53,538 nt of DNA, taken from IMG/VR virus record IMGVR_UViG_3300025833_000212, positions 1 through 53,538 of that record. One strand, 5' to 3'. This DNA is from a virus (lineage: Duplodnaviria; Caudoviricetes). Below, piece by piece: positions 1 to 53,538 of this stretch; within the stretch, counting starts at the first letter, position 1, and each line of letters starts with the position of its first letter. A model generated the notes under the pieces. It did no database searches. It was given only the letters and a program-made list of their open reading frames with translations, and was not told the origin of the DNA. A program made the translations under genes and the position numbers.

Positions 1-2
1 TT

Positions 3-191
3 GAACCCTGCATTCTGGCTGGTGCGCCTGCTGGTGGCGTGGTGCTTGATCCTTTCTTTGGATCAGGAACGACCGGCCAAGTTGCGCAACAACTCGGACG
101 CCATTACATCGGATGCGAACTGAACCCGGCTTACAAGCCGCTGCAAGACGAACGCACCGCGCAACCTTCTTTGATGCTGGAGGCCGCATGA
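3..191 (+). CDS. C-terminal fragment of N4/N6 DNA methyltransferase (beta class), truncated by window edge
   Basis: Manual translation of frame 3: EPCILAGAPAGGVVLDPFFGSGTTGQVAQQLGRHYIGCELNPAY; contains SAM-binding motif DPFxGSGTT; TGA at 189-191 overlaps next ATG. Confidence 0.85.
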   Translation, partial: EPCILAGAPAGGVVLDPFFGSGTTGQVAQQLGRHYIGCELNPAYKPLQDERTAQPSLMLEAA

Positions 192-532
192 CTATCAATT
201 CAGTAGCTGCTGACGCACGGCTGGCGTGTTCTGGAGGCCAAAAACGCTGCTATATCGCTGGGCCAATGACAGGCTATCCAGATTTGAACTTTTCCGCCTT
301 CCATGCCGCCGCCGCCAGGCTGCGGGCCGCTGGCATTGATGCCGTCAACCCTGCGGAAATCAACCCGGACAAGGGCATGAGCTGGAAAGACTGCATGAGG
401 ACGGACATTGCAGCGCTGGTCACTTGCGATTCGATCCACCTCTTGCCGGGGTGGGGGCAAAGCAAGGGCGCAGCCTTGGAGCACCACATTGCCGAGCGCC
501 TGGGGATGACGGTTGTGGAGGTTTTGGAATGA
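188..532 (+). CDS. DUF4406 / nucleoside 2-deoxyribosyltransferase-like phage protein
   Basis: YIAGPMTG...NPAE...CDSIHLLPGWGQSKGAALEHHIA signature; ATGA overlap start at 188. Confidence 0.75.
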   Translation: MTINSVAADARLACSGGQKRCYIAGPMTGYPDLNFSAFHAAAARLRAAGIDAVNPAEINPDKGMSWKDCMRTDIAALVTCDSIHLLPGWGQSKGAALEHHIAERLGMTVVEVLE

Positions 533-831
533 TCAACGACAAAACCTCTGAGGTTATTGACCGCTTTTATGTCGATCACGGCCCGTGCTGTGCTGGTTGT
601 GACTGGTGGCAATACGCAAACAGTGTTGCAGGGCAATGCATTAGGCACGCGCCAGTAGCGGCTGTTGAGCGTATGTCAATGACTGGCATATCCAGCATAA
701 GCGCATCAGTTGGCGCGGGTCATCCTGTCACGCTACGCGATCACTATTGCGGGGACTTCAAAGACGAGTTTGACTGGTCGATCTTGCCATTGCCTTATCT
801 GCGCCGTATCGGTAAGGCGGTAACCGCATGA
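529..831 (+). CDS. Cys-rich hypothetical phage protein
   Basis: ATGA-coupled ORF with CCAGCDWW...C...CGDF motifs. Confidence 0.6.
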   Translation: MINDKTSEVIDRFYVDHGPCCAGCDWWQYANSVAGQCIRHAPVAAVERMSMTGISSISASVGAGHPVTLRDHYCGDFKDEFDWSILPLPYLRRIGKAVTA

Positions 832-983
832 TGGATGTCAAAACCCCATTCGGCGGCGGCTTGACCAACGGTGGGCTCAACTTCGACCAGGCTATTGAAA
901 TCCACCGGCTGCACCTTGAGGACTGCTTGACGGCCACTCAAATCGCGCGTGTGTCGGGCAAGGCCGCTTGCGCTGATCACTGA
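828..983 (+). CDS. small HTH-like ORF (51 aa), possibly truncated
   Basis: ATGA overlap with previous gene; QAIEIHRLHLEDCLTATQIARVSG resembles the start of a helix-turn-helix. Confidence 0.35.
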   Translation: MMDVKTPFGGGLTNGGLNFDQAIEIHRLHLEDCLTATQIARVSGKAACADH

Positions 984-1006
984 AAACCCAAAAGGAAAAC
1001 CGACTC

Positions 1007-1543
1007 ATGAAATATTTGACCATTTTTGACACATCAATCCGCATGGATTCAGAGGGGCGGTTTTGCCTCAACGACCTGCACAAGGCTGCTGTGGCAACGG
1101 GCGCCAATAAGCGATCTAAAGAGCCGGGCGAGTTTTTCAAGACGCGGCGCACCAAGGACATGATTGATCTGCTTAAAAAAAGTGCTACGGGGAATCTCCG
1201 TAGCACTTTGATACCCGTCAATGCCGTGGAAACCGGCCCCTATGAAGAGCGCGGCACTTTTGTGGTTAAGGAGCTTGTCTACGCCTATGCGCAGTTTGTC
1301 AGTGCTGAGTTTGATCTTCAAGTTATCCGCACATATGACAAGGTGGCGCGCGACGAGGTCGATCGCCTAAACGGTTTGCAGTACCGCGCCCTGCGCGCCG
1401 AGTTGGATTACCAGCAAGGCTTCAAAGAGGCCGGTGTATGTGGCAAGGGCCTGCGCAAGTGGCGCGATGACGGCCCGGTGAAACTCAAGTTGCTGGAGAC
1501 TTTCCGCCAGGCCATGCAACCCGTGTTGTTTCAAGGGTATTGA
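1007..1543 (+). CDS. KilA-N domain DNA-binding protein
   Basis: IRMDSEGRFCLNDLHKAA...GTFVVKELVYAYAQFVSAEFDLQVIRTYD is a typical KilA-N signature; AGGA RBS upstream. Confidence 0.85.
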   Translation: MKYLTIFDTSIRMDSEGRFCLNDLHKAAVATGANKRSKEPGEFFKTRRTKDMIDLLKKSATGNLRSTLIPVNAVETGPYEERGTFVVKELVYAYAQFVSAEFDLQVIRTYDKVARDEVDRLNGLQYRALRAELDYQQGFKEAGVCGKGLRKWRDDGPVKLKLLETFRQAMQPVLFQGY

Positions 1544-2010
1544 TGATTCAAATCCACGGCATCAACCCACAGCAGGCTCACGCCGCCATCATGGTGCACG
1601 TCTGGCCCTGGGTGAAGGCGCAAACCGCAGCCGGGCACGCTGTTGTGCTGGAGGCCCGCTTGCACGAGGACGCGAAGTCCGACCAACAGCGCCGCTTTTA
1701 CCATGGCGTGATCTTGACCCAGATCGCCAAGCAGGCCAAGCCCAATGGGCAAACTTACCCGCTGGCTGTGTGGAAGGAGTATTTCCGCAACCTGTACCTG
1801 GGCAAAAAGCGGGTGACCACCACCAATCCGCTGACAGGCAAAAAGTCGCGCCGCCACGTTCGCCAGTCCACCGAGGCTCTGGGGGTCAAGTCTTACAACT
1901 TGCTGATTGAGCGGGTGACTGCCTATGCCGTTACTGAGTTGGGTGTGGAGTTTGACCAGCACAGCCCGAATGGAGCCATTGACCCTGATACCGGGGAGGT
2001 GTACCAGTGA
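1540..2010 (+). CDS. NinB/YbcN-like recombination protein
   Basis: KSDQQRRFYHGVILTQIA...WKEYF...QSTEALGVKSY..LIERVTAYA..LGVEF pattern. Confidence 0.7.
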   Translation: MMIQIHGINPQQAHAAIMVHVWPWVKAQTAAGHAVVLEARLHEDAKSDQQRRFYHGVILTQIAKQAKPNGQTYPLAVWKEYFRNLYLGKKRVTTTNPLTGKKSRRHVRQSTEALGVKSYNLLIERVTAYAVTELGVEFDQHSPNGAIDPDTGEVYQ

Positions 2011-2180
2011 AGTACGAAATGCCACACAAATCCGACCAGCAAAAGCTGTGGTCTGCCGTCGCAGAGTTGCCGTGCCAGCGCTGCGGTGCCCATGGCGTAC
2101 AGGTTTCGCATTCAAACGCCCAATCGGACGGCAAAGGCATGGGCCTGAAAGCGTGGCCTTGGAAGGTGGCCAGTCGCTGA
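2007..2180 (+). pseudogene. truncated zinc-finger/HNH-like phage protein (DUF968/DUF1364-like)
   Basis: GTGA-coupled 57-codon ORF: AVAELPCQRCGAHGVQVSHSN..DGKGMGLKAWPWKVA then stop where the second LCxxCH is normally found. Confidence 0.5.
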
Positions 2181-2218
2181 GTGAGGTGACGTAGGTCGGG
2201 TGTGAACCAGACAAAGAA

Positions 2219-2250
2219 AAACCCCTGTACCGACCAAAGCAAAGGGGTTT
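2219..2250 (+). terminator. intergenic hairpin, possible terminator or regulatory RNA element
   Basis: AAACCCCT (2219-2226) / AGGGGTTT (2243-2250) inverted repeat with 16-nt loop. Confidence 0.45.
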
Positions 2251-2308
2251 CTCTGACAACACTTGTAACACCACCAACCAGTTCAAATTGTAACTGGAGC
2301 AACCACCT

Positions 2309-2935
2309 ATGCGCGAAGACAAGCAGTCAGTGATCAAACTTAAGCAGGCCCAAGCGGTGAAGGCAGCCGGGGCAAGGTTCCGGGAGTGCCGGGAGATGTG
2401 CAACATGTCTTTGAGTTATGCGGCCAAGCAGCTTGGGTACACCAACCCGTCAAAGCTCTCGAAAATCGAGAATGCCACAGACACCCAGTCGGTGCCGCTG
2501 TGGGTGATCCATGAGGCAGCTAAGCTTTACGAGGTGTCGATTGACTTTCTGCTGGGTGAGTCCGATGACTGGGAGCACAGCGCACGCAAGACGCAAGAGC
2601 GCGAGGTGAGCCGCTTCCAGGCGGAACAGATTGAGAGGGCGATTCGCAAGACCACGGACATGAACCGGGCGTTCAACGATGAGATGGAGTGGGCCACAGG
2701 CTCTATCGTTGCCATGGCGTTCTCAGCAGATGAGATTGCGGAAACCTTCAAAGAGGTGATCAATCTCAATCCTGGGCCATGGCAGAAGATGCGCGCTGGC
2801 AACAAGTTGGCCGGCGTGGTGGAGCAGTTCACTTTGCTTTCATCGCACGTAAAAGCGGGGGTAAAGCGCTTCAACCGCAAGCTCAAAATGACAGGCTCAA
2901 TTGTGAACCAGCGAGGGTTATTTGATGACAACTAA
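2309..2935 (+). CDS. XRE-family HTH transcriptional regulator
   Basis: GARFRECREMCNMSLSYAAKQLGYTNPSKLSKIEN...YEVSIDFLLG; GGAG RBS. Confidence 0.8.
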   Translation: MREDKQSVIKLKQAQAVKAAGARFRECREMCNMSLSYAAKQLGYTNPSKLSKIENATDTQSVPLWVIHEAAKLYEVSIDFLLGESDDWEHSARKTQEREVSRFQAEQIERAIRKTTDMNRAFNDEMEWATGSIVAMAFSADEIAETFKEVINLNPGPWQKMRAGNKLAGVVEQFTLLSSHVKAGVKRFNRKLKMTGSIVNQRGLFDDN

Positions 2936-3566
2936 AAAACGCATGCCAAAAGATCGGTGGGAAGAAATTCGAGCCAAATGGGAGGCAGACCCTCGACCGG
3001 GTTATGTGTGGATCGTCACAGAACTTAGCCTGGGCGTGTCAGACATCGCAGTTCTGCAAAAAGCCAAAAGAGAGGGGTGGGCTAAAAAAGCCAGCATCAA
3101 GACAATCGTTCAGCGAGCGCATCTTCAGGCCGATTCAAAAGCAAAAGCAAAACTTAGCGTCGTTGAAAAAAATGTTAGCGCGGACGGTAAAAAAGTTAGC
3201 GCAAGGGCTAAAAAAGTTAGCGAAAAAGTTAGCGCACTAACAGAAGCCGAGTCAGTTGAAATGCGATCGACCGTGCTCGACAGGCATCGGGACGAATGGA
3301 GAGACCATGCCAACAGGTTCAAACTGAGCGACATGACAGGTGAAGACGGATTTCAGGTGGCCAGAACCGGCAAAACAGCCGCTGAGATGGTCAAGATCAG
3401 GCAAGAAGGTGAGCGTAAAGCCTGGGCCTTGGATGCCATTGCTGAAGACACGGGCACAGCAAAAACGCTGGAAGAGTTGGATGCCATGTTCTCCATGGCT
3501 ATGAACCGATCGCAAGAGATGCGCGATGCCGTTCGCAAAGAGCGCACAAGCCATGCGGCTGCTTGA
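2925..3566 (+). CDS. terminase small subunit (PacA-like)
   Basis: N-terminal HTH-like segment (WEEIRAKWE...KAKREGW), directly upstream of and overlapping the large terminase. Confidence 0.7.
   Translation: MTTKKRMPKDRWEEIRAKWEADPRPGYVWIVTELSLGVSDIAVLQKAKREGWAKKASIKTIVQRAHLQADSKAKAKLSVVEKNVSADGKKVSARAKKVSEKVSALTEAESVEMRSTVLDRHRDEWRDHANRFKLSDMTGEDGFQVARTGKTAAEMVKIRQEGERKAWALDAIAEDTGTAKTLEELDAMFSMAMNRSQEMRDAVRKERTSHAAA
3149..3241 (+). repeat. A-tract/TTAGCG direct repeat array, candidate pac site
   Basis: TTAGCG at 3154, 3175, 3196, 3217, 3229, each preceded by an A-tract; inverted half-site CTAAC at 3237-3241. Confidence 0.55.
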
Positions 3567-5055
3567 TGACCCGCGTTACGTGCCGTTCGCAACCCGGTAC
3601 GCTTTTGACCTGACGCGCTTTGCCGTGGAGGTCACTGGCATGACGCCAACGCATCAGCAGGTGGAGTTGCTGGACTCTGTAGCACCTCCTGGCAGCCGGA
3701 CAACAGTGCGAAGCGGTCACGGTTCAGGCAAGAGCCGCAGTCTGGCCGTCATCACCCTGTGGCACTTGTTGTGCTACCCCAAGTCCAACACCATGATCAC
3801 CGCACCAAAGATTGAGCAGGTGCGCAACGTGGCCTGGAAAGAGATGGCAGACGTGCTGGAGGCCATTCGCACCAAAGGCGGAAGCACATGGATTGCGGAC
3901 TACGTGGTGTTTGAGTCCGAGCGGGTGTATGTGAAGGGCTACAAGCAGACCTGGTTTGTATTTGCCAAGACAGCCCCCAAGGGTGCGCCTGAAAATCTGG
4001 CGGGGATGCACCGGGATTGGTATTTTGTGATTGCCGACGAAGCATCTGGCATACCTGACGAAAACTATTCGGTGATGACCGGCGCTTTAACGGATGCGCG
4101 AAACCGGATGTTGATGCTGTCGCAGCCTACACGCCCGTCTGGCTTCTTTTACGACTCGCACAACAAGCTGTCGCAGGCCAATGGTGGGGTGTGGAACGCA
4201 ATTCGCATGGATTCGACGGATTCTCCACTGGTGTCAAGCGCATTCATTGAAGAGAAAAAGCAGGAATACACCGAAGTTGAGTACACCATCAAGGTGCTGG
4301 GTGAGTTCCCTGAGGCGCTGGATGACCACCTGATGGGGCGCAAGGCGGCAGAGGCGTGCTTTGGTCGTAAGGTGATCCAACCCAACGAGTCATTCGGCAT
4401 CATTTTGTCGTGTGACGTGGGGGCGGGTGAGTACCGCGACAAGTCAATTGCCGTGGTGGCACATGTCAGCGGTTACGGCGACTTCGGGCCGGATGCGCGC
4501 CGGGTGCAGATTGTGGATATTCCCATTGCCAGCAACACGCGCAACCTGCAAGACTTTAGTGGGGATGTGTTTCAGGTGGCCGCTGGACTGGAGAATGTCA
4601 CGACGATGGTGGATGCAGGCGGCATGGGCATTGCCGTGTGTCAAGCGCTGGAGGCAGCAGGGCTGGGCGAGGTAAAGCGGGTGAAGTGGGGTGCGCCCTG
4701 CTTTAAGCAGCGCAACAAGGAGCGATTCTTCAACCTTCGGGCGCAGGCCATGGTTCATGCAGCGCGGGCGGCAAAAGAAGGTAGGCTGGGCATTGCGGAC
4801 GGGCCGTGGCGCAAAGACATCCTTGACCAGATGAGCCGTGTGCCGTTTCACTTTGACGAAAAAGCCCGCTACACCATTGAGCGTAAGGATGAGATGCGCA
4901 AGAAGGGCATACCTTCGCCCGACATGTTTGATGCGATCAGCTTTTGCTTTCTGGAGGATGCCAACTACATGGTGTGCGAGAACAGCGGGAGTGGGTCGCT
5001 GAATGCTATCCAAGCGGCTATGGCGGAGGTGGATGGGATGTTTTCTGATGTTTGA
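3553..5055 (+). CDS. terminase large subunit (PacB-like)
   Basis: Walker A SGHGSGKS, Walker B VIADEASG, RNase H-like nuclease residues (SCDVG, SPDMFDA). Confidence 0.9.
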   Translation: MRLLDDPRYVPFATRYAFDLTRFAVEVTGMTPTHQQVELLDSVAPPGSRTTVRSGHGSGKSRSLAVITLWHLLCYPKSNTMITAPKIEQVRNVAWKEMADVLEAIRTKGGSTWIADYVVFESERVYVKGYKQTWFVFAKTAPKGAPENLAGMHRDWYFVIADEASGIPDENYSVMTGALTDARNRMLMLSQPTRPSGFFYDSHNKLSQANGGVWNAIRMDSTDSPLVSSAFIEEKKQEYTEVEYTIKVLGEFPEALDDHLMGRKAAEACFGRKVIQPNESFGIILSCDVGAGEYRDKSIAVVAHVSGYGDFGPDARRVQIVDIPIASNTRNLQDFSGDVFQVAAGLENVTTMVDAGGMGIAVCQALEAAGLGEVKRVKWGAPCFKQRNKERFFNLRAQAMVHAARAAKEGRLGIADGPWRKDILDQMSRVPFHFDEKARYTIERKDEMRKKGIPSPDMFDAISFCFLEDANYMVCENSGSGSLNAIQAAMAEVDGMFSDV

Positions 5056-5069
5056 CATCCACTCAACGT

Positions 5070-5111
5070 CGGAAAACACCCGTCAAACCACCGGCTTGAG
5101 CGCCGCATCAT
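5070..5111 (+). promoter_or_regulatory. putative late promoter 1
   Basis: CGGAAAACAC + 26 nt + CATCAT. Confidence 0.65.
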
Positions 5112-5274
5112 TGGAGTCATCTAAACAGGCGCGCCAATGAAATCCATGCGGTTTTTATTTTGAGAAAACTTCGATAAGTCAATATTTGGACTGGCTATGT
5201 CAAACCGATTGCACTTACTGAATGAGTAAGGTACTAACGCAGCCCTCACTTCTGTCAAATTAAGGAAGAACCCA

Positions 5275-6096
5275 ATGACAACCACACCCACCATTCGCTA
5301 CAACTTAAAAGACCGTGGCCGCAAGCACATGGGTCAAGAGCGCAATTTCAACGTGCGCGCTATCTGCGATGCCATCAACGGTCCAGCTTGCCAAGAGCGC
5401 GTCGCTACGCGCGGCATGGCGGGCTATTACGGCCATCTTCCTCGCATCCGGCACGGCATGAATCCCATGGAGGGGGTGATTGATAGCGGTAAATATGTGC
5501 CCGTCGAACCCGCTTTTGTTACCACCTATCTGAAGGCTGACTACGACGGCAACGTGGAGCACCGGGCGGAGTTTCTGGGCACTGCCGCCGGGAAGTTGGC
5601 GCAAAAGCTGTTTGAGAGCAAGATGGGCGGGTTTTCAACGGCCATTGACACCACCAAGCCGGAATTTTTTGGCATGGATTATGTGATCGAGCCCAATTTT
5701 GTCGGGAACTCGTATCGCGGTGTGGTGCTGGACAGCGCCGCCATGACCTACGACGATGTGATGCAAGCCGAAGTTGACGAACAAGCCAGCGGCATGATTG
5801 CCCTGTTGGACAGCCTCAACGCCGAGCGCGCCACCACCCAGGCTGTGATCAGCCACCTGCAGGAAGAAAACGAGCAGCTGCTTTCCATGCTGGCCAAGAC
5901 GGGCATCCCGGCCTCTCAGGTGCTTGACGCTGTGGCGATCATGCCGATTGCTGTGTCGATGGATGCGGCTGAGCGCCAGGCGCGTGATGCGGCATTTTTC
6001 CGTGCCTCAGACTTGCCAACCTTTGCTGCGCCACCGGCTGCAGAGCAACCCAGAAGCCCGGTCTATGACAGGCTGCTGGGCCGCTTCAACCGGTAA
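5275..6096 (+). CDS. putative prohead (head-processing) protease, P1 Pro-like
   Basis: DRGRKH...QERVATRGMAGYYGH...GGFSTA...GMDYV.EPNF resembles herpes/HK97-fold phage maturation proteases; follows terminase. Confidence 0.6.
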   Translation: MTTTPTIRYNLKDRGRKHMGQERNFNVRAICDAINGPACQERVATRGMAGYYGHLPRIRHGMNPMEGVIDSGKYVPVEPAFVTTYLKADYDGNVEHRAEFLGTAAGKLAQKLFESKMGGFSTAIDTTKPEFFGMDYVIEPNFVGNSYRGVVLDSAAMTYDDVMQAEVDEQASGMIALLDSLNAERATTQAVISHLQEENEQLLSMLAKTGIPASQVLDAVAIMPIAVSMDAAERQARDAAFFRASDLPTFAAPPAAEQPRSPVYDRLLGRFNR

Positions 6097-6102
6097 GCCG
6101 CC

Positions 6103-6882
6103 ATGCTTGAACCTGTCAAGGTCTCTTTGGGTGTGTTCATGGGGCTGTTTTACGCCTCTATCGTTCCCACTACCAAGTCGCTGGAGTCGTATGTGGCGCG
6201 CGGGCTGGCCAAAAGCATTGTGTGGGCGCCGTCGCGCATGGTGGATTCGGCTGAAGACATGTTGTCGATCTGGCAGCGCAACGACACCGATACCGCAGTC
6301 ACAACGCCGCCCAACATGCCGGTGATCATTGTGGCCATGGCGCGGGATTACACCCCCACCGGGCGCGACTTCACGCGACAAGTGGCAGATTCGCAGATGG
6401 TGATGCTGCCAGGCGACGTGAAGGAGCGCGTTTTTGGTGTGCGCACCATGGCGGGCGACGTGCGGGCACAGATTGCCATCTTCTCGCAGGATGAGCCCAC
6501 TGCTCGGTCGTTGGCCGCGCAGTTCCTGTTGTTTGTGGATGCCACGCCCAACCGGCGCTTCACCGCCAAATACCCGTTTGCAGGCTTGTCGATGGATTGG
6601 CCGGTGCAGGTTGAAGCCCCCGATTCGCCTGCCATGTCGATCCAGACAGAGGCGCATAACCTGACGGTGCTGGCCATTGATATCACGCTCAAAGCCGAGA
6701 TACCGCTGTTTGATGCGCCCAAAGCGGGTGAGCCCCATGATGGCAAGGGCACGCCGGGTGATCTGATAGACCCGGCTGGCTACCCATTGCTGGGACATGT
6801 GGAGGTCATTGGCCGTGAGGGCGATGTGGCGCGCAGCGCTGTGGTGCGCGATTCGATCGTCAACGCGGACAGAGACCGCTGA
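6103..6882 (+). CDS. virion morphogenesis protein (tail terminator/completion-like)
   Basis: 259-aa ORF in late operon; beta-rich; function by context only. Confidence 0.45.
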   Translation: MLEPVKVSLGVFMGLFYASIVPTTKSLESYVARGLAKSIVWAPSRMVDSAEDMLSIWQRNDTDTAVTTPPNMPVIIVAMARDYTPTGRDFTRQVADSQMVMLPGDVKERVFGVRTMAGDVRAQIAIFSQDEPTARSLAAQFLLFVDATPNRRFTAKYPFAGLSMDWPVQVEAPDSPAMSIQTEAHNLTVLAIDITLKAEIPLFDAPKAGEPHDGKGTPGDLIDPAGYPLLGHVEVIGREGDVARSAVVRDSIVNADRDR

Positions 6883-7373
6883 TGATTCAGCAAATTCAGG
6901 CCACCATCACTGGCTACGGCGGGCGGGCGTGCACGCTGTTTTCTGCCTTGAACTCAGAAACCAAGGTGCTGATTTTTGGGGCTGAGGCAGACTTCAGGGT
7001 AGACCGGCGCGCTGGGTGCATTGTGCTTACCAACGACCCTGCCATCCCCCGTGACAGTTTGTTCCAAGAGTCTGACCTGAAGGCTGCGATCACGGCGTTC
7101 TTTGCGCTGAAGTCCGGGTATGCATCAGACGCCAAAACCCCGCGCATGGCTTTTTCTGAGCGCGCCGCACGAGCCAACCCTGAGCAGTCGATTGAAAAGG
7201 ATGGCATGGATTCATCCGGGCCGCGCTACCGCATTGCAGATGGCGTGAGCTGCAGCCAGATGGCAGCGCTGGCAACGTGTTTATATGCCTCGCGCGCCGA
7301 CACAGTGGATGTGGCCGTGAAGATGGCGCAAACTTTCAGGCATTTTGGCCACGGCGGCATCATCACCATTTGA
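6882..7373 (+). CDS. hypothetical phage protein
   Basis: translationally coupled 163-aa ORF. Confidence 0.5.
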   Translation: MIQQIQATITGYGGRACTLFSALNSETKVLIFGAEADFRVDRRAGCIVLTNDPAIPRDSLFQESDLKAAITAFFALKSGYASDAKTPRMAFSERAARANPEQSIEKDGMDSSGPRYRIADGVSCSQMAALATCLYASRADTVDVAVKMAQTFRHFGHGGIITI

Positions 7374-7383
7374 GGCTCACGAC

Positions 7384-7716
7384 ATGAACGACGCAAACCC
7401 CATGGCTGCCAAGGATTTTTACAAGTCTGTGCGCATTTTCGCGGAGGTCACCAAGCCCTGGGAGCCTCACCTGTCTTACGAGACCAAACCCGATGAGCGC
7501 TTTGATCTGTCGCTGGTGTCACAGCGCGTCTATGGCAGGCGGGACGAATTCCTGACCGTCATGGCCGCTGCCGGGATGGACATGTTTGACCAGCCCATGC
7601 TTCAAAAGCGCCTGACGCTGCCCAATGAGAGCCAGTTGTACGCTATGAAGCGCAGTGCTGGGTTTGAGTCGATTGCCGATTACCGGGAAAACTTTGCACC
7701 GACTTGGGGTGTGTGA
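7384..7716 (+). CDS. LysM/tail-X-like baseplate wedge protein
   Basis: YETKPDERFDLSLVSQRVYGRRDEFLTVMAAAG...RLTLP resembles gp53/gpX LysM-like fold. Confidence 0.55.
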   Translation: MNDANPMAAKDFYKSVRIFAEVTKPWEPHLSYETKPDERFDLSLVSQRVYGRRDEFLTVMAAAGMDMFDQPMLQKRLTLPNESQLYAMKRSAGFESIADYRENFAPTWGV

Positions 7717-8759
7717 TGGCTGTCAACAAGATCAGTTCGCTGCTGGGCGAGGCTACCAAGAATTTCAAGTCTGACGCGGCGCAGCGCAAGGCCGCCGCTG
7801 AGTCGCCTCATTCGATCATCCTGCACACCAATGATGTGAAGGGTGAATACGATTCAGGTCGGGCGCTGACAACCACCTTGGGCGGCATCAATCGCCCTAT
7901 AACCCGCGACGATCTGGAAACGTTCCGCCAGAACATCAAGACGGTGCAAAAGGTGTTCAAGGGCGGCATCAAGGCGCGCCAGGTGCTGGATATGTCGCTT
8001 GAGATTGACCGTAAGCGCGCGCGCACCGAAATCCGCATGGCCGTGCCCATTTCTGCCAAGAACGGCATGGTGCGCTTTGCCACCAATGCGGGGCCGGATT
8101 CAAAGGCGGCACGCCACCACGTCAACGTGGAGTTTTTGAGCTTTGGGGCCGGGGCGGCATCCGGGCGGGACACGGCGCAGAAAATGGCCAACTGGGTCAG
8201 AAAGCAGCCGCTGAAGTTCGACTGCGACTGTGGTCGTCACAAATTTTGGTTCCGGTACATCAGCACCATTGGCGACTTCAATGCTGGGCGCCCGGAAACG
8301 GGTTTCCCCAAAATCAGAAATCCAGGCTTGCACGGGGTGGCTTGCAAGCATGTATTGCGCGTCATGGCCGAGGTGGAGGCGTCAGGCATTGTGCTGGGGT
8401 TTCTGACCAAGCTGATTGGAAAAGCGCAAGACGATGACAACGCCCGGGCGGTGCACAAAACCACCGTCAAAGAGGCCGAGGCACTGGCCAAGCAGCAAGA
8501 CAAGCGTACCCGTGACATCAAGACCACCGACACCCGCGCCCAAGCCCGAGAAGCCGCAAAGCAGCGCAAAGCCTTGTCAGAGGCTGCAAAGCCGGTGCCG
8601 GTGCCGAAGAAGGCTACGGCATCCACGCGCAGAAACGCATCACAGGCAGCCCCAAAAAAGGCTAGCATCAACACATCAAGCCTGACGCCAGGCCAGATTG
8701 CCATGGCCAAGCAGTTCGGAATGACACCTGAACAGGTCATGGCGCTGATTGCCGCATAA
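7716..8759 (+). CDS. SWIM-type zinc-finger phage protein
   Basis: FDCDCGRHKFWFRY...PKIRNPGLHGVACKH (CxC...CxH). Confidence 0.65.
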   Translation: MAVNKISSLLGEATKNFKSDAAQRKAAAESPHSIILHTNDVKGEYDSGRALTTTLGGINRPITRDDLETFRQNIKTVQKVFKGGIKARQVLDMSLEIDRKRARTEIRMAVPISAKNGMVRFATNAGPDSKAARHHVNVEFLSFGAGAASGRDTAQKMANWVRKQPLKFDCDCGRHKFWFRYISTIGDFNAGRPETGFPKIRNPGLHGVACKHVLRVMAEVEASGIVLGFLTKLIGKAQDDDNARAVHKTTVKEAEALAKQQDKRTRDIKTTDTRAQAREAAKQRKALSEAAKPVPVPKKATASTRRNASQAAPKKASINTSSLTPGQIAMAKQFGMTPEQVMALIAA

Positions 8760-8773
8760 CCCAAAGGACCGTC

Positions 8774-9271
8774 ATGCTCACCAACGTACCCGCCGCCGTC
8801 AACCGCATGTCTCGCAACGTGGTTGTCAATCACCCCAACGCTTTCAACTGTCAGGTGTTTCGAAAGACCATCACCCGCACCGGGCAGGTAGTCAGTGGCA
8901 TGCCGACGCTGGGGGGTATGGGGGTGATTTCGTCCGAGGATGAAGAGCAGTTCACCTACACATGGGTCGGCAACGGCTACTCGCTGCAAGTCGAGATGTT
9001 CCAGCCATCTGCCATGATGGAGCGAGGCGACGCCAACAATGGTTCAGCCAACGAGTTCAGGTTCCTGATCGAGCCCGAGGAGGCCGAGGGCATGCCGGGC
9101 ACCTTTGTGCCAAAAAAGTATGACGTGATGTACCTGCTGCTGGGCGAAGGGCCAGCCCCGGCGAAGATTGCTTTTGAGATTGTCGGGGTTGAGGCAATGC
9201 TCAATATTCCACCCTACAGCACCAGGTATATCGCCAACCGGCGCGATGACCTGCATGTGGCGGCCGGGTAG
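8774..9271 (+). CDS. putative neck/head-closure protein
   Basis: 165-aa ORF with AAGGA RBS in structural cluster; function by context. Confidence 0.45.
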   Translation: MLTNVPAAVNRMSRNVVVNHPNAFNCQVFRKTITRTGQVVSGMPTLGGMGVISSEDEEQFTYTWVGNGYSLQVEMFQPSAMMERGDANNGSANEFRFLIEPEEAEGMPGTFVPKKYDVMYLLLGEGPAPAKIAFEIVGVEAMLNIPPYSTRYIANRRDDLHVAAG

Positions 9272-9272
9272 T

Positions 9273-9335
9273 TGCTATATTAATAATAGCTATTAACGCA
9301 CGACAGACGTGCGCTAGAGCACGATTTGACGTAAA
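9273..9335 (+). repeat. palindromic REP/MITE-like element, copy A (intergenic)
   Basis: TGCTATATTAATAATAGCTATTAACGCACGACAGACGTGCGCTAGAGCACGATTTGACGTAAA aligns with four other copies. Confidence 0.7.
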
Positions 9336-9418
9336 TCAATGGTTTGCTTTTTGCAGCGCATCCTCTGTCAGCGCCGTATCGGGCTGGTAGTTTGTGCCTT
9401 TGGTGTAGCGTGCTCGGG

Positions 9419-9526
9419 TCATGGCTTTGCCTTCTTGGATTTTGCTTCAGCGGCTGCGGCTTGGGCTTGGTTTGCAGCCTGGTTCAAGGCCAGCATGCGG
9501 CGCAAAATCTCATCGTCAGGGGTCAT
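9419..9526 (-). pseudogene. 35-aa ORF resembling the extreme C-terminus of a type IIG/IIL R-M enzyme
   Basis: MTPDDEILRRMLALNQAANQAQAAAAEAKSKKAKP; ATGA-coupled to a 28-aa ORF at 9422..9336. Confidence 0.4.
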
Positions 9527-9576
9527 GGGCGGCGTTCTGTGAACTGTTTGAAGCCTGAAGTCTATCCACTCAAACA

Positions 9577-9618
9577 CGGAAAACACCCCTATTTGACCAT
9601 CAGCGCGGGTTCCAAACT
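9577..9618 (+). promoter_or_regulatory. putative late promoter 2
   Basis: CGGAAAACAC + 26 nt + CAAACT, upstream of capsid gene. Confidence 0.7.
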
Positions 9619-9680
9619 ATCCATCAGTCAGCGAATGGCTGATCTTTTTTGTTTGAAACCACTCCTTAAGGACACGCGCC

Positions 9681-11348
9681 ATGAGTAAAAATGTTTACCA
9701 AGAATACGCAAACCGGGACACCGCTGAGGTAGCCCAGTTTGTATCCGCTCTAAAAGAAAACTCTTCCAAGTCAGGCGCTTTTGATTCAGCCTCTGCGGCT
9801 GACTTCATTTCCAGCGTAAGCAACCAAAGATCTACGGTCAAGGTCCCAAAAAACCTGCAAATCGTCTTTGACGAAGCGCAAGACGGCGCTGCTGTTGTGA
9901 CCCGTGCCATTTTGGACGGTGTTGCATCGTATGAAGCCCAGCACGGCATTGCAGCCCCAGCGGATGTGGTTGAGCAAGCGCTGCACCTGGCCTATGCCAC
10001 CACCAATACGGCACGCCGCTCTTACCACCTGGACTCCGCGTCTGACTCAAACGCCAGTGCACCCGGTGGCTTGCAGCCAAACCGCGCCGTAGTGGCTATT
10101 TTGTCGGCCATGGGTGACGCGATTCCTTTTGCGCACTATCTACCAGCCGACATCAGCTCTAATGAAGCGGTGCTGGCAATCATGACGCACCAGGCTGGTA
10201 ACTCATATGGCCGCTACGCCCAGAATGATTTGCTTGACGGTTCTGCATCTGGCAGCGCCTATGTGACATCGGCCCGCGTCAACAAGAGCATGCCCGCTGT
10301 GACTACTGGCGCTGTGACGGGTGCGTTGACTACTATCCAGGACACCGACGACACCTGCGCAGGCGGTGCCGCTGTCAAACTGTTGCGCGGTCGCTCCATT
10401 GTCTACGTGAACGGCCAAATTGCGGCACGCGAAGTGGACTCTACCGGCTCTGGCAATTCCGCCGTGAGTGGCACGATTGTTCTGGCTGGCACTAGCTACG
10501 TGATTGGCGGCACGATCAACACCGACACCGGTTTGTATTCCTTGACCACCAGCCCAGCGCTTGCTGTAACTGTGCCTGTCGTGGTTGAGGGTTTTATTGA
10601 CTACGAGCGTGCGCCTGAGTTGACCCCCACAATCATCACAGCAGTGAATACGTACAAGATGTACGCTAAGCCATGGCGCGTGACGACCCATCAAACCATT
10701 GACAGCCGCACCCAGATGGCCAATGAGCTGGGTCTTGACCCCTACAGCGAGTCGGTGCTGGCCATTCAGGCGCAGTTTGCCAATGAGCGTCATTACGAAG
10801 TGCTGCAAAAAGCCCTGCGTTTGGCAGCCGGCAACCAGGTCACACATGATTTTGCATGGTCTAGTCGTTCGGCTCAAATGAATCGCTCTCAGATTTGGAG
10901 CGATTTTGGTGCGACGCTGGGCGCTGTGTCTCAGCAAATGGCGCTTGACACCATGAACCATGGCATCACCCACCTCTACGTTGGCAAGAACTTGGCTTCG
11001 CAGCTGATGGCCTTGCCGCGCGAGGTGTTTGAGCCCTCTGGTGTGGCCGAGCGTCCATGCATCTTCCGCATTGGCCGCTTGTTCGGTCGCTACGAGGTGT
11101 ACTACTCACCTAAGGTGGTGACCGAGACAGCTAACGCTGGCCAGGTGCTTTGCATTGGCCGCGCTACCGATGTGACCAGAAACCCGTTCATTTTGGGCGA
11201 CGCTGTGCCGCCTACCGTGATCCCATTGGCAGTTGGTCAGGACTTGCGTCAGGGCGCTGGCTTTTATGCCCGCAACTTCACCGCCGTCAACCCGCATGGC
11301 CCATCGTCTTTGGGTTGCGCATTGATCAACGTCACCAATCTCGCCTAA
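9681..11348 (+). CDS. major capsid protein (P1 gp23-like)
   Basis: 555 aa, strong RBS, size and C-terminal HK97-fold-like segments (QMANELGLD, IFRIGRLFGRYEVYYSP); downstream of late promoter. Confidence 0.75.
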   Translation: MSKNVYQEYANRDTAEVAQFVSALKENSSKSGAFDSASAADFISSVSNQRSTVKVPKNLQIVFDEAQDGAAVVTRAILDGVASYEAQHGIAAPADVVEQALHLAYATTNTARRSYHLDSASDSNASAPGGLQPNRAVVAILSAMGDAIPFAHYLPADISSNEAVLAIMTHQAGNSYGRYAQNDLLDGSASGSAYVTSARVNKSMPAVTTGAVTGALTTIQDTDDTCAGGAAVKLLRGRSIVYVNGQIAAREVDSTGSGNSAVSGTIVLAGTSYVIGGTINTDTGLYSLTTSPALAVTVPVVVEGFIDYERAPELTPTIITAVNTYKMYAKPWRVTTHQTIDSRTQMANELGLDPYSESVLAIQAQFANERHYEVLQKALRLAAGNQVTHDFAWSSRSAQMNRSQIWSDFGATLGAVSQQMALDTMNHGITHLYVGKNLASQLMALPREVFEPSGVAERPCIFRIGRLFGRYEVYYSPKVVTETANAGQVLCIGRATDVTRNPFILGDAVPPTVIPLAVGQDLRQGAGFYARNFTAVNPHGPSSLGCALINVTNLA

Positions 11349-11374
11349 CCAAGGCAAAAAACAGGAGCACTGAT

Positions 11375-11734
11375 ATGACACGTAAAGTCGAATTAGGCGC
11401 TCCTTCCCTCACCGGGAAGGACGCCAACGAACTAGTAGCAGCTGAGTTTTCAAAAGTCAAGTACCCACTGGCCGTGGTGGTCACCAACAACATGCCTTGC
11501 AACGCGGTTTTCCCAGAAGTTGAAGGCCTGTTTTTAAGCCACTGCGCCAATGCAGCGGGCCGCGTCAAGGCAGTCGTGATTGAGAGTGCTGACGCATTCC
11601 AGCGCCTAGCTTCCAGTATTGAACAGATTGCAGAACTCAATGGCTTTGCCTCTGCCGTGACCATCGAAGAGGTTGAAGTGATTGCGCCCGTCAAAGGCAA
11701 AGCCACGCAACCTGTTGCAGCCACTGCTGCGTAA
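11375..11734 (+). CDS. hypothetical virion protein
   Basis: AGGAG RBS, 119 aa between capsid and sheath. Confidence 0.55.
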   Translation: MTRKVELGAPSLTGKDANELVAAEFSKVKYPLAVVVTNNMPCNAVFPEVEGLFLSHCANAAGRVKAVVIESADAFQRLASSIEQIAELNGFASAVTIEEVEVIAPVKGKATQPVAATAA

Positions 11735-11744
11735 GGGGCTGTAA

Positions 11745-13385
11745 ATGAGTACCGCATTTGTACGACAACTCGGTGCTGAATCTGGCGTCCAGCTTAATCC
11801 CCTGGTTGACAATTCAGAAATCCCGACAAGCAGCAACGATGACCAGATTTTTGGCATCGTGATGCGCGCCACCCGTGGCCGCATTGACAAGCCTTTCAAG
11901 GTTGACCGAAGCACGGTGTTCAAGAAGTTGGGCAAGGGCGAACAAATCCGCACATCTGCACTCAATGAAGCTTGGGTGCATGTGGTAGAGGCACTGAACA
12001 ACGGCGCTTATGAGGCCGTGGTGCAGCGCCTGACTACGCCTGCGGCTGCCATCAGTTGGGCTGGCCTGACTGTGACGCCTGTCACTTTTGCCAACGCGTT
12101 TGCCGTGACTCCCACCGAACCCACCGGGCACCTGATCGGCGTGAAGCACCTGGAGTGCTACAACGACGGCATTGTGCTGGAAGTCCGAGCGGACGAGAAA
12201 AAGGTCGGCGGCGTGGCTATTGCCAACAACGTGGTGACCTTGCGCATCCGTGACAAAGACGGCGTTCTGCTGTATGAATTCACGGGCTCGCTTGACCCTG
12301 CCGCGCGAGATGATTACGGCAATTCGTCCTATCTGCCTGATGTGGTGCTGTCTTTGACTGATGCAGTTGAGGTATCTGTCGGTGTGACGGGTGCAAGTGC
12401 AGCGATTGAGCCCACCTCGATGGCTTATGGCTACGACGCCAACGGCAAAGAGCAATGGGCCAAGTCCGGCACGCTGGTGTGCTTCACTGAGGGCGGAATG
12501 GGTTACGCCACAGCGGACTACATGGCTGCACGGGTCTTGCTGCAAAACACCGTGTTCAACTATGCCTACATCTCCAGTGGTGGCACGCAAGCCCCCGTCC
12601 TTTTGGCGCAACTGGCGCAGCTGGCGTTTGACACCAACCGGCAACTGCGCTTTGACATCCCGGGTAACCTGAACCCAGAGGCTGCGATCACCTTCGTCGA
12701 GCAGTTGAACATGGGTGCCAGCCCAACCGCTCACCTGATGCACGCCTTTTGGGCGCCACTCAAGTCCGATGATCCAACTGGCGTTAATGCCAAGGGTCAT
12801 TTTGGTGTGGCTACGCTGAACATTGCTTACGCTTGCGGGCGCAATGCACAGACCAATGCCAAGGGCTTTGCGCCAAAGAACTACGTGGTGGCGGGCCGCC
12901 AGTGGCCAATCCAGCGGGTTCGCGTGACGCAGACCTATAGCCCCACCGGGCAGGAGTTGAATGCGCTTGCCAAAGCCAAGATCAACCCTGTTCTGTTTGA
13001 GGTATACACCGGTGGCGGCCGTTATGTGTTCCGTGACTCGTTGACTTCCGCCTTGGTCGAATCCAGCCTTAAAAAGCTGATTTCGGTAGCCGACATGTCA
13101 ACAAGCATTGATGATGCAGTAACCCGCTTCAGCAAAGACATTCTGCAACTGCCGATGCAAATCTCGGTTAAGCGCATGAATGACTTTTTGGGCGAGTTGT
13201 TTGCAGGCGCTGAGGCCTCTGGTTGGCTGGTTCCGTCAAACGACCCATCCATGGCGGGAAAGGCATTCAAGTATGACGTTCGACCCAATGAGGTTCGCCC
13301 TTACGACCGCATGGATGTCAGCTACTGGCTGCGCTATGACGGCACGGTGCGTCAGATTTTTGTCACCCAGACGCTGACACGCTAA
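11745..13385 (+). CDS. contractile tail sheath protein (P1 gp22-like)
   Basis: 546 aa; N-terminal RGRIDKPFKV, C-terminal LNALAKAKINPV...FRDSLT...FKYDVRP...MDVSYWLRYDGTVRQI typical of sheath domain 1. Confidence 0.75.
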   Translation: MSTAFVRQLGAESGVQLNPLVDNSEIPTSSNDDQIFGIVMRATRGRIDKPFKVDRSTVFKKLGKGEQIRTSALNEAWVHVVEALNNGAYEAVVQRLTTPAAAISWAGLTVTPVTFANAFAVTPTEPTGHLIGVKHLECYNDGIVLEVRADEKKVGGVAIANNVVTLRIRDKDGVLLYEFTGSLDPAARDDYGNSSYLPDVVLSLTDAVEVSVGVTGASAAIEPTSMAYGYDANGKEQWAKSGTLVCFTEGGMGYATADYMAARVLLQNTVFNYAYISSGGTQAPVLLAQLAQLAFDTNRQLRFDIPGNLNPEAAITFVEQLNMGASPTAHLMHAFWAPLKSDDPTGVNAKGHFGVATLNIAYACGRNAQTNAKGFAPKNYVVAGRQWPIQRVRVTQTYSPTGQELNALAKAKINPVLFEVYTGGGRYVFRDSLTSALVESSLKKLISVADMSTSIDDAVTRFSKDILQLPMQISVKRMNDFLGELFAGAEASGWLVPSNDPSMAGKAFKYDVRPNEVRPYDRMDVSYWLRYDGTVRQIFVTQTLTR

Positions 13386-13438
13386 CCCATCAATCGCCCG
13401 GCCTGATGGCTGGGCGGTTCCAAACAAGGAGAAAAGTA

Positions 13439-14464
13439 ATGAGTTTGACCGAACTAATGCGCCGCGCCATGAGCCACCGCGAGACCGCCAAAGTCCTGGA
13501 TGCTGTGGCTGAGGAAAATGACGAAATGTCAAACGCTGATGACTTTACCGTCAAAGAGCTGACTTTGAGCGCCGCCGCCGCCGTGCAGCAATGGGCTGAA
13601 ACCGATGACCTTGATGAAGGTGAATCCGGCGCTGACCGCTTGATGTCTTTGATGGTAGGAATTGTGGATGCTGACAAAAATGGCGAGATTGATGAAGATG
13701 AGCAGGGCGTGCTTGATGTGGTGCTCAATGCAGCCTGGGATTACCTGGGCACACTTGGCGTGACCGATGAAGACGCCGGCGCATTGCTCAACGACTGGGA
13801 CGCCGACACCGCCGACCGGGTACGCGAGCTGGTTGCGGCCGCATTGCCAGACGGCGAGCAGTCTGACTCTGATCTGGATGATTTTGTCTTTGGCGACAAC
13901 GACCAGGAAGCCGAAGACCTTGATGGCTACACCGCTGAAAACGAATGGGACGCCACCCCCGAGGTTGATGAAGACGGTAATGAAAAAGAAGCCGTGCTCG
14001 ATGGTGATTTCAAGGGGCACCCATTCCGGGGCAACCAGTTCAAAAAAGGCGGCGCCTCGTCTAGTTCGGCTGTGCGTGCGTCTATTTCTGCCAAGCATGC
14101 CGAGCGTCATGGGGATGCCAGGTCTACCAAAAAAGCACACACCACAGCGCACTTCGCGCACAAGGCGGCAGCGGCCGAGGCAACCACCAAAAAAGCCAAA
14201 ACTTACCATAAAAAAATGGCAAAGTTTCATGGCTCACAGGCAGGCATGGCACTTGATGGTGTAGCCCTGGATGCGGCTTACCGCAAGCGCTTCGTAATCC
14301 GTGGCGGCAAGAAAATGCGCGTGAATAAGCGAATCTCTGGTGTGGTTCGATTGTCGGCCAAGCAAAAGATGGGCATTCGCAAGATGCACATGAAGAGTCA
14401 CAGTGCATCAGCCCGGATGCACCGCATGAAATCCATGCGCATGCGCACCAAGATGCACATGTAA
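13439..14464 (+). CDS. internal head / prohead core-like protein (acidic N-terminus, very basic C-terminus)
   Basis: D/E-rich first half; C-terminal RLSAKQKMGIRKMHMKSHSASARMHRMKSMRMR reminiscent of T4-type prohead core proteins. Confidence 0.55.
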   Translation: MSLTELMRRAMSHRETAKVLDAVAEENDEMSNADDFTVKELTLSAAAAVQQWAETDDLDEGESGADRLMSLMVGIVDADKNGEIDEDEQGVLDVVLNAAWDYLGTLGVTDEDAGALLNDWDADTADRVRELVAAALPDGEQSDSDLDDFVFGDNDQEAEDLDGYTAENEWDATPEVDEDGNEKEAVLDGDFKGHPFRGNQFKKGGASSSSAVRASISAKHAERHGDARSTKKAHTTAHFAHKAAAAEATTKKAKTYHKKMAKFHGSQAGMALDGVALDAAYRKRFVIRGGKKMRVNKRISGVVRLSAKQKMGIRKMHMKSHSASARMHRMKSMRMRTKMHM

Positions 14465-14487
14465 ATGTAGATCGGCTTTTGGGTGTG

Positions 14488-14521
14488 GGGTGTCTCTGTC
14501 GCAAGCGGGGGCACCCTTTTT
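14488..14521 (+). terminator. intrinsic terminator
   Basis: GGGTGTCTCTG / CGGGGGCACCC stem followed by TTTTT. Confidence 0.75.
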
Positions 14522-14538
14522 AACTGGAGGAAGAATTG

Positions 14539-15315
14539 ATGGCCGATTTAACGTCGATATGGGGAGGGTTGTCGCCTCACTTGATCGCCCACTTTTACCG
14601 GGTCGAAAAGGCCAAGGACGGCACCTGGGTTAAGGCGCAAGAGGATGTCACTGTCCATGCGCCACTGACGGAGTCCAACATGGAGGTGTCGCTGAGCTGG
14701 CAAAGCCCGTTTGAGAACGCCGGGTCTGACCACGGCCTTCCGACCATATCGGCCATGCTGCAATCTGGATCGCTCCAACCATTTTTTGACCAAGGTGGCA
14801 AGGCATCTGATTTTGTCAGCAAGTTTGAGGGGCGCACCGGCATCACCAAGCTCAACTCCGTGCAGGTGTTCACCGGCATGCCGCCTGTCAAAATTCAGGT
14901 CACGGCCATGTTCAGGGCATGGCGAGACTCAAGCGGAGAGGTTGAAGTGCCATTCAGCCAGCTGATGGAATGGGCGCTTCCTCAGAGCCTGTCAAAAGAC
15001 GGCGCTATCTTGTCCGGGTTGGCGGCTGTCAAAAAAGTTACAGTGAACGGACAGAGCATCAGCGATGAGACAGCCAAGGGCTTGTACCCATCCCTGACGC
15101 CCGTCTGCATCGCCATGCAATACAAAACCCGGCTTTATTCGCCTCTGGTGATCGAATCCATTGGGCATCCCATGAGTTCACCCATTGATGCCAGCGGCCA
15201 GTACACCGAACTGCTGGTACCCATGACGCTGTGCACCCTGACGGCATTCGATGCGCCCGATTGGCGTGATTCCAGAGTTCCTTCAGTCTTTGCTTCAACA
15301 AGGAGAGGTATGTGA
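14539..15315 (+). CDS. baseplate/tail tube initiator-like protein
   Basis: GGAGG RBS; SLSWQSPFE, QVFTGMPPVKIQVTAMFRAW, PLVIESI segments typical of gp48/54-like proteins. Confidence 0.5.
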   Translation: MADLTSIWGGLSPHLIAHFYRVEKAKDGTWVKAQEDVTVHAPLTESNMEVSLSWQSPFENAGSDHGLPTISAMLQSGSLQPFFDQGGKASDFVSKFEGRTGITKLNSVQVFTGMPPVKIQVTAMFRAWRDSSGEVEVPFSQLMEWALPQSLSKDGAILSGLAAVKKVTVNGQSISDETAKGLYPSLTPVCIAMQYKTRLYSPLVIESIGHPMSSPIDASGQYTELLVPMTLCTLTAFDAPDWRDSRVPSVFASTRRGM

Positions 15316-16055
15316 TCAATTTTCCTGTACTTAGAACCCGACGGCTTACCGTGCAATTGCGCGAGCTGTCCATTGGCGAGTCGATTGCCTTGGCGGCCAT
15401 GCCGGTGCACCTTGAGCAAGCCAACTGCACCGCTTTTCTGCGCAAAGCGGTAGGCTCAGTCAAAGGCATCGAAGATCCGGCGCAATGGACCGTGCAAGAG
15501 CGCATGCTGGTGGTTTGCCATTATCTGGCTTCGGTGCACGAAGACGGGCCTGACTTTTCATTGGGGGATGGCCACTATTCGGACTACCTCGACGGCGCTA
15601 CTGACATCGCCTTGCCGGTGGCCGCCTTGGGCATTGGCGCCGTGGGGGGTGATGAATGGCAGATCAGGCACATGACCGGCGCTATGGCGGAGTCGATTGA
15701 ACGCTCCATGGGAGAAGTGGAGGGCGTCAGCGGGCGCCTGCATTGGCTGCTTGGCAGCATGGCGGCGCAACTGGTGCTGGTGAGTGAAGTGCCGGTGGAG
15801 CCCACCAGTGGGGAGGGTGCGTTTGATGAATTTCTGGCTGCCCGCATGAAGGTGATCGCAGGCTACCCGGAGAGCGATTTCTCTGACCTGATGGCACGCT
15901 ACGCAGAGGGCCGAGACAAGTTGCACCACCTGCTGCGGGCTGAGTTTGCGCCCGATGGCCTGGTGGCCTTGCCAAAAGGAGGTGGCGCTTTACCGCCCGC
16001 CCGATTTCCAGTTCGTTCCTGCCTCTCGAGAATGGCGCTTGAAATGGTCGGATAA
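15312..16055 (+). CDS. putative tail/baseplate hub assembly chaperone
   Basis: GTGA-coupled; QLRELSIGESI and QIRHMTGAMAESIE internal duplication typical of hub/tail chaperones. Confidence 0.45.
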   Translation: MINFPVLRTRRLTVQLRELSIGESIALAAMPVHLEQANCTAFLRKAVGSVKGIEDPAQWTVQERMLVVCHYLASVHEDGPDFSLGDGHYSDYLDGATDIALPVAALGIGAVGGDEWQIRHMTGAMAESIERSMGEVEGVSGRLHWLLGSMAAQLVLVSEVPVEPTSGEGAFDEFLAARMKVIAGYPESDFSDLMARYAEGRDKLHHLLRAEFAPDGLVALPKGGGALPPARFPVRSCLSRMALEMVG

Positions 16056-16059
16056 CCTG

Positions 16060-16284
16060 ATGGATATGGCCTCTAGCCTGAGCCTGTATGCCAACACCCC
16101 GCTGCCTGCCGCGCTTGACATGCAGTCCAGTGTGGCGCGCCAGTTCTTTGAAGGCAAGCCGTTTGAGAATTGGCGCAAAGGGCGTGAGTCGGATCTGAAA
16201 ATGCAGTCCGCCATCGTCAATCGGCTCAATGATGTGATTCGAGCGTGCGGGATTGTGGCCAAGACGGTATCAAGGTCACGCTGA
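16060..16284 (+). CDS. small tail assembly protein (possible frameshift extension of upstream gene)
   Basis: open frame 15946-16284 overlaps upstream gene in +1 frame; weak RBS. Confidence 0.45.
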   Translation: MDMASSLSLYANTPLPAALDMQSSVARQFFEGKPFENWRKGRESDLKMQSAIVNRLNDVIRACGIVAKTVSRSR

Positions 16285-16287
16285 ACA

Positions 16288-16329
16288 CGGAAAACACCCC
16301 TGTTTGCGGGTGATGGTGAATCTTAAAGT
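16288..16329 (+). promoter_or_regulatory. putative late promoter 3
   Basis: CGGAAAACAC + 26 nt + TAAAGT. Confidence 0.7.
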
Positions 16330-16366
16330 TTGACGCATCAGCCAGTCAATCTTCAAGGACACCATC

Positions 16367-16882
16367 ATGACCGTCTCAAACGCCGCTTACCTCAAATCAT
16401 TTCACGATGTCACCGTAGGCCTTGGCCACAAGATCATCAACTCGGATTTCACCTTTGAAATTGAGGGCTTTGAGCAGTATTACATGCTGGCAAAGCAATG
16501 CCCATGGCCAATTTTGACGCCCGCAGAGGGTATTGAGGTGCCCACCGTGCTGGGCGCGGCTTTGTGGGAAAAGGGCCAGGTCAAGTTCCATCAACAGGGC
16601 GCCGTGGCCTTCCAGGAAACCCAGCTCGGGCACATCGATAAGCTGCTGATCGACTTGATCTCCAAAGGCGGCGAGTTCAATGCCAAGATTTACGAGGGTA
16701 CGCCGCAAAAATTCCTGGTCGCCAAAAAGATCATCAAGTGCACCATTCAGGCCGACCCGGTTGACCGTGATTGGGAAAACCGCACCCAGCCCATGATGAT
16801 CACCGGCACTATGTTCTACCACTACTACGGGGAAACTGTGAGTGGTACATCTACGCCTGGCGATGAAAGCGCCTACCGTTAA
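16367..16882 (+). CDS. tail tube protein (P1 BplB-like)
   Basis: 171 aa, own late promoter and AAGGA RBS; DFTFEIEG...CPWP...IEVP...VAFQET tube-fold pattern. Confidence 0.6.
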   Translation: MTVSNAAYLKSFHDVTVGLGHKIINSDFTFEIEGFEQYYMLAKQCPWPILTPAEGIEVPTVLGAALWEKGQVKFHQQGAVAFQETQLGHIDKLLIDLISKGGEFNAKIYEGTPQKFLVAKKIIKCTIQADPVDRDWENRTQPMMITGTMFYHYYGETVSGTSTPGDESAYR

Positions 16883-17283
16883 TGGCAACACTGGCTGAAC
16901 TGGCAGACCGCTTTGCGCTGACTGAGCGGCCTGCTGGCAACTTGCTGGATGCAGCGGGCGTTTTGGCGCAAGCCATTGCGGCCGCCAACTTTTATGCCGG
17001 GTATGCGCAGATCATCTCGCGCATCCCTGACCCGCTGGTCATTCCGGCTGCGGCCATCCCGTCCATTGCAGACACCACCGAGATCAGCGAGTCCGAGTGG
17101 GCACTGATCCGGTCGCTGTTCATGCTTTACGTGGAGCGCGAAACAGCGCTGCAGCTGGAGGCCTCACGCGGACTGGGCATGGATGTTTACGGGCGCGCCT
17201 CCAGCGAGGTAGCAGCAGACATCATGCAAATGGAGCTGGAATTGCCGCACCAAGCGTTTGTTGGTTTGATTGTGACGGTATGA
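16882..17283 (+). CDS. putative head-tail connector protein
   Basis: coupled helical 133-aa ORF in structural operon. Confidence 0.4.
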   Translation: MATLAELADRFALTERPAGNLLDAAGVLAQAIAAANFYAGYAQIISRIPDPLVIPAAAIPSIADTTEISESEWALIRSLFMLYVERETALQLEASRGLGMDVYGRASSEVAADIMQMELELPHQAFVGLIVTV

Positions 17284-18344
17284 CGACTCTCTTAAAAGCG
17301 CCATTCCCCTATTTTGGAGGAAAGTCCGGTGCAGTCTCTGAGGTGTGGGCCGCATTGGGCGATGTGAAAAACTACGTCGAACCCTTTATGGGCAGCGCAG
17401 CCATGCTGCTTGGCGCACCTGATGGCAAACGCGTTGAAACTGCAAACGACTTTGATGGCTTTGTGGCTAACTTTTGGCGCGCCATTGCACACGATCCCGA
17501 TGCTGTGGCGCACCATGCCGATTGGCCAGTGAATGAGATTGATCTCGAAGCTAGAAACTGGTGGTTAACAAAACAAAGAGATGAGTTTAAGCAAAAACTT
17601 GGAGACCCGAACTTTTTTGATGCCAAAGTGGCTGGATGGTGGTGTTGGGGGATGTGCAACTCAATTGCCTGTGGTTGGGTTGCAGGAAAAAGCCCGTGGA
17701 CGCATAACGGTGAAAATTGGGACAAGCGTCCACGAAGTGGGAATAAACACATCATTCCGCATCTAGGCGATGCTGGCCGGGGCATCAACCGCCAACTCCC
17801 GCATCTGCACCGTGGTCAGGGCATCAACCGCGCTACCGGCACTATGACCAGGCGCGAATTCATTTTTAACTGGATGAATGACTTGCATACCCGCTTGCGT
17901 GACGTGCGCATCACTTGCGGAGACTGGAGCCGGGTAGTGAAAGACAGCGTAACTACCAGGCATGGCCTGACTGGTATTTTTCTCGACCCACCATACGAGA
18001 AGGGTGCGATGGATTACGGCGCGGGCGGCATGAAGCAAGGCATTGCAAAAGACGTGCAGGCTTGGTGCGCAGCCAATGGCGACAACCCCAAGATCAGAAT
18101 AGTTTTGTGTGGCCACGTCAACGAACACGACGCACTGCTTGAGCACGGTTGGCACATCCGCAAGTGGCAAGCCAGATTGGGTTACGCCAAAACCGACGAG
18201 GCCGTTGCCAACAGCGCAGGTGAAACCCTGTGGTGCAGCCCGCATTGTGTTTCTGAATTTATGCCAAATCACCCCGCAGCGCCCGTCAAAAATGAGCAAG
18301 CAACTACGCAAAATGTAGCGCAATTGGACTTGATAGGCGCATGA
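17280..18344 (+). CDS. D12-class (Dam-like) DNA adenine methyltransferase
   Basis: PFPYFGGKS, YVEPFMGSAA, ND, FLDPPY motifs. Confidence 0.85.
   Translation: MTTLLKAPFPYFGGKSGAVSEVWAALGDVKNYVEPFMGSAAMLLGAPDGKRVETANDFDGFVANFWRAIAHDPDAVAHHADWPVNEIDLEARNWWLTKQRDEFKQKLGDPNFFDAKVAGWWCWGMCNSIACGWVAGKSPWTHNGENWDKRPRSGNKHIIPHLGDAGRGINRQLPHLHRGQGINRATGTMTRREFIFNWMNDLHTRLRDVRITCGDWSRVVKDSVTTRHGLTGIFLDPPYEKGAMDYGAGGMKQGIAKDVQAWCAANGDNPKIRIVLCGHVNEHDALLEHGWHIRKWQARLGYAKTDEAVANSAGETLWCSPHCVSEFMPNHPAAPVKNEQATTQNVAQLDLIGA
18258..18320 (-). repeat. palindromic element copy E, forms C-terminus of the methyltransferase
   Basis: reverse complement GCTACATTTTGCGTAGTTGCTTGCTC...GCGCTGCGGGGTGATTTGGCATAAA; encodes MPNHPAAPVKNEQATTQNVA. 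Confidence 0.6.
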
Positions 18345-19228
18345 TCCTCTACACCTCCAGCAACCAGCAGATTCGCGCCGACTTGATCAAGTCCGCCGTG
18401 CTTCGCTCTGACCTGTCGCCGGTGCCGGTCACGCTGGAGACTGACATACAAGTAGATGACGACCTGAAGGCGCAACTGGCCGAGGGCAAGACCATCAAAA
18501 CACGCGATGACGACGTGTTGCGCATCGTCAAGTCAACCCTGAAAATTGACCGATCTGCGCCCGGTGGCGACCGGCAAAAGGCGGTGCTGAGCATCACGGC
18601 CATGCTTGACCGCTGCCACACCATCGCCTTTGTGCGCACCCGCGCCGTTGTCAAGGAGAACCAAGTGCTCTCGGGCATCTACCGAGCCTGTGGCGCCACG
18701 TTGCAGGCGGTTGACGCTGATTTTGCGGTGCCGCGCTTTACCTGCCCCATTGGGGACGCACCGAGTTTTCACATTGCCAGAGTTTTGCAGGAGGAGGGTG
18801 GTGTGGTGCGGTGGCGCAAGGGCAAGCTGCAGTTCTTCAGGCTGGCTGATCTGTTCAAGCAAAAAGCCATTGGCACGCTGCCCAACAACGCCACGACCGA
18901 CCTTGACAGCGGCTTCGTTGAGCGCCACGAGGCACCTTCGTTCTTTTCGCTGAATGATGCCGGGGCCTTCGTCTTTGGGGATGTGTCCAAGCCGCGCGCC
19001 GTGCGCTACGCGCCCTTCAAAAACGCGCTGCGGCTGCGCAACATGACCAAGTATCTGGTGCAGCACAAAGTCATGAAGACGGACTACGCCTTCAACCTGT
19101 GCGCCGGTGACCTGATCGACTTCGCGGGCGATGTGCCGCTGTGCGTGATTACCGCTGCACACGTTTTCGAGAACAACGATGGCGGCCAAAACCACTACAC
19201 CCGGCTCTGGCTGGGCATGATCGGGTAA
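18341..19228 (+). CDS. baseplate hub protein (gpD/gp27-like)
   Basis: 295 aa directly upstream of spike and PAAR genes. Confidence 0.55.
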   Translation: MILYTSSNQQIRADLIKSAVLRSDLSPVPVTLETDIQVDDDLKAQLAEGKTIKTRDDDVLRIVKSTLKIDRSAPGGDRQKAVLSITAMLDRCHTIAFVRTRAVVKENQVLSGIYRACGATLQAVDADFAVPRFTCPIGDAPSFHIARVLQEEGGVVRWRKGKLQFFRLADLFKQKAIGTLPNNATTDLDSGFVERHEAPSFFSLNDAGAFVFGDVSKPRAVRYAPFKNALRLRNMTKYLVQHKVMKTDYAFNLCAGDLIDFAGDVPLCVITAAHVFENNDGGQNHYTRLWLGMIG

Positions 19229-19231
19229 GCC

Positions 19232-19648
19232 ATGGATTACGGAATGATGCCCGGGCGCTACCCTGCCATTGTCAAAACCTACGATCAGGCGCGCCGGACC
19301 TGCCGCATTGAAATACCCGGGCTGACTGAGGGGGCTGATGTGTTGCCAGAGGCGGAACTTGAGTACCCTATCGGGGACAAGTCACGCGCTGGGGTAAACC
19401 CCACCGAGATTGAGATCACGCCCGGCGATACCGTGTGGGTGGCTTTTATTGGCGGCGATGCGCGCTACCCCATCATCACCGGATGGCGCAACCCGCAGGC
19501 GGGAAACTCGGTGGACTGGCGCAGGTTCCATCACAAAAACATGGAATTTCTGGCTGATGGCACGATGCGGCTGACAGTGGGGGCGTCAGAGATCATTCTG
19601 ACGCCATCTGGCATCACCATGAATGCCCCACGGATTGACTTGAATTGA
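19232..19648 (+). CDS. baseplate spike protein (gpV/gp5 OB-fold)
   Basis: RTCRIEIPGL...GDTVWVAFIGGDARYPIITG OB-fold; short beta-helix ending APRIDLN. Confidence 0.8.
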   Translation: MDYGMMPGRYPAIVKTYDQARRTCRIEIPGLTEGADVLPEAELEYPIGDKSRAGVNPTEIEITPGDTVWVAFIGGDARYPIITGWRNPQAGNSVDWRRFHHKNMEFLADGTMRLTVGASEIILTPSGITMNAPRIDLN

Positions 19649-19650
19649 CC

Positions 19651-19938
19651 ATGCCTGCCGTCACTAGACTGGGAGACGGCTGCACCGGCCACGGCTGCTT
19701 TGGCGGGCGCGCCAACGACCAGGCTTCTGGCGATGTGTTTGTCAACGGCATCGGCGCGCACCGCCAGGGCGACCACTGGGTCACCCACTGCTGCGGCCCG
19801 GTTTGTCACGATTCGACACTGGCGGCGGGGTCGAGCACAGTCTTTGTCAACGGCAAGCAACTGGGGCGCATTGGTGATCCGGTGGGTTGCGGTAGTGCAT
19901 CAGCGGCAGGCTCTGGCAACGTGTTCGCAGGTGGCTGA
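19651..19938 (+). CDS. PAAR-domain spike tip protein
   Basis: MPAVTRLGDGCTGHG...VFVNGIGAHRQGD...GSSTVFVNGKQLGRIGD. Confidence 0.9.
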   Translation: MPAVTRLGDGCTGHGCFGGRANDQASGDVFVNGIGAHRQGDHWVTHCCGPVCHDSTLAAGSSTVFVNGKQLGRIGDPVGCGSASAAGSGNVFAGG

Positions 19939-19943
19939 AATGC

Positions 19944-19985
19944 CGGAAAACAAAGCGTTTTAGCCCTCTTGTGGATGCCAATAAT
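19944..19985 (+). promoter_or_regulatory. putative late promoter 4
   Basis: CGGAAAACAA (1 mismatch) + 26 nt + AATAAT. Confidence 0.65.
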
Positions 19986-20007
19986 CTACCAACACAAAGG
20001 AGCAATC

Positions 20008-20490
20008 ATGGCAAATCTGATATTTTCATTCGAGGACATGGGCCTCAAAAGTGATAAGGCCACCCGCAATTTGGTTAAGTATTTCGCCAGGGCTGGTAAT
20101 GCGGTGGTGCAGGGCGAAGCCATTCCCACGGTCAAACGCACAGCGGGTATCAGTTACCGCGAGATGGTGTTGACCTTTAAGGACTCGCAAAAAGTCATCA
20201 TGCGCATCAAGCAAAGCGGCGACATTTACCAGGTGTTGCTCAACGGCAAGGTGATACCAATCAAGCATCAAGACGATCACGTCAAGGCCATCACCGAGAT
20301 TGTTCACGCATTGGACAGTGGCAGTGCCAAGTTTCAGGCCATGCTGGTGAAGCTGCAAGCCAAGCCACCGGCTGGTATCCGAACGGCAGCGCCAAAGATG
20401 GAGGCAGTACTGACTGAAAAGCGCGACACCCTGAAAACCGCCATTGCCACGGTGCGCGAAGAGATCGCCAAATTGGCAGAAACCGTTTGA
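20008..20490 (+). CDS. hdf: Hdf-like / DarA N-terminal-domain protein
   Basis: KRTAGISYREMVLTFKDSQKVIMRIKQSGDIYQVLLNGK followed by coiled coil; parallels the DarA N-terminus; AAGGAG RBS. Confidence 0.55.
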   Translation: MANLIFSFEDMGLKSDKATRNLVKYFARAGNAVVQGEAIPTVKRTAGISYREMVLTFKDSQKVIMRIKQSGDIYQVLLNGKVIPIKHQDDHVKAITEIVHALDSGSAKFQAMLVKLQAKPPAGIRTAAPKMEAVLTEKRDTLKTAIATVREEIAKLAETV

Positions 20491-20512
20491 TTTTCAACCC
20501 AGAGGAGACCCC

Positions 20513-20794
20513 ATGAACCATACCGAACTCACCCGAGCCTTGTCAGCGGCCAGCAAGCTGACTCAAAAAGACGTGGAGGCTGTGCTTTCTGCACTGGCCA
20601 CTGTGGTCACGGCGCAAGTCCAATCGGGCTCAGAGGTGGCCTTGCATGGCATTGGCAAGATCAAGGCCCGCCACAAAGCCGCCCGCACATCACGCAACCC
20701 GAAGACAGGCGCGGCAGTGGCAGTGCCGGCCAAACTGACGGCTGTATTTTCGGCATCGAAGTCGCTCAAGGATGCGTTGGCATTGAACCCATAG
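20513..20794 (+). CDS. HU/IHF-family DNA-binding protein
   Basis: MNHTELTRALS...EVALHGIGKI...AARTSRNPKTG...VPAK...FSASKSLKDAL. Confidence 0.9.
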   Translation: MNHTELTRALSAASKLTQKDVEAVLSALATVVTAQVQSGSEVALHGIGKIKARHKAARTSRNPKTGAAVAVPAKLTAVFSASKSLKDALALNP

Positions 20795-20797
20795 ACC

Positions 20798-20839
20798 CGG
20801 AAAACACGCCAAAAAATGGGCATGGCGGCATCCTACGAT
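20798..20839 (+). promoter_or_regulatory. putative late promoter 5 (leaderless darA transcript)
   Basis: CGGAAAACAC + 26 nt + TACGAT; ATG at 20847, 7 nt after the -10. Confidence 0.7.
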
Positions 20840-20846
20840 GACCGCC

Positions 20847-23800
20847 ATGCCCATTCACATTTCTGAGGTCCAAGCCATGCACCCACAACGCTACTGGAGT
20901 GCCGATGCGCTTCCTGTCGGCCAAACCATTGACCAACTGCTGTACGAGATTCGCTGCTCTGACCATGGAGACAACCTGATGCTTGATGGCGTCACGCTGG
21001 CCGACATCATGGAAGACTCAGACGGCACCGTGGCGCTTGACGCCATGGTGGCGCCCTTTGCTTCCCTGAATCGCAAGATGGAAGCGTTGCAGCGTGTCAT
21101 GGAGCGCACCAGCGGCACAGTCAAGCCCGTGGCCATGCAGGTCACAGACCCGTTCACCCAGCGCGGCGTGGCCAACGTGGCAACCATCTTTGAGCTGTCG
21201 GATGGCCAGACGGTATCGATCTATTTTCACAACCCGGACGTGACCCCCAAAAAGATGATGGGCACGGACGAAGTGATCTCGTGGAAGTGGCTGCTGAACA
21301 AGAAGGACATCACGATTGTGGTGGCCCCTGAGCGTGGCAGTGACCTCAACATCAACGAAGTGGCTCGGCGCATCATGAAGCTGGCCGAAAAGAACAGCGC
21401 GGCATTCCAGCGCGTAAACGCCAAAAAGGCTGAATCCATGCAGCGCCTGGGCAACTTGAAGACTGAAATTGCCGGGCTTGAAAAGGAACTCAAAACGGTG
21501 CAGGATGAGCTGGGCGTTGCGCAGATGCAGGCCGAAGAGCGTGCGGCATCCAAAGATTCACGCGAGGCTCTACTGGCAGCCCAAAAGGCCGCGCGTGAGG
21601 CTGAGCTGGCTACCCGTGTGGCGCTGTATGACATCGGCAATACCAACACGAAAACAGGGCGCTGGAACAAGAGTGGCGGGCAACTGATTGTCAGTAGCGC
21701 CGAAGGTGGCTTATACAAGTGGGTGTTTGAGGACGTGGTTCAGCGCACCATCACCAACACTGTCGAGGCGGCTTTTGAATGGCTGGGCGGCGTGCTGATG
21801 GGCATGGGTGAGGCGGAGCTGAGCCGCGAGCAGGTGCTGAGCCGTTTGAAGTTCAAAGATGGGACGGACTTGCTGGGCGCCACCCCATCAGTTGCATTGC
21901 CGGACGCACGCGGGGCCAACACTCTTTTGAATGAATACCAGGCGCTGAAATCACAAAATCCAGAGGCGCTTCTTGCGCACCGGGTGGGTGACTTTTACGA
22001 GCTCTTTGAACAGGACGCAAAAACGGCAGCATCATCTTTGGAGTTGACGCTTACCTCAAGAAACGGCACCCCGATGGCAGGTTTCATGTTTCATGCATTG
22101 GAGCAGAACCTAGCCAGTTTGGTCAAAAATGGATTTTCAGTTGCGGTTTCTGAGCGGGATGAGAGTGGCGTGTCTAGCATTGCAAGAATTGTCAAGCCTG
22201 AGTCGGTATCGCCTTCCGCTGCGCCTGTGGCTAGCGATGGTGGCGGTAGCGACAACTACGCATGGGCAGAAAAAGACATTGGCTACGCACCAAACCGCCC
22301 AAAAGGCAAGTTTTATATGCTGGTTTCCAAATCCGATTCAGCTATTGCATCTGCATTCGGCGCCGCACCAAAATACAGCGACATGGTGCAGTATTTCGCT
22401 ACGCCGGAAGATGCAGGCGTTTGGGCGAATGCAAATGGGTATGTGTTTGGGCCTAATCCGTATGTCGAAGTTGTGCCAGATATTCTTTCAGAAGAAGAAC
22501 TTTCTGCCAAGGCTTTAAAGGTTCAAGACTACGTCGAAAAAGTTATTGCCGGGACCACAAAACTCAACAAAGTTGATATTGGCGTGATTTGCACCAGTGC
22601 AGCCGACAAGATCATTGCAGTAACGGGATTGCCGGCACATTCAGCCATGGAAGTGATTATTGCTGATCGCGTAATTCACGCCACAAACAGGCATCCAGAT
22701 TTAACCAATGAAGACTGGGGCAGGCTGCCAAAATTGACAAACCAATTTGATGAAGTGGCGCTAGGCGAGAAAAATATAAATCCTGACCTGACCAGCATCG
22801 TTGTGAGGAAATCCTTCCCCGACGGAGAGGGGTTTGGCGCTGTTCTTGCGTTTGCTCAAGGCAAAGGCAAGAAGCGACTTAACCTGGTCACGTATTTCAA
22901 AGGTCGCGGTAAGAGCCTTGATGCATGGTGGGAAAAGAATAAGGGCCTTAACCCCCCCACTGTCCCGAACCACCCGGAACCTGCGTCTAGCGCCCATGAG
23001 GGTCTGTTAAAGCCCTTGGGGGAAACTGTACCCGCTCCAGCCGAGCCTGTCAACCCCGGCGCAGCCAGCACCAAAGAATCCCTGATCGAAGCCTACAAAG
23101 CCGCGTGGCAGACCGAGGCCGACAAGCTCAACGCACTGGTGGCCAGCGTGAACTGGGTGGGCATCACAGATGAAGCCAGTGGCAAATCCGAGATCACTCG
23201 CTTGTATGCCGAGTTGAAGAACACCAAAGACATTGCAGCAGCGCGCCAAGCCTTTGAGAACGCCGGATACAAAAACTGGAATGACCTACCCAATATGGAT
23301 GATGTTCCTGGGTATCGGGCGCACAGCGATGCCATGGATGCATTCCGGGACCTGAACCAAAAAATCAGCGACGCCATCAAAGACGCCACCAAAAAACAAG
23401 GGAAAGCCGACTTTGCGAACCTGCCAGCCAATGCGCCCATTGAAGACATGGCTCAGGTGGTGTACCGCAAGCATGGTATCGAGACCACTGGACGGAACGA
23501 CTATTTTGAAAAGATCATCCTGGCCATCAAAGACAAAGATGCTGAGGTCTTGCAAGGCGTGTTTGGCGGTGTTGGCAGCAACAACAACCTGGCTAGCATG
23601 GAGGTGTTTGAGCGCGCTACCGGGTTGAAGTTGGCCAACACGCAAAAAGCGCGTGCATTGCAGATTGACGCATGGGCAGACATCACCCCTGAGGCACGGG
23701 CACAGATCGAGGCTGACAAAGACGCCGCCTGGCAGGCCAAAGAGCTGATGGAGGCCGTTAAGGACAAATGGAACTACCTGACCTCATTCACCATTTACGG

Positions 23801-26800
23801 CAATGACCACATTGTGTTGAATGGCCAGCAGTGGGTGCTTGATCTGGCGTCCGAAGGGAAAACAGAGATCAAGACGTTTAAAAAAGGAGCCGTTCCCGTT
23901 TATGGATTGGGTCTCCCGGGTGGTAGCGAAATCAATCATGCAAAAAGCAAGACGGTAACTGACTTCTTCCGGGTGGCACAAAAGTTCGGCGGCCTGTTGC
24001 CAGCGCTGGCACTGGTTGGGGCGGTCGTCCCCGAGCCAAAGGCGCCAGTTGACAACACAATCCAAATGAAAGACGTGTACGGCGTGGATTTGAGCGTTGA
24101 CAAAGCCCAGTATGCCCGCGAGAGCGTTCAACCGGCTTGGCTCATCCCTGTGGACGTGGGCGGCGCGCCTGATGGCGACTACTACGCCCAGGAGCTTTCT
24201 GTGTTGCGCTATGGTTCATCCCTGATCTACCGCGCCGATGGCTCTGTGATGCTGGAAAAAAGCAAGACCGGGCAAGGCGACTTGGGCGGCGATGCCGATG
24301 CGTTCAGAACATTTTTGGCAAAGCCCAAGGGAATGACCGAAGACCAGTTCAAACTGGCCCAATACAAGCAGCTTCGCCTCGACCTGGACAGCGGCATGCA
24401 AAAGCCTGCACAGATCATTGGCGGCGGGCACAAAAATGCCAGAAAAGACGCTGAAAAGTACCTTGATGACCGCATTGCTGAATATGAGGGCAAGGTGGCT
24501 GATGGTGTGCCGATTGAGTTGACCGGCAAGGAGCTGGGGGACTTTCCGGATACCGAGCAAGGGCTTGTTTCCCTTCGCGCTGCGGCTGTTGCAGTCTACA
24601 AAAAAGACTTGGAATCAATTGACGGAGTGACCAATGTGGCTTTGAACAAGTTGGTGGCATTTGATGGCACAGGGCGCGACAAGATCGAATCTTTTAGCGC
24701 GGACCCCAGAAAGCTCCACCTGGTGGCAAAGTTGGGATCTATTGTGCGAGACGGCAAACCAACACCCATAAGCCCAATGCAGCCCCATGGAAAGTCGGCG
24801 CTCAAAGGCGTCAAGCTGGTGCATGTGCTTAAAACCCCCGTAAAGCTCGCAGGGGAAAGCATCAAAGTTAGATTCTTGGTTTACGAGAAGGCCGATGGAA
24901 ATCTTTTTTACGACCACAGCGTGGACAACAGCGAAGTAAAGGCAGCGATGGGTGGAAATGCGGAGGTGCTGGATTCAGCCGAAGCCGCTGATCTGAACCT
25001 TCCCGCCCTGCTCTCAAATGAGCCGTCATTCGAGCACCGCTGCGTGGAAAGTGTAGGCGATGATTTAGAAAACGTCAACGCCTACAGCGATTTTGACGAA
25101 TCAGAGGTGGGCGAGGTCTTCATGGCTGAAGAAACCACACTGGATTCAGCCACTGGCAGCCAGATGGTGTTCAACCTGTTCATTGAGGGCGAAGCGCCCG
25201 AGGTGGTGGAGTTTGAAGATGATGCGCCTGTGGCGCCGGTGGCGCCTGTGGCAGAGCCGGTTGCAACGACGCCAACAGCCCCCCTTGATGAAATCAAGTG
25301 GAAGAGACTGAAGGCCGACATCGTGGGCAGCATTTCAGCCATCGCAGCCATTGACAAAGGCCTGTCACCAGGTATGGACCGCTCCCTGTTTGTCAGCAGC
25401 ATTGCGGGCAAGATTCGGCGCAGCAATGACCGAGGCGAGACGGCCATGGCGGGCACTGCGCTGGCTTTTGTCGAGCGTGCGCAGCAGTCCATGCCCAAGC
25501 CTGCCTTCGCGCCATCCAACAAGATTTGGACAGAGGTGGATTGGATGCCGTTTGCGGCGCAGTTTGAACCTGTGAAGGCTGAACCCAGTTCAGCGCCAGC
25601 AACACCAACCCCCAAGACCCTAAGTGAGTTGCTGGATGCTGCAGGTCTGCAGGCGGTTGAGCTAAAAACTGACCTGAAGCGCGACAAGCGACTCATGATC
25701 TCGCGCAAAAGCAGTCCATCCGGAGATGGTGTCATCTTGAGGGTGTCTGGCGGTCAATATGTGATTTCGCAGAGCAGTTCTGATGCGAGCTTGAACGCCG
25801 CAGTCGGTGGAATTGTGGCTAGCATTCGTGAATTAAGCATGGGTGAACAACTGAATGCGGCCGAGAAAACATCCTCCCAGACACAGTACGACGCAGCCCC
25901 GTTCAGGGTGATTCCGGCATCCGTGGCAAATCGCCAGCTCTCAGAATTTGAAGGGCAAGACTTGGCTTTCGCGCAGGGCATGTTGAAGAGTGATAAGCCA
26001 TTCAGTGGAAAGCTCCGCATGAAGCGCATGGGCGGCGAGCGGCGTGAAATGTTCGAGGTGTCCCTGATTATTCGCGGCCAAACGCCATCTAAAGTCACCA
26101 GGCTTAGCGAAAGCAGCACCATTGAGGAATTGGCCGAACTGATCGCTTTGGATATGGATTCGCTGAAATTGGATTTCTCCACCCTATCCGATGATGTCGA
26201 GACGCCAGCAGCACCCGGCGCGCCAGTTGCGCCAGAACCCATTCCGTCAGCTACACCGAACGCCTCAACTGCCATATCTGAAGCCATTGATGCTGCCATT
26301 GACAGCATTGGAAATTCAGTTGCAACGGGTGACGGTTTGACTTGGGCTGTCAGCAAGGCTTCTTTGCAAAAGATGATCGCCAAGACAAATGCGGATGGCG
26401 ACAAGCCGTATCAGAAAGAGCGAATCATCGCCATCCAGCACCTGAAGGAAATTGCCGCATCAACCAAAACGCCGGTGATCCGGGAAGACGATGGCCGGGA
26501 CCCGCAAGTTGAAGCCGTCTATGAGTACAACACCAATTTCACCGTGCTTGACGCAGTGCGCGGTGTTCGGCTGCTCTGCAAGAAATTCAAAACACCCACA
26601 AAGAACATGAAGGACAAGATGCACAGCATGGCTATGGATGAAGCAAAAGGCCCCGCCAATCTTATTGACACTGACGGGATGTTGTTTGACCTAGCAATCT
26701 TTGAAAGTGAATTCAAAGGGGGGGATGGGGCACGGCCGGTGTCTGAACAACCAGTACCCCCCTCAGTCAGCAACGATTTGAATTTAGGCGAAATCGGTGC

Positions 26801-27023
26801 AAAAGTCAATGCCGACAAGGAATCTGACCAAATGACCGCCGACAAAGCCCTGTTCCAGTCCGTCATCGACGGCAGCGCCCCTGACCTGATCGAACCTGAT
26901 CTGGCCGACAAACTGGAGGCGGCCTACAACCGTCATATCGGCAACACAGACATGGAAGCCATGTTTGAGATGGCCGTGAATGCCTACGGTGAAGCCAGTC
27001 TTGCCGCCTCTGCTGATCTGTAA
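20847..27023 (+). CDS. darA: DarA-like large polyvalent virion protein (DarA_N, MutS-I-like, PBECR-like, two LPD3-like domains, DarA_C)
   Basis: FELSDGQTVSIYFHNPDVTP...WKWLLNKKDITIVVAPERG (DarA_N); YQALKSQNPEALLAHRVGDFYELFEQDA (MutS-I, ~21920-22200); HATNRHPDL..EDWGRLP...NLVTYF (~22530-22940); VTNVALNKLVAFDGTGRDKI...FYDH (~24510-24920); VSKASLQKM...AIQHLKEI...VRLLCK..MHSM (~26270-26640); ADKALFQSVIDG...FEMAVNAY (DarA_C). Confidence 0.7.
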   Translation: MPIHISEVQAMHPQRYWSADALPVGQTIDQLLYEIRCSDHGDNLMLDGVTLADIMEDSDGTVALDAMVAPFASLNRKMEALQRVMERTSGTVKPVAMQVTDPFTQRGVANVATIFELSDGQTVSIYFHNPDVTPKKMMGTDEVISWKWLLNKKDITIVVAPERGSDLNINEVARRIMKLAEKNSAAFQRVNAKKAESMQRLGNLKTEIAGLEKELKTVQDELGVAQMQAEERAASKDSREALLAAQKAAREAELATRVALYDIGNTNTKTGRWNKSGGQLIVSSAEGGLYKWVFEDVVQRTITNTVEAAFEWLGGVLMGMGEAELSREQVLSRLKFKDGTDLLGATPSVALPDARGANTLLNEYQALKSQNPEALLAHRVGDFYELFEQDAKTAASSLELTLTSRNGTPMAGFMFHALEQNLASLVKNGFSVAVSERDESGVSSIARIVKPESVSPSAAPVASDGGGSDNYAWAEKDIGYAPNRPKGKFYMLVSKSDSAIASAFGAAPKYSDMVQYFATPEDAGVWANANGYVFGPNPYVEVVPDILSEEELSAKALKVQDYVEKVIAGTTKLNKVDIGVICTSAADKIIAVTGLPAHSAMEVIIADRVIHATNRHPDLTNEDWGRLPKLTNQFDEVALGEKNINPDLTSIVVRKSFPDGEGFGAVLAFAQGKGKKRLNLVTYFKGRGKSLDAWWEKNKGLNPPTVPNHPEPASSAHEGLLKPLGETVPAPAEPVNPGAASTKESLIEAYKAAWQTEADKLNALVASVNWVGITDEASGKSEITRLYAELKNTKDIAAARQAFENAGYKNWNDLPNMDDVPGYRAHSDAMDAFRDLNQKISDAIKDATKKQGKADFANLPANAPIEDMAQVVYRKHGIETTGRNDYFEKIILAIKDKDAEVLQGVFGGVGSNNNLASMEVFERATGLKLANTQKARALQIDAWADITPEARAQIEADKDAAWQAKELMEAVKDKWNYLTSFTIYGNDHIVLNGQQWVLDLASEGKTEIKTFKKGAVPVYGLGLPGGSEINHAKSKTVTDFFRVAQKFGGLLPALALVGAVVPEPKAPVDNTIQMKDVYGVDLSVDKAQYARESVQPAWLIPVDVGGAPDGDYYAQELSVLRYGSSLIYRADGSVMLEKSKTGQGDLGGDADAFRTFLAKPKGMTEDQFKLAQYKQLRLDLDSGMQKPAQIIGGGHKNARKDAEKYLDDRIAEYEGKVADGVPIELTGKELGDFPDTEQGLVSLRAAAVAVYKKDLESIDGVTNVALNKLVAFDGTGRDKIESFSADPRKLHLVAKLGSIVRDGKPTPISPMQPHGKSALKGVKLVHVLKTPVKLAGESIKVRFLVYEKADGNLFYDHSVDNSEVKAAMGGNAEVLDSAEAADLNLPALLSNEPSFEHRCVESVGDDLENVNAYSDFDESEVGEVFMAEETTLDSATGSQMVFNLFIEGEAPEVVEFEDDAPVAPVAPVAEPVATTPTAPLDEIKWKRLKADIVGSISAIAAIDKGLSPGMDRSLFVSSIAGKIRRSNDRGETAMAGTALAFVERAQQSMPKPAFAPSNKIWTEVDWMPFAAQFEPVKAEPSSAPATPTPKTLSELLDAAGLQAVELKTDLKRDKRLMISRKSSPSGDGVILRVSGGQYVISQSSSDASLNAAVGGIVASIRELSMGEQLNAAEKTSSQTQYDAAPFRVIPASVANRQLSEFEGQDLAFAQGMLKSDKPFSGKLRMKRMGGERREMFEVSLIIRGQTPSKVTRLSESSTIEELAELIALDMDSLKLDFSTLSDDVETPAAPGAPVAPEPIPSATPNASTAISEAIDAAIDSIGNSVATGDGLTWAVSKASLQKMIAKTNADGDKPYQKERIIAIQHLKEIAASTKTPVIREDDGRDPQVEAVYEYNTNFTVLDAVRGVRLLCKKFKTPTKNMKDKMHSMAMDEAKGPANLIDTDGMLFDLAIFESEFKGGDGARPVSEQPVPPSVSNDLNLGEIGAKVNADKESDQMTADKALFQSVIDGSAPDLIEPDLADKLEAAYNRHIGNTDMEAMFEMAVNAYGEASLAASADL
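22932..23017 (-). ncRNA. putative antisense small RNA 1 embedded in darA after the PBECR-like domain
   Basis: 12-bp terminal stem AAGGGCUUUAAC/GUUAAGGCCCUU (23017-23006 / 22952-22941), internal hairpins, 3' AUUCUUUU. Confidence 0.6.
23025..23053 (-). promoter_or_regulatory. antisense sigma70 promoter for sRNA 1
   Basis: TTGACA (23053-23048) - 17 nt - TACAGT (23030-23025). Confidence 0.7.
24934..25043 (-). ncRNA. putative antisense small RNA 2 embedded in darA after first LPD3-like domain
   Basis: 9-bp terminal stem GCAGCGGUG/CAUCGCUGC, internal hairpins CUCGAAUGA-CGGC-UCAUUUGAG and UCAGC-GGCUUCG-GCUGA, 3' CUUUACUU. Confidence 0.6.
25050..25078 (-). promoter_or_regulatory. antisense sigma70 promoter for sRNA 2
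   Basis: TTGACG (25078-25073) - 17 nt - TACACT (25055-25050). Confidence 0.7.
26645..26774 (-). ncRNA. putative antisense small RNA 3 embedded in darA after second LPD3-like domain
   Basis: GGGGGGU/AUCCCCC stem, CUUUGAA/UUCAAAG hairpin, terminator-like CCCGUCAGU/AUUGGCGGG + GCCUUUU. Confidence 0.55.
26781..26809 (-). promoter_or_regulatory. antisense sigma70 promoter for sRNA 3
   Basis: TTGACT (26809-26804) - 17 nt - TAAATT (26786-26781). Confidence 0.7.
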
Positions 27024-27037
27024 CCGGGATACCCACC

Positions 27038-30000
27038 ATGAACACGATGACTATGATTTTTGACAAAGCCGCCAATGGCCTGAGCCCATTGGAAAAAATG
27101 AAACTGATTCGCAGCCTGAATATGGTGCGCACCGACATTGCGGCCGTGGGCGCGGGCGCATTGGCCGCCATGAAAAAACTCAAACTGCTCTCGAACCTGA
27201 ATCATATCCGCGTGCAGCTTGGTTCCACCAAGAATTTAGAGCCAAACAAGCCTCTAGCCCCCGTGGATACTGCGCAAGCAGCTACTAATTTAATATCAAG
27301 TGAACAGGAAACAAAAAGTGTTGAAACCAAAGAAACCCCTCAAGCCGTCAAAACAGAAACGCAAGGACAGCCATCACCCGTCGCCGATATTTCAGCCCCA
27401 GACCCGGTAAAGAAATCAGCCAGTAAGCGCCAAAAAGACAACAACGCCGCCATCGATGCGCTGCGCAAGGTCAAGTCCGGTGAGGCTGATGCCAAAGACC
27501 CGGCCATTCGTGAAGCTCTCAAAGGCTACAGCGGCAGCGGCGGCGGCCTGAAGACAGCGCAAGGCACATCGGGCAGCCCGCATGAATACTACACACCCGC
27601 GCCGGTGGCCAAAGCCATGTGGAACATGCTCGACGGGCTTGGTTTTTCCGGTGGCAAGGTGCTTGACCCCAGCTCCGGCATGGGTGTGTTTGCGCGCACC
27701 AAGCCTGACAACGTGGCGATTGAGCAGATTGAACTGGATTCAATTTCAGGAGAGATCAATGGACTACTCAACGACGGCCCCACGGTATCGACCCGCGTGG
27801 CCTCGTTTGAAGAGGTGGCCGCCAGCACCGACGATGAAACCTTTGATGCGGTGGTCACCAATGTGCCGTTTGGCGACAAGGCCATGCGCGGCGCCCACTG
27901 GCGCAAAGACAAAAAGTACCAGAACGCCAACTTGCAGGAATACTTCATCCTGCGCGGCCTGGAGAAAATCAAGCCCAGCGGCTTCGCGGCCTTCATTGTG
28001 CCGCCGTCCGTAGTAGCGGGTAAAGGTGGCAAGGGCGTGGCGCTGCGCAACAACGTGTCGATGGCAGCCGAGTTTGTGGGCGCCTACCGCCTGCCCAACG
28101 TGGTGTTTGATGAAGCCGGGGCAGACACCATTACCGACATCATCATCCTGCGCAAACACAGCAAAGACAACAAGGCCAAGATTGACGAACTAGCCCAGCA
28201 AAATGCCGCGCTGTTGACCCAGACCAATGTGATCTGGCCTGACTTTGTGGAGGGCAACTACTTCAAGCTTGACGGCAAGCGGTTCCAGATTGGTGAATCC
28301 ACGGTAGGCAAGGGCCGCTTTGGTGAGGTCGAGAAGGTGGCATTCACCGGGTCCATCGGCTCCATTGCGGCACTGCTCAAACCGTTCCCCAAAGCCAGCC
28401 GGATTGATTGGGCCATGCTGGGGGCTGTGGAGACGGTGCCCATTGTCTACGCCGAGGGTGACACGGTGTTCTCTGGTGGCGCTATGTTGCAAATGACCGA
28501 GGGCAAGCTGGTGCCGGTCGAGGGCGGTCTGACCAATGACGATGCCGAGGCTGTCAACCTGATGGCTCGGTTCACATCGCCACTGGATGCAATCAACCAA
28601 GGCTTGACCTTCGACGATGCCAGCCGAGCGCTGACCAATGAAGAAACCTGTGGTCGCTTAGGCTCAGTGTCGCGCTGGATTGTGTCGGCTCAACGTGCCG
28701 CCCATGCAGCCGCCAAAAATCAGGGCGAATGGTTTGACGCCATCATGGCTGGCATGGCTGTGCAAGAGTTCGCCCAGTCCGGCAACAAGGAGGCTCTGAA
28801 CTATGCCGCCGACTACCCGGAGCTGAGCAAGGTGCTGGCTCGCGTGCAGGGCTATGCCAGCAAGCGCGCTGGAGTGGGTGGTGAGGTGGTGGCCGAGGCG
28901 CTGCAAAACATTGCCGTGGCACGCAAAAAAGGCGTGTTCACACCCTGGTGGACTGGCAACGTGGCCAAAGATGCCACACTGGTGCTCACGGTCAACCAGT
29001 CGTATGCCAAGATCAAGTTAGAGAGCGAAGATGAAACCGGTTATGTGCCTGCGGCTGAGATGCGCCAGGCCTTTGCTGATTTTGACCCGCTCAACGATGA
29101 CGCCTGGTGCGTGTCGCCGGATGGCTCTGGCGTCATGAGCGCTGACGATTACTATTTTGGCAACTACGCTGAGTTTCTTGCGCGCGCCCAACAGGAGCTG
29201 AGCGAGGCCACTGACCCGGCGATCAAAGAAAAGCTGTTGCGCCAGCACGCCAAGGCATCCGAGCGCATCACCCTGGTGAACCCGTCGCGCATGAAGTTTT
29301 CACTGGAGACTGCGTTTGTGTCAGACGCAGAGAAGGCCGAATTCATCAAGCAGTACGTGTCTGAAAACATTCAGGTGGGCATGGACGCTAATGGCAAGCC
29401 CAAGTTCAGCTACGAGGGCAAGGCGCCCGACAAATATACCTCTGCTGATGAAGTGCGCCGCATCAAGACGCTGCGCCGCTTCGCCATCTACCTCAACAAC
29501 AAGACCATCACCACCGGCAGCGGCGACCGGGCGCTGGACGACCCCAAAGAAGAGCAGGCTTTGCTGGACTCGATCAAGGCCATGGTCAACGCCAGCACGG
29601 CACAGTTTGACGCTTGGTGCAAGTCCAATGAGGACATTGCCAGTGGCATCAGCCGCCGCATAAACGCGCCCGAGAATCTGCGCTTTGTCGAAGTGCCCGA
29701 TTACGCCCCGGTGGACATCCCTAACTGGAACCCGGCCTGGGTGCCACACGGCTACCAGTATGCAGCGGTGCGCCGTTATGCCAAGCGTTTTTCAGGCATT
29801 TTGGCGCTGGACGTTGGGCTTGGCAAGGCGCAACCACTTGATTCAAAAATCCTGACCCCCGATGGATGGAGGCAAATGGGTGACATGCGTGTTGGAGATA
29901 TGGTCATTTCTGTTGACGGCATCGCTGTTCCGGTGACCGGAGTTTTTCCGCAAGGCGAGAAAGAAATATTTGAAGTCGAGTTCAGCGACGGATCAAAAAC

Positions 30001-33000
30001 AAAATGCTGCGATGAACACTTATGGGAAACCCAAACTGAGACAGATCGCAAGAATGAACGCTATGCCAAGCGTAATGGCAATGACCGAGTGATCAATGGT
30101 ACGGTCAAGTCACTGCATGAAATTCGTGAAACACTCATTTACCAAACCCAAAAGAACCACAAAATCCCGATGGTGTCCCCTGTTCAATTCCCCGAACAGG
30201 CTTTGCAAATCCACCCGTATTTGATGGGTGTATTGCTTGGAGATGGGAGTTTGTCACACGGATCGGTGTCATTCACAAAAAACGATGCAGAAATACCAAG
30301 CCGCATTTGCCACTTACTAAAAGATGGGTTTGGAGATGCGGTTGAGTTGCGAAAAATGGCAGTAGGCGAGAGGTGTGATTCATGGAGAATCAGCCGGACA
30401 GCAATCGGTGGGTTAAACCCAGTCAGATCAATGCTTGATGATTTTGGGCTGATGGGAACAAAGTCGGATACGAAGTTCATACCGAAGCAATACCTAATTG
30501 GATCAGTCTCGCAGCGCATTGAATTGCTGCATGGCCTCATGGATACCGATGGGTACGTGAGTAAAGACGGCATGACCGTTCAGTTCTCAAGCACGTCAAA
30601 AATGCTTTCTGATGGTGTTGTTGAGTTGGTGCAGAGCCTTGGTGGAATCGCGTGGACAACCTTCAAAACGCCGACTTTCACCTACAAAAATGAGAAAAAG
30701 GAAGGCAAGTTGGCTTACACGGTATCCATGCGTATGCCAAGCGATATCAATCCGTTTTTACTGGAGAGAAAAGCCAGTTGCGTCAAGGCAAAATCAAAAT
30801 ACATCCCGGTAAGGTATTTCACCGCAGTGCGCGAAGTGGGCAAAGCTCAGGCTCAGTGCATCAGTATTGATCACCCGACACACCTTTATGTGACGGATGA
30901 CTACATCGTCACCCACAACACCCTTACAGCATTGGCCGCAGTGCAATACGCCCAAAGCATTGGCTCCAAAAAGAAAACTGTGTTTGTGGTGCCAAACTCA
31001 GTGTTGACCAACTGGAAAAAAGAGGCCGGCAAGGCGTACCAGGACACCAGCGACTGCTTGTTTGTGGGTCTGCAGGTGGACGACAAGGGCAAAGCCAAAT
31101 ACAGCTCCAAGGCAGCCACGGACGACCTGAACACCATTCGGGAAAACCGCCACAGCAAGATTTTCATGACCTACGAGACACTGACACGTATCCCGCTGCG
31201 CGAAGACACCTTGCAGGCCTACAAGGACTACCTGTTGGCCAATGACGATTCTTTTTCCAAACAGGCCGAAGAGGGCGCTAACGAGAAGACCCGCGACAAA
31301 ATTTCAGCCGAGCAGGCTGTGGCCAATGCGATTGAATCCGGTTCCAAGGCGGGTAACGTGCCTTTTTTTGAGGACATGGGCATTGATTCGATCATCGTGG
31401 AGGAGGCCCACAGTTTCAAGAATTCAAAGAAGGCCAGCAGCGAATTCAAGGCAACCCGCTTTGTCGCCAACCCTGAAAGCTCCAAGCGCGGCATGGACAT
31501 GCAGGCCAAGTGCTGGTACATCCGGGGTATGTCGGGCAGCGGTGACGGGGTGCTGGGGTTAACTGCCACTCCGGTGACTAACTCACCCAGCGAGATTTAC
31601 AGCATGATGGCGCTGACCATTGGCGAAAAAGAAATGAACGCCATGTGCGGCTGCACCGGCACTGACTCGTTCATGATGAACACCTGCGACATTGAAAACC
31701 GCGAAGAAGACGACCTGACCGGCGCACCAAAGAGCCAGCGCACCCTCAAAGGCATTGCCAACCTGGATATTTTGCGCCGGGTGCTGGATTCGGCCGCCAT
31801 GATTGAAACCCCGGAGACAGTGGCCGCCAAGGGCATCATCATCGAAGTGCCAGAGGCCGAAGAAGCCATGTCGAGCGTGGAAATGTCGCCGGTAGACGCC
31901 GCCATTCTCAAAGACATCAAGGACGCCTACTTGGAGGCATCTTCGCTGAAAAAGGCTAGGGTCAAGCTATCCCCCAAAGAGGCCATCATGGCGTCGCCGT
32001 TTAACGCGATTCGTAACATGACCAAGCTGATCACCGACAAGGAACTGTACCAGGGCAAGTTCCTGTTTGGGTTTGACGCCAAAGAGCAAGCCAAAGCCGA
32101 GGCTGTGGTGGCTGCATTCAACAAGCTCAAGATCACCGAGGAATGCAAAGAGTACGAGTTGCCGTTTGGCATCGACACCACGGGCATGAAAGCCAAGATG
32201 GTGACCGACAAGGAGTCCGGCAACGAGGCCATGATTTTCTATGTGCCGGTGCTAGCTTCGATTGAAGACGGCAAGATCGTCCTGCCAGCGGTTGACTACC
32301 AGACACACGACCGCTTCATGACCCTGGTCAACAAGTCCGGCTTGGGCCTGACGGCTAACGCCAGCCCCAAGACGCAGGCGCTGCTGGCCAACCTGCAAAA
32401 GGAAAACGCCAGCCCACGCTGGAAGCCCGCTAAGCAGATCGTTTTTTGCGACGAACTGGCGCTGCACCACAAGCTCAAGTTGTTGATTACGGCTGAAACA
32501 GGCATCCCTAGCGGGAAAATTTGCATCGTCAACGCCAAGTCGGTGTCACCCGATGAAATCCAGAACGTGCAGGACGGCTTCAACGCCAACGAAGATGATA
32601 ACCAGTACCAGATCATCATCGCCAACAAAAAGGCCGAAGTGGGTATCAACCTGCAAAACGGCACACAGGCCATTCACCACCTGACGATTGGCTGGACGCC
32701 TGATAGCATTCACCAGCGCAACGGGCGCGGCGTTCGCCAGGGCAACAAGGTGGAAACCCCCATCATGATCTACCACTACGAGGCCAACGGCACCTTTGAT
32801 GCCTACAAGCGCCGGCTGGTGAGCGTGAAGGGCGACTGGATCAAGAGCCTAATGGACAAGGACGCAGAAAATGTGGCGATTGAAGGCGACTTGTCCGCTG
32901 AAGACTACGCCCGCATGACCTCGCTGGTGGGAGACTCGGACGCCATGGCACAGTTTAATTCGGACATGGCAAAAAAAGCCAAGGCGCAAGTGGCACAGTC

Positions 33001-35062
33001 GGCCAAGATCACCCAGGTCAACTCGCTGTCGGTGGCTATGGGGCAACAAAAGTGGCTCGACAAGTTTGAGAATGACAGCGCCGGGTTCACGGCATGGGTC
33101 AAAGCCAAAGTGGTGGCATCCAGCCTGATTGCTGACGAAATTGAAAAGCTGTACCAGCGCGCGCAAAAGACCGAATCAACCGACGTGGCCAACCGCTGCA
33201 ATGCAAAAATTTCCGAATTGAACACCAAGCGCTTGGCCATTGATGCACTGTACGCAGGCATTGACAATGCCGACAACAAGTGGTTAAACGTAACGGCATC
33301 AAAGTTCCCAGACACGGCAGCCGTAGCCAACTGGACTAAAGACGTGGCCATCAACCGCAAGATGCTCGACGAAGCCAATGCCGCGTGCCTGACCCGTGTT
33401 ACGCATGGCTACAGCAAGGAAACGCTCGACAAGGTGGCGTCCAAAGAGGCGGTTCTGATGGGCGGCAAGATTCTGGCTGCTGGTGACTTTGTGATTGCAG
33501 ACGGCAAGCCGGGTGTTTTGAAAATGATTCAGCAGCGTGGAAGCTCCGGCCTGTCGTTGGTATACCAAGACGATCAAGGTGGACTTGAAATTAGCCAGGT
33601 GGCTGGAATGTCAATCACGATGCACGGGACGCAAGGCAGTGAAGATCGCGCCGAGATTCTTAAAATGCTGGTGAATTTGGATGAAGACCAGATCAAGGCA
33701 AGCAATACCGGTAATCTTTTCGCGTACCAGTCGATGGATGTGCGCAGAGCCCTGCGCAGCGTGATTCCTTCGCGTCAAATAAGCTTTGACGGTCGATTTG
33801 GCCGCGATGAAGATTGCTGGGTGGCTGCACCTCACTTCCCTGTGGTGATGCCGCCAGATGCGGAAGGCCCGTTCTGTGCGCGCATCGTGGCCGAGCAGTC
33901 CAATCTGATAGAGTTCAGTTCCAGCGGCTGGCAGAAGACATTCCGCTTCAAGGATTCGCGCAACCAGGGCGAAGGCAATGGGCGCGAGGCATGGCAGGCT
34001 GTGGCAGGGTGGATGACGGCCAACAGCCAGACCATGACCATGCAGGAAGTGGTGGGGCTTGACAGCACCAACATGTTTCAGACGGATTTAAGAAATGCCT
34101 TTTCGGGCGCGCTGGACGCCATGGTGGCAACCTGCACTAATCTGGCCGAACTGGACGCCGCCATGGTGGCCTGGGCCAGTGCAACCTATCCGTGGGTGGG
34201 TGGGTTTGATGCCAGCATGGTTGAAGCTTTCAATCTGGAGCGCTTTGTTAACAAGGCCAAAGCCGAGCTTGATGATGGGTCGGTGAAATACGACGTGGTC
34301 GTTGACGGCTACAGGTTTAACACTAGTCCACTGCCAGCGTCTACTAGGGCCATACACGCCGCCATTGTGGCCGCGTTCGCAGCCGGAGCGCTGAATGCCG
34401 AGATGGACAAATTAAATGAGAAAGTTGGTGGACGCTATGGTGCCAGCTTGTATGCCGTGACAACTTACGGCAACTCGCCCGAGCTGGTGGCCAGCTACAA
34501 GCAAGTGATTTTGGATGCCATTGGAGGCCAGGAGGATGGCGATCTGATCAACATGGCTGAGTCGCCGTTTGCCGAACTGATGCGGGCTGATTACAAGATG
34601 GGCAAGGGCGCAGTGGTTAAGTTGAACTGGGATTGCCTGAACTCACCAAGCCGCTACATCGACGGGCTGCAAGATGCCATCAACGCCTACGCCATCAAGC
34701 AAAAGCAGGCGGGTATGGGCTTGGATGTGGATGGCCTGCTGGCACAAATCAGCAACGTGGCAGGCGTGGCATCGGCCAAGGTGGGCATGGTCAACCACGC
34801 CAAGGTGCGCGACAAGTACACCGGATCACACCTTTACAAGGCGGGCGAGTACATCCGGCTGCTGCTGCCTCGTGGCGGCGACTTGAATGCGCGCTTTGCC
34901 AATAAGGTAACAGGCTTGCAAGGGCGCGCCTTTGATGATCGAGCCAAAGAGTTTTTGGTGAGCTTAGTGCCAGCCAAATTCAGCGACGGCAAAGATGTTG
35001 CTGATGTGATTGCTCTTGCGCGATACTTGTCCATCGACCCAACACCCTACAAAAAAGGCTGA
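27038..35062 (+). CDS. darB: DarB-like N6-methyltransferase / SF2 (SNF2-like) helicase fusion, intein-containing
   Basis: EYYTP, VLDPSSGMG, VVTNVPF (MTase); ALDVGLGK|T, IIVEEAH, LTATP, QRNGRGVRQGN (helicase). Confidence 0.8.
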   Translation: MNTMTMIFDKAANGLSPLEKMKLIRSLNMVRTDIAAVGAGALAAMKKLKLLSNLNHIRVQLGSTKNLEPNKPLAPVDTAQAATNLISSEQETKSVETKETPQAVKTETQGQPSPVADISAPDPVKKSASKRQKDNNAAIDALRKVKSGEADAKDPAIREALKGYSGSGGGLKTAQGTSGSPHEYYTPAPVAKAMWNMLDGLGFSGGKVLDPSSGMGVFARTKPDNVAIEQIELDSISGEINGLLNDGPTVSTRVASFEEVAASTDDETFDAVVTNVPFGDKAMRGAHWRKDKKYQNANLQEYFILRGLEKIKPSGFAAFIVPPSVVAGKGGKGVALRNNVSMAAEFVGAYRLPNVVFDEAGADTITDIIILRKHSKDNKAKIDELAQQNAALLTQTNVIWPDFVEGNYFKLDGKRFQIGESTVGKGRFGEVEKVAFTGSIGSIAALLKPFPKASRIDWAMLGAVETVPIVYAEGDTVFSGGAMLQMTEGKLVPVEGGLTNDDAEAVNLMARFTSPLDAINQGLTFDDASRALTNEETCGRLGSVSRWIVSAQRAAHAAAKNQGEWFDAIMAGMAVQEFAQSGNKEALNYAADYPELSKVLARVQGYASKRAGVGGEVVAEALQNIAVARKKGVFTPWWTGNVAKDATLVLTVNQSYAKIKLESEDETGYVPAAEMRQAFADFDPLNDDAWCVSPDGSGVMSADDYYFGNYAEFLARAQQELSEATDPAIKEKLLRQHAKASERITLVNPSRMKFSLETAFVSDAEKAEFIKQYVSENIQVGMDANGKPKFSYEGKAPDKYTSADEVRRIKTLRRFAIYLNNKTITTGSGDRALDDPKEEQALLDSIKAMVNASTAQFDAWCKSNEDIASGISRRINAPENLRFVEVPDYAPVDIPNWNPAWVPHGYQYAAVRRYAKRFSGILALDVGLGKAQPLDSKILTPDGWRQMGDMRVGDMVISVDGIAVPVTGVFPQGEKEIFEVEFSDGSKTKCCDEHLWETQTETDRKNERYAKRNGNDRVINGTVKSLHEIRETLIYQTQKNHKIPMVSPVQFPEQALQIHPYLMGVLLGDGSLSHGSVSFTKNDAEIPSRICHLLKDGFGDAVELRKMAVGERCDSWRISRTAIGGLNPVRSMLDDFGLMGTKSDTKFIPKQYLIGSVSQRIELLHGLMDTDGYVSKDGMTVQFSSTSKMLSDGVVELVQSLGGIAWTTFKTPTFTYKNEKKEGKLAYTVSMRMPSDINPFLLERKASCVKAKSKYIPVRYFTAVREVGKAQAQCISIDHPTHLYVTDDYIVTHNTLTALAAVQYAQSIGSKKKTVFVVPNSVLTNWKKEAGKAYQDTSDCLFVGLQVDDKGKAKYSSKAATDDLNTIRENRHSKIFMTYETLTRIPLREDTLQAYKDYLLANDDSFSKQAEEGANEKTRDKISAEQAVANAIESGSKAGNVPFFEDMGIDSIIVEEAHSFKNSKKASSEFKATRFVANPESSKRGMDMQAKCWYIRGMSGSGDGVLGLTATPVTNSPSEIYSMMALTIGEKEMNAMCGCTGTDSFMMNTCDIENREEDDLTGAPKSQRTLKGIANLDILRRVLDSAAMIETPETVAAKGIIIEVPEAEEAMSSVEMSPVDAAILKDIKDAYLEASSLKKARVKLSPKEAIMASPFNAIRNMTKLITDKELYQGKFLFGFDAKEQAKAEAVVAAFNKLKITEECKEYELPFGIDTTGMKAKMVTDKESGNEAMIFYVPVLASIEDGKIVLPAVDYQTHDRFMTLVNKSGLGLTANASPKTQALLANLQKENASPRWKPAKQIVFCDELALHHKLKLLITAETGIPSGKICIVNAKSVSPDEIQNVQDGFNANEDDNQYQIIIANKKAEVGINLQNGTQAIHHLTIGWTPDSIHQRNGRGVRQGNKVETPIMIYHYEANGTFDAYKRRLVSVKGDWIKSLMDKDAENVAIEGDLSAEDYARMTSLVGDSDAMAQFNSDMAKKAKAQVAQSAKITQVNSLSVAMGQQKWLDKFENDSAGFTAWVKAKVVASSLIADEIEKLYQRAQKTESTDVANRCNAKISELNTKRLAIDALYAGIDNADNKWLNVTASKFPDTAAVANWTKDVAINRKMLDEANAACLTRVTHGYSKETLDKVASKEAVLMGGKILAAGDFVIADGKPGVLKMIQQRGSSGLSLVYQDDQGGLEISQVAGMSITMHGTQGSEDRAEILKMLVNLDEDQIKASNTGNLFAYQSMDVRRALRSVIPSRQISFDGRFGRDEDCWVAAPHFPVVMPPDAEGPFCARIVAEQSNLIEFSSSGWQKTFRFKDSRNQGEGNGREAWQAVAGWMTANSQTMTMQEVVGLDSTNMFQTDLRNAFSGALDAMVATCTNLAELDAAMVAWASATYPWVGGFDASMVEAFNLERFVNKAKAELDDGSVKYDVVVDGYRFNTSPLPASTRAIHAAIVAAFAAGALNAEMDKLNEKVGGRYGASLYAVTTYGNSPELVASYKQVILDAIGGQEDGDLINMAESPFAELMRADYKMGKGAVVKLNWDCLNSPSRYIDGLQDAINAYAIKQKQAGMGLDVDGLLAQISNVAGVASAKVGMVNHAKVRDKYTGSHLYKAGEYIRLLLPRGGDLNARFANKVTGLQGRAFDDRAKEFLVSLVPAKFSDGKDVADVIALARYLSIDPTPYKKG
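27235..27298 (-). repeat. palindromic element copy D, in-frame within darB
   Basis: reverse complement TGATATTAAATTAGTAGCTGCTTGCGCAGTATCCACGGGGGCTAGAGGCTTGTTTGGCTCTAAA; encodes LEPNKPLAPVDTAQAATNLIS. Confidence 0.7.
29828..30919 (+). mobile_element. class 3 intein with LAGLIDADG homing endonuclease (364 aa) in helicase Walker A
   Basis: GK|AQPLDSKILTPDGW...CCDEHLW...YLMGVLLGDG...LLHGLMDTDG...AQCISI...YIVTHN|T; lower GC than flanks. Confidence 0.9.
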
Positions 35063-35068
35063 GCCATC

Positions 35069-35452
35069 ATGACCGATGTTTACAAAATCCATCCCGCCTA
35101 TATGGCGGAACGGTTCTCTGATGTGGCCGCCAAGCTGGGTGATAAGCCTATGCTGGCCACGTTTTTGGAATCCACCCGCAAGATCATTGCTGTGCCGGGC
35201 AACTGGCGCCGGTACGGAGTGTATTGGTGGGCACTTAAGGCGGTATTGAAAATGAATGGCCTTGACCTTGGTGGTCAGGATTGCACTTGGTTGCGCGAGG
35301 AATACACCGTCAAAAGCCCCAAAGGCGTGATTGATCAGGAAAGCACGATTCTGGCTGCGTGGATTTTTGCCGAAGAAAACACGTTTAGCCCTGAAGTCGA
35401 GTTTGAAATTGATGATCAGGTGTGGTTGATCGATGACACGGATATGACGTGA
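35069..35452 (+). CDS. hypothetical protein downstream of darB
   Basis: 127-aa ORF, WRRYGVYWWALK motif. Confidence 0.55.
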   Translation: MTDVYKIHPAYMAERFSDVAAKLGDKPMLATFLESTRKIIAVPGNWRRYGVYWWALKAVLKMNGLDLGGQDCTWLREEYTVKSPKGVIDQESTILAAWIFAEENTFSPEVEFEIDDQVWLIDDTDMT

Positions 35453-35454
35453 TA

Positions 35455-35510
35455 GCTATAGTATTTATAGCTTCTTACGCACGTTTGATAAGGGCTAAAG
35501 GCTGATTTGC
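35455..35510 (+). repeat. palindromic element copy B between convergent genes
   Basis: GCTATAGTATTTATAGCTTCTTACGCACGTTTGATAAGGGCTAAAGGCTGATTTGC. Confidence 0.7.
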
Positions 35511-35511
35511 A

Positions 35512-38391
35512 TTATTTTTTATCCGCAGCCGCTTTTTCTGGGGCTTTGGCCGTGAGCTTTTGGTATTCCTTGAACAGGAAGGCGACCCGGCTGGCATCGT
35601 CGGGCTTGCCCTTGTAGCCGTAGGCGGCATCGACCGCCACATCCAGCGCGGCGTGGGCGGCTTTCAGGTTGGGCGGCATGGTCTCGGGGTTGTAGAGCCA
35701 GGCGAGTGTTTTGCCGGGGTGGGCTGCGCGTGCGTCGAGTACCTTTTGTGCTTCTTTTTCTATAGCTGCTTGCGCAGTATCTACGAGGGCTAGAGGCTGA
35801 TTTGGCTTGGAAACCTTGGGTGGGGTGGGCCAGGGGAAGTTGTTGTAGACGATGGTGTTGGAGTAGCTGTATCTGCTTTCCAATCTTCCGCAAACAGCCC
35901 TCATCCACGCATTGTGCATGGTGCTGGTCAAGATGCCGAAGTGGTACAGCGTGGCATCCGGTATAAAAAACAGTTTGTCGCCACAGACTACCTCAGGCTC
36001 CAAATAGCCAATCGGTATGAAGCGACGGTTTTCAGAGGACACTTTGGGAATGGCCAGATAGCGGGTCTTAGAAATGCGAATTTCACCAAACAAATGCGGG
36101 GTTTCTGCCAGCTTTTGCGTTGGCACTTTGGTACTGGCCAAACGCATCGCTTGAACGGCCTTTAGTCTTTTTCTAAGTTCTGAAGATGGGGCTCGCTCGT
36201 GTTCTGAGCTGTCCATTAACCACAAGCAGTAGCGGGGTTGGCCATTAATGAACTCATCGCCCATTAAAAATGGACGAATAAATTTGGCAGCAATGGCATC
36301 TTGGGTAACCATGAAATCACGCTCTTGCTGATCAAGTAACAAGTGCCCACCATCGGTTGGCTTGCCCCCGTTAAGCATTTCTGGCGCATCAGAACAGATC
36401 AAATCGCGTCGTCTTTCAAGCGTGACGTTGGGCGCATCAACGAGGTAGGGATTCACATTTTTGGCTTTTTTCCCTTTAGGTTCGCCGTTGACATCTTCGT
36501 AATCCCAAATCACTTTTTTGTGTTTATCTGCCAACGCAAAGCCAATCACCACACAATGCACCGCCGCAATGCCGTGGCCTTTGTTGCTCCAGCGGAAGGT
36601 ACGGTGGGCAAAGTTGATTTTGATACCTTGTTGAAGCATCCAGCGCCACAGCACGCCCACCTGTTCACCCTGAGTAATACTGTTGGTCGATACAAACGCA
36701 CAGCCCATCGGTAGCGGCGTGCGCGGGGTATCGGAAGGCAAGGTAGCCAGTTGCGCCGGGGTCATGCCATACAAATAGCTTGCAGCACAGATGTACCAGG
36801 CGCAAACATAGTCCAGCACGCCCGCCCCGTCCATGCCAACGCACACCAGCCCCATGTCAATTTTTTGCGCTGCGCTTTGATATGTTTTCCCAACAAACGG
36901 CGGATTCCCCACCACAAAGCTGCATTCACGCGCAGGCAGCACGCTGTTCCAGTCAACCCGCAAAGCATTGGCGTGCAGGATGTTGGCGTGGGCCGTGAGC
37001 GGCAGGCGCACATAGGGCTGGCCGTCAGCGGTTTTGACGCGGCGGTTCATCTGGTGGTCAGTCAGCCATAGCGCCACGGTGGCGATTTGCACCGCGCTGG
37101 GATCAATTTCGATACCGTAGAACTGATCGACGTTGACCTCGGGGAAGCGCTGGGTTTGACCCTTGATGGCACTCAGCAGCCCTAGAGCTTCTTCTTCGAG
37201 CATTCGGATTTCGCGGTAAATGACTACTAAAAAGTTGCCACAACCGCAGGCTGGGTCCAAAAACTTGAGCTGGCGCAGGCGGGCCAGGTAGGCGTTGAGT
37301 TTTTTGGCTTCTGTGCGGATGGCGCGCAACTCGGCTTTCAGATCATCCAGAAACAACGGATCAATGGCCTTGCGGATGTTGGCCTCAGAGGTGTAGTGCT
37401 CGCCATATTCACGCCGCTTTTTAGTCTTGCCTTTTTTGGCCTCGTCCTCAAAGTGCATGATGGCCTGAAACAGCGAGCCAAAGATGTCGGGGCTGATTTC
37501 TGACCAGTCGGTGTCAGTGCAGGCCAGCAGGGCTTTGCGTGTGTCTTCGTCAAAATAGCACGGCTTGATGCGCCCTGAAAACAGGTTGCCGTTGATGTAA
37601 GGAAACGGTTTGAGGATGGAATAGAGCTTGGGCGGGCGCTTGTTGCCATCGGTCTGAGTGTCCAGGGTGTCAAACAGCAAGTCCAACATGCCACTCAAGT
37701 CCCAGCCGTCGGCGCGGCTGTTTTGCACCAGTTTTGTGAACAGGTGGGGCGCGCCAAACAGGACAGTGTCATCCCCAAACAGGCAAAACAGCACGCGCAC
37801 CAGCAGGGTTTCAAGGTCTTTGCCGCCGTAGCCGGTGGCTTTGACGGCATCATGCAGATCGGCCAGCGCGTTGGCGGCGGCGGTGTTTGCTGCTTCCTGG
37901 CGGGCGATAGCTATTTTTTCGTAGCCGCACAAAAAGCCCATGGCCTCGACGTGTTGCCTGAAGTTTCCCAGTGCAAAGCACAGGGGTGGCGCATGCCGGT
38001 CTTTGCTGATGCCGTGGTCGTAGAGGTGCAGATTTTGAAAGTCGCTCACCAGCAGGTAGCGGGGCCGGTCAGCCTCAGCCAGAAGGCCGGTGTAGCGCAG
38101 GGCCTGTGCGTAGGCATCGGTAAGGTCTTTTCCCTTGGACTTCATTTCTACCAGCAGCAGGCCAGGGAAGAAGCCGTCTATGCGGTTGATGCCACTGACC
38201 TCAAGGCCGTCTGCATCTTGTTTTTTGATGCGCCGCTCAAATTCAACGCTATGTCGGTAGTCCAGCCCGTAAACCCAGCACAGCTCACGCACAAAGGTTT
38301 GCGCAAAACCTGATTCGTAGCCCTTGTCGGCGAAGTATTTGGAGAATTCGTCCGCGTGGGTCTGCATGTCGTCAAGTGTGAGTGTGGTCAT
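35512..38391 (-). CDS. MmeI-like type IIL restriction-modification enzyme
   Basis: E...AQTF...RIDGFFPGLLLVEMKS (PD-ExK nuclease), FLDPACGCGNFL, VGNPPF, FVSTNSITQGEQV, GRLESRYSYSNTIVYNNFPWP. Confidence 0.9.
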   Translation of the reverse strand: MTTLTLDDMQTHADEFSKYFADKGYESGFAQTFVRELCWVYGLDYRHSVEFERRIKKQDADGLEVSGINRIDGFFPGLLLVEMKSKGKDLTDAYAQALRYTGLLAEADRPRYLLVSDFQNLHLYDHGISKDRHAPPLCFALGNFRQHVEAMGFLCGYEKIAIARQEAANTAAANALADLHDAVKATGYGGKDLETLLVRVLFCLFGDDTVLFGAPHLFTKLVQNSRADGWDLSGMLDLLFDTLDTQTDGNKRPPKLYSILKPFPYINGNLFSGRIKPCYFDEDTRKALLACTDTDWSEISPDIFGSLFQAIMHFEDEAKKGKTKKRREYGEHYTSEANIRKAIDPLFLDDLKAELRAIRTEAKKLNAYLARLRQLKFLDPACGCGNFLVVIYREIRMLEEEALGLLSAIKGQTQRFPEVNVDQFYGIEIDPSAVQIATVALWLTDHQMNRRVKTADGQPYVRLPLTAHANILHANALRVDWNSVLPARECSFVVGNPPFVGKTYQSAAQKIDMGLVCVGMDGAGVLDYVCAWYICAASYLYGMTPAQLATLPSDTPRTPLPMGCAFVSTNSITQGEQVGVLWRWMLQQGIKINFAHRTFRWSNKGHGIAAVHCVVIGFALADKHKKVIWDYEDVNGEPKGKKAKNVNPYLVDAPNVTLERRRDLICSDAPEMLNGGKPTDGGHLLLDQQERDFMVTQDAIAAKFIRPFLMGDEFINGQPRYCLWLMDSSEHERAPSSELRKRLKAVQAMRLASTKVPTQKLAETPHLFGEIRISKTRYLAIPKVSSENRRFIPIGYLEPEVVCGDKLFFIPDATLYHFGILTSTMHNAWMRAVCGRLESRYSYSNTIVYNNFPWPTPPKVSKPNQPLALVDTAQAAIEKEAQKVLDARAAHPGKTLAWLYNPETMPPNLKAAHAALDVAVDAAYGYKGKPDDASRVAFLFKEYQKLTAKAPEKAAADKK
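35749..35813 (+). repeat. palindromic element copy C, in-frame within the type IIL R-M gene
   Basis: TGCTTCTTTTTCTATAGCTGCTTGCGCAGTATCTACGAGGGCTAGAGGCTGATTTGGCTTGGAAA; encodes SKPNQPLALVDTAQAAIEKEA on minus strand. Confidence 0.7.
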
Positions 38392-38426
38392 GGTGCTTGC
38401 TTGGTGGTGATTGGGCAAGTCTAGCC

Positions 38427-38468
38427 CGGAAAACACCCGCATTCTGAGGGTGTTGCGCTGCCTACTAT
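38427..38468 (+). promoter_or_regulatory. putative late promoter 6 (leaderless portal transcript)
   Basis: CGGAAAACAC + 26 nt + TACTAT; ATG 6 nt downstream, no RBS. Confidence 0.75.
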
Positions 38469-38474
38469 GACGCC

Positions 38475-40040
38475 ATGCCAGTCACCCCAAAAACCACCAC
38501 AGCCCCCACCGGCGTTCTTTCCCGCATGGGAATGAGCGCCAGGCGCTGGGCTTCGTCCTTTATTTCTCCATCCAAAGAAATCAAGGAATCCGACACCTTT
38601 TTGTATGGTGCAGGCAGCACCACGGTGGCCGCTTTGCTGGGCACCGGCAAGCGCACGGCGCGATCCAGGCAGGCTATTTACGAAAAGTGGTCAGGCATGG
38701 AGGCAGATGCGGTAGTTTCTACCGCGCTGTTGATGCTGGTGACATCGGCGCTGGGCGGGCATGAAACCAGCGGCGACCTGGTGTTTGTTGAAAAAACACC
38801 TGCTGCCACCAAAGACAAGCGCATGGGCGCCATTGTTGACGAAATCTCGTCTGACCTGACTCCACTGTTCAATCGCGTGGCTTTCCAGATGGCCTACACC
38901 GGGGCGGTGTTTGGCGATGCCTACGCCCGCATTTACGCAAATTCAACCGGGGTGGTTGACTTGTACGCCGATGAAATGGTGCGCCCGCCGCTGGTACAGC
39001 CGTTTGAGCGGGGCTCGCGCACGGTGGGGTATGCGGTCTACACCGGGCCGCGCAACTTCCAAAAGCTTGATGTGTCGCAACTGGCGCGCATGAAAATGCC
39101 GCGCACGCAGTGGGTGCCACAACACGGGGTGATTGAGAAGTCTTTGCGTCTGGCCATGACCGAAGACGACATTGACCAATTGCCGGTGATGCCCGCCATG
39201 GTTGGGGGCTCGCTGATTTACAACGCCGAAGAGGCGTATGACAGCCTGACTTCGACGCTGCTGGGCCTGGTGAGCCAGCGCTGGAAGAATTCGCTTGACC
39301 ACCGCATTGTGGGCATTCAGCTGGAAAACACAACCCTTGAGCAGCGCGAGATTTTCACGGCATCGGTGGTGGACATGTTCAAGACGGTTAAGGCCACGAT
39401 TGCAGAGGCCATCAAAAACGGCCAGCCGGTGGCCGAAAGCATCACCTCGATCTTGCCGATGTGGAACGACAAGCAGCTGATCAACCTGACAACGCCTGAC
39501 AAGTCGGGTGCACAAACCATCTCGATTGACGATGTGATGCTGCACGCGCGAATGCTGTCTGGGGCGATTGGGGTTGACCTGTCGATGCTGGGGTTTGCCG
39601 ACCAGTTGTCGGGTGGACTGGGGGACGGCGGCTTCTTTCGGGTGTCGGCGCAAGCTGCGGAGCGGGCGCGCATCATCCGCGTGGCGCTGGCTGAGTTTTT
39701 CAACCAGGTGGTGGATGTGCACACGCTGCGCCGCTACGGTGTAGTGTTCTCGCCCAAAGAGCGCCCGTGGGCCATTAATTTCTATGGCTCAATCTCTGCG
39801 CTTGAAGCAGAAAAGCAGCGCACTAAGGCCGATTCCATGAATTCCGGCGCCTTGCTGGTGCAGGCCATGCAAGCAATGAAGGACATAGGCGCCAACAAGG
39901 AGATCATGGCTGAGTTTTTGGCAAAGACAATGATGCTTGACGAAGACCAGGCCAAGCTGTTTGCCACCATTGTGGATGCAAAACCACCGGACGGCGCTGA
40001 TGAAGGCAGCTTTGGCGGGGCGCGTAATGGGCTTGTTTAA
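38475..40040 (+). CDS. portal protein (P1 Prt-like)
   Basis: 521 aa; RQAIYEKW..ME.D..VSTAL, FGDAYARIY, GVDLSMLGF.DQLSGGLGDGGFFR. Confidence 0.7.
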   Translation: MPVTPKTTTAPTGVLSRMGMSARRWASSFISPSKEIKESDTFLYGAGSTTVAALLGTGKRTARSRQAIYEKWSGMEADAVVSTALLMLVTSALGGHETSGDLVFVEKTPAATKDKRMGAIVDEISSDLTPLFNRVAFQMAYTGAVFGDAYARIYANSTGVVDLYADEMVRPPLVQPFERGSRTVGYAVYTGPRNFQKLDVSQLARMKMPRTQWVPQHGVIEKSLRLAMTEDDIDQLPVMPAMVGGSLIYNAEEAYDSLTSTLLGLVSQRWKNSLDHRIVGIQLENTTLEQREIFTASVVDMFKTVKATIAEAIKNGQPVAESITSILPMWNDKQLINLTTPDKSGAQTISIDDVMLHARMLSGAIGVDLSMLGFADQLSGGLGDGGFFRVSAQAAERARIIRVALAEFFNQVVDVHTLRRYGVVFSPKERPWAINFYGSISALEAEKQRTKADSMNSGALLVQAMQAMKDIGANKEIMAEFLAKTMMLDEDQAKLFATIVDAKPPDGADEGSFGGARNGLV

Positions 40041-40896
40041 CAGCATCTCTGCTGGCATCGGCAGCCAGGCCAATGGCTTTGCGGGTCAGGTGTCAAGCGC
40101 ATTGGGCGGGGGCAGGGCGGCATCAGCGCTGGCAAAAGCCGGTGCCAACATGGGCGCCAGCGCAGCCATGGGGCTGGTAAACAACATTGTGCCAGCGGGC
40201 GTGCAGAAGGCACTCAATACCGGCGCTTCGATGCTGGGAGACATTCAGGCCGGGAACTTTGATGGCGCGGCCATGCGCCTGCTTGACGGTGGCTACCTTG
40301 ACAAACTCATTCCAGGAGCCAGCGGGGCGGCTTCTCAGCTGGCTTACTGGGGCACGCCAACGCCTCTGATGGGTGGCGTCACGCCCAAAGAAGCACAACA
40401 AATCCACGACGCTTTGCGCGGGCAGGGGCTGGCGAAGAAAAATCTGTGGATGCTGGAAGTGTCAAGCCAGCTGATGGGTAAGGACGCCTCGAAAGCGTTC
40501 AACATTTTGGCCACCGAGGTGGATTTTGCGCCCATGACCATCTCGGGCGACAAAAAGAAAATTGGCTCAGCCTCGGCAGACTGCGTGCAGTCTAGTGAGC
40601 CAGTGGAGTTGCGTGTTACCACCATGGACACCAAAGACGGCTTTATCAAGCGCTGGTTCCAGAGGCACTATGACGCTGTGGTGTCTGAGGACGGCACAGT
40701 AGGACATCCCTACAGCTACGCCATCAAGATCAAAATTGTTCACGCCTTCATCACTGATGCCAGCAACCGGGGTGGCTACGATGTGATGGGGTTGTACCGC
40801 CCCGCCAATCTTGAGATCAGCCTGTCGCGCCGGGAGGATGCCTTGCACGAGGTGCAAATGACGTTTACGCAACTAGACACTTTTATGAGACCTTGA
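40027..40896 (+). CDS. tail tube-like / baseplate protein
   Basis: Gly/Ala-rich N-terminus, C-terminal tube-like beta domain (VELRVTTMD...IKRWF...EVQMTFTQ). Confidence 0.5.
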   Translation: MGLFNSISAGIGSQANGFAGQVSSALGGGRAASALAKAGANMGASAAMGLVNNIVPAGVQKALNTGASMLGDIQAGNFDGAAMRLLDGGYLDKLIPGASGAASQLAYWGTPTPLMGGVTPKEAQQIHDALRGQGLAKKNLWMLEVSSQLMGKDASKAFNILATEVDFAPMTISGDKKKIGSASADCVQSSEPVELRVTTMDTKDGFIKRWFQRHYDAVVSEDGTVGHPYSYAIKIKIVHAFITDASNRGGYDVMGLYRPANLEISLSRREDALHEVQMTFTQLDTFMRP

Positions 40897-40898
40897 CC

Positions 40899-43880
40899 AT
40901 GGCACTCAAACACGATGCGCAAGGTTTTCTTGCTGGAGACCCGATTGACATTGGCCGCGCCTTGTCAGTGTGGGATGAAATCAGCCGTGACGTGAAGGCC
41001 ATCCGGGCGACTATGGGCGCATTGTCCGCACCGCCTTCAACCCCATCAAACGTGTCCGTCAGGGCGGCTAATGACGCACCGATGCACCGAGAGTTTCCAC
41101 AGAGGGCGACCGGCAGCGACCTTGCAGCGGTTTTGCCCAAAGAGAAAAAGCAGCCGCCCCAGGTGGCGTCGGTGCTGGTGTCGCTCAATCAGGCTGGAGG
41201 AAAGACGACGGCAACACCCCGGGCGCGGGACAGCGTGGGCCGGTTCGTCAAGGTTGGAAAACCAAAAGACCAGTCAACATCCGCGTTTCCGACTGAGCCC
41301 AAGGCTCAAACACCCAGCAGCACGCTGACAACCATCAGAAACAAAGCGACCAAGACTAAAGTGAGCCCAGCAATACCCGCTGGCCGAGGAAAAAATGGCC
41401 GCTTTGAGAAAGTCAGCCAGCCCAAGTCACCAGGCAGCCACGACGGCGGCCAGCCCGGCAGCAGAACATCTGACGACTCATTAAGCGCCGAATCACGCAC
41501 GCTTCTAGACCGCTTGACCAGCACATTGACCAATACAGCCACCGGCGCCGGGAATTCACTCGAAGACGCTGATCCGGCAGTCAAGGCAGTGCAGGAAATT
41601 GCGCAGCCCCTGTCGCGCGGCTACAAGATGCTGATGGGCGATGGCGCGGAAAAGAAAAAAGAGGGCTGGTACAGGCGCATCTATGCATCCTTGACGGGGC
41701 TTAGAAAAGAAGAAGAAAAAGCCAACAAGGCAACCCTCAAAAGCCTGAAAGTGTTGGAAGAAAAGCCTGTGGGTGACCAGAATCAAACCGGGTTCTGGGG
41801 TGGCATTCTGAAAGGCTTGTTGGGGATTGGCCCGGCCATCGTAACGGCATTGATGGCGTTTTTATCAAAAATACCCGTCATCGGCAAGTTATTCGGCGGC
41901 GGCGAAAAAGCGCCTGCGGGCGGCGTGCGAGGTGGGTTCCCAAAAGGCGCCATGGCCAAGGGATTTTTGAGAAAACTACCTCTGATTGGTGCCTTGTTTG
42001 GCGCAGTGGGTGCTGCCTCTGACATCTATGGAAGCGAGACCGACGACAAGCTCACGCGCAAAGAAAAAGACCAAAACGCAGGAAAGGCCACAGGCGGACT
42101 TGCGGGAACTCTGGCTGGCGGATGGGCGGGCGCGTCGGCCGGTGCCGCCATTGGCTTGCTGGGCGGGCCCATCGGCGCGGCCATTGGCGGCGTGGTGGGC
42201 GGCGCAGTTGGCATGTTCTTCGGTGACCAGGCTGGCCAGATCATGGGCGAGACCATTGGCGGCTGGGTGGGTGAGTTGCGCCAGGTGGACATTGCCGGGC
42301 GCATTGCGATGGCATGGGAGAGTGTGACTGGTGCGATCTCTGGCTACTGGACGACCGCCATGGGCGCATGGGACGCCACAGCGCAATCGGTATCTGGCGC
42401 ATGGGACGGCGTGGTGGCATCGTTTGCCAAGGTTTCTGAGGGCATTGGCAAAGCCTGGGGCGATTTTGTGGCCCTTGCCAAGTCGGGTTGGGATTCGTTT
42501 TCCGGCTTGTTTAAGTCGGCCTACGAGGGACTGAAGTCACTTCCGGTGGTTGGTGCAGCGATTCAAGCGGCTGAGGATGCGGCCAAAGCCACAGCAGCGG
42601 CAGCCAGCAAGGTAGCGGCCAAAGCCGTGGAAGCGGCCAAAGAGGCGGCAGCCAAGGCGGCAACTGCAGCGAAAGAAAAGGCGCAGGCGGTCAAGGAAAA
42701 GGCTGTGGAGGTTGTTGATAAAACCACCACGACGGCCAAAGAGGCGGCGACGGTCGTCAAGGAAAAAGGGGCGGCTGTTGCAAACAAAGCCGTTGATGCC
42801 GTTGAAACTGGAGCGAAAGCAGCCACCAAGGCGGCGGGCGATGGATCGGCATGGGTTGGCAAGAACACCACGGTTGGCAAGGGCGTGGTGGCGGCTTATG
42901 AGGGCGTGAAGTCCGCTGGCAATTGGGCTCTGGGAAAAACCAGCCAGATGTTTGAATCCGGCAAGGGCGGCGCGGGGACGGTGTCCACGGGAAAAGGCGA
43001 TTTTGGCGGGGCATCGTATGGCACTTACCAGCTATCGTCAAAGCAGGGCAAAGTGCAAGACTTTTTGAAGTCGGGCAAGTACGGCAATCAGTTTGCCGGG
43101 TTGCAGCCTGGAACGCCTGAGTTCAATGCCAAGTGGAAGGATGTCTCGAAAGCTGATCCTGAATTTGGCAATGCCCAGCACGAGTACATAAAAAAGACCA
43201 ATTTTGATCCGGCGGCACAGGGGCTAAAAGCTGCTGGCATGGATTTATCTGGGCGGGGCGCGGCTGTGCAGGATGCGCTGTGGTCAACATCAGTTCAATT
43301 TGGTGCTGGAAGCCAAAAAAAGGGGAGCGGCGCTATCGGCATGTTCCAAAAGGCATTGGCTGGAAAAGATGTTGCCAAAATGTCAGATGCTGACTTGGTA
43401 ACGGCTGTGCAGGATTACAAGATCAACAATAATGACAAGCTGTTTGCCAGTTCATCAGATGCTGTAAAACAAGGCACGGCGGGGCGGGCGGTTGAGGAAA
43501 AAAAACGGCTGGTGGCACTTGCAGGCCAAGGTAGCACGTCTGATGCGCCTGTTCTCCAGAAGCCAGATGCAATCGCCACGAAAGCGGCAGTACCGATTTC
43601 GCCCTCAAGCGCTGCAACAGTAACAGCCACGTCACCTGCGCCTGTTTTACCAGTGACGGTTGCCACTGCGCAAGTTCAAACAGCCTACGCTCCAGCGCCA
43701 CAGGTTCCCAAGTTTTCGCCTCCGCCCGTCATTGCCGAAGCGCCCGCAGTAGTAAGCCCCATGGGAACTGGTGCTGACAGCCGAAAGCAAGTTGCCGCTG
43801 CCACAGCATCCCAAGATGTTGGCCAAGACCTGAAGGATCGTCGCATTGCACACATTGTGACGGGCGGGTTCAGTGCCTAG
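40899..43880 (+). CDS. tape measure protein with C-terminal lysozyme-like (VgrG3-type muramidase) domain
   Basis: Gly-rich hydrophobic segment, 11-residue W/F repeats, A/K-rich helix; FESG...VSTGKGDFGGASYGTYQL...AQHEYI...QDALWSTSVQFG. Confidence 0.75.
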   Translation: MALKHDAQGFLAGDPIDIGRALSVWDEISRDVKAIRATMGALSAPPSTPSNVSVRAANDAPMHREFPQRATGSDLAAVLPKEKKQPPQVASVLVSLNQAGGKTTATPRARDSVGRFVKVGKPKDQSTSAFPTEPKAQTPSSTLTTIRNKATKTKVSPAIPAGRGKNGRFEKVSQPKSPGSHDGGQPGSRTSDDSLSAESRTLLDRLTSTLTNTATGAGNSLEDADPAVKAVQEIAQPLSRGYKMLMGDGAEKKKEGWYRRIYASLTGLRKEEEKANKATLKSLKVLEEKPVGDQNQTGFWGGILKGLLGIGPAIVTALMAFLSKIPVIGKLFGGGEKAPAGGVRGGFPKGAMAKGFLRKLPLIGALFGAVGAASDIYGSETDDKLTRKEKDQNAGKATGGLAGTLAGGWAGASAGAAIGLLGGPIGAAIGGVVGGAVGMFFGDQAGQIMGETIGGWVGELRQVDIAGRIAMAWESVTGAISGYWTTAMGAWDATAQSVSGAWDGVVASFAKVSEGIGKAWGDFVALAKSGWDSFSGLFKSAYEGLKSLPVVGAAIQAAEDAAKATAAAASKVAAKAVEAAKEAAAKAATAAKEKAQAVKEKAVEVVDKTTTTAKEAATVVKEKGAAVANKAVDAVETGAKAATKAAGDGSAWVGKNTTVGKGVVAAYEGVKSAGNWALGKTSQMFESGKGGAGTVSTGKGDFGGASYGTYQLSSKQGKVQDFLKSGKYGNQFAGLQPGTPEFNAKWKDVSKADPEFGNAQHEYIKKTNFDPAAQGLKAAGMDLSGRGAAVQDALWSTSVQFGAGSQKKGSGAIGMFQKALAGKDVAKMSDADLVTAVQDYKINNNDKLFASSSDAVKQGTAGRAVEEKKRLVALAGQGSTSDAPVLQKPDAIATKAAVPISPSSAATVTATSPAPVLPVTVATAQVQTAYAPAPQVPKFSPPPVIAEAPAVVSPMGTGADSRKQVAAATASQDVGQDLKDRRIAHIVTGGFSA

Positions 43881-43883
43881 CCA

Positions 43884-43925
43884 CGGAAAACACGCCTCTT
43901 TGCACCCACTGCAGCAACCAACAAT
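43884..43925 (+). promoter_or_regulatory. putative late promoter 7 (leaderless)
   Basis: CGGAAAACAC + 26 nt + AACAAT; ATG 6 nt downstream. Confidence 0.75.
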
Positions 43926-43931
43926 GGTGGC

Positions 43932-44222
43932 ATGGCAACAATCACCGGCACAGATATACAGGCAATGGTCAGGCACTGGCTCAATACGCCAGCGGGCACG
44001 TATTTGGGGTCTGACTACGGGTCAAACCTGAATGACTTGCTTCAGCAGCCGCTTGCCAGTGGTATGGCAGATGGTGTGATTGCCAAGATGCACGCTGACA
44101 TTCCTATTTTGAGGTCGCTACCAGACGGTTCCGTCAATATTTACAGCTTGCAAAAGTCCCCGGACAGGCTTGATTTTGTGATTGAGGTGGCAGGCCAAAC
44201 CATTGACGTTCAAGGGGGTTGA
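43932..44222 (+). CDS. gp25/gpW-like baseplate wedge protein
   Basis: HWLNTPAGTYLGSDYGSNL.DLL.QP motif. Confidence 0.75.
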   Translation: MATITGTDIQAMVRHWLNTPAGTYLGSDYGSNLNDLLQQPLASGMADGVIAKMHADIPILRSLPDGSVNIYSLQKSPDRLDFVIEVAGQTIDVQGG

Positions 44223-44223
44223 C

Positions 44224-45714
44224 ATGCTCACCAAGGCAGATTTCCAGCAGGCGATCAAAGATTCAATTGCCTCTTACCCGGCCATTGCGCCGCTATACAA
44301 CGCGGGCGACCCGCGCATCACGCAGCATTTAGACGCCATGGCGACCATGCTGGCCATGTTTTCAGCCCAAATTGAGACGGCGATGGCTGAGCCTTTTGAG
44401 AAGGTTCGAGATGCCACGGTGCTGGCAGATGCCGCTATGCGTGGCATCATAAGAAAAGGCGTTGCAGCCAGGGTGCGCATCAAGGTTGAAAACAAAGGGG
44501 CGGCGCCATTCTTGGTGGATTCAGGCCGCATGGTGTTTGATGCTGCTGGCATGTCTTACAGGCTTGAGAGCTCTGCAACCGTGGCGTCCGGGGCATCTGG
44601 CACGGTCGATGCCGTTCAGATGAAAACCATTACAGTCAACCACACTGTCACCGGTTCAGCGCCGTTTTACGCGATTGAGATTCCAGCCTCTGAAGATGGT
44701 TCTTGGCTTTGCAGCGTGGGGGTGCGTGATGGTGATGGCGAATTCACTTACAGCGACCACTACACCAACGTGGCCAATGGCGACCGGGTGTTTCACATTG
44801 AAACTGATGACCGTCAGAGGGTTTACGTGCGCTTTGGATTTGGTGGTGTTGTGGGTGCTCAGCCAGCAGATGGCACGCAGATATCCATGTCTGTGGCATA
44901 CACGTTTGGCAACATCAACCCGGCATTTGGCAGTCCATTTTCGTTTGAATATCTTGGATCACCGGCCGAGTCGTCGGTTGATTTGTCGATGGATTCGGTG
45001 GTGATACCAGGGCAAGACCCGATCGCTATGAATGTGCTGCGTGATCTGGCCAAGTACCCATCTATTTATGACAGCAATGCGGTGTTCTTGGGTGAGTTCG
45101 ATTTTCTGGTGCGCAGGAACTTCCCGTCCCTGAAATTCTTGTCGGTGTGGAATGAATCCGCCGAAGAGCAGGTGCGCGGCCCCAGTGTGAATAATATCAA
45201 CACCTTGTTTGTGGCGTGCCTGTCTGAAGATGGGTCCGAAAGTGTTCTGACTGAATCCAGTCCGCTGAGCCCGCTGGCACCGGTTGTGATCACGTCACCA
45301 ACAGGAACGCAGGCTGCCATTGAACGCGCCATTTTGACAGCGGACGACAGCTACAGGGTGAAGTTTTACACACCAATCCGGTCAAAAATCTTGATTGCAA
45401 TTGACGCAACGGTGGCAACGTCTTACGCTGCAAGCGATGTCCGCGCAAAAATCATTGACGTCATCGTGTCGAATTTTGGCGAGTCCGCAGCAACTTCAAG
45501 GAGAGGTCGGAGTAAGCCGCTTTACCAGCAAATCTATGCGCTTTTAAAGTCAAAAATACCGGCGCTATCAACCGGCCTATCTGACTTGACGGTGAACATT
45601 CAGACGCCCGCCAATGTCTTGACCAGGCCAGAGTTGTGGCGTTATGTGACGCCCGATAGTCTGACGGTTTCTGTCTCCAATGCCAACGTCATCACGCCTC
45701 AGTGGGGTGGATGA
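44224..45714 (+). CDS. baseplate J-like wedge protein (P1 BplA-like)
   Basis: VYVRFGFGGVVGAQP, PGQDP...LR, AVFLGEFDFL; follows gp25-like gene. Confidence 0.7.
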   Translation: MLTKADFQQAIKDSIASYPAIAPLYNAGDPRITQHLDAMATMLAMFSAQIETAMAEPFEKVRDATVLADAAMRGIIRKGVAARVRIKVENKGAAPFLVDSGRMVFDAAGMSYRLESSATVASGASGTVDAVQMKTITVNHTVTGSAPFYAIEIPASEDGSWLCSVGVRDGDGEFTYSDHYTNVANGDRVFHIETDDRQRVYVRFGFGGVVGAQPADGTQISMSVAYTFGNINPAFGSPFSFEYLGSPAESSVDLSMDSVVIPGQDPIAMNVLRDLAKYPSIYDSNAVFLGEFDFLVRRNFPSLKFLSVWNESAEEQVRGPSVNNINTLFVACLSEDGSESVLTESSPLSPLAPVVITSPTGTQAAIERAILTADDSYRVKFYTPIRSKILIAIDATVATSYAASDVRAKIIDVIVSNFGESAATSRRGRSKPLYQQIYALLKSKIPALSTGLSDLTVNIQTPANVLTRPELWRYVTPDSLTVSVSNANVITPQWGG

Positions 45715-47126
45715 TGGATTTTAACGATGCGCAATTGCCTATCATCAGCCCATTGGCCGGAAGCTTTACTGAGAATGATGTTGAATCAGACCTAAAAAAG
45801 CTATTTTCTGATCTATTTGGCGCGAAACAGGCGGCATTGGCGTTTGATGCAAACGTGCTGGGTTCTGCGCACCTCGGGTCATTTGACTTGATCCGCAAGT
45901 CCGTCAACACGGATGGATTGGTGCTGCTTTCTGGAGAACGTGAGGAGGCAGCTACCCGCTACCTTTACCGCGCATGGAAGTCTGGTGATGTCCAGGGCCG
46001 TGGCCTGCATTTTTTGCGCACCTACTTGCAGATGCTGTACCCGAACCTGTGTCAGATTGAGCAGCTGTGGCAAGATAAAAGCCGCATCTACCCAACTTCG
46101 TTGGTGGCCAATAAGCCAAGGGTGAATTACTGGATTTACGCGCTGGGAGAGTCAGGTCTGAAGCTCGATGGCCTATGGGGCGTTGGCGCCCAAAGGCCCG
46201 TCGTTGATTTTGAGGCTGAAGCCTCAAGAATGCCAGACCTCAGCAACATGTTTTTGACGAGCAGGGTTGAGATAACGCTTGATTTCGCGGTTCAGATCAA
46301 GTCGATTATCAACCTGATGGGCATCATCAGGTCCATCATCCCCGCCAGGCTGCTGCCTCATTTCAGGTTCACTCTGACGGTTCTGTTTTTTATTCAGGCC
46401 AGTCTGTCCACGTGGCTGTTGCTGCAAAAGAAGTCACGGCTCCGGTATCCGTGGAATGGCCGCGTGGTGACCGATTCTGATGATGCTGTGTGGCGACTTG
46501 GTATTGGTGATGATCTGGTGCGCCTGCCTCAAGCGTTTGGGATGTTCAGGCTTGGGCAAGCCAGAGGCGGGGTGTCCGCGTGGCATCTGAAGAGCGCCAG
46601 AATTGAGAGCCATGCGCTGATGCAAAGTCATGCGTCAAGCCAGGCATTTTCATTGCAAAATATTGGGCAGACGTGGCGCAGGCTTGATGCCAGCTGGCGT
46701 CTCGGGGCAAGGGCGATGCACGCGTCCGGCGCGGCATTCATGTCGAAGTCGGCAGCCATGCTTGTTTCGGAATCGCTGCAAACGACACAACACGAGTTTG
46801 TGCGCATGGATTACCCGCGCACCCCGCAAAAACTGGGGGCATGGCCGCGCCTTGGTGCATGGCGCAGGCTCAACGGCGCCTGGGCAGTTGGGGTGTCTGG
46901 CAGGCCGTTTGGATTTGCGCTGCGCAGGGATGAACCGGTACTGGCAGAGAGTTCGGCTCTGATGGCGTCAAACGCGGCAACCTATGCGTCGCCGGAGAAG
47001 CTAACCTTGCCATGGTCGAGTTACCAAAAAACCCCACCCCGGCTTTTGCTGCTTGATGGCTCATGGCTGCTTGGTGGGCCATGCCGGCCGGTGTTTGCAT
47101 TCAAGGCGACCAAGGTGCTCATTTAA
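45711..47126 (+). CDS. baseplate wedge gpI-like protein with LDGxWxLG repeats
   Basis: GRGLHFLRTYLQML; repeated LKLDGLWGVG, RRLDASWRLG, RRLNGAWAVG, LLLDGSWLLG. Confidence 0.6.
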   Translation: MMDFNDAQLPIISPLAGSFTENDVESDLKKLFSDLFGAKQAALAFDANVLGSAHLGSFDLIRKSVNTDGLVLLSGEREEAATRYLYRAWKSGDVQGRGLHFLRTYLQMLYPNLCQIEQLWQDKSRIYPTSLVANKPRVNYWIYALGESGLKLDGLWGVGAQRPVVDFEAEASRMPDLSNMFLTSRVEITLDFAVQIKSIINLMGIIRSIIPARLLPHFRFTLTVLFFIQASLSTWLLLQKKSRLRYPWNGRVVTDSDDAVWRLGIGDDLVRLPQAFGMFRLGQARGGVSAWHLKSARIESHALMQSHASSQAFSLQNIGQTWRRLDASWRLGARAMHASGAAFMSKSAAMLVSESLQTTQHEFVRMDYPRTPQKLGAWPRLGAWRRLNGAWAVGVSGRPFGFALRRDEPVLAESSALMASNAATYASPEKLTLPWSSYQKTPPRLLLLDGSWLLGGPCRPVFAFKATKVLI

Positions 47127-47168
47127 CGGAAAACACCCCGAATCAGTGCTTTCGCCCGGTGCAAAACT
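47127..47168 (+). promoter_or_regulatory. putative late promoter 8
   Basis: CGGAAAACAC + 26 nt + AAAACT. Confidence 0.7.
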
Positions 47169-47198
47169 ACCCCCATTCTTTTTTATTGGGGTGTTCAC

Positions 47199-47579
47199 AT
47201 GGCAGAAGCCGTTACTACAGATGCATTCAGAAAGCGCATCGCCAAACACATGGCGGACAACAGTGCACTGCCACCCGTGGCATTCATGGCTTTTGGCGAT
47301 GGCGGGCACAACGCAGACATGACACCCAAGGCGCCCTCGGTGCTGGCCACTGGTTTGGCGCATGAGATTTTGAGGAGGCCTTTGGCGCTTATTACCCAGG
47401 AAGACCTGTTCTCAGTGACCGGAAAAGGAACAGTCGAATCCACCGATCTGATTGGGTCGTCCATTTCAGAGGCTGGGCTGTTTGACTCTGCTGGGCAGCT
47501 TGTCGGCATCAAGACCTTTGCACCAAAACACAAAGAATCCGATGAACGGTATGAAATCAGCATCAAGCTACGTTTTTAA
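47199..47579 (+). CDS. tail-collar fibre protein (DUF3751-like)
   Basis: MAFGDGG...ISEAGLFDSAGQLVGIKTF.PK. Confidence 0.7.
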   Translation: MAEAVTTDAFRKRIAKHMADNSALPPVAFMAFGDGGHNADMTPKAPSVLATGLAHEILRRPLALITQEDLFSVTGKGTVESTDLIGSSISEAGLFDSAGQLVGIKTFAPKHKESDERYEISIKLRF

Positions 47580-47591
47580 CAGGAGTTAACC

Positions 47592-48572
47592 ATGACCATG
47601 CCTTACCCGAATATCACGCAAATACCCAACAACGAGCCCGATGCGGTGCCTGCGCTGTGGAACACCCGCTACACCGAAATTGACGCCAATTTTTTAAGTC
47701 TTGATGGGCGAGTCTCAGCAAGCACCAGTGAATTGACTGCGGCCAGAAATGGGGCCGCCAGCCTGGATGCCAGGCTTGACCAGATGGATGGCGATATTTC
47801 AATGACATCTGTCGACATGCAAAACATGGACTCAGCCGTCCTCAAGTTTGCTCTCGACCAAGCTTCACTTGCCAACTCCAGCGTTCGCTCATTGCGTCAG
47901 AACGTTCAACAAGAAGGTGAATTCACTATTTTTAATCGCGGCATCGTTCTGGGCTGCGCAGCAACAAAGTCAGTCAATGCTGCCAGAAACTTGAATCTGT
48001 CGGCTGGCGTGTGCTTTGCCAATGGACGCAGTTACTTGGTTGTAGACGGCATCAATTCCGCATCAGTACCAAGCAATGCGGGCGCCATACCAGTTACCGT
48101 TTATGCCTATCTTTATAAAAATGCGACCGGCCTCTTTAATTTGGCTGTTACGCCCATTGGCTCTATTTTGCCAAGTGATGCGATCAAGATTTACAACATC
48201 ACGATTCCATCCGGCTCGACGGATTCAACTGACCCTTATTTGTCAAGCGTCACATTGACGGATGCTCGCAGGATTGAGGCCAACTACCCGAATATCCTTG
48301 ACTCTCCTGCTTTGGTGTCATCTGTTTTGAATGCCATGGATGCCAACGACTACCGCCTCGACTTTGATGTGGTGTCGAGCAGTGGCGCGCCATGCGATGC
48401 GTCATCCATTGTGGTGACCAGTCGCGCCACCAACGGGTTCACCGTCGCACTGGCCAGCGCCGCAGACAACGTGGTCGTTCGCTGGCGTGCTTCGCGGCTG
48501 TCTTTGCCAAGCCAGACACCTGTGATTGATTTTTCCACTGGCTTTCACGCATCGAACCCCACCACTTATTAA
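47592..48572 (+). CDS. tail fibre shaft/adaptor protein
   Basis: N-terminal coiled coil (ELTAARNGAASLDARL), beta-rich body, C-terminal RATNGFTV. Confidence 0.6.
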   Translation: MTMPYPNITQIPNNEPDAVPALWNTRYTEIDANFLSLDGRVSASTSELTAARNGAASLDARLDQMDGDISMTSVDMQNMDSAVLKFALDQASLANSSVRSLRQNVQQEGEFTIFNRGIVLGCAATKSVNAARNLNLSAGVCFANGRSYLVVDGINSASVPSNAGAIPVTVYAYLYKNATGLFNLAVTPIGSILPSDAIKIYNITIPSGSTDSTDPYLSSVTLTDARRIEANYPNILDSPALVSSVLNAMDANDYRLDFDVVSSSGAPCDASSIVVTSRATNGFTVALASAADNVVVRWRASRLSLPSQTPVIDFSTGFHASNPTTY

Positions 48573-48589
48573 CTTTTAAGGAGCTTTTC

Positions 48590-48913
48590 ATGCCTCAAAT
48601 TACCCTCAAGCAGCCCGGCCAGCCGGTGGCTGACTTCGCTTTCTCGGGCGCGCTTGTCACCGTCTCTGGTGTCGCCATTGACTGTGCTGCACGCCAAAGC
48701 GACAGCCTTGTCACTGTTGAAATTCGCGGCAACAAAACTGGCGCCACGGAAGGTGGCAATGGTGCGTATTTGGCGCAAATTGACATTCCAGCCAAGCGCT
48801 ACATCACCACTGCCGGACCGGATGACGCGCAAGGCAAGCCCACCAGCATTCAAGAAGCCATTCCGCTTGACCCCAATGCGGTTCAAGTCACCCTTTGGCC
48901 TACCGTGGGCTAA
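48590..48913 (+). CDS. small tail-fibre associated protein
   Basis: AAGGAG RBS; AQIDIPAKRY...PLDPNAVQVTLW. Confidence 0.55.
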   Translation: MPQITLKQPGQPVADFAFSGALVTVSGVAIDCAARQSDSLVTVEIRGNKTGATEGGNGAYLAQIDIPAKRYITTAGPDDAQGKPTSIQEAIPLDPNAVQVTLWPTVG

Positions 48914-48936
48914 CACCTTAATCTCAGGAGAAAACT

Positions 48937-50016
48937 ATGCCTTCAATTTTTATCAAAGATGACCTGCGTGCCAGTGTCGAAGCCGCCAGCGGTGGCCGCC
49001 AAACTGTGCTCTATACCGCGCTCGGTCAGCCCACCTTCATGAATGTGATCCCCAAATTAAACGGCCCCGACGTGGACGCGGGCCTGCCTGCGGGCGTTCA
49101 CCCAGCCTTCATTGTGGGTGGCGTTGAAAAGTCGGAGCTGTTCATTGGCACCTACTCCGGCATCGTCAAAAACGGCGAACTGCTGAGCCTGCCTGGCGTT
49201 GACCCGCAAACATCGATCAACCACGACCAGTCGGTGGCCTATGCCCGCGCTTGCGGCGCCGGTTTCCATGCAGTATCCAACATTGAGCGCACCCTGTTGG
49301 CGCAATGGTGCCGAGCCAACAGCTTTCAGCCGCGCGGCAACACCAACTGGGGTAAATCAAGCGATGCGGCCTGGGAATCAGGGCGCCGGATCGATGGCTT
49401 GTCTCCCGGCGTTGCATCCGGTACCGGGCGCACGCTCACCGGCTCCGGTCCTGCATCCTGGCGGCATGACAACTCCAGCTCAGGCATCGACGGGCTGTGC
49501 GGCAACATCTGGGAGTGGACACCAGGCATGCGTGTCAACATGGGTGAAATCCAGATCATCGCCAACAACGACGCGGCACTCAATGCCACCGACTTTGGCG
49601 TTGCATCAAGCGCCTGGAAAGCCATTGATGGCGCAACCGGCGAACTGGTGACCCCGGGCTCTGCCAATTCTGTGAAGTATGCCGTTTCAGGAACGGCGGC
49701 TTACACGCTGGTGCGCGCTAATGGCGCATCGTTTGAAGGTATGACCAACCCGGGCACAACCCCGGTCGGCGCTGCGGCTTTGGCTCTACTCAAGGCGCAC
49801 GGCCTGTTCCCGGTCGCTTCGCTGTTGGGTGGCACGATTGCGCTGCCTGCGGCCAACAGCGACTACTTTTACCTGAACACGACGATTGAGGCTCTGCCGA
49901 TCCGTGGCGGCGATTGGAGCCGCGCGGCGAGCGCTGGCGTGTTCACGCTCTATTGCTACGGCGCACGGACGGATGCCAGCGGCAGCCTTGGCGCTCGCCC
50001 CGCCTTCGTTCTCTGA
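48937..50016 (+). CDS. DGR target: Mtd-like receptor-binding protein with C-type lectin (FGE-like) fold
   Basis: HPAFIVGG, GIDGLCGNIWEW, IRGGDW...AGVF...GARPAF; 3' end is the VR. Confidence 0.85.
   Translation: MPSIFIKDDLRASVEAASGGRQTVLYTALGQPTFMNVIPKLNGPDVDAGLPAGVHPAFIVGGVEKSELFIGTYSGIVKNGELLSLPGVDPQTSINHDQSVAYARACGAGFHAVSNIERTLLAQWCRANSFQPRGNTNWGKSSDAAWESGRRIDGLSPGVASGTGRTLTGSGPASWRHDNSSSGIDGLCGNIWEWTPGMRVNMGEIQIIANNDAALNATDFGVASSAWKAIDGATGELVTPGSANSVKYAVSGTAAYTLVRANGASFEGMTNPGTTPVGAAALALLKAHGLFPVASLLGGTIALPAANSDYFYLNTTIEALPIRGGDWSRAASAGVFTLYCYGARTDASGSLGARPAFVL
49889..50004 (+). repeat. DGR variable repeat (VR)
   Basis: 116-bp ungapped match to 50474-50589 with 17 mismatches, 13 of them at template adenines. 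Confidence 0.9.
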
Positions 50017-50040
50017 TGCCCTGAGCGGTAGCGATGGGCA
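50017..50040 (+). other. candidate DGR target-recognition hairpin downstream of VR/IMH
   Basis: TGCCC-T-GA-GC-[GGTA]-GC-GA-T-GGGCA; overlaps avd start codon. Confidence 0.45.
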
Positions 50041-50465
50041 CTCACTCTGAAGCCAGTCTGGATACCAAGTTCATCGACTTCTCGAAGCAAATGAACTTGT
50101 ATCTGAACCATTTTCCCAAGCACGAGAAGTACGGCCTGTGCCAACAGATCAGAAACGCGGCTTATGAGATGTACGGCTTCATTGTCGAGAGCCAGAAGCG
50201 CTACCAGAAGAAAACCAGCCTGGGCAATGCCGACATCACGCATGAGCAATTGCGCATGTTCTTGCGGCTGGCCTTTGAGCTGGGCTACTTCAAATTCAAG
50301 GACGGTTCCTTGTCGGATGACAAGGACTATGAAAAAACCGCCACCCACCGTTACCTCGTCATCAGCCGCATGGTTGATGAGCTTGGCCGGATGATTGGTG
50401 GCTGGATGCAGGCCGACCGCGCCAAAACGAATCCCGATAGCGGGCACAAAAGGGAAGCACCTTAA
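50034..50465 (+). CDS. avd: DGR accessory variability determinant (four-helix bundle)
   Basis: FPKHEKYGLCQQIRN...KKTSL..ADITHEQLRMFLRLA...ELGRMIGGW. Confidence 0.9.
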   Translation: MGTHSEASLDTKFIDFSKQMNLYLNHFPKHEKYGLCQQIRNAAYEMYGFIVESQKRYQKKTSLGNADITHEQLRMFLRLAFELGYFKFKDGSLSDDKDYEKTATHRYLVISRMVDELGRMIGGWMQADRAKTNPDSGHKREAP

Positions 50466-50473
50466 CATGTTAC

Positions 50474-50589
50474 AGGCTCTGCCGTTCCGTGGCGGCCATT
50501 GGAGCAGCGCGGCGGGCGCTGGCGTGTTCGCGCTCAATTGCAACAACACACGGACGAATGCCAACAACAACATTGGCGCTCGCCCCGAC
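50474..50589 (+). ncRNA. DGR template repeat (TR)
   Basis: AAC-rich copy of VR between avd and RT. Confidence 0.9.
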
Positions 50590-50732
50590 TCTGGTTTACC
50601 TCGAATTCTGCAAAGAAATGGTGGAACAAAGGGAGGTGTTTTCCTGCATTCGGTGAGAGCCTTTGCAAAATCTGCTGGACGCCCTTTTATTAGTAGGTGC
50701 CATGTTGCACTCGACCATCTGGGGGCTTTCCT

Positions 50733-51752
50733 TTGAAGCGCGTCGGTTTTCTGTTTGAGCAGGCTTTCACGCCCGAGGCGTTGTACCAGGCGTGGGAAGA
50801 TGCCAGCCGGGGTAAGCGCGGCAAGCGGGCCACGTTGGAGTTTGGCCGCAACCTGGCGGCGAATCTGGACGCCTTGCACACAGCCCTGCATAACGGCAGC
50901 TACACGCTGCAGCCCTACAAAGAATTTCAGGTGTACGAGCCCAAAGAGCGCACGATCTTCGCGCCTGCTTTTTGTGATCTGGTGGTGCAGCATGCCATCT
51001 ACAAGCTGATTTACCCGATTTTCAACCGAACCTTCATCGACCAGAGTTACGCCTGTCGCAAAGGTAAAGGAACACACGCTGCGGCTGACTACGCCCAGCA
51101 AGCTCTGCGTTGCAGTGCGCCCGACAGTTACCTTTTGCAGCTCGACATTCGTAAGTTCTTCTACAGCATCGACCGTGCAGTGCTGCGCACCCAGATCGAG
51201 CGCCAGATCAAGGACGAGCGCTTTGTCGACCTGATGATGCAGTTTGCCGACTATGGCCCAGCCGTTGGCATCCCGATTGGTAACTTGCTTAGTCAGACCT
51301 ACGCTCTGATTTACATGAACCCGCTGGATCACTTCATCAAGCGCAATCTGGGCGCCAGGCGCTACTGCCGCTATGTTGATGATTTTGTGATCTTTGGCTG
51401 GCCACGAGAGCGCTGTGTGGCGGCACTAGCCAGAATCATTGAATTTTTGCGTGGAACCTTAAAGCTGGAGTTATCGCGCTACAGCCTGCACAAGATCAAG
51501 CGTGGTATCAACTTTGTTGGCTACCGCACCTGGCGAAGTACCCGCTTTGTGCGTAAGCACAGCCTCTACACATTCACCCAGTCTGCCAAGCATGGCGCGC
51601 TTGAAAGCGTTGTCTCCATCCTTGGACACGCCAAACATACCGCAAGTCTTCACCACCTTTTAACTACCCTGAAAGCTCACCACTATGACCTCTTTAATCA
51701 CCTTCCGCCGCGTTGTAAACCAACCCAACGTCTACACCCTGAAACTGCCTGA
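50733..51752 (+). CDS. DGR reverse transcriptase
   Basis: TTG start MKRVGFLFE; YEPKERTI, DLVVQHA, ACRKGKGTH, LDIRKFF, GIPIGNLLSQ, RYVDDF, INFVGY. Confidence 0.95.
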   Translation: MKRVGFLFEQAFTPEALYQAWEDASRGKRGKRATLEFGRNLAANLDALHTALHNGSYTLQPYKEFQVYEPKERTIFAPAFCDLVVQHAIYKLIYPIFNRTFIDQSYACRKGKGTHAAADYAQQALRCSAPDSYLLQLDIRKFFYSIDRAVLRTQIERQIKDERFVDLMMQFADYGPAVGIPIGNLLSQTYALIYMNPLDHFIKRNLGARRYCRYVDDFVIFGWPRERCVAALARIIEFLRGTLKLELSRYSLHKIKRGINFVGYRTWRSTRFVRKHSLYTFTQSAKHGALESVVSILGHAKHTASLHHLLTTLKAHHYDLFNHLPPRCKPTQRLHPETA

Positions 51753-52146
51753 CGCGCCCCAAGGCCAGCAAGCAGTGCAAGAGCTGGCAACTTTGCCCGA
51801 TGGCCGCACCGTTGTTGTGCTGTTTGATGGCTACACGCTACCCGCTGATCAACCCGCAGAGATTACGGACAGTATCGTCAACCCGTTTGTGCCGACAGAC
51901 GCGGAGCTTGCCCAAATCAAGAATAGCAGCGTGCATGTACAAGCCATATACAACCGCATCGAGCAGATGATCCGCGATAAATACAGCGCCAGCGACGAGG
52001 CTAAATTTGCCCGTATCGGCGTGGGCGCGGCATTGGGCGCTTACAACTTTGCGCCCGGCGAGCAAGAAGAACTGCTGGCCTTTGGTGACCATTGTGAAGC
52101 CGCCCGCCAGTGGGGCCGTGCCGAGCGCGCAAAACTTGGCTTGTAA
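51685..52146 (+). CDS. hypothetical protein (possible tail fibre assembly chaperone)
   Basis: 153-aa ORF overlapping RT 3' end; IRDKYSASDE...C..AR.WGR. Confidence 0.5.
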   Translation: MTSLITFRRVVNQPNVYTLKLPDAPQGQQAVQELATLPDGRTVVVLFDGYTLPADQPAEITDSIVNPFVPTDAELAQIKNSSVHVQAIYNRIEQMIRDKYSASDEAKFARIGVGAALGAYNFAPGEQEELLAFGDHCEAARQWGRAERAKLGL

Positions 52147-52148
52147 CC

Positions 52149-52433
52149 ATGATTTACATGATCGCACTCATCGCCACAGCCGTGCTTTTGCGCGAGACAA
52201 CCACGCTTGATCACTGGATAGCCTTTGACGCTTGGGTGCTGCGGGTGTTGACGCTAGGCAAGTCCAAGCCGGGTGAAACCATCAGCGCGGCAGCGTGGGA
52301 TATGCACCTGGCAGGCAAGACACGCGGGCACATCCTGGTGGCCGTGATCAACTGGATTTTCAAAATCCGACAAGCAGACCATTGCCGCCGGGCTTGGGAA
52401 TGGCAACGACACCTTTACGAAAGACAAAAATGA
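52149..52433 (+). CDS. small membrane-associated phage protein
   Basis: GKSKPGETISAAAW...INWIF...DHCRRAW family pattern. Confidence 0.55.
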   Translation: MIYMIALIATAVLLRETTTLDHWIAFDAWVLRVLTLGKSKPGETISAAAWDMHLAGKTRGHILVAVINWIFKIRQADHCRRAWEWQRHLYERQK

Positions 52434-52732
52434 CTGATGCAGACATGCCCCAAATGGTTTTTAACGGACTTTTTATCCTGGTTGGGGTGTTCGGTGGGTA
52501 CTACCTCAACTCCGTCAAAGATGCAATTAAAAATCTACAGACTACCGACCAAATGCTGATCACTAAGTTGCAGGCTATTGAGGTGCTTGTCGCAGGGACG
52601 TACGTCAAGCGCGATGAGTTTGACACCATGACTCGTGCGTTGTTTGCCAAACTTGACTCAATCGACGCAAAGATTGACACCAAGTCAGATCGCGCCATGT
52701 GCATGGCTGTGCATAGCAGAGAGCACCAATGA
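52430..52732 (+). CDS. putative holin/antiholin-like protein
   Basis: single N-terminal TM helix plus coiled coil (YVKRDEF), directly upstream of endolysin. Confidence 0.5.
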   Translation: MTDADMPQMVFNGLFILVGVFGGYYLNSVKDAIKNLQTTDQMLITKLQAIEVLVAGTYVKRDEFDTMTRALFAKLDSIDAKIDTKSDRAMCMAVHSREHQ

Positions 52733-53175
52733 GACTCACCCCGCATTTTTCTGTCGAAGAATTTGTCGCCAGCCAAACAGCTGACCGGCGAGACATTGAC
52801 AACTCACTCACAAGCAACCTGCTAGAAAGCGCCAGAAACACTTGCAATGGGCTTGAGCAAGTGCGCAGCTTGCTGGGTAACTTGCCAATTTTGATCAGCA
52901 GCGGATACCGCTCACTTGAGCTTAACCGCGCTGTTGGAGGCAGCAAAAGCAGCCAGCACATGCTTGCCCAAGCGGTTGACTTTACATGCCCTGGCTTCGG
53001 CTCTGTTGCCCACGCGATCGAAAAAATCATGCAGAGCGACATCCAATACGACCAACTTATAAGAGAGTTTGCAACCATCCCAGGCCGTGGCTGGGTGCAT
53101 ATCAGTTTTACGCTGTTGCCACCGCGCAAGCAGGTGCTGATTATTGATGCCACAGGTGTCAGGGCGTACGCATGA
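52729..53175 (+). CDS. endolysin, peptidase M15 family
   Basis: LTPHFSVEEF, ISSGYRS..LN..VGG...SQH..AQAVD, WVHIS. Confidence 0.9.
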   Translation: MRLTPHFSVEEFVASQTADRRDIDNSLTSNLLESARNTCNGLEQVRSLLGNLPILISSGYRSLELNRAVGGSKSSQHMLAQAVDFTCPGFGSVAHAIEKIMQSDIQYDQLIREFATIPGRGWVHISFTLLPPRKQVLIIDATGVRAYA

Positions 53176-53363
53176 AAAAAGTCACAAAAGCAGCAGCCGA
53201 GCGGTGTGCCAAGCACACTCTGCAAGAGCAGCTAGAAGCACATCGGGCAGAGCTTGAATTGCTGTGCAAGGTGGAGACTGCAATTGCGACCAAGCGCATC
53301 AAAGAGCATTACGAAGATTTAATCAAAGGAGCTGAGCATGGACAAGATCAAGGCAAGATTTAA
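53172..53363 (+). CDS. hypothetical protein
   Basis: ATGA-coupled 63-aa ORF. Confidence 0.45.
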   Translation: MKKVTKAAAERCAKHTLQEQLEAHRAELELLCKVETAIATKRIKEHYEDLIKGAEHGQDQGKI

Positions 53364-53538
53364 GAGCAAGACTTATTGGCTTGCGATGACCGGCGCAGTG
53401 CTGACTGTGCTGGAGGTCAACAGCCAATTTGTCACGCAGTTTGTGGGGGCTGATATGCGCCCGTATCTGATTGCATTTTGGCCTGTGGTGATGCTGTTTG
53501 CGCGTGAGATCACTACTACCGCTTTGAGCGACAAATGA
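53338..53538 (+). CDS. putative holin
   Basis: two TM segments, KSKTYW N-terminus, REITT.AL C-terminus; AAGGAG RBS. Confidence 0.6.
   Translation: MDKIKARFKSKTYWLAMTGAVLTVLEVNSQFVTQFVGADMRPYLIAFWPVVMLFAREITTTALSDK

Follow-up and report, generated by a model that had tools for sequence, protein, structure and literature searches.

Antisense RNAs that overlap the 3' end of their target genes serve as antitoxins in type I toxin-antitoxin pairs of Bacillus prophages, such as txpA/RatA and bsrG/SR4. In the type III ToxIN system, the RNA partner ToxI is a tandem array encoded upstream of the toxin gene in the same orientation, and is processed by the toxin. In lambda (PMC5869508), host polymerase transcribes the short antisense OOP RNA (pO-oop-tO) from a constitutive promoter up to a terminator hairpin; this RNA covers the 3' part of the cII coding sequence and, by an RNase III-linked route, lowers the amount of the cII product, which is toxic in excess. 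Antisense promoters are also pervasive, and mostly non-conserved, inside bacterial genes (PMC3419515). Our subject is a 53,538-nt stretch of viral DNA (the window), which carries a polyvalent protein gene of the typical phage type (PMC5512222), with DarA_N, MutS_I, LPD3 and PBECR-like domains and a DarB-like neighbor.

Domains and predicted antisense promoters of the polyvalent gene

The polyvalent virion-protein gene P0001, an open reading frame whose translation has 2061 aa (20838..27023, plus strand), is adjoined by a DarB-like methylase-helicase gene. Its Pfam matches, all on the plus strand, are DarA_N (PF18788; aa 66-187, 21033..21398; 152.6 bits, cut-off 27), MutS_I (PF01624; aa 363-443, 21924..22166; 67.5 bits), LPD3 (PF18798; aa 1245-1358, 24570..24911; 44 bits, cut-off 27) and a sub-threshold match to PBECR3 (aa 590-694, 22605..22919). 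This last match is nearly full-length and reaches 23.9 bits with the whole protein and 26 bits with the fragment, against a Pfam cut-off of 30; homologues of the domain occur in relatives L001/L082 and L055. A further, unnamed domain (aa about 1805-1981, 26250..26780, plus strand) has homologues in L080 (47%) and L140 (50%) and matched no Pfam family at E values up to 1. The original prediction regarded the PBECR3-like, LPD3 and unnamed domains as nucleases, which is more than these results support: the PBECR3 match lies below the Pfam cut-off, the unnamed domain has no family, and LPD3 has no known nuclease assignment, its predicted model (pLDDT 86.9) finding no match in a PDB fold search (best E 0.046).

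Three minus-strand sigma70-like promoters with 17-nt spacers had been proposed within this gene, and a promoter scan recovered each of them in place: promoter 1, TTGACA/17/TACAGT (23025..23053; 10/12), promoter 2, TTGACG/17/TACACT (25050..25078; 9/12) and promoter 3, TTGACT/17/TAAATT (26781..26809; 9/12). The observation is thereby confirmed. When scored with a generic sigma70 matrix of general consensus frequencies, on which the estimate of promoter strength rests, promoters 1-3 occupy ranks 1-3 among all window positions on both strands, with promoter 1 at the top. A loose promoter scan of the 20-30 kb region found 8 sites vs 4.3 +/- 2.3 expected, which alone is not significant, and the rest of the window is depleted if anything (3 vs 8.2 and 6 vs 8.9 expected). 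The strict pattern TTGAC-N18-TANNNT occurs six times in the window when both strands are counted, and three of these sites fall on the minus strand of the P0001 gene, which holds only 8 TTGAC and 22 TANNNT. Codon permutation and synonymous shuffling of the gene yield on average 0.037 and 0.068 such sites, respectively, and at least three sites arose in 0/5000 permutations and 0/5000 shuffles.

Because both hexamers sit in codon frame 0, the three promoters share the common protein footprint that had been noticed earlier, [T/S/N]-[V/L]-x6-V-N. The codons at promoter 1 are ACT GTA ... GTC AAC. The nTA codons at promoters 1-3 are GTA, GTA and TTA, nTA making up 6.9% of the gene's Ile/Leu/Val codons, and Val at the promoter sites is GTC, while in the remaining three VN dipeptides of the gene it is GTA or GTG. 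A weak fourth promoter-like site follows MutS_I (TTGGCA/17/AAGAAT; 22482..22510, minus strand; frame 0, peptide ILSEEELSAK); this corrects the earlier statement that MutS_I carries no such cassette. No terminator was found there.

Predicted RNAs and their conservation in related genes

Each sigma70-type antisense promoter would drive a short gene for a structured RNA, some 85-130 nt long, whose sense strand, read in frame, would form the disordered spacer after an effector domain (PBECR3-like, LPD3 or unnamed). RNA1 (about 88 nt; 22930..23017, minus strand) is predicted to adopt a 5'/3'-closed three-way structure followed by AUUCUUUUCCC, with an MFE of -37 and a z-score of -2.44; a fraction of 0.002 of equal-length antisense windows in the gene are at least as stable. 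RNA2 (about 111 nt; 24933..25043, minus strand) is antisense to the 37 codons directly after LPD3 and folds with a z-score of -1.59 (fraction 0.064), while RNA3 (about 131 nt; 26644..26774, minus strand), predicted to end in a 10-bp hairpin and GCCUUUUG, has a z-score of -2.11 (fraction 0.119). In the computed folds the 5' ends of RNA1 and RNA2 pair with their 3' ends, as anticipated. RNA1 and RNA2 have structure-conserving orthologues: compared with L001, 9 of the 26 pairs of RNA1 are changed on both sides and 0 are broken, and compared with L002, 3 of the 32 pairs of RNA2 are changed on both sides, again with 0 broken. Structure conservation is weaker for RNA3 (covariation term +1.11, 3 sequences), and its homologues lack the U tract. 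U-rich ends had been attributed to all three RNAs; a terminator-like hairpin and U-run follow sites 1 and 3, but the same search found none after site 2, where the 3' end is only weakly U-rich. The cassettes are indeed unrelated in sequence, with nothing longer than 7-mers common to the three.

Orthologous promoter sites are present in several relatives. L001 has TTGGCG/18/TACACT (score 10.4) at the place of promoter 1, and L002 and L030 have TTGAAA/17/TATACT (15.2) and TTGAAA/17/TACAGT (13.9), respectively, at that of promoter 2; sites are kept where the neighboring LPD3 proteins are 29-41% identical. At the place of promoter 3, L140 carries TTGACT/16/TATCAT in a different register (13.2, the highest score on its contig) and L080 only TTGCTT/17/TAAGTT (7.9). 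Duplicated and tandem cassettes occur in L002, L021 and L044.

Across 90 non-redundant homologous genes, analysed as a first set of 55 (191 kb) and a replicate set of another 35 (111 kb), the number of strong antisense sites is 3.5-4.5 times that expected from synonymous shuffling, although these counts are not fully independent events because the spacers share ancestry. In the first set, 11 antisense sites score at least 14 vs 2.5 by shuffling (maximum 6 in 100 shuffles), whereas the sense strand is depleted (0 vs 2.3 at scores of at least 14, 1 vs 11 at 12 or above); frame 0 was found in 19/20 sites and the 17-nt spacer in 20/20. The replicate set gave 4 antisense sites vs 1.13 expected, with frame 0 and the 17-nt spacer in 6/6. 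Among 43 matches to the peptide x[ILV]x6[VF]N, 16 have nTA, vs 9.6% gene-wide (p about 1e-6); in these 16, Val is GTC in 9/10 cases vs 3/21 in the rest, and codon 1 is AnT in 11/16 vs 2/27. Together, the rare nTA codons and the GTC and AnT codons indicate selection on the DNA. The hexamers lie within a peptide pattern that recurs among these genes, LDS-x8-[VF]N-[LI]xI..., and part of the -35 element thus comes for free.

One family of predicted RNAs, linked to LPD3, combines a promoter with covarying helices and an intrinsic terminator. Across 10 sequences, pairing extends to 88.5% of cells vs 74.5% after shuffling (0/500 shuffles reach 88.5%), 15/28 pairs are changed on both sides, and slid controls are 39-45% paired. 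The excess of G-U over A-C cells (38 vs 6) favors the antisense strand as the RNA strand, and a covariance model of the family reaches 66-100 bits on the minus strand, compared with 19-27 bits on the plus strand; it has no match in the window. An antisense site within 260 nt downstream was found for 16/17 non-redundant LPD3 blocks at a score of at least 10 and for 14/17 at 12 or above, compared with 5.5% and 2.8% of 1020 control windows. PBECR1-like blocks have one in 5/7 cases at a score of at least 11 (4/7 at 13.9 or above), while such a site precedes only 2/47 conserved C-terminal modules. A hairpin with a U-run lies 30-160 nt downstream of 13/24 promoters vs 99/960 random antisense positions.

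These observations bear out three parts of the original prediction, namely that promoters are enriched after homologous domains relative to other linkers, that the cassette moves with particular domains, and that the promoters are not due to chance and head short, structured predicted RNAs. Judging from sequence, the unit of domain and predicted antisense RNA gene is conserved among beta- and gammaproteobacterial phages and prophages; being kept in related phages, the arrangement looks selected rather than accidental.

Possible roles of the antisense RNAs

The explanation we prefer, to which as a whole we give an even chance, combines selected antisense promoters, short structured RNA genes and an OOP-like cis brake. 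Host RNA polymerase would make the RNAs without a phage factor, in lysogeny and in early infection, and each would pair with the polyvalent mRNA just 3' of its domain. The duplex could then lead to cleavage or decay, as with lambda OOP and cII or with type I antitoxins encoded across the 3' end of the toxin gene, such that leaky making of a potentially harmful effector would be blocked until strong late transcription outruns the RNA. A cis-antisense brake of this kind on the adjacent effector domain is our best guess at function, made by analogy. The predicted RNAs cover mostly spacer and not the domain core, so that silencing of the domain by pairing is not obvious, and an RNA-protein relationship would account for the tight coupling to domain families at least as well as a purely antisense role. 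The RNA would in that case be the cognate partner of the adjacent domain protein, either a type III-like antitoxin or decoy against an RNase-like effector, or a cofactor or guide. While we consider this unlikely, it would explain why cassettes follow specific families and not just any spacer, and it agrees with the domain core not being overlapped and with the conserved, covarying folds, which are expected of protein-binding RNAs; PBECR domains are, moreover, predicted endoRNases for which section 19 of Iyer et al. 2017 (PMC5512222) describes no inhibitor. It is weakened by LPD3, which represents by far most cases and has neither a nuclease assignment nor a structural match, and by the sub-threshold score of the window's PBECR3 match. 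Tandem repeats like those of ToxI were searched for in the RNAs and are absent, and the antisense, downstream orientation differs from that of type III loci.

Alternatively, the act of transcription or a function in trans may be what matters. As strong host promoters, the sites could pose a head-on roadblock or interfere with late-operon read-through, they could create hot spots of R-loop formation or recombination and so favor the shuffling of modules, or they could yield early trans-acting RNAs with host or rival-phage transcripts as targets. Sites 1 and 3 do lie at homology-block boundaries between mosaic relatives (aa 730 and 1988), the duplicated and tandem cassettes point the same way, and the strong depletion of sense-strand promoters in the same genes shows that transcription signals there are under selection. 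However, interference or recombination alone could do without covarying helices and without an intrinsic terminator placed at a constant distance, shuffling would be selected for at second order and hence weakly, and a scan of 191 translation-start regions of the window, which is silent on cis action, found no trans target above shuffled RNAs; we regard this account as improbable. The least probable, in our view, is that the RNAs have no function, the sites being either by-products of a conserved spacer peptide whose codons are inherited, or tolerated spurious antisense promoters such as are common in bacteria. The footprint does overlap the recurrent peptide pattern, in which TTGAC or TTGAA arises from [VF]N, enteric bacteria have widespread antisense transcription that is seldom conserved (PMC3419515), the loose window scan is not significant, and the evidence for RNA3 is weak. 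Against this, shuffles that keep the peptide fall well short of the observed sites (2.5 vs 11), codon choices co-vary at three separate positions, the L140 promoter is kept with a 16-nt spacer and hence in another reading register, sites persist at low LPD3 identity, and the promoters come with terminators as well as with covarying structure that is strand-specific.

Comparison with known systems

As in type I pairs, a prophage would encode an antisense RNA in cis, the target in those pairs being the 3' region of the toxin message; while type I toxins, each with a promoter of its own, are small peptides of the membrane, the target here would be a domain of a 2061-aa virion protein. ToxIN would be the closer parallel only if the RNA neutralised an endoRNase encoded beside it, and the RNAs of the window differ from ToxI in strand and position and in having no repeats. 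Like the pervasive antisense promoters covered in PMC3419515, the sites are sigma70-like and antisense to coding DNA; unlike them, they are conserved in distant relatives, keep a set position next to a domain, and have covarying structure and terminators downstream. PMC5512222 handles the spacers of polyvalent proteins purely as protein, and the words 'antisense', 'promoter', 'small RNA' and 'linker' never occur in its main text, whereas the spacers of the window also carry predicted antisense RNA genes; we found no prior description of antisense RNA genes inside a polyvalent virion gene. If our reading is true, the gene of an injected multi-domain virion protein hides promoter-to-terminator RNA genes in its opposite-strand spacers. 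With lambda OOP these would share a short antisense RNA gene with a host-type promoter and a terminator hairpin. OOP is found where a small regulatory gene ends and is partly intergenic, whereas in the window the whole RNA gene, promoter and terminator included, is enclosed in a single long reading frame, and its other strand is translated into the spacer between domains; several such RNA genes occur in one polyvalent gene, and they go with domain families.

The polyvalent gene and its predicted antisense promoters

The polyvalent gene is a single plus-strand ORF (20838-27023) whose 2061-aa product, P0001, carries DarA_N (aa 66-187; Pfam, 152.6 bits), the Pfam domain MutS_I (aa 363-443) and LPD3 (PF18798, aa 1245-1358; 44 bits against a gathering score of 27) on one polypeptide and thus classes as a DarA_N polyvalent protein. 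The domain at aa 590-694 matches PBECR3 (PF18812) over nearly its full length (model positions 8-114 of 115) at 23.9 and 26 bits, below the gathering score of 30, and is likely a distant PBECR3 relative rather than a certified member. No Pfam family was found for aa 1781-1986, and a structural model of LPD3 (pLDDT 86.9) had a best PDB match with E 0.046 and TM about 0.3, to which no fold was assigned. The closest phage match of P0001 is annotated 'internal head protein', and we infer a virion location for the protein.

The next gene (27038-35062, +) encodes a DarB-like protein of 2674 aa that combines an N6 methylase with a SNF2-related domain (aa 1295-1471); a LAGLIDADG_3 match just ahead of the SNF2-related region (aa 1160-1204) may mark an inserted intein or homing endonuclease. 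Directly after these Dar-like genes lies a complete restriction-modification enzyme of the MmeI type with all five MmeI Pfam domains (35515-38442, -), and 40893-43877 (+) encodes a 995-aa protein, presumably a lysin of the tail tip or spike, whose C-terminal domain is VgrG3-like (PF21277, 230 bits).

The window itself is a virus record, and its relatives occur as prophages of Beta- and Gammaproteobacteria. Searches with the window protein returned one locus from viral contigs (L001) and one from metagenome contigs (L082), which look like one element, and a query with the PBECR3-like domain alignment recovered these two again and no further loci. Among isolate phages the window protein was matched in DarA_N alone (74% identity); tblastn found nothing for the LPD3 region, nor did blastn for the cassette region of the homologous locus L002. 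Plasmids yielded no match to the window protein. Window DNA was found in groundwater and aquifer metagenomes (24 DNA runs), and in the four runs compared with the window a single strain recurs at low cover, differing by just 3 letters and one 1-base gap, which left no population variation to exploit. In three of these four runs a contig matches the 37-nt stretch 23080-23116, just upstream of promoter 1, and nothing else, its flanks being unrelated; two such contigs are listed at 579 and 764 nt, with 7 differing letters.

A promoter scan reproduced exactly the three minus-strand promoters of the original prediction, at 23053-23025, 25078-25050 and 26809-26781 (sites 1-3), which head the predicted minus-strand RNAs RNA1 (22930-23017), RNA2 (24933-25043) and RNA3 (26644-26774). 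All three pair a TTGACA-like with a TATAAT-like hexamer across a spacer in the 16-18 nt range, matching 10, 9 and 9 of 12 positions with 17 nt between the hexamers in each. When every window position on both strands was scored with a generic sigma70 matrix, set by general consensus frequencies, these sites ranked 1, 2 and 3. Under a loose promoter definition the 20-30 kb region is unremarkable (8 sites versus 4.3 +/- 2.3 expected), and such sites are if anything depleted elsewhere in the window. The strict pattern TTGAC-N18-TANNNT occurs six times in the window, three of them on the minus strand of the polyvalent gene, which holds just 8 TTGAC and 22 TANNNT; the mean count was 0.037 under codon permutation and 0.068 under synonymous shuffling, with three or more in 0/5000 trials of each.

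The protein footprint ending in V-N that had been noted at all three sites is real, and it is shared because the sites all lie in frame 0, that is, with both hexamers in the codon register of the sense ORF. Their -10 codons are GTA, GTA and TTA, nTA making up 6.9% of Ile/Leu/Val codons, and their -35 uses GTC; elsewhere in the protein, the three remaining VN dipeptides are written with GTA or GTG. The DarB-like gene has a weak TTGAAA/17/GATGAT site in frame 0 at 31305-31419 (-), followed about 79 nt on by a terminator-like hairpin and falling in the helicase motif region (peptide IIVEEAHSFKN). The weak sites of this second gene (29826, 31419) are located inside folded-domain motifs and are probably chance occurrences.

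Predicted antisense promoters are under codon-level selection and coupled to particular domains

We confirmed that the observation holds far past this window, the homologues showing both the sequence signals and codon-level selection on them. A first set comprised 80 viral loci with DarA_N genes, 55 of them non-redundant (191 kb). In these genes sigma70 matrix scores of at least 14 occur 11 times on the antisense strand and never on the sense strand, where synonymous shuffling gives expectations of 2.5 (maximum 6 in 100) and 2.3 respectively; 937 kb of flanking DNA holds 3 such sites on the plus and 11 on the minus strand. At a score of at least 12, the sense strand of the 55 genes (loci L002-L081) has a single site versus about 11 expected. 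Antisense sites scoring at least 12.5, the window included (n=20), are in frame 0 in 19/20 cases and have a 17-nt spacer in 20/20. In an independent second set, made up of 35 genes (111 kb) of prokaryotic genomes, 4 antisense sites stood against 1.13 expected, with frame 0 and a 17-nt spacer in 6/6 sites; sense-strand depletion is weak in these 35 genes (7 versus 9.4).

A recurrent peptide of the spacers, LDS-x8-[VF]N-[LI]xI..., overlaps the promoter footprint, and a peptide cause was therefore put to the test. Among 43 matches to x[ILV]x6[VF]N, an nTA codon occupies position 2 in 16, compared with a rate of 9.6% across the genes (p about 1e-6). Where position 9 is Val, it is encoded by GTC in 9/10 of the nTA matches versus 3/21 of the rest, and codon 1 is AnT in 11/16 versus 2/27. 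A two-part DNA signal predicts that codon choices at three distinct positions should be linked in this way; a peptide does not. In locus L140, moreover, the strong site orthologous to site 3 lies in a different reading register because its spacer is 16 nt. On the shuffle counts, the linked codon choices and the L140 register, we reject a peptide-only cause.

The cassettes are also coupled to domains. Every LPD3-linked RNA copy starts a few codons past an LPD3 domain, and the best antisense site within 260 nt past LPD3 (17 non-redundant blocks) scores at least 10 in 16, at least 12 in 14 and at least 14 in 8, versus 5.5%, 2.8% and 1.2% of control windows (n=1020) reaching these scores. These best sites have a 17-nt spacer in 17/17 and frame 0 in 15/17, and in the more diverged LPD3 cases the promoter lies 45-56 aa beyond the domain. 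For PBECR1-like blocks (n=7) the best scores are 16.0, 16.0, 15.7, 13.9, 11.3, 6.5 and 5.1. By contrast, the conserved C-terminal module (47 non-redundant) has a score of at least 10 within 200 nt upstream in just 2/47, and both exceptions look like neighbouring LPD3-linked sites. A promoter in every spacer can therefore be rejected: the cassettes track particular domains rather than spacers at large. BLASTP alignments of P0001 to mosaic relatives begin no more than a few residues from sites 1 and 3 (P0003 from aa 730, nt about 23025; P0004 from aa 1988, nt about 26799), which places the cassettes at module junctions.

RNA structure, terminators and the LPD3-linked family

Promoters and terminators are linked: a hairpin with a U-run lies 30-160 nt downstream of 13/24 promoters versus 99/960 antisense positions drawn at random from the same genes. 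In the window this signal is present after sites 1 and 3 and absent after site 2; among the LPD3-linked RNAs it stands out clearly. Six of the LPD3-following sites align over their full length, through the promoter, the start, a 5' helix enclosing a hairpin, GGCGCU-loop-AGCGCC and UUUUUGUUU. A covariance model built from these six retrieved more copies, which, bar one tandem copy, are again preceded by TTGACN and a -10-like hexamer 17 nt apart. Across 10 sequences of the family, 88.5% of cells are paired versus 74.5% after shuffling (0/500 shuffles reach it) and 39-45% in slid controls, and both sides have changed at 15/28 pairs. With 38 G-U cells versus 6 A-C cells, the fold is better on the antisense strand (88.5% versus 77.0% of cells paired), a measure biased by derivation of the structure on that strand; covariance model hits score 66-100 bits on the minus strand versus 19-27 on the plus strand.

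Two cassettes can occur per gene: they stand in tandem after one LPD3 in L002 (12876-13140) and L044 (14491-14701), and one follows each of two LPD3 copies in L021 (11289-11412 and 12522-12645). The upstream RNA of L002 is predicted to terminate at the -35 of the promoter that follows. No Rfam family reached its gathering score in the window, L002, L021, L048 or L062. The covariance model R1 found no member in the window and matched 2/151 sampled genomes of one class, the query genome among the two.

The window RNAs are predicted to fold as originally described and, as had also been said, are mutually unrelated, sharing nothing beyond 7-mers. Ranked by fold among same-length antisense windows of the gene, they fall in the top 0.2% (RNA1), 6.4% (RNA2) and 11.9% (RNA3). 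The PBECR3-like domain is followed by RNA1, which has one orthologue (L001/L082) with TTGGCG/18/TACACT (score 10.4) in the same place; the two share a three-way fold in which both sides have changed in 9/26 pairs with none broken, and the protein stretch over RNA1 is otherwise barely conserved. RNA2 (aa 1365-1402, with LPD3 ending at 1358) has the position of the LPD3-linked RNAs and orthologues in L002 (promoter 15.2) and L030 (13.9). Compared with L002, 32/32 of its pairs hold, 3 of them compensated; its 3' end is weakly U-rich. RNA3 follows an unnamed domain, and its promoter is strong in L140 and weak in L080; conservation of its structure is poor and its U tract is not kept. Compensatory change is thus seen in the LPD3-linked family, RNA1 and RNA2 and is weak in RNA3, and our confidence that RNA1 and RNA2 are real RNA genes is above that for RNA3.

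Possible roles and relation to known systems

By kind, the cassettes are predicted cis-antisense small RNAs, all three in the window lying inside the sense ORF and so being encoded opposite their target with full complementarity. The simplest reading, we infer, is constitutive cis-antisense action as an OOP-like brake on the adjacent effector domain, and we give it roughly even chances. The RNAs would be made constitutively by host polymerase and would pair with the polyvalent message directly after the effector domain, and this pairing would reduce its leaky expression. For the antisense ORFs 3' of the promoters, we saw no consistency in start codon, Shine-Dalgarno sequence or length.

The original prediction had suggested each RNA as a partner or antitoxin of the adjacent domain. 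It is partly supported, in that domain-coupled antisense RNA genes look real; this coupling fits such a model well, as does the location of the RNA over the spacer rather than the domain core. The model fails, however, on the ToxI-like repeats, since no cassette has tandem direct repeats or any internal repeats, and we consider it unlikely. Roles confined to transcription, or exerted in trans, appear less probable again; against action in trans, the best energies of RNA1-3 with 191 translation-start regions of the window were no better than those of shuffled RNAs. That the sites and RNAs have no function we rate as the least probable reading.

With low confidence, the cassette may be a per-domain RNA 'immunity' gene for LPD3 or PBECR effectors, placed on the opposite strand of the following spacer and exchanged as a unit. 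In cells producing or carrying the phage, the RNA would bind its domain or silence the corresponding message and thereby neutralise it, and phages would swap domain and RNA as a single unit. If true, this would be a new packaging of toxin and antidote inside a single ORF.

What is new is the arrangement: a whole predicted RNA gene forms an in-frame protein spacer, is repeated within one ORF and travels with specific effector domains. In the main text of Iyer et al. 2017 the terms 'antisense', 'promoter', 'small RNA' and 'linker' are absent, and its PBECR section names no RNA or protein inhibitor; our full-text searches turned up no account of antisense RNA genes within polyvalent or Dar genes. 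Phages and plasmids inject polyvalent proteins along with their DNA as large anti-defence 'multi-tools', whose inter-domain spacers have so far been read as protein alone. If these spacers are also RNA genes, phage annotation misses a conserved class of small RNAs, and a testable answer is at hand to how the carrier or builder cell escapes RNase-like effectors without a known inhibitor. Such RNAs would evade structured-RNA searches confined to intergenic DNA. They would also represent a clean case of dual coding, in which promoter, folded RNA and terminator shape a spacer down to its codon choice, and LPD3, a domain of unknown function, would gain a fixed RNA companion as an experimental handle.

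Among known systems, the type III antitoxin ToxI consists of tandem repeats that are processed to units, whereas the window cassettes are without tandem repeats. Type I toxin-antitoxin RNAs target a small hydrophobic peptide, whereas the target here would be a multi-domain protein of 2061 aa. The closer likeness of the proposed brake is to OOP of phage lambda. In the account of PMC5869508, OOP extends from pO as far as the tO hairpin and covers 52 nt at the 3' end of cII; it suppresses CII toxicity, and cleavage by RNase III has been linked to it.

Follow-up and report, generated by a model that had tools for sequence, protein, structure and literature searches.

The minus strand of a phage DNA stretch of 53,538 nucleotides (the window, that is, the whole stretch that was analysed) carries, opposite the coding sequence of a DarA-like polyvalent protein, a compact element that is very likely a genuine structured RNA gene. 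It is very probably a candidate cis-antisense small RNA gene, with its own promoter and terminator opposite a coding gene. As judged from sequence comparison, it probably represents a new antisense small-RNA family tied to a PBECR3-like domain; because its shape is kept in distant relatives, its putative function may be that of an RNA antidote or regulator of that domain.

The minus-strand element and its sense gene

The sense gene encodes a protein of 2061 aa with matches to DarA_N (residues 66-187), MutS_I (363-443), PBECR3 (590-694) and LPD3 (1245-1358). The PBECR3 match (PF18812; 23.9 bits, E 4e-5, profile positions 9-113 of 115) lies below the gathering cut-off of 30 bits. Homologue P0003 reaches 23.6 bits against the same family, homologue P0004 has a precomputed PF18812 assignment, and two of the eight cut domain segments match PBECR3 at E <= 0.01; the solo protein of locus L025 gave no Pfam match. 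The AlphaFold2 model of the domain is of low confidence (mean pLDDT 60.2, pTM 0.60), and a Foldseek search of the PDB with this low-confidence model returned no match at E <= 0.001. The protein belongs to a P1-like prophage, and the window is syntenic with the P1-like dar region; among the annotated neighbours there is no reverse transcriptase or similar gene. The element lies opposite the linker that follows the PBECR3-like domain, inside the plus-strand ORF, a position that the preliminary description of this DNA did not spell out. Read on the plus strand, it is a proline-rich linker.

The paired body of 77 nt runs from 23017 to 22941 on the minus strand, and its closing stem, inner helix and two hairpins fold exactly as had been described (Table 1). 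The predicted topology is a closed Y formed by these four parts, not a cloverleaf; its 5′ and 3′ ends are paired, and the exposed loops are only 5-7 nt long. The 77-nt body, a hand-picked segment, has a minimum free energy of −36.3 kcal/mol and a z of −3.25, none of 200 shuffles being equally stable. The full span of 122 nt has a z of −1.29, and 22 of 200 shuffles are equally stable. A 77-nt scan of both strands (8910 scanning positions over 53.5 kb) found at least equal stability at 19 distinct places and a composition-adjusted z equal or lower at 35. For a stretch of this length, such stability by itself does not exceed chance, and it is the comparative evidence across homologous loci that raises the element above chance.

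The −35 box called perfect in the preliminary description is indeed present and forms, with the −10 box TACAGT, a site with 10 of 12 matches. Only two sites with at least 10 of 12 matches occur in the whole window on both strands (block shuffles 4.1 ± 2.2), and one of them ends 7 nt before the closing stem. At the opposite end, a terminator-like site at 22956-22941 is followed by ATTCTTTTCC.

The window holds no other copy of the element, none of its repeat families includes it, and each genome or record carries one copy. On the RNA strand no conserved ORF was found, the L015 copy being stopped in all three frames; a peptide encoded on that strand was rejected, as the ORFs are not conserved. 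None of the listed sequencing runs that contain this DNA is recorded as RNA. No variant letters, indels or joints appeared in four DNA runs aligned over 22500-23500. In these runs some contigs break near the element, which is uninformative.

Table 1. Positions of the sense gene, its PBECR3-like domain and the predicted parts of the minus-strand RNA gene in the window
Feature	Position	Strand	Remark
DarA-like polyvalent protein, 2061 aa (sense gene)	20838..27023	+	element opposite codons 699-739
PBECR3-like domain, predicted RNase-type, residues 590-694	22605..22919	+	ends with WWEKNK at the foot of the element
−35 box TTGACA, predicted promoter	23048..23053	−	17-nt spacer to −10 box; one of the 2 window sites at >=10/12
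−10 box TACAGT	23025..23030	−	promoter scan and conserved TAnAnT
Predicted transcription start	23016..23018	−	placed by spacing, ~7 nt downstream of the −10 box and at the base of the closing stem
5′ arm of closing stem, AAGGGCUUUAAC	23006..23017	−	12 bp with GUUAAGGCCCUU
5′ arm of inner helix, CCCUCAU	22996..23002	−	pairs with GUGGGGG
Hairpin 1, GCG-CUAGA-CGC	22983..22993	−	fold and covariation
Hairpin 2, GUUCCGG-GUGGU-UCGGGAC	22962..22980	−	fold and covariation
3′ arm of inner helix, GUGGGGG	22954..22960	−	fold and covariation
3′ arm of closing stem, GUUAAGGCCCUU	22941..22952	−	fold and covariation
U-rich tail AUUCUUUUCCCACCA, predicted terminator tract	22926..22940	−	antisense of the WWEKNK codons

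Homologous loci and compensatory changes

Seven independent loci were counted: the window, L002, L004, L015 (the same contig as L025) and the three orphans L047, L048 and L050. Pairwise identity within the element is only 72-86%, so the loci are not assembly duplicates. A covariance model built from four loci found three more copies in other genomes, scoring 48.8-85.2 bits.

No match was returned by blastn with 1401 nt against phage records, by blastn with 161 nt against plasmids, or by tblastn with the domain and tail against phages and plasmids. Protein-guided searches of viral contigs gave one, one and two relatives, and that of genome contigs two loci, one of which is the window's own sequence. 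The single locus found in metagenome contigs is identical to L002 over 1231 nt and was for this reason not counted separately. In the family sample, the protein-guided search found 2 of 401 genomes, the window's own and G040 (downstream domain only); in the order sample, 1 of 401, again the window's own. The solo L025 protein as a query found only itself, and model R2 gave no new match in a family sample of 151 genomes. The codon pattern of WWEKNKG occurs at four loci in viral contigs, the only relative being L013, which shares its contig with L002. In L010 and L012 the motif belongs to low-GC proteins that are unrelated; L012 was set aside with a model score of only 14.8 bits. L011 has the motif in non-coding DNA and was likewise set aside, its score of 24.8 bits being due to a long hairpin terminator. 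A search of viral contigs with the RNA-motif pattern gave 26 loci, of which only L025 passes the model. A match of 34.3 bits (L049/G824), which combines a near-perfect 25-bp hairpin with a similar tail and has no PBECR-like neighbour, was kept outside the seven. At the protein level only, the tails of homologues P0003-P0010 have a length compatible with the element.

The seven-locus alignment was fitted to the model and thus favours the structure; in it, 87.2% of the pair cells are paired, against 35.0-48.2% in slid controls. Both-sided changes occur in 16 of the 29 pairs (27 cells), compared with at most 7 pairs and 9 cells after sliding, and none of 500 shuffles reaches this value; the seven include several related loci, and the shuffle control leaves this relatedness in. 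The alignment of four loci was produced by MAFFT, is gap-free and was not fitted to the model. Here 86.2% of the cells are paired against 34.5-50.0% in slid controls, and 13 pairs are changed on both sides against 1-5 in slid controls and 6.0 ± 1.7 in shuffles (0 of 500). The RNAalifold consensus on this MAFFT alignment is the same fold, with 28 pairs of which 13 are changed on both sides.

The changes are spread over all parts of the structure. Over the seven loci, both sides are changed in 6 of the 12 pairs of the closing stem (84.5% of cells paired), 5 of the 7 of the inner helix (93.9%), 2 of the 3 of hairpin 1 and 3 of the 7 of hairpin 2 (85.7%). Compared with the window structure, L004 keeps 28 of 29 pairs (5 double, 3 one-sided, 1 broken) and L002 keeps 27 (9 double, 3 one-sided, 2 broken). 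The inner helix reads UCGUCGC/GCGGCGG in L004 and CUGCUGG/CCAGCAG in L002, its pairing being maintained despite differing amino acids (PPT..HEG, PAA..RDD, PAG..ASS), and in hairpin 1 of L004 a G-C pair has become A-U via two synonymous codon changes. Folded alone, L004 adopts the same architecture (−38.6 kcal/mol, z −3.56), and so does L015 (−33.8 kcal/mol for 90 nt), in which hairpin 1 is weak. L048 has five non-standard pairs, as marked in the model alignment, and may for this reason be decaying. The DNA of the element and its tail is at least as conserved as that of the adjoining domain (0.79 vs 0.57, 0.61 vs 0.55 and 0.58 vs 0.53).

The signals on both flanks are also shared. In all seven loci, the first paired base is preceded by TAnAnT at a distance of 6-7 nt, the spacing in L015 being measured in that locus's own stem register. 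TTG is found at the matching −35 place in four loci and an extended −10 TG in two. In L004, the promoter scan picks the same site with 9 of 12 matches, the sole match in 1.1 kb, where 0.3 are expected; L002 and L015 fall below the 9/12 threshold, and the −35 boxes of the three orphans are poor. The −35 and −10 boxes fall in DNA whose protein reading is non-homologous between loci. After the stem, a T-rich tail (4-9 T in the first 10 nt) follows in all seven loci, and the three orphans keep it though the WWEKNK codons are lost. The small RNA with its own promoter that had been proposed is thus supported by the structure, −10 box and T-rich tail in seven loci and by the compensatory changes.

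Linkage to the PBECR3-like domain and possible roles

The element adjoins the WW..NK end of the domain at the same spot in four of the seven loci (the window, L002, L004 and L015), with differing downstream partners, which bears out its earlier placement behind a PBECR-like domain. In L004, the front of the domain is lost. In L025/L015, the domain is a solo PBECR-like ORF of 156 aa that ends with its stop codon on the 3′ edge of the element, the rest of which is intergenic. The three orphan loci have no detectable PBECR-like ORF, and their similarity to each other and to the other loci is limited to the element itself (57-98 nt). Both the PBECR-like domain and the element are missing from G040, which has the window's downstream domain. 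In these comparisons, the predicted RNA gene moves as a cassette with the end of the PBECR3-like domain. Since the putative gene is conserved in the intergenic DNA of L025/L015 and in the orphans, it is not a by-product of coding. At the junction, the fused proteins have the codons of V-P and P-A-S; homologues P0006, P0008 and P0009 read TESSS there.

As the most likely reading, it is proposed, with a confidence slightly short of even, that the RNA is an antidote or regulator of the module through antisense pairing with the sense mRNA. Transcription from a sigma-70-type promoter would start at the foot of the closing stem and yield an RNA of ~85-90 nt that ends in the U-rich tail. This RNA would match the sense mRNA without a mismatch at the 3′ edge of the segment that codes for the domain. 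The RNA-mRNA duplex would lead to cleavage or silencing of the mRNA, as in lambda OOP/cII or the SPbeta type I pairs, and this would reduce leaky or untimely RNase production. In L025, the RNA is complementary by position to the stop codon of the solo ORF. A purely cis role fails to explain the three of seven copies that have no sense target, unless these are relics or act in trans. A closed fold with paired ends is less typical of fast-pairing antisense RNAs, and this counts against antisense pairing. The same holds for the nature of the partner: most type I toxins are, in passages of one source (PMC3919570), small membrane peptides and not RNase domains, and it is itself uncertain that the domain is an RNase.

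Other roles would leave the RNA gene real and change its target. It is rather unlikely that the RNA acts on the protein, either binding and neutralizing the PBECR-like RNase domain or being cut by it, as a type III-like antitoxin, immunity factor or decoy. This reading keeps the decoy proposed in the preliminary description but drops the tRNA mimicry. Such an RNA may work in the producing cell until packaging, and orphan copies in hosts may work against the injected effector. A compact closed fold with many compensatory changes suggests that shape matters. The GCAGG between the hairpins and the CA after hairpin 2 are invariant in the first four loci, in one of which this part is non-coding, but these junction bases are also constrained by the V-P and P-A-S codons in the fused proteins. 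The gene sits at the 3′ edge of a toxin domain, as immunity genes do, and moves with it, and the domain-less orphans fit protection in trans better than a cis-only antisense RNA. On the other hand, known type III antitoxins are upstream tandem repeats on the same strand, whereas here there is a single downstream antisense copy, and the RNase assignment of the domain is below threshold. There is a low probability, too, for the fuller scheme in which an immunity RNA occupies the RNase domain of an injected effector, the dual-coding cassette is shuffled with the domain and the orphans protect their hosts; if true, the toxin domains of polyvalent proteins would have their first RNA immunity factor. 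A task unrelated to the domain, for example regulation in trans of host or competing-phage genes by a small RNA whose gene the linker merely tolerates, is a distinctly improbable reading. The orphans persist in unrelated contexts where only the element is conserved, and the promoter, being sigma-70-like, could be active in a lysogen at a time when the structural and late genes around it are silent. Yet four of the seven loci have the element in the same codon register after the WW..NK of one domain family, and G040, with the window's downstream domain, has no element.

Two further readings dispense with the RNA gene. The pairing could serve the plus strand or the DNA, as an mRNA pause or processing site at the domain boundary or, in the DNA itself, as a hairpin or a recombination joint that takes part in domain shuffling. 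Watson-Crick covariation does not tell the strands apart (in the four-locus alignment, 74.1% of cells remain paired in the plus-strand mirror, compared with 86.2% for the minus strand, and 13 pairs are double-changed), and the site is a junction after which the downstream domains differ between homologues. The pair-type tally, however, gives 16 G.U cells on the minus strand, which are C.A mismatches on the plus strand, where G.U cells number only 2. On the plus strand, the element of the window folds no more stably than its shuffles do (z −1.82 for 77 nt, +0.29 for 91 nt). It is the minus strand that carries the conserved −10 box and T-rich tail, and the element persists without a long ORF; this reading is accordingly given very little weight. 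It is scarcely credible that the G-rich antisense of a proline-rich linker folds by chance beside a chance promoter-like match. The stability is ordinary, 19 places in the window being as stable and the 122-nt span having an unremarkable z, and promoter-like sites with 9 of 12 matches are about as frequent as chance predicts (6 in 7.5 kb, with 3.3 expected). A chance fold was indeed the initial reading, and it was dropped after the comparison of homologous loci: compensatory changes affect more than half of the pairs over the seven loci, at a level that no shuffle attains, the model from four loci led to three more copies, and the element is conserved where it is non-coding.

Relation to known RNAs and significance

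The tRNA mimicry suggested by the preliminary description is not supported: ARAGORN reported 0 tRNA or tmRNA genes in the 53,538 bases of the window, the element matches no Rfam family, and its topology is no cloverleaf. The element resembles a tRNA in size and in having several helices; it differs in lacking T or D loops and CCA, and its helices are nested and not set as four arms round one junction. Rfam 15 at E <= 10 gave no family at the element in the window, the only matches between 21500 and 24500 being two of snoRNA type, due to chance and off the element; at E <= 5, no match to the element was obtained in L015, L004 or L002. For retron RNA, transposon guide RNAs and Y RNA, this blank Rfam result is the only evidence considered.

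The lambda OOP RNA has a length of 77 nt. It is a short phage RNA antisense to the 3′ end of cII that acts through RNase III cleavage of the duplex, and it is reportedly the subject of papers by Krinke and Wulff from 1987 and 1990, which are cited in PMC5869508. The element shares with OOP that it is a phage RNA with its own predicted promoter and terminator, directed against the 3′ end of a gene that is harmful if over-made. It differs in being a closed Y amid a 6.2-kb ORF, opposite a linker, in travelling with one domain, in having orphans and in matching no Rfam family. The SPbeta pairs yonT/SR6 and bsrG/SR4 are similar in that a prophage antisense RNA is convergent with the toxin gene and overlaps its 3′ end; L025, with a solo ORF of 156 aa and a convergent RNA over the stop codon, has the same arrangement. 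SR4 controls both decay and translation of the toxin mRNA, according to parts of one study (PMC3834814), and type I toxins are characterized, where one source turns to them, as small hydrophobic proteins (PMC3919570). In contrast, the partner here is a predicted RNase-type domain of ~150 aa, either fused in a 2061-aa protein or solo with 156 aa. Nuclease-type exceptions to the small hydrophobic rule for type I toxins exist.

ToxI-type antitoxins are upstream same-strand tandem repeats that are processed by the toxin. According to a passage in PMC4147584, RNAs serve as antitoxins in type I and type III systems alike, with very different modes of action. A ToxIN-like type III system would be matched in that an RNA would be the antidote for an endoribonuclease toxin; the single antisense copy at the 3′ edge, with no tandem repeat, sets the element apart. 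The c4 antisense RNA of P1/P7 is an Rfam family and sits in the immunity region. Like c4, the element would be a small structured regulatory RNA of P1-type phages, given the synteny of the window with the P1-like dar region; unlike c4, it is located in the dar operon, and no Rfam family matches there.

Polyvalent proteins are giant multi-domain weapons of phages and conjugative elements that are delivered into cells. The main text of the survey defining them does not contain the terms "antisense", "noncoding" or "immunity protein" and, as far as a text search goes, does not address how the producing cell tolerates their nuclease-type domains (PMC5512222). Full-text literature searches for antisense RNA with polyvalent proteins, or for darA with antisense or prophage sRNA, returned nothing relevant, few subscription journals being covered. 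An RNA gene inherited with one domain on the opposite strand of the linker would give a concrete answer to the problem of tolerance. With covariance models, host genomes can be shown to contain relics of phage effector cassettes that escape protein searches. If the proposed gene is real, one DNA stretch would be under two constraints at once, as protein linker and as RNA gene, and the linker residues VPN..EPASSA may owe their conservation to the RNA and not to the protein. The protein of the solo version ends ahead of these residues, whereas the nucleotides remain.

The minus-strand element in the window

The fold given in the preliminary description was recovered on the minus strand with all four helices exactly as reported, and the perfect -35 box claimed there is also in place. 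The 77-nt body has a minimum free energy of -36.3 kcal/mol (z -3.25), and none of 200 shuffles is equally stable. The preliminary description did not stress that the opposite strand of the element comprises codons 699-739 of a DarA-like ORF, which read KNKGLNPPTVPNHPEPASSAHEGLLKPLGETVPAPAEPVNPG. The element occurs once in the window and once in each genome, and its RNA strand carries no conserved ORF.

Features of the element and of the sense gene (residues refer to the 2061-aa protein)
Feature	Position	Strand	Remark
-35 box TTGACA	23053-23048	minus	17 nt before -10 box
-10 box TACAGT	23030-23025	minus	7 nt to 77-nt stretch
Folded 77-nt body	23017-22941	minus	12-bp closing stem, inner helix, two hairpins
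Inner helix CCCUCAU/GUGGGGG	within 23017-22941	minus	
Hairpins GCG-CUAGA-CGC and GUUCCGG-GUGGU-UCGGGAC	within 23017-22941	minus	
AUUCUUUUCC	directly after 77-nt body	minus	
2061-codon DarA-like ORF	20838-27023	plus	overlaps element on other strand
DarA_N	residues 66-187		Pfam
MutS_I	residues 363-443		Pfam
PBECR3	residues 590-694		Pfam, 23.9 bits, below curated cut-off of 30
LPD3	residues 1245-1358		Pfam

On its own stability, the fold of the element is not more than chance. The full 122-nt span has a z of -1.29, and when both strands were scanned in 8910 windows of 77 nt, equal or greater stability was seen at 19 distinct places and a composition-adjusted z as low or lower at 35. Promoter matches as good as this one are rarer in the window than equally stable folds, with only two promoter-like sites at 10/12 versus 4.1 ± 2.2 in block shuffles. 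The element was initially rated a probable chance fold of G-rich sequence antisense to a proline-rich linker; this rating was reversed by the comparison of homologous loci.

Homologous loci and transcription signals

Relatives of the protein segment are few, and three independent ones came with DNA: L004 on a genome contig (58% amino-acid identity), L002 on a viral contig (44%) and, with 41% identity, L015/L025 on a viral contig that is lower in G+C. Over 1231 nt, the metagenome locus L009 matches L002 exactly, and it was left out of the separate count. The architecture of the window's element recurs on the minus strand of the homologous DNA in all three relatives. Folded alone, L004 recovers all four helices (-38.6 kcal/mol, z -3.56), and L015 (90 nt) gives the closing stem, the inner helix and hairpin 2 (-33.8 kcal/mol). 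The inner helix, CCCUCAU/GUGGGGG in the window, reads UCGUCGC/GCGGCGG in L004 and CUGCUGG/CCAGCAG in L002, pairing being kept despite the different amino acids (PPT..HEG, PAA..RDD and PAG..ASS, respectively).

A MAFFT alignment of the four loci, gap-free and fitted to no structure, was compared with controls whose 3′ partners were slid by 1-3 columns. Standard pairs occupy 86.2% of pair cells, versus 34.5-50.0% when slid. Both-sided changes occur in 13 of the 29 pairs, versus 1-5 when slid and 6.0 ± 1.7 when shuffled, and 13 is reached by none of 500 shuffles. Against the window structure, 28/29 pairs are kept in L004 and 27/29 in L002, which together show 14 double, 6 one-sided consistent and 3 disruptive changes. 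In the closing stem of L015, 11/12 pairs form once one arm is shifted by 2 nt. The same consensus structure is predicted by RNAalifold with no consensus supplied. Extension to seven loci in all, several of them related, gives 87.2% of cells paired and both-sided changes in 16/29 pairs (27 cells) in an alignment that is model-fitted and leans towards structure; slid controls reach at most 7 pairs and 9 cells, and none of 500 shuffles attains the observed value. DNA conservation of the element and its tail is at least that of the adjoining domain, and no population variants were seen in four DNA runs over 22500-23500.

A TAnAnT box is found 6-7 nt upstream of the first paired base in 7/7 loci (L015 in its own register). 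The TTG of the -35 box is kept in the four loci with a whole or partial domain, and TG occupies the extended -10 position in two loci. A T-rich tract follows the closing stem in all seven (4-9 T in the first 10 nt). The promoter boxes sit in DNA whose protein reading is non-homologous between loci. A generic promoter scan scores the window site at 10/12 and the L004 site at 9/12, the latter being the sole match in 1.1 kb (0.3 expected); the corresponding site was not picked in L002 or L015.

Association with the PBECR3-like domain

The element is a conserved structured minus-strand feature with a predicted promoter and tail, and as judged from the sequences it is tied to one predicted RNase-type domain. 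The neighbouring PBECR3-like domain is predicted to be of this type from a Pfam match under the cut-off, its fold being unconfirmed. The start register of the element after the domain-ending WW..NK motif is identical in the window, L002, L004 and L015. The downstream context is different every time: the window has an unassigned domain there, L004 has PBECR1, LPD3 and an ART domain, L009 has a ddrB-ParB domain at a long distance, and L025 has a stop codon. Genome G040, in which another partner precedes the downstream domain known from the window, lacks the element. L004 lacks the N-terminal end of the PBECR3-like domain, conserved histidine position included, and the RNA fold is intact there. 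Nine more homologues, known as protein only, share VPN..EPASSA-like residues in a tail whose length is constant. Conservation of these residues may be imposed by the RNA, because the solo protein of L025 ends before them while the nucleotides persist. The peptide WWEKNKG occurs at apparent domain ends in unrelated low-GC phage proteins of the viral contigs L010 and L012 (..KPEWWEKNKGMIENSE.., ..FTKWWEKNKGDNDVQK..), where the RNA element was not found alongside.

As far as the compared loci tell, the element is not a by-product of coding. The PBECR-like protein of L025 is a solo 156-aa ORF with the C-terminus ...EAWWQQNKKP, whose stop codon falls within the element, towards its 3′ end; the remainder and the promoter are intergenic, ahead of a PmgG-like gene, in a neighbourhood (sheath, phrog_1053, Hdf-like) syntenic with the window. 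A covariance model built from the window, L004, L002 and L015, whose E-values are rough, matched three additional copies, L047 (85.2 bits), L048 (48.8 bits) and L050 (64.1 bits), which lie in relatives of the L004 and window genomes. No PBECR-like domain is detectable at these orphans. They occur in ORF-poor or unrelated contexts, one adjoining an integrase fragment, and share with each other and the remaining loci only the 57-98 nt of the element. L048 has five non-standard pairs by the marks in the model alignment and may be decaying. A fourth match, L049 in genome G824, was discarded as a simple long hairpin.

On L051 (5524-5946, plus, and the ORF-poor stretch to ~8226), the orphan of genome G796 lies in 2.3 kb without long ORFs, between a 140-aa fragment with only an integrase Arm DNA-binding domain and, on the other side, sspB and a GST-like gene; the region resembles an integrated island that has decayed. 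The phage contig of L015 and L025 has two matches to the Rfam CRISPR-DR4 repeat at L015:518-605 (minus), scoring 49.1 and 35.0 bits against a cut-off of 35. Spaced 60 nt apart, they make up a two-repeat mini-array between the phrog_1053 and Hdf-like genes, about 1.1 kb upstream of the gene for the solo PBECR-like protein.

Likely function and phage surroundings

By position, the RNA would have perfect complementarity to the 3′ edge of the domain-coding segment in the sense mRNA, and as an antisense antidote or regulator it could limit untimely production of the RNase-type module. This reading, put at a little short of even chances, is favoured because its layout matches lambda OOP/cII, with an antisense RNA at the 3′ edge of the target's coding segment, and the SPbeta type I pairs, where the antitoxin extends over the 3′ end of the toxin. 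An RNA antidote directed at the protein is rather unlikely; the compact closed fold, the invariant junction bases and the existence of orphan copies speak for it. Its version as a tRNA-sized decoy, proposed in the preliminary description, is unsupported, since nothing tRNA-like was detected. A trans-acting role unrelated to the domain seems somewhat less probable again. A role of the plus strand or of the DNA itself is very improbable; with the structure mirrored onto the plus strand, 74.1% of cells are paired versus 86.2% on the minus strand, a G.U on the minus strand faces a C.A mismatch on the plus in 16 cells with only 2 of the reverse case (our own tally), and for the window the plus-strand fold does not outperform shuffles. 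Chance is hardly credible beside the covariation.

No Rfam family matches the element, a full-text literature search gave nothing on such an RNA, and no relative of this DNA or of the domain was found in the phage and plasmid record collections. The words "antisense," "noncoding" and "immunity protein" are absent from the main text of the survey defining polyvalent proteins and PBECR domains (PMC5512222). The element would be a small antisense RNA, or an RNA antidote, embedded opposite the linker between domains of a giant phage effector and moving with one domain.

The window genes are those of a myovirus-type prophage (terminase, portal, sheath, baseplate). The 2061-aa gene has a small Hdf-like DarA_N protein directly upstream and a 2674-aa methylase/helicase protein directly downstream. 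Its ATG (20838) is spanned by a perfect 14-nt inverted repeat (20815-20828 with 20842-20855), which is among the window's most stable 77-nt folds on both strands. In this 2674-aa DarB-like protein (27038-35062, plus), LAGLIDADG_3 and Hom_end (homing-endonuclease) matches at residues ~1148-1232, between the N6_Mtase and SNF2/helicase parts, may represent an intein. A 57-nt inverted repeat (84% complementary; 27228-27284 with 35763-35819) has its arms near the start and just past the end of this ORF. Between the portal gene and the Dar-like genes, the opposite strand carries the gene of a complete restriction-modification protein of the MmeI type (35512-38442, minus), in which all five MmeI domains are present, and a 44-nt direct repeat (77%; 35466-35509 with 35761-35804) adjoins the end of this gene. 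The window's only other 10/12 promoter-like site starts at 35433 (plus). The most stable fold of the window (42106-42242, plus; down to -49.8 kcal/mol per 77 nt, G+C up to 0.80) lies inside a 995-aa ORF (40893-43880) with tail-lysin and tape-measure-like matches.
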